32,000 nucleotides of DNA from Sinorhizobium meliloti (GCF_017876815.1 NZ_JAGIOS010000001.1:1920001-1952000); one strand, 5' to 3'. Numbered from the stretch's first letter, positions 1 through 32,000 are shown. Notes: generated by a model from the sequence alone, not told the origin. A program made the numbers and translations.

Positions 1-330
1 CTCTCCTGGGGGGAAGCCGGCCCGGAACGTCGTCCCGCCTCCGGTCAGCTCGCCGCCGCCCAGGCCGATGCCGGCGCGCGGGAACAACCGGCGCATTCCG
101 AGCAGACCCCGGAAGGCCGTCTGGAGAACGCCATCGCCAGCCTCAGCGAAGGCGGCGAGGTCAGGAAGCTCGCCGAGGTCGAGGAGGAACTGATTCGGTT
201 TGCCCTGAAATTCTACCGCGGCCAGATGAGCCAAGTGGCGCGCAAATTGGGAATCGGGCGCTCGACTCTCTATCGCAAACTCAAGGATTACGGCATCGAT
301 CCCGACAATCCCCTGCGTGAAGCGGCATAA
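1..330 (+). CDS. 3' end of a Fis-type HTH (NtrC/enhancer-binding family) transcriptional regulator; the N-terminus lies upstream of the window
   Basis: Frame +1 is open from base 1 to TAA at 328-330. It translates to ...LSEGGEVRKLAEVEEELIRFALKFYRGQMSQVARKLGIGRSTLYRKLKDYGIDPDNPLREAA, a typical C-terminal Fis-type helix-turn-helix. It is not in the ORF track because no start codon lies in the window. Confidence 0.7.
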   Translation, partial: LSWGEAGPERRPASGQLAAAQADAGAREQPAHSEQTPEGRLENAIASLSEGGEVRKLAEVEEELIRFALKFYRGQMSQVARKLGIGRSTLYRKLKDYGIDPDNPLREAA

Positions 331-510
331 AATCGACGCATTCACACCTCATTTGCCGTGCAAATCGTTCACCGCCGTTTAGACCTTGTTAGCAAACTGT
401 TCACTATATTATAAGGGGCGGTGAACACTGTGGCATAATTGCCATGCTGTCACCTTATTTGACAGTCATCTGAGACAGCAAAGCACGGTTGTCCGTCGGA
501 CGGGGATTGA

Positions 511-2328
511 ATGCCAAATTTGTTCGGTTTGGAGGAACCAGTCGGTTCCTTTGCGCGCAGACTCTGCTCGGCGGTCGCTCGAAAGGCGCCCCAGGTCCTG
601 GCGTCCATCGCGCTGGTTTGCTCCCTTGTCACACCCGGCATGGCGCCTCCGGTCGAGGCCGCCGGCCAGACACGCACCCTCAAGCTCTATTTCATCCACA
701 CCAAGGAAAAGGCGCAGATCACCTACAAGCGCAACGGTCGCTACGATCAGAAGGGTCTGCAGCAGATCAATCGCTTCCTGCGCGACTGGCGGCGAAACGA
801 GCCGACCAAAATGGACCCGCGCCTGCTCGATCTCGTCTGGGAAGTTTACCAGAAGAGCGGTTCTCGCGACTACATCCATGTCGTTTCCGCCTATCGCTCC
901 CCCGCCACGAACGGCATGCTGAGGTCGCGGTCGAAGGGCGTCGCGAAGAAGAGCCAGCACATGCTCGGCAAGGCGATGGACTTCTATATACCGGACGTGA
1001 AGCTCAAGACGCTGCGCGAGGTCGGCATGAAGTTCCAGGTGGGCGGCGTCGGCTATTATCCGACTTCCGGTTCGCCCTTCGTCCATATGGACGTCGGTGG
1101 CGTGCGAGCCTGGCCGCGCATGACGCGCAACGAACTCGCGCGGCTCTTCCCGGACGGCAAGACCATGCATATTCCCTCCGACGGCAGGCCGCTGCCGGGC
1201 TATGAGCAGGCGGTGGCCGATTACAAGCGCCGCGTCGGCGCATCGGCGATCGAGGTCGCAGGCGGCGGCGCCAAGGGTCCGGGCGATACCGGCAAGCGCC
1301 GCAACCTGTTCGCTGCGCTCTTCGGCGGAGGCGGCGACGAGGATGAAGAACCCGCGGCAATCGCTGCCGGCGGCGCCGAAGAGGAAGCTCCGGCCAAGGT
1401 TCAGACCGCATCCGCGCCGGCGGCCCGGGATGCGCTTCCCGGCGTTGCCGGTTCCACCGCGGCGCCTGCCGAACAGGATATCAACGCACCGGTGCCGGCC
1501 GTGCGACCGGCATTCAAGGAAACCCCGGCTGATGGCGGCGTAGCGGTTGCACTCGTCGCGCCGGAGAAGAACAGTGCCCAGGAGGCGCTGGCAGCCGCCA
1601 TGCAGCCGACGACGGCCGTGCCTTCGGAATTCGCGGATCTGAGCGCGCTCAAGGTTCCGGTTCCGCAAATGCTCGACCGTCGCGACATGAACGCTCTGAT
1701 CGCCAACGAGACGCTCGTCGCCTCCGCCGACGGCCAGGCTCAGGAGTTCGGCTTCGTGCCGGTGCCTGGAATGCGTCCGGCCGGCGAAGAGGCACTCGCG
1801 GCCGTGGCTCACGCCGAGGTCACTATTCCCGCTTCCGCGGATCGGCCTGCGCTCGCTTCCGCGGCACAGCCGCCGGCAGCCGGCACACGCGTGGCCCTCG
1901 CCGCGCCGACCAGCGAGGATCGGACGCCTGCATTTTCTCCGGCGATCGAGGTCGCCGCCTATGCGCCGCAGCCGGGTTCCGCTTCACGTGAGGCGATCTT
2001 CGACAGCGTCTTCGACACGGAGGCCGACGCTCCCTCGAAGGGCGCACGTCCCAAGAGGCAGGATGCCGAGGCGAAGAGCCGGTCTTCTGTCCGCACGGAA
2101 CCTAAACTGACGAAGAAGATCATTTCCGAGTGGGCACTTTCGGCGGGCCGTGTGGCGACCCTGTCGAAGCCGGTCAAGGCGCCGCGCTTCGTCAGCAAGT
2201 CGCTCCGCGTCGCTCCGACGACCGTTTATGCGGCCGGCTTTACCAGCAATAGCGGAGCGGTCGATACGGCGCGCTTCAGCGGCAGCGCCGTCAACTTCAT
2301 GGAAGTGAAGAAGTTCAGCACAAACTGA
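511..2328 (+). CDS. DUF882 / peptidase M15A (YcbK/MepK-like) cell-wall peptidase with a long low-complexity C-terminal extension
   Basis: 605-aa ORF. The N-terminal third (RTLKLYFIHTKE...SAYRSPATN...SQHMLGKAMDF...GGVGYYPTSGSPFVHMDVG) carries the H-x6-D plus distal His metal-ligand pattern of the M15/DUF882 fold. The N-terminus has RR, a hydrophobic stretch and VEA-A, which looks like an export signal. Residues ~240-560 are rich in Ala, Pro, Glu and Gly. Confidence 0.8.
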   Translation: MPNLFGLEEPVGSFARRLCSAVARKAPQVLASIALVCSLVTPGMAPPVEAAGQTRTLKLYFIHTKEKAQITYKRNGRYDQKGLQQINRFLRDWRRNEPTKMDPRLLDLVWEVYQKSGSRDYIHVVSAYRSPATNGMLRSRSKGVAKKSQHMLGKAMDFYIPDVKLKTLREVGMKFQVGGVGYYPTSGSPFVHMDVGGVRAWPRMTRNELARLFPDGKTMHIPSDGRPLPGYEQAVADYKRRVGASAIEVAGGGAKGPGDTGKRRNLFAALFGGGGDEDEEPAAIAAGGAEEEAPAKVQTASAPAARDALPGVAGSTAAPAEQDINAPVPAVRPAFKETPADGGVAVALVAPEKNSAQEALAAAMQPTTAVPSEFADLSALKVPVPQMLDRRDMNALIANETLVASADGQAQEFGFVPVPGMRPAGEEALAAVAHAEVTIPASADRPALASAAQPPAAGTRVALAAPTSEDRTPAFSPAIEVAAYAPQPGSASREAIFDSVFDTEADAPSKGARPKRQDAEAKSRSSVRTEPKLTKKIISEWALSAGRVATLSKPVKAPRFVSKSLRVAPTTVYAAGFTSNSGAVDTARFSGSAVNFMEVKKFSTN

Positions 2329-2351
2329 ACCTTCGCTTGCCGCCTAAACAT

Positions 2352-2388
2352 AAAAAGCCCGCCAGGTCAGTCCGCCGGCGGGCTTTTT
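2352..2388. terminator. Bidirectional Rho-independent terminator between the convergent DUF882 and gapR genes
   Basis: AAAAA-GCCCGCC (2357-2363), a 13-nt loop, then GGCGGGC (2377-2383)-TTTTT. The stem has an A-run on one side and a T-run on the other. Confidence 0.8.
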
Positions 2389-2397
2389 GCTGAGTCG

Positions 2398-2670
2398 TCA
2401 GGCTGCGTCCTCGGCTTCGACGGCAGGGATCATGCCCAGCGCCTGCAGATAGGTGTCGAGAATCGCTTCCTGTTCCATGCGCTCGTCGGCGTCCTGCTTG
2501 CGGATCGATATCACCTTGCGCAGGATCTTGGCATCGAAGCCCATCGATTTTGCCTCGCCATAGACATCCTTGATGTCGTCGGCGATGGTCTTCTTCTCTT
2601 CTTCCAGCCGTTCGATCCGTTCGATGAAAGCGCGAAGCTGGTCGCGGGCAATGCCGTGAGCATCCGACAT
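2398..2670 (-). CDS. gapR: GapR-type nucleoid-associated protein (DUF2312)
   Basis: 90-aa [63 protein letters not shown]..., the conserved DUF2312 sequence of alphaproteobacterial GapR. Confidence 0.85.
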
Positions 2671-2777
2671 GGTCGTCTCCTTGTGGGGATGAATTTTCCG
2701 GGTGGTGTGAACTGCCGTGAACGGCCGCCGAGGTCAAGGGCGATTGCGCAACAACACAGGCATTTCCCGCGCAGGTC

Positions 2778-3083
2778 CTACTCCTTCGGGCGATTGCGCT
2801 CGAACGCGGCTTTCTGCTCGGGCGAGGCCTCACCCTGATTCTGCGTCCGCCATTCCTCATAGGGCATGCCGTAGACGATCTCCCGGGACTCCTCCTTGCT
2901 CATCGGCACGCCGGAAGCCTCCGCAGCCTCGCGATACCAATTCGACAGGCAATTGCGGCAGAAGCCGGCGAGGTTCATCAGGTCGATGTTCTGGACGTCG
3001 CTGCGTTCGCGCAGATGCTCGAGCAGCCGGCGGAAGGCCGCGGCCTCGAAAGCGGTGCGCTGTTCCGGGCTGATTTCGCTCAT
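2778..3083 (-). CDS. DUF1244 family protein
   Basis: The start was moved to ATG 3081-3083 (MSEISPEQRTAFEAAAFRRLLEHLRER...GFCRNCLSNWY...), preceded by GAGGAGG. The in-frame upstream part of the tracked ORF is Arg/Thr-rich and looks non-coding. The sequence matches the DUF1244 family as I remember it. Confidence 0.8.
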   Translation of the reverse strand: MSEISPEQRTAFEAAAFRRLLEHLRERSDVQNIDLMNLAGFCRNCLSNWYREAAEASGVPMSKEESREIVYGMPYEEWRTQNQGEASPEQKAAFERNRPKE

Positions 3084-3102
3084 CGGTGTGGCCTCCTCTT
3101 CT

Positions 3103-3897
3103 TCAGTCGCTGTAAGCACCCGTACGGGACGGGTGGCGATGGTAGGCATGAAGCTCCGGCAGACCGTTGAGCGCCGCAAGGATGGGCGTCAGACGTTCCG
3201 CCCAGGCGGCGGCGCCCGCGGCATCGGCGATCAGGTCCTGGCGGACCTCTATCAGCGCATGCGCAATCCCGGGAGCCATGCAGTGCCGGTACATGGTATC
3301 GCCACGCAGCGCACCGTCATAGGGCTCGTTGTTGCCGACGACGATGTCGCCGGCCGCCTCCAGCCGTTCGATCAGCGGAAACACGGCGCGAGGGTCGTTG
3401 TCCCAGAGAACCGAGGCATGCCAGGGGCGTGCCACGCCCTTCCAGAAGGGCGTGAAGGAATGCAGGGAGATGACGAGAGGCGCTCTTCCGCCGGCGGCGG
3501 CGGACCGGGCGATGGTCTCGGATACGGCCTCGTGATAGGGGCGGTGAAAGCGCCTTATGCGGTTCTGCCACTCCTCGTCCGAGATCGGGTGGTTGCCCGG
3601 AACGATCGCGCCATCGGAAATCTTCATGATCAGGGTGGGGTCGTCTTCGCCGCGATTCGGATCGATCAGGAGGCGCGAGAAACAGCCGAGCACGGCCGGC
3701 GCGTCAAGTGCGGCCGACAATTGCCGCGTCAGCGGTTCGATGCCGATATCGTAGGCGATGTGACGCTCGAAGGCGCTTTCGGGCAGGCCAAGCCGGCCAT
3801 ATTCCGGCGGCAGCCGGTTCATTGCATGGTCGGCAACCAGCACGAGACCCTTTGCCGGATCGCCCCCGGTGATCTCGTAAGGAGAGTAGTGCTGCAT
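3103..3897 (-). CDS. N-formylglutamate amidohydrolase (FGase/HutG-like) family protein
   Basis: Start at ATG 3895-3897 (MQHYSPYEITGGDPAKGLVLVADHAMNRLP...), with AGGAG 7-8 nt upstream. The pattern LVxDHAxN...LIDxNRG...SLHSFTP is typical of the FGase family. It lies 19 nt upstream of the DUF1244 gene. Confidence 0.75.
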   Translation of the reverse strand: MQHYSPYEITGGDPAKGLVLVADHAMNRLPPEYGRLGLPESAFERHIAYDIGIEPLTRQLSAALDAPAVLGCFSRLLIDPNRGEDDPTLIMKISDGAIVPGNHPISDEEWQNRIRRFHRPYHEAVSETIARSAAAGGRAPLVISLHSFTPFWKGVARPWHASVLWDNDPRAVFPLIERLEAAGDIVVGNNEPYDGALRGDTMYRHCMAPGIAHALIEVRQDLIADAAGAAAWAERLTPILAALNGLPELHAYHRHPSRTGAYSD

Positions 3898-4126
3898 TCC
3901 GCTCCTGCCAGGCTGAAGGTACCCACCTGATTGCACGCAAAGCCGCCATTCGCAAGAAAAACGCGAAGCTCTTATGCCGTTCCGTCACAGGAATGACGAT
4001 TATAATCGATTAGAGTTGCGTTGACTTTCGGGGCTGGGCGTCGCAAGAAAGTGCCACGCAAATCAAAACGGAGTTCCGTAGGAAGCCGTGTCTAGATATC
4101 CTTTTTCCAGAGTGAAGCCGGGGTCG

Positions 4127-4564
4127 ATGACGTTTGGATCCATCCTCCTGTTTTCCTTGGCAATTTCCGCTTCATTTCTCTCTGCCGGCGATGCCCGCGC
4201 CGATTTTCGAGTCTGCAACGGGACGCAGACTCTGGTCGGCGTGGCAATCGGTTATCGGGCCAAGGAAGGCTGGGTGACGGAAGGCTGGTGGCAGGTTCCG
4301 GCGACGACCTGCGCCACGCTGATCGAGGGCGAACTTCAGTCCCGATATTATTATCTCTACGCGGAAGATGCGGCCAAGGGCGGCCGTTGGACCGGCGATG
4401 TCAACATGTGCGTGGCCGAGAACGAGTTCAAGATCGTCGGCGTGCAGGACTGCTTCGCCCGCGGCTTCCAGCGCATGGGATTCAAGGAATACGACACGGG
4501 GCGGCAGGGAAGCTGGATGGTTCAGCTTTCCGACACGCCCGGCACGCAGGAAAGCCAGAATTGA
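4127..4564 (+). CDS. Secreted DUF1036 family protein
   Basis: Start chosen at ATG 4127. This gives a clean signal peptide (MTFGSILLFSLAISASFLSAGDARA/DF). The mature part has 4 Cys and the DUF1036-like FRVCNGT...GWW...YYYLYAED pattern. The stop TGA at 4562-4564 overlaps the pyk ATG. Confidence 0.75.
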   Translation: MTFGSILLFSLAISASFLSAGDARADFRVCNGTQTLVGVAIGYRAKEGWVTEGWWQVPATTCATLIEGELQSRYYYLYAEDAAKGGRWTGDVNMCVAENEFKIVGVQDCFARGFQRMGFKEYDTGRQGSWMVQLSDTPGTQESQN

Positions 4565-6003
4565 TGAGACGGAACAGGAAAGTCAAAATCCTCGCGACGC
4601 TCGGGCCGGCATCGGCCGACGAGCAAATGATTCAGAAGCTGCACGAGGCGGGGGCCGATCTGTTCCGTATCAACATGAGCCATGCAAGCCATGAGGTCAT
4701 GCGCACGCTGATCGAGCGGATCCGTGTGGTCGAGGCGCGCTGCGGCCGTCCGATCGGCATCCTCGCCGATCTGCAGGGGCCGAAGCTGCGCGTCGGAAAG
4801 TTCGCCGAAGGCAAGGTCGAGCTCAAGATCGGCCAGACATTCACGCTCGACAACCGCGACGTGCCCGGCGACAGCCGCCGCGTCTATCTTCCGCATCCGG
4901 AGATCCTCGAAGCGGTGAAGCCCGGCCATCGCCTGCTCATCGACGATGGCAAGCTGCATCTGCGCGCCGAAAAGACCGATGGCAAGAGCATCGTCACCAC
5001 GGTCGTTTCCGGCACGCGGATTTCGGATCGCAAGGGCGTCAGCCTGCCCGATACCCTGCTTGGCGTCGGCGCGCTGACGGACAAGGACCGCGTCGACCTC
5101 GACGCCGTGCTGGCGACAGGAGAGGTCGATTGGGTGGCGCTTTCCTTCATCCAGCGCCCTGAGGACCTTGCCGAGGTTCGCAAGATCGCCCGCGGCCGCG
5201 TTGGACTGATGTCGAAGATCGAGAAGCCGCAGGCGATCGAGCGGATAGACGAGATCATCGAGCTTTCGGATGCGCTGATGGTGGCACGCGGCGACCTGGG
5301 CGTCGAAATGCCGCTCGAATCCGTACCGGGACTTCAGAAGCAACTGACGCGTGCCTGCCGGCGAGCCGGCAAGCCGGTCGTCGTCGCCACGCAGATGCTC
5401 GAATCGATGATCTCCTCGCCTGTGCCGACGCGCGCAGAAGTGTCGGACGTGGCTACCGCCGTGTTCGAGGGTGCCGATGCGGTGATGCTTTCGGCCGAAT
5501 CCGCCTCCGGCGAGTACCCCGTCGAGGCGGTTTCTACCATGGCGTCGATCGCCAGCAACGTCGAGCGCGATCCGCATTATCCGGGGATCATCTACGCTCA
5601 GCGCACGCCGCCGGAGGCAACGGGCGCGGACGCCATTTCGCTTGCCGCTCACCAGATCGCCGAGACGCTCAAGCTTGCCGCAATCGTGACCTACACCTCC
5701 TCTGGCACCACCGGCCTGCGCGCGGCGCGCGAGCGCCCCCAGGTGCCTGTCATCGCGCTTTCGCCGATCGTCCAGACGGCCCGTCGCCTTTCCGTGGTCT
5801 GGGGGCTGCACTGTGTCGTCACAGAGGACGCGACCGACCTCGACGATATGGTCAACCGCGCCTGTCGAATCGTCTCGACGGAAGGCTTCGGCAAGCCGGG
5901 AGACCGCATCATCGTTACCGCCGGCGTGCCGCTCGGTACCCCCGGCGCCACCAACATGCTGCGCATCGCCTATATCGGCTCGGACGGCCAATCGGGCATC
6001 TGA
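4564..6003 (+). CDS. pyk: Pyruvate kinase
   Basis: ATG at 4564 gives MRRNRKVKILATLGPASADEQMIQKLHEAGADLFRINMSHASHE...MVARGDLGVEMP...ATQMLESM..., canonical pyruvate kinase motifs. The tracked ORF start at 4288 is an in-frame upstream extension that overlaps the DUF1036 gene. Confidence 0.95.
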   Translation: MRRNRKVKILATLGPASADEQMIQKLHEAGADLFRINMSHASHEVMRTLIERIRVVEARCGRPIGILADLQGPKLRVGKFAEGKVELKIGQTFTLDNRDVPGDSRRVYLPHPEILEAVKPGHRLLIDDGKLHLRAEKTDGKSIVTTVVSGTRISDRKGVSLPDTLLGVGALTDKDRVDLDAVLATGEVDWVALSFIQRPEDLAEVRKIARGRVGLMSKIEKPQAIERIDEIIELSDALMVARGDLGVEMPLESVPGLQKQLTRACRRAGKPVVVATQMLESMISSPVPTRAEVSDVATAVFEGADAVMLSAESASGEYPVEAVSTMASIASNVERDPHYPGIIYAQRTPPEATGADAISLAAHQIAETLKLAAIVTYTSSGTTGLRAARERPQVPVIALSPIVQTARRLSVVWGLHCVVTEDATDLDDMVNRACRIVSTEGFGKPGDRIIVTAGVPLGTPGATNMLRIAYIGSDGQSGI

Positions 6004-6037
6004 GCCGCCGCGGTTCGATCGAGCGCATTTCGAAACT

Positions 6038-6221
6038 GCCCCTCATCCGCCTGCCGGCACCTTCTCCCCGCAAGCGGGGCGAAGGGACTCGCGGCGCCAA
6101 CTTCGTCCCCTCCCTACGTTCCTTGCGCCATTGTCAACGGCCGAGGAGGGATGGGAGCCTGCCGCTCGTTCCCTTCGCCCCGCTTGCGGGGAGAAGGTGG
6201 CCGGCAGGCCGGATGAGGGGC
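6038..6221. repeat. Composite palindromic intergenic repeat (RIME/REP-like): two inverted ~50-nt modules
   Basis: The left arm (6038-6086, GCCCCTCATCCGCCTGCCGGCACCTTCTCCCCGCAAGCGGGGCGAAGGGA) is the near-perfect reverse complement of the right arm (6170-6221), with two 1-nt indels. Each arm contains its own CCTTCTCCCCGC-NN-GCGGGG(A/C)GAAGG hairpin. The right arm is followed by TTTTTT (6223-6228). Confidence 0.9.
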
Positions 6222-6240
6222 ATTTTTTAACGAGTGCCGG

Positions 6241-6855
6241 TCACGTGCGGCTGCCGGCAAGCTTTTCCGCGAGCTCGCCGAGTTGCTCCTGCGCCTTCCG
6301 GTCGGAGGGGTAGATGTCGAGGAATTGCTGCCATGCGCGCATGGCAAGTTCATCCTTCCCGGCGGCCTCGAGCATGGTGGCCATGCCGGCGAGCGCACCG
6401 AAATGGCGGGGCTCCAGGGCAAGGACATGATTTATGTCGGACATCGACTTGCGGAAGTTGCCCATCTGGTAGTGCAGCGTGGCGCGGCGGTTCCAGCCTT
6501 CGACATAGTCGGGGGCGAGAGCGATCGCCTGGTCGAGAAGGTCGAGCGCCGCCGTCTGCTTCTCATCGGCAATCGCCTTGCTGGCCCATTGCATCAGGAG
6601 ATTCACGGTCGCGCTGCCGGAATCCTGCCATTCGAGACGGATGCGATCGGCCACCTGCCGGGCCTTGTCCTCATCGCCTTCCTTCTTGAGATCGGCGAAG
6701 AGGGCGTCGACACGCTCTTTGGGAGTGGTGAGGGCAGCGACCTCGGCCTGAGGCGCGGGCTCTGCCGCGCTGAGCGGCGCGGCGGCCACCATCGCGGCGG
6801 CGGTCATGGCAAGAGATGCCAGAATCAAGTTCACAAAAACACGCATGGCGGACAT
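6241..6855 (-). CDS. Secreted TPR-repeat protein
   Basis: 204-aa ORF with a signal peptide (MSAMRVFVNLILASLAMTAAAMVAAAPLSAAEP). TPR-like repeats follow (ALAPDYVEGWNRRATLHYQMGNFRKSMSDINHVLALEPRHFGAL...). An alternative start is ATG 6846. Confidence 0.75.
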   Translation of the reverse strand: MSAMRVFVNLILASLAMTAAAMVAAAPLSAAEPAPQAEVAALTTPKERVDALFADLKKEGDEDKARQVADRIRLEWQDSGSATVNLLMQWASKAIADEKQTAALDLLDQAIALAPDYVEGWNRRATLHYQMGNFRKSMSDINHVLALEPRHFGALAGMATMLEAAGKDELAMRAWQQFLDIYPSDRKAQEQLGELAEKLAGSRT

Positions 6856-7030
6856 CGTAGCCCGCCATGAAACAAGATCAAATCAATTTTGGGAAATCGG
6901 CGAGCAAGCCGCCGTGTTCCAGTTTTCCTCGGGTCGCTCCCGCTTCGGGAAACGTGCAGTCACCCAAGTGGTACGATCTTTGCGCATCCGCCAAGACGCG
7001 CGGCGCTGCAGGCACGGCCTGCAGCAAGCA

Positions 7031-7156
7031 TCAGCCCTGGCGTGCCTTGAAGCGCGGGTTCAGCTTGTTGATGATGTAGACGCGGCCCTTGCGACGAACC
7101 AGGCGGTTTTCGCGGTGACGGGTCTTCAGGGACTTGAGCGAATTCTTGATCTTCAT
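7031..7156 (-). CDS. rpmJ: 50S ribosomal protein L36 (Cys-less, YkgO-like form)
   Basis: Not in the ORF track because it is under 60 aa. The reverse complement of 7031-7156 reads [41 protein letters not shown], with AGGAAAA just upstream of the ATG. Confidence 0.9.
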
Positions 7157-7212
7157 TTTTCCTGATCCGCAGGTTTCGGGGAACGAAAATTCGCCCGGTA
7201 ATTCCAACAATC

Positions 7213-7235
7213 AAAAGCGCGCCGTTCAGCGCGCT
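7213..7235 (-). terminator. Terminator-like hairpin between purK and rpmJ
   Basis: On the minus strand: AGCGCGC-TGAACG-GCGCGCT followed by TTTTG. It lies downstream of the purK stop and upstream of the rpmJ start. Confidence 0.5.
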
Positions 7236-7250
7236 GTTCAAGTAGGCAGG

Positions 7251-7279
7251 CACATACCGTGTCGACCCAATCGTGTCAA
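7251..7279 (-). promoter_or_regulatory. Candidate sigma-70 promoter reading toward rpmJ
   Basis: The minus strand reads TTGACA (7279-7274), a 17-nt spacer, then TATGTG (7256-7251). Confidence 0.35.
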
Positions 7280-7329
7280 CCGCGTGCCGGGGATTTTGCC
7301 GCCTGTCCCCGCCTTCCGTGGCGTCCCCG

Positions 7330-8379
7330 TCAGAGCAGGCGGGTGAAGTGCCCCATTTTGCGGCCGGGCCGCGCCTCGGCCTTGCCGTAGAGATGAAGGA
7401 ACACATTGCGCTCGGCAAGCAAGTCCGGAACGCGGGCGATGTCGTCGCCGACCAGGTTCTGCATCACGCAATCCGAATGGCGCGACGGGTCGCCGAGGGG
7501 CAGGCCTGCAATCGCGCGGATATGCTGCTCGAACTGCGAAACGACGCAGGCGGCCTCCGTCCAATGGCCGGAATTGTGTACGCGCGGCGCGATCTCGTTT
7601 GCGACGACGCCGCCGTCGGCCAGAACGAAGAACTCGACACCGATGACGCCGACATAGCCGAGCGCGTCGAGGATGGCGGTTGCCGCCTTGCGGGCGGCCT
7701 CCGTGGCTGACGGACCGACGGATGCGGGCACGGTCGAGGTGTGGAGAATGCCGTTGCGATGCACATTCTCGGCAGGATCGAAACAGGCGGTCGTGCCGTC
7801 GGCCGCGCGTGCGGCGATGACCGAGATCTCCCGGTCGAACGGCACGAAGCTTTCGAGGATCAGCGGTACCTGTCCGAGCGCGACATAGGCGCCGGCCGGA
7901 TCGTCGGTAGCGGAACGAAAGACGCGCTGGCCCTTGCCGTCGTAGCCGAGCCGGCGGGTCTTGAGCACGCCGGCGCCGCCGAATTCCGCAAGGGCGGCCT
8001 CGAGGTCGGCCTGGCTGTCGACGGGTTGGAATCCGGCGGTGGCGATGCCACAGCCGTTGATGAAGCGCTTCTCGGCGAGACGGTCCTGTGCCACTTCCAG
8101 CGCCTTCGGCGGCGGAAAGACCGGCCGCGAACGGGCGAGTTGCTCGGCGGCCGAGACCGGGACGTTCTCGAATTCGTAAGTGATGAGATCCGCCACCCGC
8201 GCAAGCTCGTCCAGCGCGCGCGGATCGTCATAGGCGGCGACGATCTGGTCGTTCGCCACCTGCGCCGCCGGACAGTCCGGCTGCGGCTCGAGCACCACGG
8301 TGCGGAAGTTCAGGCGGGCAGCGGCCATGGCCAGCATGCGGCCAAGCTGGCCGCCACCGATGATGCCGATGGTCTTCAT
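7330..8379 (-). CDS. purK: N5-carboxyaminoimidazole ribonucleotide synthase
   Basis: 349 aa, [25 protein letters not shown]..., ATP-grasp PurK pattern. The start overlaps the purE stop as ATGA. Confidence 0.93.
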
Positions 8380-8888
8380 GCCTCGTCTACCGGATATTCC
8401 GCGACCGATACGGTCTGCTGTTCGCGCCAGTCGTCGAGACGGTCGGCAAGATCCTCGTCACCGAGCGCGAGCACGGCGGCGGCCAGAAGTGCCGCATTGA
8501 TGGCCCCCGCCTTGCCGATCGCAAGCGTGCCGACCGGAATGCCGGCCGGCATCTGCACGATCGACAGCAGGCTGTCCTGGCCGGAAAGCGCTTTCGACTG
8601 GACCGGAACGCCGAAGACCGGAAGCGGCGTCATGGCCGCGCACATGCCGGGAAGATGCGCAGCACCGCCTGCGCCGGCGATGATCACCTGGAACCCCTCG
8701 TCGCGCGCGCCCTTGGCGAAGCGGACCAGGCGGTCGGGCGTGCGATGGGCGGAAACGATCCGGGCTTCGTAGGCGATGTCGAGCGCCTCGAGCGTGTCTG
8801 CCGCGTTCTTCATCGTCTCCCAGTCCGACTGGCTTCCCATGATGATGGCAACGGGCGGGGGCGTAGTATCGGTCACGTCTCGGTCCAT
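8376..8888 (-). CDS. purE: N5-CAIR mutase (class I PurE)
   Basis: 170 aa with [11 protein letters not shown]...AHRTP...[14 protein letters not shown]...VGTLAIG motifs. It sits directly upstream of purK. Confidence 0.93.
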
Positions 8889-8889
8889 T

Positions 8890-9093
8890 TCAGGCGATGA
8901 TGTCGGGAATGATCTGGTCTTCGATCTTGGTGATCTTGTCCTTGATGGCCAGCTTCTTCTTTTTCATGCGCTGGACGCGCAAGGCGTCGCAGCCCGTCTG
9001 GATCATCGCGTTGATTGCCGCGTCGTAGTCTTCGTGTTCCTGCCTCAGGCGCGCGATAGTCAGTCTGAGTTCGGCCTGGTCCTGGTCCGGCAT
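8890..9093 (-). CDS. DUF465 (YdcH-like) small coiled-coil protein, first cistron of the purEK unit
   Basis: Start moved to ATG 9091-9093 ([30 protein letters not shown]...[20 protein letters not shown]...). The stop TGA (8890-8892) lies 1 nt from the purE ATG (8886-8888). Confidence 0.75.
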
Positions 9094-9305
9094 TGCAAAG
9101 CGATCCCCATAAGCCCGGCTTCGCCGATCCGCGATCCGGAAATTCCTGCGTCGCTCTACCACATCTTGGTTAGCGACGGGAAGTTACCCGGCGTCATCAT
9201 TTCGCCTTCGACAAATGAAAAATGGCATGGCACAGTAAAAAGGTTTCAACCATGGAACATCCGGCATTTGCGTGCCGGATGCAAGCTAAAGGGAAGGGAC
9301 TGCCA

Positions 9306-9479
9306 ATGACCATTGAGGCTCATCTTGCAACGCTTGAGAAAAAACATGGCGTCCTTGAAGAGGAGCTACACGAGGCTCTGAACTCTCCGTCCTGCGAGGA
9401 CGAACTGATCAGCGAACTCAAGCGACGGAAGCTGCGCATCAAGGACGAAATCGAAAGACTCCGTTCCTCGACGCACTGA
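9306..9479 (+). CDS. DUF465 (YdcH-like) small coiled-coil protein
   Basis: ATG at 9306 is preceded by AAGGGAAGGGA. The product is MTIEAHLATLEKKHGVLEEELHEALNSP...LKRRKLRIKDEIERLRSSTH, which has the same (K/R)KKLxIKDxI signature as the divergent copy. Confidence 0.75.
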   Translation: MTIEAHLATLEKKHGVLEEELHEALNSPSCEDELISELKRRKLRIKDEIERLRSSTH

Positions 9480-9632
9480 GCGTGAACGGTATTCCCGATT
9501 GCATCGGGACGCATCGCCGCGCGGAGCTGCAGAGGCGATGCGACGATAGGGTCAAAACAATCCCGAAAAGATAGATTGCATTGCTTGACCGGGCCAAGGT
9601 CCGGTCGGCTTTGCACGGCCGAGCGGAGTGCA

Positions 9633-9893
9633 TCAGGACCAGAATTGGTCCAGCCACAGGTTGAGCCGGTCGAAGCCCGGCCTGTTGATCGCGTAGATCC
9701 GCCGTGTGCCGCTGGTCGATACCGATACCAGGTTGCAGTCGAGCAGGGCCTTGAGATGCTGGGAGACGGCGGGCCGGCTGATCGGCAGACCTTCGGCGAG
9801 CTCGTTGACGGTCCTTGGCGCGCGCCTGAGTTCCTCCAGCAGATGGCGCCGGTTCGGATCCGCAATGGCATCGAATGGGTCCGCGATCGTCAT
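9633..9893 (-). CDS. ArsR/SmtB-family transcriptional regulator
   Basis: 86 aa, ...FDAIADPNRRHLLEELRRAPRTVNELAEGLPISRPAVSQHLKALLDCNLV..., a typical ArsR winged helix-turn-helix. Confidence 0.85.
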   Translation of the reverse strand: MTIADPFDAIADPNRRHLLEELRRAPRTVNELAEGLPISRPAVSQHLKALLDCNLVSVSTSGTRRIYAINRPGFDRLNLWLDQFWS

Positions 9894-9973
9894 GAGCGGA
9901 CGTTAGGCGAATTCCCCCGGAGCGGCAAGGAAAATTGTGCGGTGCGGAATTGCCCTTCGCGCCGCAGCATCGG

Positions 9974-10756
9974 CTACACTCCTCCCGATATGATGCTCCG
10001 GAGCCCATCCCATACGAGCTTCGAGCCGGCAAGGAAGGCCATCGTGTACATGAAGGGATAAAAGACCTGCGGCTTCATCCGCCGGACGATCCAGGCGCCG
10101 CAGGCGGTCGCAACCATGGCCAGCGGGAAGAGCGTTGCCGAGGTTTTGAGATTGCTGAAATCGAGTTGGCCGAGGGCGAAATAGGGGATGAGCTTCACCG
10201 CATTGAGGATTGCGAAGAAGCGCACGATGGTGCCGGTATATTCGCGCGGCGCGAGCTTCAGCGGCAGTGCGTATATCTGGAAGGGCGGACCGCCGGCATG
10301 GGCGACGAAGCTGCCGTACCCGGCGAAGGAGCCCCAGAGTGCTGCCGGACCGGCGCGCTGCGGCTTCGGCTGGATGGGCGCGCCATTGCGGCTGCGCCAC
10401 AGGGTGTAGACATAGCGCAGTACGAAGACCACGGTGATGAGCCCGATGATCAGCCTCAGCGCGTCGCGGGGCACATAGGCGGACGTGGCCCAGCCGATGG
10501 CGATGCCGGCAAGCGCGCCCGGGAGGAGCATCACAAGGGTTTGCCGATCCCCGTGCTTGCGCCAGATCCAAAGGGAAACGATGTCCATGGCGATGAGGAT
10601 CGGCAGCAGCAGCGCCGCGGCCTGTACGGGCGAAACGACCATGGACAGGATCGGGACGCCCATCAGAGACAGGGCCTCGCCCATGCCCCCCTTGGACAGG
10701 CCAACGAGCAGGACGGCCGGAACGGCAACGAGATAGAAGTCGATGTCGGGAAGCAT
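9974..10756 (-). CDS. TauE/SafE (DUF81) family anion exporter
   Basis: 260-aa polytopic membrane protein (LLVGLSKGGMG...; about 8 hydrophobic segments). The overlapping alternative-frame ORFs are Arg/Pro-rich artefacts. Confidence 0.8.
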   Translation of the reverse strand: MLPDIDFYLVAVPAVLLVGLSKGGMGEALSLMGVPILSMVVSPVQAAALLLPILIAMDIVSLWIWRKHGDRQTLVMLLPGALAGIAIGWATSAYVPRDALRLIIGLITVVFVLRYVYTLWRSRNGAPIQPKPQRAGPAALWGSFAGYGSFVAHAGGPPFQIYALPLKLAPREYTGTIVRFFAILNAVKLIPYFALGQLDFSNLKTSATLFPLAMVATACGAWIVRRMKPQVFYPFMYTMAFLAGSKLVWDGLRSIISGGV

Positions 10757-10855
10757 TGGCGGCGGTTGATCCTTTTGTCATCTCCGTCTATCGGTTTTCC
10801 CGAATGAAATCGAGTGCCGGCTTCCGGCCCGAAGCGAGATCGCCAGGATTGACCC

Positions 10856-11509
10856 ATGAGCAACATTGAAGACCGCTGCCGCCTCGTGCTGGTCGTTCCG
10901 GATATCGCAGATAGCGCGGAACGCGCGAGGCTCGTCGGCGAGGCGCTGAAGGGCGGCGACGTAGCGTCGGTGATCGTGCCGCAATACGCGCTCAGCGATG
11001 CGGATTTCCAGAAGCATGCGGAAGCGCTCGTGCCGGTGATCCAGCAGGCCGGCGCCGCGGCCTTGATAGAGGGCGACACACGGGTCGCCGGACGGGCGAA
11101 GGCGGACGGTCTCCACATCGCCGGCGGTCCGGATGCGCTGGCCGATGCGATCGAGCGGCACGCGCCGAAGCTGATCGTCGGCGGCGGCAACGCCACCGAC
11201 CGTCACCATGCGCTCGAGATCGGCGAGCTGCGGCCCGATTACGTTTTCTTCGGCCGCACGGATGGCGACATAAAGCCGGAGGCGCATCCGAAGAACCTGG
11301 CACTCGCCGAATGGTGGGCGTCGATGATCGAAATTCCCTGCATCGTCATGGGCGGCACGGATCCGCAATCCGCGCTTGCGGTCGCTGAAACCGGTGCCGA
11401 GTTCGTGGCGCTCCGCCTTGCCGTCTTTGGTGAGGCCGGTCAGGCACCGTCGGTGGTTGCGGCCGTCAACGCATTGCTTGACGAAAAAGCGCCACGGTTT
11501 GAAGGTTAA
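10856..11509 (+). CDS. Thiamine-phosphate synthase (ThiE/TenI) family protein
   Basis: 217 aa with TIM-barrel TMP-synthase-like segments (LVLVVP..., GADGLHI..., IPCIVMGG...AETGAEFVAL). No other thi genes or TPP riboswitch lie nearby, so the exact function is uncertain. Confidence 0.6.
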   Translation: MSNIEDRCRLVLVVPDIADSAERARLVGEALKGGDVASVIVPQYALSDADFQKHAEALVPVIQQAGAAALIEGDTRVAGRAKADGLHIAGGPDALADAIERHAPKLIVGGGNATDRHHALEIGELRPDYVFFGRTDGDIKPEAHPKNLALAEWWASMIEIPCIVMGGTDPQSALAVAETGAEFVALRLAVFGEAGQAPSVVAAVNALLDEKAPRFEG

Positions 11510-11518
11510 GACCTGCCG

Positions 11519-12664
11519 ATGGTAATCCGCTCTCTCCTGAAATCCAGCCGGCCCGCAGCCCTTGCCGCCGCGATGCTTCTTGCAGTCGCGCCGGCAGCGG
11601 CTCAGCAACCGGTCGCGCCTGCGCCGGCCGACGAGGGCAGCGCGCCGAAGCGCGGGCGGATCACGCCTTTCAACGGCGCGGTACTGCCGGAGGATACGGA
11701 GCGCAAACCGGCAGCGGCCGGTCCGGAAAAGCCGAAGGCCAGCGACGGCAGCGCGCCTTCGAAGGGCGTCACCGTGTTCGATCGCATGGGAGCCGAATTG
11801 CCGGCTCTGCCCGAGGAAAAGCCCTTCACCGGCAAGATCGACGAAGCCTATGGCGCCTTCCAGCGGGGTTACTACCTGACGGCGATGGACCTTGCCTTGC
11901 CGCGGGCCCAGCTCGGCGATCCCGCCGCCCAGACGCTCGTCGCCGCGATCCTGGAACAGGGCCTTGGCGTTGCACGCGACGCCAAGGCCGCCGCCTTCTG
12001 GTACGGCCAGGCGGCGAACAATGGCGACCCGGCCGCCATGTTCAAATATGCGCTGATCCTGATGGAGGGCCGCTACGTCAAGCGCGACCGGGAGAGGGCC
12101 GACGAACTGATGAAGAAGGCTGCCGATCTCGGCAACGCCTCGGCCCAGTTCAACTACGGGCAAACGCTCGTGGCCGACATGCCGGGCGAGCGGGGGCTGA
12201 AGGCGGCGATGCCCTATTACGAGAAATCCGCCGAACAGGGCATTGCGGATGCGCAGTATGCGCTCTCGCAGATCTATCTCAATGTCGACGGCATCGAGGA
12301 GAGCAAGCGGGCCCGTGCGCGCGAGTGGCTGCTCAGGGCGGCGCGGGCCGGCTATGACACCGCGCAGCTCGACATTGCCATCTGGCTGATCGAGGGGATC
12401 GCCGGCGACCGCAATCTCGAAGAGGGGTTTGCCTGGATGAAACGCGCCGCCGAAAGCGGCAACGTCGTCGCCCAGAACCGGCTCTCCCATCTCTATGTCA
12501 ATGCCATCGGAACCCGTCCGAACCCGGTGGAGGCGGCAAAGTGGTACGTGCTCTCGCGCCGGGCCGGCCTCAAGGACGATGCGCTCGAGGATTTCTATCT
12601 CGGCCTCAACGAAACGCAGCAGAAATCGGCGCTGACGGCGGCAAACAAGTATCGCTCGACCTGA
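11519..12664 (+). CDS. Secreted Sel1-like repeat (SLR/TPR) protein
   Basis: 381 aa. It has a signal peptide (LAAAMLLAVAPAAAQQ), a Pro/Ala-rich linker, and then repeated A-x-WY-x-AA-xx-G-x-A-x-AQ-x-LG Sel1 units. Confidence 0.8.
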   Translation: MVIRSLLKSSRPAALAAAMLLAVAPAAAQQPVAPAPADEGSAPKRGRITPFNGAVLPEDTERKPAAAGPEKPKASDGSAPSKGVTVFDRMGAELPALPEEKPFTGKIDEAYGAFQRGYYLTAMDLALPRAQLGDPAAQTLVAAILEQGLGVARDAKAAAFWYGQAANNGDPAAMFKYALILMEGRYVKRDRERADELMKKAADLGNASAQFNYGQTLVADMPGERGLKAAMPYYEKSAEQGIADAQYALSQIYLNVDGIEESKRARAREWLLRAARAGYDTAQLDIAIWLIEGIAGDRNLEEGFAWMKRAAESGNVVAQNRLSHLYVNAIGTRPNPVEAAKWYVLSRRAGLKDDALEDFYLGLNETQQKSALTAANKYRST

Positions 12665-12701
12665 CATGCGTCGGCGGACCCGATCTATTTCGCTTGAACT
12701 T

Positions 12702-12734
12702 CCGGGGTTTTTGTGGTCTTGAAGCCCCGGTTTT
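12702..12734 (+). terminator. Rho-independent terminator after the Sel1-repeat gene
   Basis: CCGGGG (12702-12707), a 17-nt loop, CCCCGG (12725-12730), then TTTT. Confidence 0.5.
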
Positions 12735-12769
12735 GTCCGTGGCCTTCCATCCCTGTGCCGCCGCGGACG

Positions 12770-12793
12770 GAGTGACGTCTCACTCGGTTTTTT
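12770..12793 (+). terminator. Second, tighter terminator hairpin
   Basis: GAGTGA-CGTC-TCACTC followed by GGTTTTTT. Confidence 0.55.
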
Positions 12794-12904
12794 GACGACG
12801 GTTCCCTTGCCCGCGCTTCGAGCTGCGGCCCGCATGCGGACTGTCAGACAGGTTCAATGTCCGGTCGAGCGGTCTCGGCCGGCCTTCGCTAGAGGAATTG
12901 CCGT

Positions 12905-13705
12905 ATGGCCCGCTCCGCCCTTCTCAATGTCATGGTCCAGGCCGTCTTCAAGGCCGGCAAGTCGCTGGCACGCGATTTCGGCGAAGTACAGAACCTGCAG
13001 GTTTCCTTGAAAGGCCCGGCCGACTACGTTTCGCAGGCGGACCGCAAGGCCGAGCGGATCATCCGTGAGGAGCTCATGAAGGCCCGCCCGACCTACGGCT
13101 TCCTCGGCGAGGAGGGCGAGGAGATCAAGGGGACGGACGGCGCCCACCGCTGGATCGTCGATCCGCTCGACGGCACCACCAATTTCCTTCACGGCATCCC
13201 GCATTTCGCCATCTCTGTCGCGCTCGAGCGCCAGGGCGAGATCGTCGGCGCGGTCGTCTTCAACCCGGCGACGGACGAGCTCTACACCGCCGAGCGAGGC
13301 GGCGGCGCCTTCCTGAACGACCGCCGCCTGCGCGTCGGTGCGCGCAAGGCCCTCTCCGATGCCGTGATCGGGACCGGCACGCCGCATCTCGGCCGCGGCA
13401 ATCACGGCAAGTATCTGGTCGAGCTGCGCCACGTCATGGGTGAAGTCGCCGGCATTCGCCGCATGGGCTCCGCCTCGCTCGACCTCGCTTATGTTGCGGC
13501 TGGTCGCTTCGACGGCTTCTGGGAACGGGACCTTGCCGCCTGGGACATGGCTGCCGGCCTCTTGCTCATCCGCGAAGCGGGTGGGTGGTCCACCGATGCC
13601 GAAGGCGGCGGCAAACCGCTGGAAGCGGGTTCGATCGTCTGCGGCAACGAGCATATCGCGAAGGCGCTTCGCGAGGTGATCCAGCGCCCGATTCCGTCCA
13701 AGTAA
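12905..13705 (+). CDS. suhB: Inositol monophosphatase family protein (SuhB)
   Basis: 266 aa with FLGEEG...WIVDPLDGTTNF...WDMAAG motifs of the IMPase family. Confidence 0.9.
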   Translation: MARSALLNVMVQAVFKAGKSLARDFGEVQNLQVSLKGPADYVSQADRKAERIIREELMKARPTYGFLGEEGEEIKGTDGAHRWIVDPLDGTTNFLHGIPHFAISVALERQGEIVGAVVFNPATDELYTAERGGGAFLNDRRLRVGARKALSDAVIGTGTPHLGRGNHGKYLVELRHVMGEVAGIRRMGSASLDLAYVAAGRFDGFWERDLAAWDMAAGLLLIREAGGWSTDAEGGGKPLEAGSIVCGNEHIAKALREVIQRPIPSK

Positions 13706-13720
13706 CGGCAATATAATTCA

Positions 13721-13745
13721 CCCGGAACCGTGCAACGTTTCCGGG
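13721..13745 (+). terminator. Weak hairpin downstream of suhB, with no T-run
   Basis: CCCGGAA...TTCCGGG 7-bp stem plus an inner 2-bp extension. It lacks a U-tract, so termination is uncertain. Confidence 0.25.
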
Positions 13746-14019
13746 ACGGCGACATGCATAAAACAGCAACCTGAAGCGCGCCCAATGAATTCGATTTGAA
13801 TGCGACGCGCTTTAGGGCCGTGCCCTTTGTTTTCCCTTCAATTCGGCGCAAACTTCCACTAGTCTCCGGGCCAATACGGATGGCCTGCGGCCATCGGCAG
13901 CACCGCTCTTCGATCGTCCTCGATTCGGGAATGGTGCAGCAATTCAGAGTGATGCGGCCGCCCTCTTGTTCGTCGGACAGGCGCGGAAGCTGCCGCAAAA
14001 CCGGGAGACTGGCGAACTT

Positions 14020-15126
14020 ATGGCGAAACTGAATCTGTCCGGGTGGCGCGATCGCGAAGACGTGGAGGAGGACTACGGTCCGCACAAGCTTTCGAGCCCG
14101 ATGCCCTATTTCTGGACGATGGTCCTTTTCCTGATCATCGTCGGTTTCGTCGCTGCGATCCTCTTCCGCCAGGCAAGCGAGGCCTTCGCCGGCAATCCCG
14201 GCCTCAACGGGCTGATCCTGGGCGTGCTCGTGATCGGTATCCTGCTGGCGTTCAACCATGTCCTCAGTCTGAGACCCGAGGTTCGCTGGTTCAACTCCTT
14301 CCGTGCCGCCGGCAGCGCCGACAAGGTCGGGCGCGATCCGGTGCTGCTTGCGCCGATGCGGGCTCTCATCGGGGGCCGCCAAACGACGGTAATCTCGACG
14401 GCCGCGCTCCGGTCCATCCTGGATTCCATCGCTGCGCGCCTCGACGAGTCGCGTGACATCACCCGCTATCTCGCCGGCCTTCTCGTTTTCCTCGGCCTTC
14501 TCGGTACGTTCTGGGGCCTGCTCGGCACCATCGGTTCCATCAACACCGTCATCCAGTCGCTGGATGCGGGAAGCGGCAGCACGGACGATCTCCTGAGCTC
14601 CCTCAAGGGCGGCCTTTCGGCGCCTCTCACCGGCATGGGAACGGCGTTCTCCGCCTCGCTCTTCGGTCTTTCCGGTTCGCTCATCGTGGGCTTTCTCGAT
14701 CTGCAGGCGGGACGCGCGCAGAATCGCTTCTATACGGAGCTCGAGAACTGGCTCTCGTCGGTAACCGACGTCAGCTCCGGTTTTTCCTCGCCGGGCGACA
14801 TGACCGACGGCGCTCCGGTGGAAGAACTGCGGCGGCTCACCGACCAGCTCACGCGCCTGACGCATGACGGCGGCGTGAACCAGCGTACCACCGCCGCGAT
14901 GGCAAGCCTCGCCGAAGGCATCCAGGGCCTCGTCAAGAATATGCGCGGCGAGCAACAGATGCTGCGCGACTGGATCGAGGCGCAGCAGGAGGAGGCCAAG
15001 GCGATGCGCAAGACGCTCGACAGGCTGACGGCGCGCATCGGCCAGGCCGACCGGATCACCGTGCAAAGCGAGAAGGCCGTAGGACAGGCGAAGCTCAGCC
15101 GCATGGAAGACAGCGGAGGGGATTGA
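14020..15126 (+). CDS. MotA/TolQ/ExbB-like proton-channel protein with a C-terminal coiled-coil tail
   Basis: Start at ATG 14020, with GGGAGA 11 nt upstream. There are four predicted TM helices. The last pair (FLGLLGTFWGLLGTIG ... GMGTAFSASLFGLSGSLIVGF) resembles the MotA_ExbB channel core. A ~140-aa hydrophilic, heptad-rich tail follows (EELRRLTDQLTRL...MLRDWIEAQQEEAKAMRKTLDRL). Confidence 0.75.
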   Translation: MAKLNLSGWRDREDVEEDYGPHKLSSPMPYFWTMVLFLIIVGFVAAILFRQASEAFAGNPGLNGLILGVLVIGILLAFNHVLSLRPEVRWFNSFRAAGSADKVGRDPVLLAPMRALIGGRQTTVISTAALRSILDSIAARLDESRDITRYLAGLLVFLGLLGTFWGLLGTIGSINTVIQSLDAGSGSTDDLLSSLKGGLSAPLTGMGTAFSASLFGLSGSLIVGFLDLQAGRAQNRFYTELENWLSSVTDVSSGFSSPGDMTDGAPVEELRRLTDQLTRLTHDGGVNQRTTAAMASLAEGIQGLVKNMRGEQQMLRDWIEAQQEEAKAMRKTLDRLTARIGQADRITVQSEKAVGQAKLSRMEDSGGD

Positions 15127-15128
15127 TC

Positions 15129-16157
15129 ATGGCGCTTTCCCGACGCCGCGAACCGCGGGCGATCAACTACTGGCCGGGCTTCGTCGACGCACTCTCGACG
15201 CTGCTCATGGCGATCATGTTCCTGCTCAGCGTTTTCGTCACCGCGCAATTCCTGCTCGGCAGGGAGATCAGCGGTAAGGACGAGGTGCTGAACCGGCTGA
15301 ACAGCCAGATCAACGAACTCACCCAGCTTCTGGCGCTGGAGAAGAGCGGCAAGCAGGATCTCGAGGATTCGCTCGCCAATCTGCAGGCGTCGCTTTCACA
15401 GTCGGAAGGCGAGCGGTCCCGCCTGCAGGCTTTGCTCGACCGGGGCGCCGGCAGTGCCGAAGTCGCAGACGAAAAGATCGGCCGGCTTGGCTCGGAACTC
15501 GAAAACGAACGGCAGGTCAGCGCCCGGGCGATGAGTCAGATCGAACTCTTGAACCAGCAGATCGCAGCGCTTCGCAGCCAGATCGCCGCCATCGAAGGTG
15601 CACTCCAGGCATCCGAGGCGAAGGACGACGCCTCGCAGGCCAAGATAGCCGATCTCGGCCGCAGGCTGAACGTCGCCTTGGCGCAGCGTGTCCAGGAGCT
15701 CAACCGCTACCGTTCGGACTTCTTCGGTCGGTTGAGGGAGATCCTCTCGGATCGGGAAAACATCCGCATCGTCGGCGACCGTTTCGTCTTCCAGTCGGAA
15801 GTGCTCTTTCCGTCCGGCGGCAGCGACCTGAACCCGGAAGGGCAGACCGAGATGGCGAAACTCGCGACGGCCCTTCTCGACCTTGCCAAGGAAATTCCGG
15901 CGGAGATCAACTGGGTGCTGCGCGTGGACGGCCACACGGACGATGTTCAGCTGTCGGGGATAGGGCGCTTCCGGGACAACTGGGAACTGTCGTCCGCCCG
16001 TGCTACGTCCGTCGTCAAATTCCTGATCTCGAAGGGCGTTCCGGCCGACCGCCTGGTGGCGGCCGGCTTCGGGGAGTATCAGCCCATCGCACCGGGCGAA
16101 AGCCAGGAAGCACGCGCGCAGAACCGCCGCATCGAGCTCAAGCTCACGGAGAAATAG
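15129..16157 (+). CDS. MotB/OmpA-like peptidoglycan-binding stator subunit with a long coiled-coil linker
   Basis: ATG at 15129 lies 8 nt after GGAGGGG and 2 nt after the upstream stop. It has an N-terminal single TM helix with a MotB-type Asp (WPGFVDALSTLLMAIMFLL). A ~150-aa coiled coil follows. The C-terminal OmpA_C-like domain reads RVDGHTD...NWELSSARATSV...NRRIELKL. Confidence 0.8.
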   Translation: MALSRRREPRAINYWPGFVDALSTLLMAIMFLLSVFVTAQFLLGREISGKDEVLNRLNSQINELTQLLALEKSGKQDLEDSLANLQASLSQSEGERSRLQALLDRGAGSAEVADEKIGRLGSELENERQVSARAMSQIELLNQQIAALRSQIAAIEGALQASEAKDDASQAKIADLGRRLNVALAQRVQELNRYRSDFFGRLREILSDRENIRIVGDRFVFQSEVLFPSGGSDLNPEGQTEMAKLATALLDLAKEIPAEINWVLRVDGHTDDVQLSGIGRFRDNWELSSARATSVVKFLISKGVPADRLVAAGFGEYQPIAPGESQEARAQNRRIELKLTEK

Positions 16158-17958
16158 GCGCGGGCGAAGCGACGAACAGTGCTTCGGCGCCGTGGTCGAA
16201 CTGGAGCCGCGCAAGCTTCGCGTAGAGCCCGCCCTGGCGGATCAGCGACTCGTGGGTGCCTTCCTCGACGATACGGCCATGCTCCATCACCAGGATGCGG
16301 TCGGCCTTGAGCACGGTGGCGAGCCGATGGGCGATGACCAGCGTCGTGCGCTCCTGCATCAGGACGTCGAGCGCCTTTTGCACCAGCGTTTCGCTCTCCG
16401 CATCGAGCGCTGAGGTCGCCTCGTCGAGAAGAAGGATCGGAGCGTTTTTGAGGATGGCGCGGGCAATCGCGATGCGCTGGCGCTGGCCGCCCGAAAGGGT
16501 CACTCCGCGCTCGCCGACCAGCGTGTCGTAGCCGCGGTCCAGCCTGCCGATGAACTCGTCGGCCTGTGCCGCAACGGCGGCGGCGCGCACCGCTTCGCGG
16601 CTTGCGTCCGGCACGCCGAAGGCGATGTTGTCGTGCACCGAGGTGGCGAAGATGGTCACGTCCTGAGGCACGATCGCAAGCCTCTCCCGCAGCTCCTCGG
16701 GATCGACGGCGCGCACATCCGTACCGTCGACGCGGATGGTGCCCTTCGCCGGGTCGTAATAGCGCAGGAGCATCGAGAAGACGGTGCTCTTGCCGGCGCC
16801 GGACGGGCCGACGATGGCCACCGTCTCGCCCGGTCTTACCGCAAAGCTCAAGCCCCTAAGACTCTTATAGTCCGGCCGGGCGGGATAGGCGAAGTGGACG
16901 TTCTCGAACTCGACCGCGCCTGTGGCAGGGACGGGCATTGCGACCGGATGCTCGGGCGCCTCGATCTCCGGCACTTCGTTCAGCAGCTCGTTCAGGCGCT
17001 CGGCGGCGCCCGCCGCCTGCGAGAGCTCGCCCCACACCTCCGAGAGTGCGCCGAGGCTGCCTGCCGCAAAAACGGAATAGAGCAGGAACTGACCGAGCGT
17101 ACCCGCGGAAAGCGAGCCCGCCAGGACGTCCCGTGCACCGAACCAGAGCACGGCGACGACGCTTCCGAAGACCATGGTGATGGCAAAGGCGGTCAGCACC
17201 GAGCGCGCCCTGGTCGCAGCGCGCGCGGCGCGATAGGCCGCCTCCACCGCGCTGCCGTAGCGCGAGCGCGCGCTCTCCTCGCCATTGAAGGCCTGCACGG
17301 TGCGGGTGGCGGCGATCGCTTCGCCGGCATAGGCGGAGGCAGCTGCGAGCATGTCCTGCGCTTCGCGGGAGCGCCGGCGTACCGAGCGTCCGAAGCCGAC
17401 GAGCGGGAAGACGATGAGGGGGATGGCCGCAAGCACGAGGCTCGAAAGCTTCGGGCTCGTATAGACCATCATGCCCATCGCGCCGAGACAGAGGATCAGG
17501 TTGCGCAGCGCCACGGATGCCGTCGCACCCACCGCCGACTTGATCTGCGTCGCGTCGGCCGTCAGCCGCGAGACGATCTCGCCGGACTGATTGACGTCGA
17601 AGAACGAGGCCGAGAGCTGCATGACGCGTGCGAAGACGTCGCGCCTGAGATCGGCGACGATGCGCTCGCCGAGCGAGATCACGAAGTAATAGCGGGCGGC
17701 ACTGGCAAGGGCGAGGACCACTGCAAGCACCATCAGCATGGAGAAATAGGTGTTGATGAAGCCGGAATCGGAATTGGAGAAGCCGTGATCGATCATCCGG
17801 CGAACGGCCAGCGGCAAGGTCAGCGTGGTGGCCGCTGCAATGGTCAGAGAGACGGCAGCGCCGATCGCGAGGCCGCGGTAACGCGAGAGATAAGGCAGCA
17901 CGGTTGCGAGCGGGCGTATGGACCTGCGCGCCGGCGTTTGTTTTTCTTGTCTTGGCAC
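16144..17958 (-). CDS. ABC exporter, fused permease/ATPase (MsbA/ATM1-like half-transporter)
   Basis: 604 aa. It has an N-terminal 6-TM domain, then an NBD with Walker [10 protein letters not shown], signature LSGGQRQR and Walker [13 protein letters not shown]. Confidence 0.9.
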
Positions 17959-18100
17959 AGAGCCCCCCGTTCGCCTGTCACGGGGCCACAGCCTTGTGCG
18001 CCGCCGAGGCGCCAGAGCTGTGCGACTGCGATCTGCTGCCGTCCAGGACCGGTGCCGATCCGACGAACCATGCAGAGATCACAAGTCTTCCGCGCGGCAC

Positions 18101-18129
18101 TTGTTATCCCGCAGACCTTCATGTATAGG
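18101..18129 (+). promoter_or_regulatory. Candidate promoter for rpmE
   Basis: (C)TTGTTA at 18101-18106, a 17-nt spacer, then TATAGG at 18124-18129, about 120 nt upstream of the rpmE ATG. Confidence 0.3.
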
Positions 18130-18247
18130 CACGGCATCGAATTGGGAAGCCGCGGCCCAAGAGCGGTCTGCGGCTTCATTTACGTGTTCGGTCCCAAAGT
18201 CGCAATGCCTTGCGACAATTGGACCCTGGAACTCTAGGAAGATTGTT

Positions 18248-18469
18248 ATGAAGGCAGACATCCATCCCGACTACCACACGATCAAGGTTGTCATGACCGA
18301 CGGCACCGAATACGAAACCCGCTCGACCTGGGGTACGGAAGGTGCGACCATGAACCTGGAAATCGATCCCAAGTCGCATCCGGCCTGGACCGGCGGCAAC
18401 CAGCAGCTCGTCGACCGCGGCGGCCGCGTTTCCAAGTTCAAAAAGCGCTTCGAAGGCCTCGGCCTCTGA
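18248..18469 (+). CDS. rpmE: 50S ribosomal protein L31 (Cys-less form)
   Basis: ATG at 18248 follows AGGAAG. The product is [29 protein letters not shown]...[16 protein letters not shown]. The tracked ORF start at 17918 is an upstream in-frame extension. Confidence 0.93.
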
Positions 18470-18495
18470 TATCAGGCGCTCGACAGCGTGTTTCG

Positions 18496-18521
18496 AAGCC
18501 CGGCAGTGCCGGGCTTTTTTG
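18496..18521 (+). terminator. Rho-independent terminator of rpmE
   Basis: GCCCGGC-AGT-GCCGGGC followed by TTTTTT. Confidence 0.85.
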
Positions 18522-18584
18522 TTGGCTGCCACATTATCTTGCCGGCTTTTGGGCAGGTGGTCCTCGTTCGGGTCGCCGGTGCAT

Positions 18585-18707
18585 GATCCTCGGTCAAGCC
18601 GGAGGATGACACCTGCGCGGGGACATTCCAGCCCTATACATCGCGCGACGGCGCCCCGATTTTTCCTCCGTCATCTTCGGGCTTGACCGGGGCTTGACCC
18701 GAGGATC
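18585..18707. repeat. Second family of palindromic intergenic repeats (GATCCTCGG(G)TCAAGCC...GGATGAC type)
   Basis: GATCCTCGGTCAAGCCGGAGGATGAC (18585-18610) is inverted relative to GTCATCTTCGGGCTTGACCGGGGCTTGACCCGAGGATC (18670-18707). The right arm carries a tandem GCTTGACC duplication. Confidence 0.75.
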
Positions 18708-18740
18708 CAACCGCAGGCATTCATTTCACGCCCGCGCCAG

Positions 18741-18769
18741 AAAAAAACCCGGCACATATGGCCGGGCTT
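18741..18769 (-). terminator. Rho-independent terminator of rcdA
   Basis: The minus strand reads CCCGGC-CATATGT-GCCGGG followed by TTTTTTT, 30 nt after the rcdA stop. Confidence 0.8.
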
Positions 18770-18798
18770 TGGATTTCAGGGGCAGGGGCCTGCCTCGC

Positions 18799-19317
18799 TC
18801 AACTCGCCCCGAAGGCCGTCTGCAGCAGCTTGATCTGCGCCTTGACGCCGTTCTGGTTGTCCGGAACGAAGCTCGTTGCTTCCTGGGGCCGATAAATCTC
18901 GCGGTCGAGCAGTGCGACCCGGTTCTGCAGCCGGAGCGACCGCTCGATGAGGTCGCGGAAGCTCTCCGGCAGATCGTTCCAGCCCGGCGCGCTGCGGTCG
19001 ACTTTGAAGCTGTCCAGGCGCACCTTGCTCTTTTCCGACAGGACCTGCTCGCGGCTCATCTCGCCATTGTTGACGGCCCGCTGCAGCAGGAGCCACGAGG
19101 CCATCTGCATCAGCCGGGTGGTGAGACGCATGGACTCGGCAGCATAGAGAACGGATGCCATGCGGGGCAGCACCTTGGCGGCGGTGCGGCCAGGGCCATC
19201 GAGATAGCTTGCCGTTTCCTCGACCAGGCCCATCCCTTCAGCGTAGAGCGCCTTGAACTGCGCCGATGACGCAGCGTGACCGGCGAAACTGACGGTATTC
19301 AATCCTCTTTCGGACAT
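18799..19317 (-). CDS. rcdA: RcdA-type protease adaptor / regulator of CtrA degradation (DUF1465)
   Basis: Start moved to ATG 19315-19317 (MSERGLNTVSF...), with AGGGAA upstream. The segment FKALYAEGMGLVEETASYLDGPGR...AAESMRLTTRLMQMASWLLLQRAV matches the DUF1465/RcdA family as I recall it. Confidence 0.75.
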   Translation of the reverse strand: MSERGLNTVSFAGHAASSAQFKALYAEGMGLVEETASYLDGPGRTAAKVLPRMASVLYAAESMRLTTRLMQMASWLLLQRAVNNGEMSREQVLSEKSKVRLDSFKVDRSAPGWNDLPESFRDLIERSLRLQNRVALLDREIYRPQEATSFVPDNQNGVKAQIKLLQTAFGAS

Positions 19318-19440
19318 GCCTGTATTCCCTGGTTCCAACGCATCACGACTGTCAGGTAACGGGCGGCTCTGGGAAAAGTTTCCTGAGGCCCCTCCATGCT
19401 CGAAGAATGATCCCATACCGCATTCCGCGCAAGGGCATTC

Positions 19441-19455
19441 TTAAGAAAGGGTTAA
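19441..19455. promoter_or_regulatory. Exact CtrA-type box TTAA-N7-TTAA upstream of rcdA
   Basis: TTAAGAAAGGGTTAA, about 125 nt upstream of the rcdA start and downstream of the 19492-19519 terminator. Confidence 0.5.
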
Positions 19456-19491
19456 TCTCCACACTTCTTTGAAGGCCGCCTGTCGCAAAGC

Positions 19492-19519
19492 AAAAAAAAG
19501 AGCCGCGCGAAGCGGCTCT
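19492..19519 (-). terminator. Strong Rho-independent terminator (minus strand)
   Basis: The minus strand reads AGAGCCGC-TTCGC-GCGGCTCT followed by TTTTTTT (the A-run at 19492-19498 on the plus strand). Confidence 0.85.
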
Positions 19520-19615
19520 CAAGGTAAAACAGGGAGAAAAATCAGACCCATTCGCCAGTCGGTGAAATTGTCTGAGTCCGGAAGGACCGGATGCTCAGAC
19601 AATCGCAGAAAATGC

Positions 19616-19630
19616 TTAATTTGCGGTTAA
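19616..19630. promoter_or_regulatory. Second exact CtrA-type box TTAA-N7-TTAA
   Basis: TTAATTTGCGGTTAA in the AT-richer stretch between the DUF1192 stop and the 19492-19519 terminator. Confidence 0.4.
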
Positions 19631-19680
19631 AGGCCAAGCATTCTTCTGGATTAAACGTGCTGGAACCATTCCATCCGCGC

Positions 19681-19869
19681 TCAACGGAAAAGGCTTTCGG
19701 CGGCCGAACGGCTCGCCGATTTGCGGTTCCTCTCCGCTTGGAGCCTTGCAATTTCCTCCGTCAGAAGCGCGATGCGCGCGTTCAGCTCGTCCACGGAGAG
19801 CAGCGAAAGGTCGCTGCCGATCTCGTGCTCGGTCTTCTTTTTCGGCTGGTCCTCGTCATACAGGCTCAT
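19681..19869 (-). CDS. DUF1192 small coiled-coil protein
   Basis: ATG at 19867-19869 gives MSLYDEDQPKKKTEHEIGSDLSLLSVDELNARIALLTEEIARLQAERNRKSASRSAAESLFR (62 aa). The upstream in-frame part of the tracked ORF overlaps the MFS gene end. Confidence 0.75.
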   Translation of the reverse strand: MSLYDEDQPKKKTEHEIGSDLSLLSVDELNARIALLTEEIARLQAERNRKSASRSAAESLFR

Positions 19870-21157
19870 TCGATCTCTCCTCTTCCTGGGGATCGTCGGC
19901 GCCTTCGTCCGGCAGTTCCTCCAGCGGAGCCGCACGCGGCGAGAGCTGCAGGCTCTCCGGCGTCGTCGCCGTGCCGGCATTGACCGGCGAGAAGTTTTCG
20001 CGCTCGGCCGCGGGCACCGGTGCGCGCCGGCGGCTGCGGACGATTGCATAGGCAGTGATCAGCATATGCGCACAGGCCGTGATCATGAAGAGGCCATAAG
20101 GCCCGCTGGCGGTCATTATCGGCCCGCCGATCGTCGGGCCGATGATCGTGCCGATGCCGTAGAGCAGCAGGAGCCCGCCGGAAACCTTCACGAAATCCTC
20201 GGGCGTGGCGAAGTCGTTGGCGTGGGAAACCGCGATCGGGTAGAGCGCATTGGCGGCCGCGCCGTAGATCGCGATCAACGTCAGAACGATCCAGACCTGG
20301 CCGGGCTCGACGAGGAAGATCAGGAGGCCGGCGAGAGCGCCGACCCCGGCGAGCGCGGCAAGCACATAGCGGCGGTCGATACGGTCGGAGATGCGGCCGG
20401 CCGGCAGTTGCATGACGGCGCCCGAGAAGATCGCGACGCTCATCATCGCCGCAACTGTGCTGTCCGACAGCCCCGCCTGGCGGCCGAAGACCGCGCCGAG
20501 CGTGCCGAATGCGCCGTTGGCAATGCCGATGAGCAGGATGCCGAGGAAGGAAACCGGCGAATTGCGGTAGAGGCCGCGCAGATCGAGGCGGACCTGTTTC
20601 AGCGGCTGCGGCGAGGCGGCCCTGGACAACAGCGTCGGCAGCATGGCCACGCAGTAGAGAATGCCGCAGATCATGAAGAAGAAGGTCGTCGACGTTTCGC
20701 CGAAGGGAATCATCATCTGGCCGCCGACGACGCCGAAAAGGGTGATGGCGATATAGAGCGAGAAGATCACGCCGCGGCTCTCATTGGTGGCGCGCTCGTT
20801 CAGCCAGCTTTCGATGATCATCGACGTTCCGGCAGTGGAGAAACCCGTGACTGCGCGGAGCGCCAGCCACCAGATCGGGTCGATCAGAATGCCCGTCAGC
20901 AGGGAAACGATGGCGATCAAGGCCGTGAACACGCTGAAGGCGCGCACATGCCCTATGCGCTTGACGACGTTCGGCGCGAAGAAGCAGCCAAGCACGAAAC
21001 CGGTGGCCCAGAGCGTACCGAACAGGCCGAGGATGGTTGTCGGATAGCCCTCCGCGGTGCCGCGCACCGGCAGGAGCAGGCCCTGCAGGCCGTTTCCGAG
21101 GAAGAGAAACAGGGTACCGAGCAGCAGCGCGGCAACGGGAAGCAGGTTATTTCTCAT
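19856..21157 (-). CDS. MFS transporter
   Basis: 433 aa with about 12 hydrophobic segments (MRNNLLPVAALLLGTLFLFLGNGLQGLLLPVRG...). The C-terminal tail is acidic and hydrophilic. Confidence 0.85.
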   Translation of the reverse strand: MRNNLLPVAALLLGTLFLFLGNGLQGLLLPVRGTAEGYPTTILGLFGTLWATGFVLGCFFAPNVVKRIGHVRAFSVFTALIAIVSLLTGILIDPIWWLALRAVTGFSTAGTSMIIESWLNERATNESRGVIFSLYIAITLFGVVGGQMMIPFGETSTTFFFMICGILYCVAMLPTLLSRAASPQPLKQVRLDLRGLYRNSPVSFLGILLIGIANGAFGTLGAVFGRQAGLSDSTVAAMMSVAIFSGAVMQLPAGRISDRIDRRYVLAALAGVGALAGLLIFLVEPGQVWIVLTLIAIYGAAANALYPIAVSHANDFATPEDFVKVSGGLLLLYGIGTIIGPTIGGPIMTASGPYGLFMITACAHMLITAYAIVRSRRRAPVPAAERENFSPVNAGTATTPESLQLSPRAAPLEELPDEGADDPQEEERSNEPV

Positions 21158-21338
21158 CGTCCACCCGGAATTCGTTCGCCCTTCGGCGTGTCGTGACGAG
21201 GACCGCCGCTCTGCCGATGGAAATCAATACCACCGGTCATTGCAAATCGACGGCGAAAACAATAGCCCTCTATGCGACGAAAAGTGACGTCCGTATGGCG
21301 TCGCTCCCATTGCGGCGGATCTTCCCGGAAATGAACGA

Positions 21339-21494
21339 ATGTCAAAGGCACTGACGGTTCTCCTGCTGCTGGCCATGTGCGTCCAGCTCATCAAGCCGCT
21401 CGGCTTTCCGGGCCTCAGGCAGCGCCGCGATTTCTGGAAGATTGCCGTCTTCGCCATCGTCGTGATGATGGTCACGGTGCTCGTGCGTCCTTGA
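21339..21494 (+). CDS. Candidate small membrane protein (51 aa), absent from the ORF track
   Basis: The ORF reads ATG...TGA and encodes MSKALTVLLLLAMCVQLIKPLGFPGLRQRRDFWKIAVFAIVVMMVTVLVRP. It has two hydrophobic segments joined by a basic loop. Third codon positions are strongly G/C, like the flanking genes. The RBS is weak. Confidence 0.4.
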   Translation: MSKALTVLLLLAMCVQLIKPLGFPGLRQRRDFWKIAVFAIVVMMVTVLVRP

Positions 21495-21639
21495 ACTACT
21501 GCCGTGCCGCGCGGGATCTCGATTCTCCGGCGGCTCGGCGTTCCCCGAGAAACAGCAGCTTGGGCTAGGGCCGCGCTATTGTCGTCACCAAGTCGCTCTA
21601 TCTCCGCACGACATGACGACAGGAAAAGGTTAAATTACC

Positions 21640-23544
21640 GTGCTCGGCCACAAGATGAAGATCGAGGCTCTGTTGGAACGTCGTCTCACCGCCATTCTCG
21701 CAGCCGATGTCGTGGGCTACAGCCGCCTCATGGGAGCGGATGAGGCCGGCACGCTCGCGGCGCTGAAGCGCCACCGCCGCGAGCTGCTGGAGCCCAGGAT
21801 CGCCGATCATAAAGGCCGAATCGTCAAGCTGGCAGGAGACAGCATGCTCGTCGAGTTTTCGAGCGTGGTGAACGCTGTTGCCTGTGCCGCCGCCATTCAG
21901 CGCGGTATGCTCGCCGCCAACGAGGGCTTGCCGAAGAGCAGGCGCATCGAGCTCAGGATCGGCATCCATCTCGGCGACGTGATCGTCGAGGACGGCGACA
22001 TCTTCGGCGACGGCGTCAATGTCGCGGCGCGGCTCGAAGGGCTTGCCGACCCTTCCGGCATCGCGGTTTCTGCCTCCGTGCGGGACCATGTCGGCTCGAG
22101 ACTCGATGTCGGCTTCATCGATAAGGGCGAATACAGTCTGAAGAACATCGCATCGACCGTTCGCGTCTATACGGTGTCCCTCGGCGACAATTCGCTCGGC
22201 AAGCGTGCGGAATCGTCCGGCGTGGTCGACCGCGGTTACGAATTATCGATCGCCGTCCTGCCCTTCACCAATATGAGCCATGATCCCGAGCAGGAATATT
22301 TCTCCGACGGTATCACAGAGGACGTCATCACCGATCTTTCGAAGATTTCGCGCCTGCACGTCGTCGCCCGCAACACCGTCTTCACTTACAAGGGCAAGTC
22401 CGTGAAGGTTAAGCAGATCGCCCATGAACTCGGCGTTCGCTTCATCCTCGAAGGCAGCGTGCGCAAGGCGGGCGGGCGCGTGCGCATCACCGGCCAGTTG
22501 ATCGACGCGCAGACCGGCGGGCACCTCTGGGCCGACCGTTACGACCGCGATCTAACGGATATTTTCGCGATTCAGGACGAGATCACGCACGCCATCGTCG
22601 ACCAGCTCAAGATAAAGCTTCTGCCGGAGGAGAAGAGGGCGATCGAAAGCGATCCGACGACCTCGGTCGAGGCCTATACCTACTATCTCCGCGGTCGCCA
22701 GTTCTCCCATACCTGGACCCGGCCCTATCTGCTGCTCGCACGCCGCATGTTCCTGAAGGCCGTCGAACTCGACCCGAACTATGCGCGTGCCTATGCCGGC
22801 ATCGCCGAGTGCGAATGTGCGATCAGGGACTGGCACGAAAAGGAGTTTCCGCTGGAGAGTATACTCGACATGAGCGCCAGGGCGCTCGCGCTCGATCCGA
22901 ACCTGGCGGAAGCGCATGCCTCGCGCGGGCTCGCATTGAACCACGACGGCCAGACGGAGGAGGCAAGCCGTGAGTTTCTCCAGGCTCTGGCGCTCGACCC
23001 TTCGCTCTATGAGGCGAATCTATATTATGGCCGTTTCCTCTTCGCGCAGGGTCGATTCCGGGAAGCGATCGGATTCTTCGAGCGCGCGGCGGAAATCCGG
23101 TCGGACGACTACTTTTCGCCGATCCATTTGATGGGTTGCTACCTGTCGCTTGGTATGGAGACCGAGCGCCAGCGCTGGGCGCGGATCGGCATCGAAAGAG
23201 CGCAAAGCGCAATGGAGCGGAACCCCGAGAATGCCAGCCCGGCGCATCGCGGTGCATTGGCGCTAGCGCATATGGGCGAGGCGGAACGTGCGAAGGAATG
23301 GGTTTCTCGCGCGCTGGCGATCGATCCGGACGATATCGTCGCGCAGTACAATGCAGCCTGCGTCCATTCGCTCCTCGGTGAGGGCGAACGTGCGCTGGAA
23401 CTGCTGGAAACCGTGGTGCCGCAGAGCTCCAGCTACCATGTCCAGTGGTTCAATCAGGACCCCGACCTGGACCTCATTCGCGACGATCCGCGCTTCCGCG
23501 CGCTCCTCGACGCACTCGCAGAGTGCAAGGGCGGGAGGCGCTGA
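21640..23544 (+). CDS. Class III adenylate/guanylate cyclase fused to a TolB-N-like module and TPR repeats
   Basis: The N-terminal CYCc domain reads LTAILAADVVGYSRLMG...KLAGDSMLVEF...GIHLGDVIVEDGDIFGDGVNVAARLE. The middle module is LSIAVLPFTNMS...YFSDGITEDVITDLS...RFILEGSVRKAGGRVRITGQLIDA. The C-terminus has TPRs. GTG at 21640 has AGGAAAAGG upstream; ATG at 21655 is an alternative start. Confidence 0.85.
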   Translation: MLGHKMKIEALLERRLTAILAADVVGYSRLMGADEAGTLAALKRHRRELLEPRIADHKGRIVKLAGDSMLVEFSSVVNAVACAAAIQRGMLAANEGLPKSRRIELRIGIHLGDVIVEDGDIFGDGVNVAARLEGLADPSGIAVSASVRDHVGSRLDVGFIDKGEYSLKNIASTVRVYTVSLGDNSLGKRAESSGVVDRGYELSIAVLPFTNMSHDPEQEYFSDGITEDVITDLSKISRLHVVARNTVFTYKGKSVKVKQIAHELGVRFILEGSVRKAGGRVRITGQLIDAQTGGHLWADRYDRDLTDIFAIQDEITHAIVDQLKIKLLPEEKRAIESDPTTSVEAYTYYLRGRQFSHTWTRPYLLLARRMFLKAVELDPNYARAYAGIAECECAIRDWHEKEFPLESILDMSARALALDPNLAEAHASRGLALNHDGQTEEASREFLQALALDPSLYEANLYYGRFLFAQGRFREAIGFFERAAEIRSDDYFSPIHLMGCYLSLGMETERQRWARIGIERAQSAMERNPENASPAHRGALALAHMGEAERAKEWVSRALAIDPDDIVAQYNAACVHSLLGEGERALELLETVVPQSSSYHVQWFNQDPDLDLIRDDPRFRALLDALAECKGGRR

Positions 23545-23556
23545 ATAGTTCGGCGA

Positions 23557-24474
23557 TCAGATCTCGATCTCGCCGCGCATCGCCGAAACGCAGTCGCCCG
23601 AGACGCTGACCTTGCGGATTGTGCCGTTCCTCTTGTCGATACCGACCGTGATGAGGCTGCGGCGCCCCATTTCCACGCCCTGTTCGATGACGAGTTCCAC
23701 CTCCGCGTCGGCCGCGGGAAGCAGCGAGACGAGGTAAGCGCCGAGCGCCGCCGAAGCGCTGCCGGTTGCCGGATCCTCGATGACGTTGTCGAGCGGCGCG
23801 AACATGCGTGCCCTTACCTGGCCGGGCCGCTCGCGCGTGCGGGCATAGAGAAACAGGCTGAAGCTGTCTTCCGCAAGCGGATAGCGGATATTCGCCTCCT
23901 CGAAGGCCGAGACGTTCGGCCGGGCTCTCGAAAGGGCCTCAACGTCGCGCACCTCAGCGACGGAGAAGGGCAGTCCGACCGAAATGCGCACCGGCGGATG
24001 ATTTCGGTCGATGAGGTCGTCCTGGCGCAGCGATGCGCAGGCGGCAATCGTCGCGGCGTCTATGGCGGGGCCGATTTGCAGCGCCTGCGGGGCGACGATC
24101 CTTGCGCCCGTGACGATGCCGTCACTGCCGAGAAGGGTCACTTCGACCAGGCCCGCCTTTTCCTCGAAACGCAATGCGCCGCCCGGGTTGCGGCCGAAGA
24201 TTTCCTGTTGCCGGCCGAGCACGAAGGCCGTGCCGACATTCGGGTGGCCGGCGAAAGGCACTTCGGTCGTCGGCGTGAAGATGCGCACGCGCGCAGTGTT
24301 CTCCGGGTTTTCGGGCGGAAGGACGAAGGTGACTTCGGAATAGCCGAACTCGGTGGCGATCGCCTGCATCCGGGCCTCGCTCAAGCCCCGCGCATCCGGG
24401 ATGACGGCAAGCTGATTGCCGGCGAAACGCTCGGCCGTGAAGACGTCGACGGTAATGAAGGAGACGGTGCTCAT
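23557..24474 (-). CDS. PhzF-family isomerase-like protein
   Basis: 305 aa, MSTVSFITVDVFTAERFAGNQLAVIPDARGLSEARMQAIATEFGYSEVTFVLPP...IFTPTTEVPFAGHPNVGTAFVL, typical of the PhzF/YddE family. Confidence 0.85.
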   Translation of the reverse strand: MSTVSFITVDVFTAERFAGNQLAVIPDARGLSEARMQAIATEFGYSEVTFVLPPENPENTARVRIFTPTTEVPFAGHPNVGTAFVLGRQQEIFGRNPGGALRFEEKAGLVEVTLLGSDGIVTGARIVAPQALQIGPAIDAATIAACASLRQDDLIDRNHPPVRISVGLPFSVAEVRDVEALSRARPNVSAFEEANIRYPLAEDSFSLFLYARTRERPGQVRARMFAPLDNVIEDPATGSASAALGAYLVSLLPAADAEVELVIEQGVEMGRRSLITVGIDKRNGTIRKVSVSGDCVSAMRGEIEI

Positions 24475-24585
24475 GGGGCCCTCTGGTCGGTCGCAGATGG
24501 CGCAGATTTAAAGTCGTCGCCGGCGCTGCTGAAACAGCGAACTTGTCTCCCTGACAATTGTCGGGGCAGCAAGGCGGCGCCATGC

Positions 24586-24618
24586 AAAAAGGCCCGGCGG
24601 CATCGCTGTCACCGGGCC
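24586..24618 (-). terminator. Rho-independent terminator of fba
   Basis: The minus strand reads GGCCCGGTGACAGCGATGCCGCCGGGCC followed by TTTTT, 30 nt after the fba stop. Confidence 0.75.
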
Positions 24619-24648
24619 TCTCCTCTCTCCCTCTGACTATTTTGGCGC

Positions 24649-25674
24649 TTAGGCTGCCTTTTCGAAGTCCTTCGTCCAGCTTCCCTTGGCGGCGAGGCTG
24701 CACATCTTGGCGCGATGGGCGAAGGCGCGCTGACCGGCGGCGACGTTTTCCGACTTTCCGCCCCAGGCATTGAGCGCTTCCTGCTGCAGTGCCCGGCCAT
24801 AGGAGAAGGTAAGCTTCCAGGGCAGGTCGTGCGCTGCGTTCATGGCCGAAAGGTGGGCCGTCGCCTCTTCGGTCGATTGGCCGCCGGAGAGGAAGGCGAT
24901 GCCCGGAACAGCCGCCGGAACGGTGCGCTTCAGCACCTTGATGGTGCGTTCGGCGACCTCGTCGACGGACGCTTTGCGCGCTTTTTTGCCGTCGATCACC
25001 ATGCTCGGCTTCAGGATCATGCCTTCGAGCCTGACGCGGAGCTCGCCAAGTTCCTCGAAGACTGTGCGCAGGACCCATTCGGTGACTTCTTCCGAGCGCT
25101 CGATCGAGTGATCGCCGGGGGCGCCATCCATCAGCACTTCCGGCTCCACGATCGGTACGATCTTCGCCTCCTGGCAGAGCGCGGCATAACGGGCGAGCGC
25201 ATGGGCATTGGCCCTGATCGCGCCCCAGGTCGGGAGAGCGTCGGAAATCGCGATCACGCCCCGCCATTTGGCGAAGCGGGCGCCGGCCTCGTGATATCTG
25301 GCGAGGCGGGCGGCGAGCCCGTCGAGGCCTTCGGTTATCGTTTCATTCGGGAAATGGGCCATCGGCTTGGCACCGGTGTCGACCTTGATCCCCGGGATCG
25401 AGCCCGCGTTGCGGATGACGTCGGCGAGGGGCGTGCCGTCGGCAGCCTTCTGGAACAGTGTTTCCTCATAGAGGATGACGCCGGAGATATACTCGCGCAT
25501 CGCATCGTCCGAGCGCAGCAGCATCTCGCGATAGTCGCGGCGCGACGTCTCGGTGGACTCCAGGCCGATGCTGTCGAAGCGCTTCTTGATCGTTGCGGTC
25601 GACTCGTCTGCAGCGAGCAGGCCCCGGCCATGGGCGACCATGGCAACCGCAATGTCTTCCAGTCTTTCGCTCAT
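24649..25674 (-). CDS. fba: Fructose-bisphosphate aldolase, class I
   Basis: 341 aa, ...GRGLLAADESTATIKKRFDSIGLESTE...GVILYEETL...GIKVD..., the class I (Schiff-base) aldolase signature. Confidence 0.92.
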   Translation of the reverse strand: MSERLEDIAVAMVAHGRGLLAADESTATIKKRFDSIGLESTETSRRDYREMLLRSDDAMREYISGVILYEETLFQKAADGTPLADVIRNAGSIPGIKVDTGAKPMAHFPNETITEGLDGLAARLARYHEAGARFAKWRGVIAISDALPTWGAIRANAHALARYAALCQEAKIVPIVEPEVLMDGAPGDHSIERSEEVTEWVLRTVFEELGELRVRLEGMILKPSMVIDGKKARKASVDEVAERTIKVLKRTVPAAVPGIAFLSGGQSTEEATAHLSAMNAAHDLPWKLTFSYGRALQQEALNAWGGKSENVAAGQRAFAHRAKMCSLAAKGSWTKDFEKAA

Positions 25675-25822
25675 ATTCTTCTCCTACACACAGCGCCGAT
25701 CACCAGCGGAACAGCGAATGAAACCAATCTCGAACTGAGGCGCGAAAGCGTCGTTCGCACCTCAGGAACAAAGGCGCGTTAACAGAAGATACCGCGCGGG
25801 AAAATGGCAGTAAAACGGGCTA

Positions 25823-25849
25823 AAACGATTTAAATAATTTTAATCGTTT
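25823..25849. promoter_or_regulatory. Perfect 8-bp inverted repeat AAACGATT-N11-AATCGTTT in an AT-rich island upstream of fba
   Basis: Read directly from the sequence. It lies about 150-175 nt upstream of the fba ATG, in the most AT-rich stretch of the window (25801-25870). A TAAAACG direct repeat sits at 25811 and 25821. Confidence 0.35.
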
Positions 25850-26034
25850 GAAAAGGCATAATTATTTTTGATGGTCAGGTCAGAAGCTCTCCTCGAAAGC
25901 CCCTCACCCTAATCCTCTCCGTTCCGACGCTACGGCATGCACATATCTCTTGTTGTCCAGCCCTTCGCGGACAGTAGCGAGGCTTGCGGATGGGTCCATG
26001 GGATCAAACCCGTATGCGCTAGAGCAGATCCTGT

Positions 26035-26637
26035 TCAATCCGGGTCATACCCGGCAGCCCTGAAGTAGTTGGCACACTCGTCAGGAGTGAAGCGGGGTAT
26101 CAAGGCGCCGACTGCGTCCCACAGGGCATCGATCTTTCGCTCCGCGCGGCCTCGCAGCATGGCTTTCAGTTTCGAGAATGCATTCTCGATGGGATTGAAG
26201 TCTGGGCTATAGGGCGGGAGGAACATAAGCTTGGCCCCGGCGCGCTCGATGGCATCCCGCACACCGGATGTCTTGTGTGCTGGCAAGTTGTCCATGACTA
26301 CGACGTCCCCGGCCTGAAGGGTCGGCAGAAGTACCTGTTCGACATAGGCCAGGAAGACGTTGCCGTTCATCGCGCCGTCGTAGACAAACGGTGCGGTCAT
26401 TCCGGTTAGGCGCAAGGCGCCGGTGAAGGTCGTTGTCTTCCAGTGCCCGTGCGGTACGCCGGCCCGGCAACGTTCGCCTCGCAGTGCACGCCCGCGCAGA
26501 CGTGCCATCTTCGTGGAAAGGCCGGTTTCATCGATGAAGATCAGCTTCTCCGGATCGAGATCGAGCTGACCATCAAACCAGACGCGCCGGCGCTTCAGGA
26601 CATCCGGCCGGTCTTGCTCCAGTGCGTGTGCGGTCTT
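26035..26637 (-). CDS. IS630-family transposase catalytic part (orfB), reached by a -1 shift at the A7G run
   Basis: The -1 frame opens exactly at the A-run (a TAA closes it immediately 5'). It encodes [11 protein letters not shown]...LIFIDETG...[11 protein letters not shown]...[13 protein letters not shown]. There are 34 residues between the second Asp and the Glu, the DD(E) spacing of IS630/Tc1. The orfA-orfB fusion would be 315 aa. Confidence 0.8.
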
Positions 26638-26981
26638 TTTTTAAAGGTCCATCCTCGGCCTCGAAGCCAGGCGCCAAGTGCGCTACGGCTGATCTTCACC
26701 TGCCGTTCGACGGACAAGCGCTGGACCATTTCATCGAGCGTCACGTCCTTCCGCTCTTCGATCAGGGCGACAACAAATTCCTCGTGTGCGTCTACCGCCG
26801 ATGGCCGCCTCCAGCCCTGCGGCCGAGGGGTCAGCTCGCCCTCTTTCGCTCTCGCGATCCAGCGGATCGCTGTCGAGATCCCAACTCCGAACCGGGCTGC
26901 AGCCTGTCGAGCTGACATGCCCGCTGCAGACGCTTTCAAAACCCGTATTCGAAGATCGTCGCTCAGTGCCTGGCCCATCAT
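26595..26981 (-). CDS. IS630-family transposase, N-terminal HTH part (orfA)
   Basis: ATG ATG at 26981/26978 follows GAGG. The product is [49 protein letters not shown]..., a paired HTH domain. This frame ends 13 codons after the A7 run. Confidence 0.8.
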
Positions 26982-27087
26982 CCACCTCTTCGCTGTGGAT
27001 GTTGAATCAGCTTCGGCCTGCGTCGTCACTTCACAATCGATTCATCGATCGCAGCACGTGCTCTAGCATTGGCATTAGCGGTCACCC

Positions 27088-27251
27088 GCCCCTCATCCGC
27101 CTGCCGGCACCTTCTCCCCGCAGGCGGGGAGAAGGGACAAGCGGCGCCGACTGAACCCCGCATTCACCGCCCGCCCGAGGGCGCGAGCGGGGCGCGGCAT
27201 ATCCCTTCTCCCCGCCTGCGGGGAGAAGGTGGCGGCAGCCGGTTGAGGGGC
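27088..27251. repeat. Second composite palindromic repeat of the same family as 6038-6221
   Basis: 27088-27136 (GCCCCTCATCCGCCTGCCGGCACCTTCTCCCCGCAGGCGGGGAGAAGGGA) is in forward orientation, with a perfect internal 12-bp hairpin. 27203-27251 is a diverged inverted copy. Confidence 0.85.
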
Positions 27252-27392
27252 AATCCCGACCGAGCGGGGTTGAGGCGGTTGGGTTCCCGAGGGATCCCTT
27301 TCATGAGCAGTATCCGCCGCACCGGACCGCAAGAGATATGTGCATGCCATAGCGTTCCGACGGGGAGAGGGGACTGAAAGTCGCCGCGAATC

Positions 27393-27443
27393 TCCTTCGC
27401 CCCGCTTGCGGGGAGAAGGTGGCCGGCAGGCCGGATGAGGGGC
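27393..27443. repeat. Solo inverted copy of the same ~50-nt module, directly downstream of pgk
   Basis: TCCTTCGCCCCGCTTGCGGGGAGAAGGTGGCCGGCAGGCCGGATGAGGGGC differs from 6171-6221 only at its third base. Confidence 0.9.
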
Positions 27444-27454
27444 TGAAGCCGAGC

Positions 27455-28654
27455 TCAGTTCCGCTGCCGGAGAACATCTACGCCCGGCAAGGGCTTGCCT
27501 TCCATCCATTCGAGGAAGGCGCCGCCGGCGGTCGAGACATAGGTGAAATCGTCCGCGACCTCGGCATGGTTGAGTGCTGCGACCGTGTCGCCGCCGCCGG
27601 CGACGGAGACGAGCGAGCCGGCGCGGGTGCGGGCTGCCGCGTGTTTCGCCGCCGCCACGGTCGCCCTGTCGAAGGGCGCGATCTCGAACGCGCCGAGCGG
27701 GCCATTCCACACGAGGGTTTCGGCGCGCGAGATCCATTCGTTGATGGCCTCGATCGATTTCGGCCCGACGTCAAGCACCATGGCGTCGGCAGGGATGGCC
27801 TTGATATCGACGACCTCGTTGTCGGCACCGGCCTTGAACTCACGGGCAACGACGCCGTCGACCGGAAGCACGATTGCGCATCCCGCTTCCGAGGCGGCCG
27901 CGAGGATGGCCTTGGCGGTCTCCGCAAGATCGTGCTCGCAGAGCGACTTTCCGACATCGACGCCTTGCGCCGCGAGGAAGGTGTTGGCCATGCCGCCGCC
28001 GATGACCAGCGCGTCGACCTTCTTCACGAGGTTCTGCAGAAGGTCGATCTTGGTCGAGACCTTGGCGCCGCCGACGATCGCGACGACCGGGCGCTTCGGA
28101 TTGCCGAGCCCCTTTTCAAGCGCTTCGAGCTCCGCCTGCATGGTGCGGCCGGCATAGGCGGGAAGGTGATGGGCAAGCCCCTCGGTCGAGGCGTGGGCGC
28201 GATGGGCGGCGGAGAAGGCGTCGTTGACATAGATGTCGCCATTGGCGGCGAGCGCCGTCACGAAGTCCGAATCGTTCTTCTCCTCGCCCTTGTGGAAGCG
28301 GGTATTCTCGAGCAGCAGCACTTCGCCGTCGTTCAATTCGGCAATGGCGTTGGCGGCCTTGTCGCCGATGCAGTCGGCAGCGAAATAGACGCGCTGGTCG
28401 AGGATCTCCTCGACGGCGGAGGCGATCGCCTTCAGCGACATGTCGGCGACGGGCTCGCCCTTCGGCCGGCCGAAATGCGCGAGCAGAACGACTTTCGCGC
28501 CCTTCTCGGAGAGTTCGCGAATGGTCGGCGCCACGCGCTCGATGCGGGTGGTGTCGGTCACCTGGCCGTCCTTGACAGGCACGTTCAGATCGACGCGCAC
28601 GAGAACGCGCTTGCCGGCGATGTCGGTCAGATCGTCGAGAGTCTTGAAAGTCAT
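27455..28654 (-). CDS. pgk: Phosphoglycerate kinase
   Basis: 399 aa, [45 protein letters not shown]...[15 protein letters not shown]..., canonical PGK. Confidence 0.95.
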
Positions 28655-29244
28655 CAGATGGTCTCCGGTGATAGTCTCTGGAACAGGGTAGGGTAGTCGA
28701 GGACGAGGCCGTCCTCGTCCACCGGCAGGTCCGCCGTGAAGCTGCCGTCCGCCGCCTCGTAGCGGTAGAGCTTGCCGTCATCGAGGCAGGTATAATGCTG
28801 GCCGTCGACGGTCGGTTCGAAGCTGTCGAAGGGCACGTAAAGCATGTTGAGCCTGGCGGTGCCGGATTGCCGGGTGAGGCCCAGGCGGCGGATCGGCAGC
28901 GTGTTCGTGAAGGGCGTGCCGGCGAGGTCGATATCGACGCAGCCATCGAATTGCGGCAAGGCCGTTCCGTCTGCTTTGCGCCAATGGCCGTGCCCATCGG
29001 ACATGAGGTGCAGCCTCTGCCCTTGGGTCGTTTCTATGAGAAAGGAAAAGACGCGCCAGCCGGCATCGCAGTCGATTCGGTAGCGGGCGCCATAGGCCGT
29101 TGCGCCGCGTTCGCCGATGAGAACGCTTTCGGCGCGGATGGCCGCGCCGAGCGATGTATCGATAGTCCTGAGCGTCAGATGTTCGAGCCCTTCCCCTTCG
29201 AGCGGACGCCAGCGCACCGTCGTTGAGGAAAGAGCCCGGAACAT
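28654..29244 (-). CDS. Conserved hypothetical protein, resembling the putative glycolipid-binding (former DUF1089) family
   Basis: Start moved to ATG 29242-29244, 5 nt after the gap stop. The product (196 aa) is [25 protein letters not shown]...[14 protein letters not shown]...[18 protein letters not shown].... Its stop overlaps the pgk start as TGATG. Family recognition is from memory. Confidence 0.65.
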
Positions 29245-29249
29245 CGGTC

Positions 29250-30260
29250 TTAGATGAGCTTGCTCAGGGCAACCGCCGTGTCCGACATGCGGTTGGAGAA
29301 GCCCCATTCATTGTCGTACCAGGACAGGATCGAGACGAACTTGCCTTCCATCACCTTGGTCTGGTCCATGTGGAAGACCGAGGAACGCGGATCGTGGTTG
29401 AAGTCGATCGAGACGTTCGGAGCGAGCGTGTAGCCGAGAACGCCCTTGAGCGGGCCGTCGGCGGCAGCCTTGATGGCCGCGTTGATTTCCTCCTTGGTCG
29501 TCTCGCGCTTGGCGACGAACTTCAGGTCGACCACCGAGACGTTCGGGGTCGGGACGCGCACGGAGATACCGTCGAGCTTGCCCTTGAGTTCCGGCAGCAC
29601 GAGACCGACCGCCTTTGCAGCTCCCGTAGAGGTCGGGATCATCGACAGCGCCGCGGCGCGTGCACGGTAGAGATCCTTGTGCATCTGGTCGAGCGACGGC
29701 TGGTCGTTGGTGTAGGAGTGGATCGTCGTCATCATGCCGTGATCGATGCCGACGGCATCGTGCAGCACCTTGGCGACCGGTACCAGGCAGTTGGTCGTGC
29801 AGGATGCGTTGGAGATGACGAGATGATCCTTCGTCAGCTTGTCGTGGTTGACGCCGTAGACGACGGTCAGGTCCGCGCCGTCGGCCGGAGCCGAGACGAT
29901 GACGCGCTTGGCGCCGGCTTCCAGATGAGCGGCTGCCTTGTCGCGGGCGGTGAAGATGCCGGTGCACTCCATGGCGATGTCGACGCCGAGTTCCTTGTGC
30001 GGCAGTTCTGCCGGATTGCGGATCGCGGTCACCTTGATCGGCTTGCCGTTGTTGATGACGATCGCGTCGCCGTCGACCTTCACGTCGGCCGGAAAGCGGC
30101 CGTGGATGGAATCGAAGCGCAGCAGGTGAGCGTTGGTCTCGACCGGACCGAGGTCGTTGATGGCAACGACTTCGATGTCCGTGCGGCCGGATTCGACGAT
30201 GGCGCGGAGAACGTTGCGGCCGATGCGGCCAAAACCGTTGATGGCGACTTTCACTGTCAT
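29250..30260 (-). CDS. gap: Glyceraldehyde-3-phosphate dehydrogenase
   Basis: 336 aa, [20 protein letters not shown]...[10 protein letters not shown]...[11 protein letters not shown]. Confidence 0.95.
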
Positions 30261-30329
30261 ATCGGGTCTCTCCCTGTCAGAATGCGTGTGGTGGGAAGGA
30301 GGACATCCGGGAATGTCCTCCAGGCTTGA

Positions 30330-32000
30330 TCAGGACAGCTTGGCTTCGGCGGACGCAACCACGACTTCTGGCGTAATGCCGAAGTGCTTGTAGAGATCCT
30401 TGTAGGGGCCCGAAGCACCGAAGCTCGACATGCCGATGAAGATGCCATCGTTGCCGATGAAGTGGTCCCAGCCCTGGCGGATGCCGGCTTCGACGGCGAT
30501 CTTGACCGGCGACGTGCCGATGATCGCCTGCTGGTAGTCCTCGCTCTGCTCGGCGAAGAGCTCGAAGCAGGGGACGGAGACGACGCGCGTCGCGATGCCC
30601 TTGGCGGTCAGCGTCTGGCAGGCCTTGACGGCGATCTCGACTTCCGAGCCGGTGGCGAAGATCGTCACCTGCGCATCGCTTGCGGAGATCAGGTCATAGG
30701 CGCCGCGGGCGCAGAGGTTCTGTTCCTCGTATTCCGTGCGCACCGCCATCAGGTTCTGGCGGGTGAGCGCAAGACCGGAGGGGCGCTTGCGGTTTTCCAG
30801 GGCGAGCTGCCAGCATTCGGCGGTCTCCGTCGCATCCGCGGGGCGGAACATCAGGAGATTGGGGATGGCCCGAAGCGCGGCCATGTGCTCGACCGGCTGG
30901 TGGGTCGGCCCGTCCTCGCCGAGACCGATGGAATCATGCGTGAGCACGTGGATGACGCGGATGCCCATGAGCGCGGCAAGGCGGATCGACGGGCGGCAAT
31001 AATCCGAGAAGATCAGGAAGCCGCCGGAATAGGGGATGAGGCCGCCATGCAGCGCCATGCCGTTCATTGCGGCCGCCATGCCGTGCTCGCGCACGCCGTA
31101 GTGGATGTAGCGGCCGGAGAAATCGTCCGGGGTGATGGAGTGTGTCTGGCTCGTCTTGGTATTGTTGGAGCCGGTCAGGTCGGCAGAGCCGCCGATCGTC
31201 TCGGCAAGTACGCCGTTGATGACTTCCAGCGCATCCTCCGAAGCCTTGCGCGTCGCCGGCGAGGGCTTGGTCTCGGCAAGCTTCTGCTTGTAGGCGCCGA
31301 TCGCAGAGGCGAGGCTGCCTTCGAGCTCGCCGGAGAAGCGGCGGACGAACTGCGCCTTCTTCTCCGCCTCAGCGGCTTCGAGCCGTTCTTCCCATTCCTT
31401 GCGCGCCTTGGCCGACCGCAGGCCTGCGATGCGCCAGGCGTCGAGCACGTCGGAGGGAACCGTGAACGCCTCGGCTTCCCAGCCGAGCGCCTTGCGGGTG
31501 GCGGCGATTTCCTCGGCGCCGAGCGGGGAGCCGTGGACCTTGTGCGTACCGGCCTTGTTCGGCGCACCGAAGCCGATCACGGTCTTGCAGGCGATCATGG
31601 TCGGCTTGTCGGACTTGTGAGCCTCTTCGATCGCGGCGGCGATCGCTTCGGGATCATGGCCGTCGACGGCGATCGTGTGCCATTTGCTGGCGCGGAAGCG
31701 GGCGTGCTGGTCGGTCGAGTCGGCAATGGAGATCGGACCGTCGATCGAGATGTTGTTGTCGTCCCAGAAGACGATCAGCTTGTTGAGCTTCAGGTGGCCG
31801 GCAAGCGCGATCGCTTCCTGACTGATCCCTTCCATCAGGCAGCCGTCGCCGGCGAGCACATAGGTATAATGCTCCATCAGTTCGCTGCCGAACTCTTCGC
31901 GCAGCTTGCGCTCGGCGATCGCCATGCCGACGGAATTGGCAATGCCCTGGCCGAGCGGACCCGTGGTCGTCTCGATGCCGGCGGCGTGGCCGTATTCCGG
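30330..32000 (-). CDS. tkt: Transketolase (C-terminal ~555 codons; the N-terminus lies beyond the window)
   Basis: The reading frame stays open to base 32000 (…[33 protein letters not shown]…). It contains the TPP-binding and pyrimidine-binding domain motifs ([25 protein letters not shown]). Confidence 0.93.

Follow-up and report, generated by a model that had tools for sequence, protein, structure and literature searches.

The adjacent genes SMc03993 and SMc03992 of Sinorhizobium meliloti (gene A and gene B) constitute a branch of the 5:2 ion-motor superfamily that is real and catalogued but uncharacterised, and their products very likely form a wall-anchored ion motor of the 5:2 type (MotAB/ExbBD/TolQR/ZorAB superfamily). 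The features of this superfamily are present in the pair, i.e., a channel core in A, an aspartate in the transmembrane (TM) helix of B, and polar residues on the final pair of TM helices in A. The pair is a housekeeping branch of alphaproteobacterial motors with ZorAB as its nearest modelled relatives, and it probably acts as a wall-anchored motor of envelope homeostasis or sensing. All positions given below are counted from the first nucleotide of the window, the 32-kb stretch of S. meliloti chromosome that was analysed as a whole.

The gene suhB ends at position 13705 and is followed by an intergenic spacer of 314 nt (13706-14019, + strand), which contains a terminator-like hairpin 3' of suhB (13814-13826). 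The reading frame of gene A begins with a TTG at 13966, and its first ATG is found at 14020, the start chosen by PGAP in a near-identical strain; counted from there, gene A (14020-15126, +; alternative TTG start 13966) encodes a MotA/ExbB/ZorA-like channel-forming subunit of 368 aa. Gene B (15129-16157, +), which encodes a MotB-like axle and anchor subunit of 342 aa, starts after a gap of 2 nt behind the stop of gene A (15126), equal to the gap given in the original prediction. Its Shine-Dalgarno sequence GGAGGGG is situated within the 3' end of gene A, and its own 3' end overlaps by 14 nt with a convergent ABC exporter. The spacer had been described as unusually long; its length of 314 nt holds, its unusual character does not, as it contains the terminator-like hairpin, no Rfam family and no match to a sigma-70 consensus promoter. 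Since no Rfam family matched anywhere in the window, spacer included, an RNA element in the spacer was rejected. No full CtrA box was found in the spacer; it presumably holds the promoter of the pair. A single GANTC site is located in the spacer at 13922. The neighbours suhB and ABC exporter had been named correctly, whereas rgsF, a published essential polar-growth gene just upstream of suhB (11519-12664, +), had been overlooked. As in the original prediction, the 32-kb window proved devoid of fli, flg, tol, pal, and tonB genes, and of zor genes as well.

The product of gene A is 100% identical to an S. meliloti protein and is annotated as 'MotA/TolQ/ExbB proton channel family protein'. Hydropathy reveals four hydrophobic segments (residues 31-49, 64-82, 151-169, and 208-226). 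TM1 (31-49) and TM2 (64-82; hydropathy 2.75 and 2.40, respectively) are connected by a short periplasmic loop (14110-14265, +); the AF2 model of A (pLDDT 83) places helices 28-47 and 60-97 over this region, which is 63% conserved among 80 orthologues. After a cytoplasmic loop of about 68 aa follows the channel core (14470-14697, +), consisting of TM3 (151-169), a periplasmic loop of 38 aa, and TM4 (208-226). TM3 (87% conserved) carries the motif GLLGTFWGL with Thr163 (14506-14508), TM4 (81% conserved) carries Ser213 (14656-14658), and both residues are invariant in an alignment of 66 sequences. The Pfam model MotA_ExbB (PF01618) matches residues 106-214 of A with 23.2 bits, barely above its cut-off of 22.9, and is matched by only 33 of 66 relatives of A at E < 1e-3. 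The 50 best Foldseek matches of A are solely A subunits of 5:2 motors (TolQ, ExbB, ZorA, MotA, PomA), at weak scores (E around 4e-3, TM 0.3-0.5), and a phmmer search of A against PDB gave no match. Hydropathy, Pfam, and Foldseek thus agree with the four TM helices that had been predicted, the last pair of them similar to MotA/ExbB/TolQ.

The cytoplasmic tail of A comprises residues 227-368 (14698-15123, +) and corresponds to the heptad-rich tail of around 140 aa that had been expected: it is helical in the AF2 model, and its heptad periodicity reaches z = 3.6-3.8 compared with shuffled sequences. It can be divided into a helix following TM4 (227-254; 79% conserved), a linker (255-287; 24%), a long helix (288-345; 58%), and a Sinorhizobium-specific C-terminal end (3%).

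Gene B, the more conserved of the two, begins with a single N-terminal TM helix (15168-15257, +; hydropathy) with the motif YWPGFVDALSTLL, in which the channel aspartate Asp20 is encoded at 15186-15188 (YWPGFVD20ALSTLL). Asp20 is found wherever the N-terminus of an orthologue could be recovered, is invariant in an alignment of 50 sequences, and is kept in distant relatives, as required by the original prediction of a channel aspartate. The periplasmic coiled-coil stalk (15258-15746, +) exhibits heptad periodicity (z = 3.0-3.7). In the AF2 model, one helix (15-103) runs unbroken from the membrane into the periplasm and is followed by a break (104-108), a second helix (109-206), and the OmpA domain (212-341); at a pTM of 0.44 and a pLDDT below 50 in the hinge, it is uncertain how the two stalk helices are oriented to each other. 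A coiled coil had been predicted and is present, but with about 163 aa in two helices it is longer than the roughly 150 aa assumed. Gaps amount to 0-0.4% of the stalk in 76 orthologues that are only 58-68% identical there, and B measures 342-343 aa in most Hyphomicrobiales. In Reyranella the stalk is far longer, so that its fixed length is lineage-specific.

The stalk is followed by the peptidoglycan-binding domain of OmpA/MotB type (15762-16154, +), which gives 62 bits with Pfam OmpA, in accordance with the prediction, and in which the peptidoglycan-binding residues D271, N284, L287, S288, and R291 are invariant in the alignment. Sequence matches of B in PDB are MotB, PomB, and MotS; the Foldseek matches of its C-terminal domain are likewise the periplasmic domains of MotS, MotB, and PomB (TM around 0.8), with rmsd values of 2.2-2.8 Å to MotS and to the MotB-like 3khn.

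Genes A and B are tightly coupled and co-inherited. They are adjacent in 80 of 81 loci, usually with a gap of 0-6 nt, and are embedded in the conserved order thiE-rgsF-suhB-A-B…ABC-rpmE in 80 Hyphomicrobiales loci, a housekeeping setting; the order rgsF-suhB-A-B is kept in 66 of 81 loci. The pair also occurs in Rhodospirillales-like genomes and in Reyranella, there often still near suhB and efp, and the neighbours are housekeeping genes in the window as well as at the related loci examined. No flagellar neighbours exist in the 80 Hyphomicrobiales loci (80 of 81 loci overall); at one distant locus, flgE, flgD, and fliK are situated divergently upstream of the pair. At another distant locus (L085), a Peptidase_M15 gene and then an SLT transglycosylase gene are found 3' of the pair. 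The orthologues are therefore located in housekeeping synteny outside flagellar, Tol, and Ton loci, as the original prediction of an orphan module implied. However, since the synteny extends to the unrelated genes thiE and rpmE, the neighbourhood tells little about function.

Among all modelled families, none matches A better than ZorA, by HMM as well as by PDB profile, which bears out the proposed likeness to the ZorAB pair. The HMMs ZorA1 and ZorA3 match all of 66 diverse relatives of A (best E 1e-16); on A itself, PADLOC ZorA1 reaches E = 8e-13 over profile positions 104-278 of 683. One ZorA match is limited to the TM3-TM4 core (residues 147-232, E = 9e-10), and the similarity is thus not a mere matter of coiled-coil composition. 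B matches the ZorB3 model at 6e-29. In a PDB profile search with A, ZorA (8vvn) was the sole motor chain; its motifs GVIGTFMGL (GTF) and AFLTS (TS) are aligned to the corresponding motifs of A. On sequence grounds, A is nearer to ZorA than to generic MotA/ExbB. In ZorA, Thr147 and Ser184 form the ion filter opposite Asp26 of ZorB (PMC11946911).

ZorAB (8qyd, 8vvn) and the pair share the threonine and serine on the final TM pair of A opposite the aspartate of B, a B helix that leaves the membrane rigidly and without a flexible linker (for ZorAB: PMC11946911), a MotB-like wall-binding domain at the end of B, and a coiled-coil cytoplasmic tail on A. Despite this similarity, there are differences: A possesses four TM helices and ZorA three; the tail comprises around 140 aa in A, whereas in ZorA it spans several hundred residues and roughly 70 nm (PMC11946911); and B contains a coiled coil of 163 aa between TM helix and wall-binding domain, whereas ZorB has no stalk. 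Zorya is situated in a defence island, whereas the pair occupies a syntenic site of the core genome without the partners ZorC, D, E, F, or G; no zorC, D, E, F, G, nuclease, or helicase neighbours were found within the window. The NCBIfam models ZorA_2 and ZorA_4 give around 18 bits on A, far under their cut-offs of 100 and 500. Membership in Zorya was rejected on account of these cut-offs, the tail length, the effector genes, and the spacer-free architecture of ZorB.

Concerning the flagellar stators, MotAB, PomAB, and MotPS resemble the pair in the A subunit with four TM helices and both ends in the cytoplasm, in the order A then B, in the TM motif WPGFVDALSTLL of B, which is similar to that of MotB, and in the wall-binding domain of B, whose fold is closest to this group. 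Unlike MotA, A possesses a long C-terminal tail and a short cytoplasmic loop, the length of which (about 68 aa) gives no indication of a torque-generating interface for contact with FliG, and in B a rigid coiled coil replaces the plug and flexible linker of flagellar stators. The NCBIfam equivalogs MotB, MotD, and MotS all remain under their cut-offs on B (57-97 bits vs 250-301), the best being MotD with 97 bits vs 283, whereas the MotB models reach 57-66 vs 250-301. Membership among the flagellar stators failed on these cut-offs and on gene context.

TolQ and ExbB are the top Foldseek matches of A and share with it a compact cytoplasmic domain, and the non-flagellar, envelope-related role of Tol and Ton is counted as a further likeness. 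TolQ and ExbB have three TM helices, whereas A has four; TolR and ExbD contain neither an OmpA-type domain nor a long coiled coil, whereas B carries both. The Tol and Ton motors act via TolA or TonB, and no such gene adjoins the pair: tolA, tonB, tolB, and pal are absent from the 32-kb window. With B being of OmpA/MotB type and no TolA or TonB partner present, membership in Tol-Pal/Ton was rejected as well. B is a full-length member of the NCBIfam family NF006544 / PRK09039 (five sub-models), named 'peptidoglycan-binding protein', with 692.4 bits vs 362 over positions 1-343 of 343; NF006544 is a naming model only and carries no function, and no paper about the family was found.

By homology with the characterised motors, the stoichiometry A5B2, rotation, and the use of protons may be inferred for the pair. 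Two B chains would pair as a parallel coiled-coil axle, the helix of which would exit the membrane straight, without a flexible linker, and a stalk of fixed length, around 160 residues (up to roughly 20 nm), would keep the wall-binding domains level with the peptidoglycan. Five A chains would encircle the two B helices and turn as protons pass via Asp20, and the five C-terminal helices of A (288-345) could form a short bundle in the cytoplasm, a small-scale version of the ZorA tail and the part whose movement is the output. Most speculatively, the device might report or maintain the connection between membrane and wall, possibly at growth zones; the proton flow may be gated by tension or slack of the stalk, and the tail may work on a partner whose gene lies at another site. 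The explanation as a whole, a wall-anchored motor in envelope homeostasis or sensing, is held to be somewhat better than an even bet; the role in envelope homeostasis or sensing taken by itself is a tentative assignment, and gating of the proton flow by stalk tension is rather doubtful.

Several observations hint at a link to the envelope, namely a ChvI-bound fragment, the Rgs neighbours, and the hydrolase genes at the one distant locus. Three published polar-growth genes are situated upstream of the pair on the same strand within 13 kb: rgsC (511-2328, +), rgsB (about 4127-4564, +), and rgsF. The pair itself is not to be equated with named Rgs proteins, none of which is MotA- or OmpA-like. 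In S. meliloti, Rgs proteins have Tol-Pal, a member of the same motor superfamily, as an interaction partner (PMC7327166). The ChvI-binding EMSA fragment F10, 'intra SMc03993' (published coordinates 2991422-2991677, PMC3687685), corresponds to 14335-14590 (no strand assigned) and lies inside gene A; it originates from an in vitro screen. It was mapped by means of the S. meliloti 1021 coordinates of suhB and SMc03991 (PMC5539429 Table S1), which reproduced the window positions of both genes exactly. In the Tn-seq table of essential and underrepresented S. meliloti genes, suhB and rgsF are listed, SMc03992 and SMc03993 are absent (PMC5539429), and the pair appears to be non-essential.

The alternative closest to the preferred explanation, and a specific version of its envelope role, regards the pair as a non-essential accessory of polar growth or division in the zonal wall growth of Rhizobiales, in which proton-motive force and wall anchor would serve to place or shift synthases or hydrolases of peptidoglycan at the growth pole or septum. 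The upstream rgs genes, the order rgsF-suhB-A-B in 66 of 81 loci, the interaction of Tol-Pal with Rgs proteins (PMC7327166), and the Peptidase_M15 and SLT transglycosylase genes in L085 are in its favour, but SMc03992 and SMc03993 do not appear among the enriched proteins in the accessible part of the published Rgs and TolQ pull-downs, the pair is missing from the lists of essential genes on which the Rgs genes appear, and the synteny spans unrelated housekeeping genes. Moreover, the pair exists outside Hyphomicrobiales, in Rhodospirillales-like genomes and Reyranella, lineages not known for unipolar growth; the accessory role is rated as unlikely. Still less probable is a passive tether or spacer, with B as a rigid strut, A as its membrane partner, and the aspartate as a relic or needed for assembly only, without sustained rotation. 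The higher conservation of B, its indel-free, ruler-like stalk, and the lack of a driven partner encoded nearby would suit such a strut, whereas Asp20, Thr163, and Ser213 are invariant across lineages only 40-50% identical overall, which is hard to explain without ion conduction, and the tail helix 288-345 of A is conserved at 58%.

That the pair is an anti-phage sensor of Zorya type, with its effectors lost or located elsewhere, is suggested by ZorA1 and ZorA3 as the best HMM relatives of A, by the ZorB3 match of B (6e-29), and by the coiled-coil tail that A shares with ZorA; this reading is nevertheless very improbable in view of the core-genome location and syntenic, vertical inheritance over 80 species, the low NCBIfam ZorA scores (around 18 bits vs 100-500), the short tail (around 140 aa vs roughly 70 nm, PMC11946911), and the absence of zorC-G, nuclease, or helicase neighbours. 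Concerning a mobile or defence origin, tblastn of phage collections with the pair gave no match, and that of plasmid collections matched only records of 3.5-4.6 Mb, which we read as chromosomes filed as plasmids; as no phage and no true plasmid carries the pair, this origin was rejected. The least credible alternative, hardly to be entertained, is a spare or specialised flagellar stator. Databases often label the pair 'flagellar motor protein MotA' and 'chemotaxis protein MotB', the fold of the B domain is closest to MotS, MotB, and PomB, and flgE, flgD, and fliK are the divergent upstream genes at the one distant locus; against this stand the failed MotB/MotD/MotS cut-offs, the 80 of 81 loci without flagellar neighbours, the TM2-TM3 loop of only about 68 aa in A, and its marginal Pfam match. 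The canonical motA and motBC of S. meliloti are situated elsewhere, in the flagellar regulon.

In the literature searched by topic and locus tag, no functional study of the pair was found, and hence no prior functional assignment. General papers on stators, 5:2 motors, Zorya, and MotAB phylogeny do not mention the alphaproteobacterial pair, a Brucella envelope review contains none of the terms MotA, MotB, ExbB, and TolQ, the SMc locus tags led only to the ChvI screen, and guessed R. leguminosarum tags led to nothing. The designation as an undescribed system is thus correct as to function, for which no study was found, but not as to the families, which are already catalogued (NF006544 and the MotA/TolQ/ExbB annotation).

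All characterised members of the superfamily are known to power a major process. These processes include flagellar rotation, TonB-dependent uptake, stabilisation of the outer membrane and division, gliding, type 9 secretion, and phage sensing, and from one more branch, a further envelope function that depends on the proton-motive force is most likely to emerge. The architecture of the wall-anchored motor proposed here differs from all known branches, and the pair is a conserved core-genome component in rhizobia, Brucella relatives, Bradyrhizobium, and Rhodospirillales-like bacteria. Its apparent dispensability should make it simple to construct clean deletions and point mutants. As a ZorAB relative outside of defence, the pair allows the questions of how the Zorya sensor arose and how it is gated to be tested in a symbiont amenable to genetics. 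It is conceivable, if on the unlikely side, that the pair is the housekeeping equivalent of the Zorya sensor, which may even have evolved from it: a rotary motor permanently engaged with the wall throughout Alphaproteobacteria, in which the rigid stalk of calibrated length would measure either the distance from membrane to wall or the integrity of the wall, and proton-driven rotation of the short pentameric tail would turn this into a cytoplasmic signal or a mechanical effect on a partner. If so, envelope mechanosensing in normal growth would constitute a new use of the 5:2 motor.

The two genes of the putative motor pair lie on the + strand, and since the coordinates of suhB (SMc03994) and of the ABC exporter gene (SMc03991) from the published Tn-seq table of S. 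meliloti 1021 fit the window with zero offset, they were identified as SMc03993 (gene A, 368 aa) and SMc03992 (gene B, 342 aa). The window belongs to the S. meliloti chromosome. The product of gene A shares 100% identity with a protein of this species, and primers published for SMc03995, SMc04006 and SMc04010 have exact matches in the window. The positions given for the pair in the original prediction were right: suhB ends at 13705, gene A runs from an ATG at 14020 to its stop at 15126 (the PGAP annotation of a near-identical strain begins at the identical codon; translation could alternatively begin at an in-frame TTG at 13966), and gene B occupies 15129-16157, preceded by a ribosome-binding site (GGAGGGG) situated inside gene A. 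At its end, gene B overlaps the convergent exporter gene (- strand) by 14 nt (16144-16157). This exporter gene is on the Tn-seq underrepresented list, and in other species it is usually found several kb away from gene B.

Protein A contains four hydrophobic helices (residues 31-49, 64-82, 151-169 and 208-226), and the distribution of Arg and Lys places both termini and the loop 83-150 on the cytoplasmic side. The Pfam model MotA_ExbB matches residues 106-214 with 23.2 bits, barely above its cut-off of 22.9. With an AF2 model for which 66 relatives were used (mean pLDDT 83), Foldseek retrieved from the PDB exclusively A subunits of 5:2 motors (TolQ, ExbB, ZorA, MotA and PomA), with modest scores (E ~4e-3, TM 0.3-0.5). 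Thr163 in TM3, within the motif GLLGTFWGL, and Ser213 in TM4 are invariant among the relatives. The cytoplasmic tail is significantly heptad-periodic (z = 3.6-3.8 relative to shuffled sequences) and unevenly conserved among 80 orthologues: the helix following TM4 (residues 227-254) shows 79% identity, the variable linker (255-287) 24%, and the long helix 288-345 again 58%, and the C-terminal end is specific to Sinorhizobium.

Protein B begins with an Arg-rich N-terminus and a single TM helix that starts with the motif YWPGFVD20ALSTLL. Asp20 is found in all B orthologues with a recovered N-terminus as well as in relatives of other lineages with 40-50% identity. In the AF2 model (pLDDT 79), an uninterrupted helix (15-103) is followed by a low-confidence break (104-108), at which the orientation is uncertain, by a second helix (109-206), and by an OmpA-type domain (212-341). 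The heptad periodicity (z = 3.0-3.7) accompanies a coiled coil that is nearly gap-free over 76 orthologues, though just 58-68% identical there; total length is 342-343 aa in most Hyphomicrobiales, and conservation along the protein peaks (90%) in the helix 171-211 directly before the OmpA domain. Pfam OmpA matches the C-terminal domain with 62 bits. Among structures, its sequence matches are MotB, PomB and MotS, and the best superpositions are obtained with the periplasmic domains of the stator B subunits MotS, the MotB-like protein 3khn, H. pylori MotB and PomB (TM ~0.8, rmsd 2.2-2.8 Å). In the OmpA-family motif for peptidoglycan binding, D271, N284, L287, S288 and R291 are invariant.

Concerning the nearest family, the PADLOC models ZorA1 and ZorA3 match all 66 diverse A relatives examined (best E 1e-16), and Pfam MotA_ExbB reaches E < 1e-3 in only 33 of them. 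One ZorA3 match is confined to the TM3-TM4 core (residues 147-232, E = 9e-10), and the similarity to ZorA is therefore no coiled-coil artefact. When the A-family profile was compared to all PDB sequences, the sole motor chain found was Shewanella ZorA (8vvn), in which GVIGTFMGL stands opposite GLLGTFWGL and AFLTS opposite AFSsS. In E. coli ZorAB, the ion filter consists of ZorA Thr147 and Ser184, which contact ZorB Asp26 (PMC11946911). The original interpretation of the two genes as a stator pair of the 5:2 type is supported, and the observation behind it is real.

Membership in Zorya itself is rejected: NCBIfam ZorA models give about 18 bits where 100-500 would be required, no zorC-G genes exist in the window, and the A tail comprises about 140 aa, whereas several hundred residues form the roughly 70-nm tail of ZorA. 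Furthermore, the TM helix of ZorB passes into the wall-binding domain without a spacer, whereas 163 residues of coiled coil lie between the two in B. Assignment as a flagellar stator is likewise rejected, B remaining below every NCBIfam MotB, MotD and MotS equivalog cut-off; unlike flagellar stators, the pair has a short cytoplasmic loop in A and no flagellar context. Tol and Ton systems do not apply, given the OmpA-type domain in B and the lack of a neighbouring TolA or TonB gene. Over its full length, B belongs to NCBIfam NF006544 (PRK09039, 'peptidoglycan-binding protein'), a family that has been named without being given a function. The pair joins a four-TM topology like that of MotA, a core resembling ZorA and a miniature tail to a MotB-like anchor carried on a long coiled coil of invariant length, an architecture without counterpart among the families compared here.

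The family is large, with 2,841 clusters (50% identity) at E ≤ 1e-3 and 512 at E ≤ 1e-30. The best 80 loci of a representative-genome scan all belong to Hyphomicrobiales, spanning Sinorhizobium, Mesorhizobium, Ochrobactrum, Aureimonas, Roseibium, Microvirga and Bradyrhizobium. Among these and the S. meliloti reference locus (81 in total), B directly follows A in 80, the remaining locus stopping at a contig edge; most often 0-6 nt separate the two genes. The gene order thiE-rgsF-suhB-A-B…ABC(-)-rpmE is largely kept (suhB in 75, rgsF in 66 and rpmE in 56 of the 81 loci). Distant members keep the A-B pair, often with suhB and efp still nearby; of the near relatives of one distant B homologue, the few that bear names come from Rhodospirillum, Rhodospirillaceae and Rhodospirillales, and the pair is also present in Reyranella. 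Homologues on true plasmids or phages were not found in the plasmid and phage collections searched. By this pattern the pair is a vertically inherited housekeeping module and not a defence island, and because the synteny includes plainly unrelated genes, the neighbourhood was given little weight for function.

Some distant loci exhibit peculiarities of their own. In a Reyranella MAG (L084), the B homologue (5042-6445) has 468 aa, its coiled coil being enlarged by about five tandem copies of a unit of about 20 aa (…DLxxQRxSxxxLxxERDRL…), and the tail of the paired A (574 aa) is longer as well; the lengths of stalk and tail may vary together among lineages. In L085, the pair is directly followed (8137-10263) by genes for a Peptidase_M15 (VanY-like) and an SLT lytic transglycosylase, both peptidoglycan-remodelling enzymes. 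In L083, flgE, flgD and a Flg_hook/fliK-like gene are situated divergently upstream of the pair (1303-5087), the sole flagellar neighbourhood among the loci examined. A Rhodospirillales-like genome (L082) possesses an extra Pro-rich secreted OmpA-domain protein between suhB and A (7012-7917) and, after B, a membrane-anchored 252-aa protein of no known family (10885-11643), possibly lineage-specific accessory parts.

Three published Rgs genes (polar growth) are situated upstream of the pair at distances of up to about 13 kb, all on the + strand: rgsC (SMc04010, 511-2328, 605 aa, Peptidase_M15_2/DUF882, primer match at 1809), rgsB (SMc04006, about 4127-4564, 145 aa, DUF1036, primer match at 4175) and rgsF (SMc03995, 11519-12664, 381 aa, Sel1 repeats, primer match at 12147). 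By our count, the Rgs genes named so far number about 11, and for three of them to fall into about 12 kb of the 3.65-Mb chromosome is far above chance expectation; to our knowledge, this clustering has not been remarked upon before. A published metabolic reconstruction put SMc03995 forward, tentatively, as the thiamine-phosphate kinase still missing, since the gene is essential and adjoins thiE2 (PMC5929573 supplement); later Rgs work, the signal peptide and the Sel1 repeats make this role unlikely.

In bioRxiv and the Creative Commons-licensed part of PubMed Central, no paper on the function of the pair was found. An in vitro gel-shift screen with ChvI, which acts as response regulator in the envelope-related ExoS/ChvI system, recovered a fragment F10, 'intra SMc03993' (PMC3687685), which corresponds to 14335-14590 inside gene A (codons 106-191). 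Neither gene is in the table 'Essential and underrepresented genes' of S. meliloti, which includes the neighbours rpmE, SMc03991, suhB, rgsF and thiE2 (PMC5539429), nor in the accessible part of another Tn-seq study's comparison of essential genes, which does contain suhB and rgsF (PMC5929573); because it is absent from both lists, the pair is very probably dispensable in laboratory media. In the accessible part of a pull-down study, it is not among the proteins enriched with RgsA, RgsB, RgsS, RgsP, RgsM or TolQ (PMC7327166).

Taken as a whole, the pair is probably a motor of the 5:2 type. Established features are the channel-type A protein with its invariant Thr/Ser pair, the invariant Asp on the one TM helix of B, a wall-binding domain of MotB type that is intact, and the close coupling of both genes in an operon. 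By homology with the solved MotAB, ExbBD, TolQR and ZorAB complexes, five A chains would encircle two B helices and rotate about them while protons cross via Asp20; the Thr/Ser filter of A, with no further polar residues, resembles the proton-type filter of ZorAB. According to the model, the B helix would leave the membrane without a flexible linker and dimerise into a rigid stalk, which could be up to about 20 nm long if both helices are in line (about 160 residues × 0.15 nm). The membrane-to-wall distance in E. coli is roughly 9 nm (PMC11946911), about half the predicted length of such an in-line stalk, and the wall-binding domains could therefore stay permanently engaged, whereas ZorB at rest is thought too short for reaching the wall (PMC12422006). 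The conserved A helix 288-345 is predicted to form a short five-helix cytoplasmic bundle, the sole obvious moving output.

Several other roles were weighed. The three Rgs genes upstream would fit a dedicated accessory of zonal wall growth, but the wider taxonomic range, the pull-down data and the non-essentiality speak against it, and we consider this role unlikely. A passive strut is hard to reconcile with the invariance of the ion-path residues and appears rather improbable. A Zorya-like phage sensor with unlinked effectors is very improbable in view of the core-genome context, and a spare flagellar stator, contradicted by model scores, loop length and context, is the least credible of these.

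For the 5:2-type motor, a part in envelope homeostasis or sensing is our tentative and speculative best guess; gating by tension on the stalk is conceivable, though doubtful. Within the 5:2 motor superfamily, the pair forms a branch of its own that is widely conserved and has apparently not been studied.
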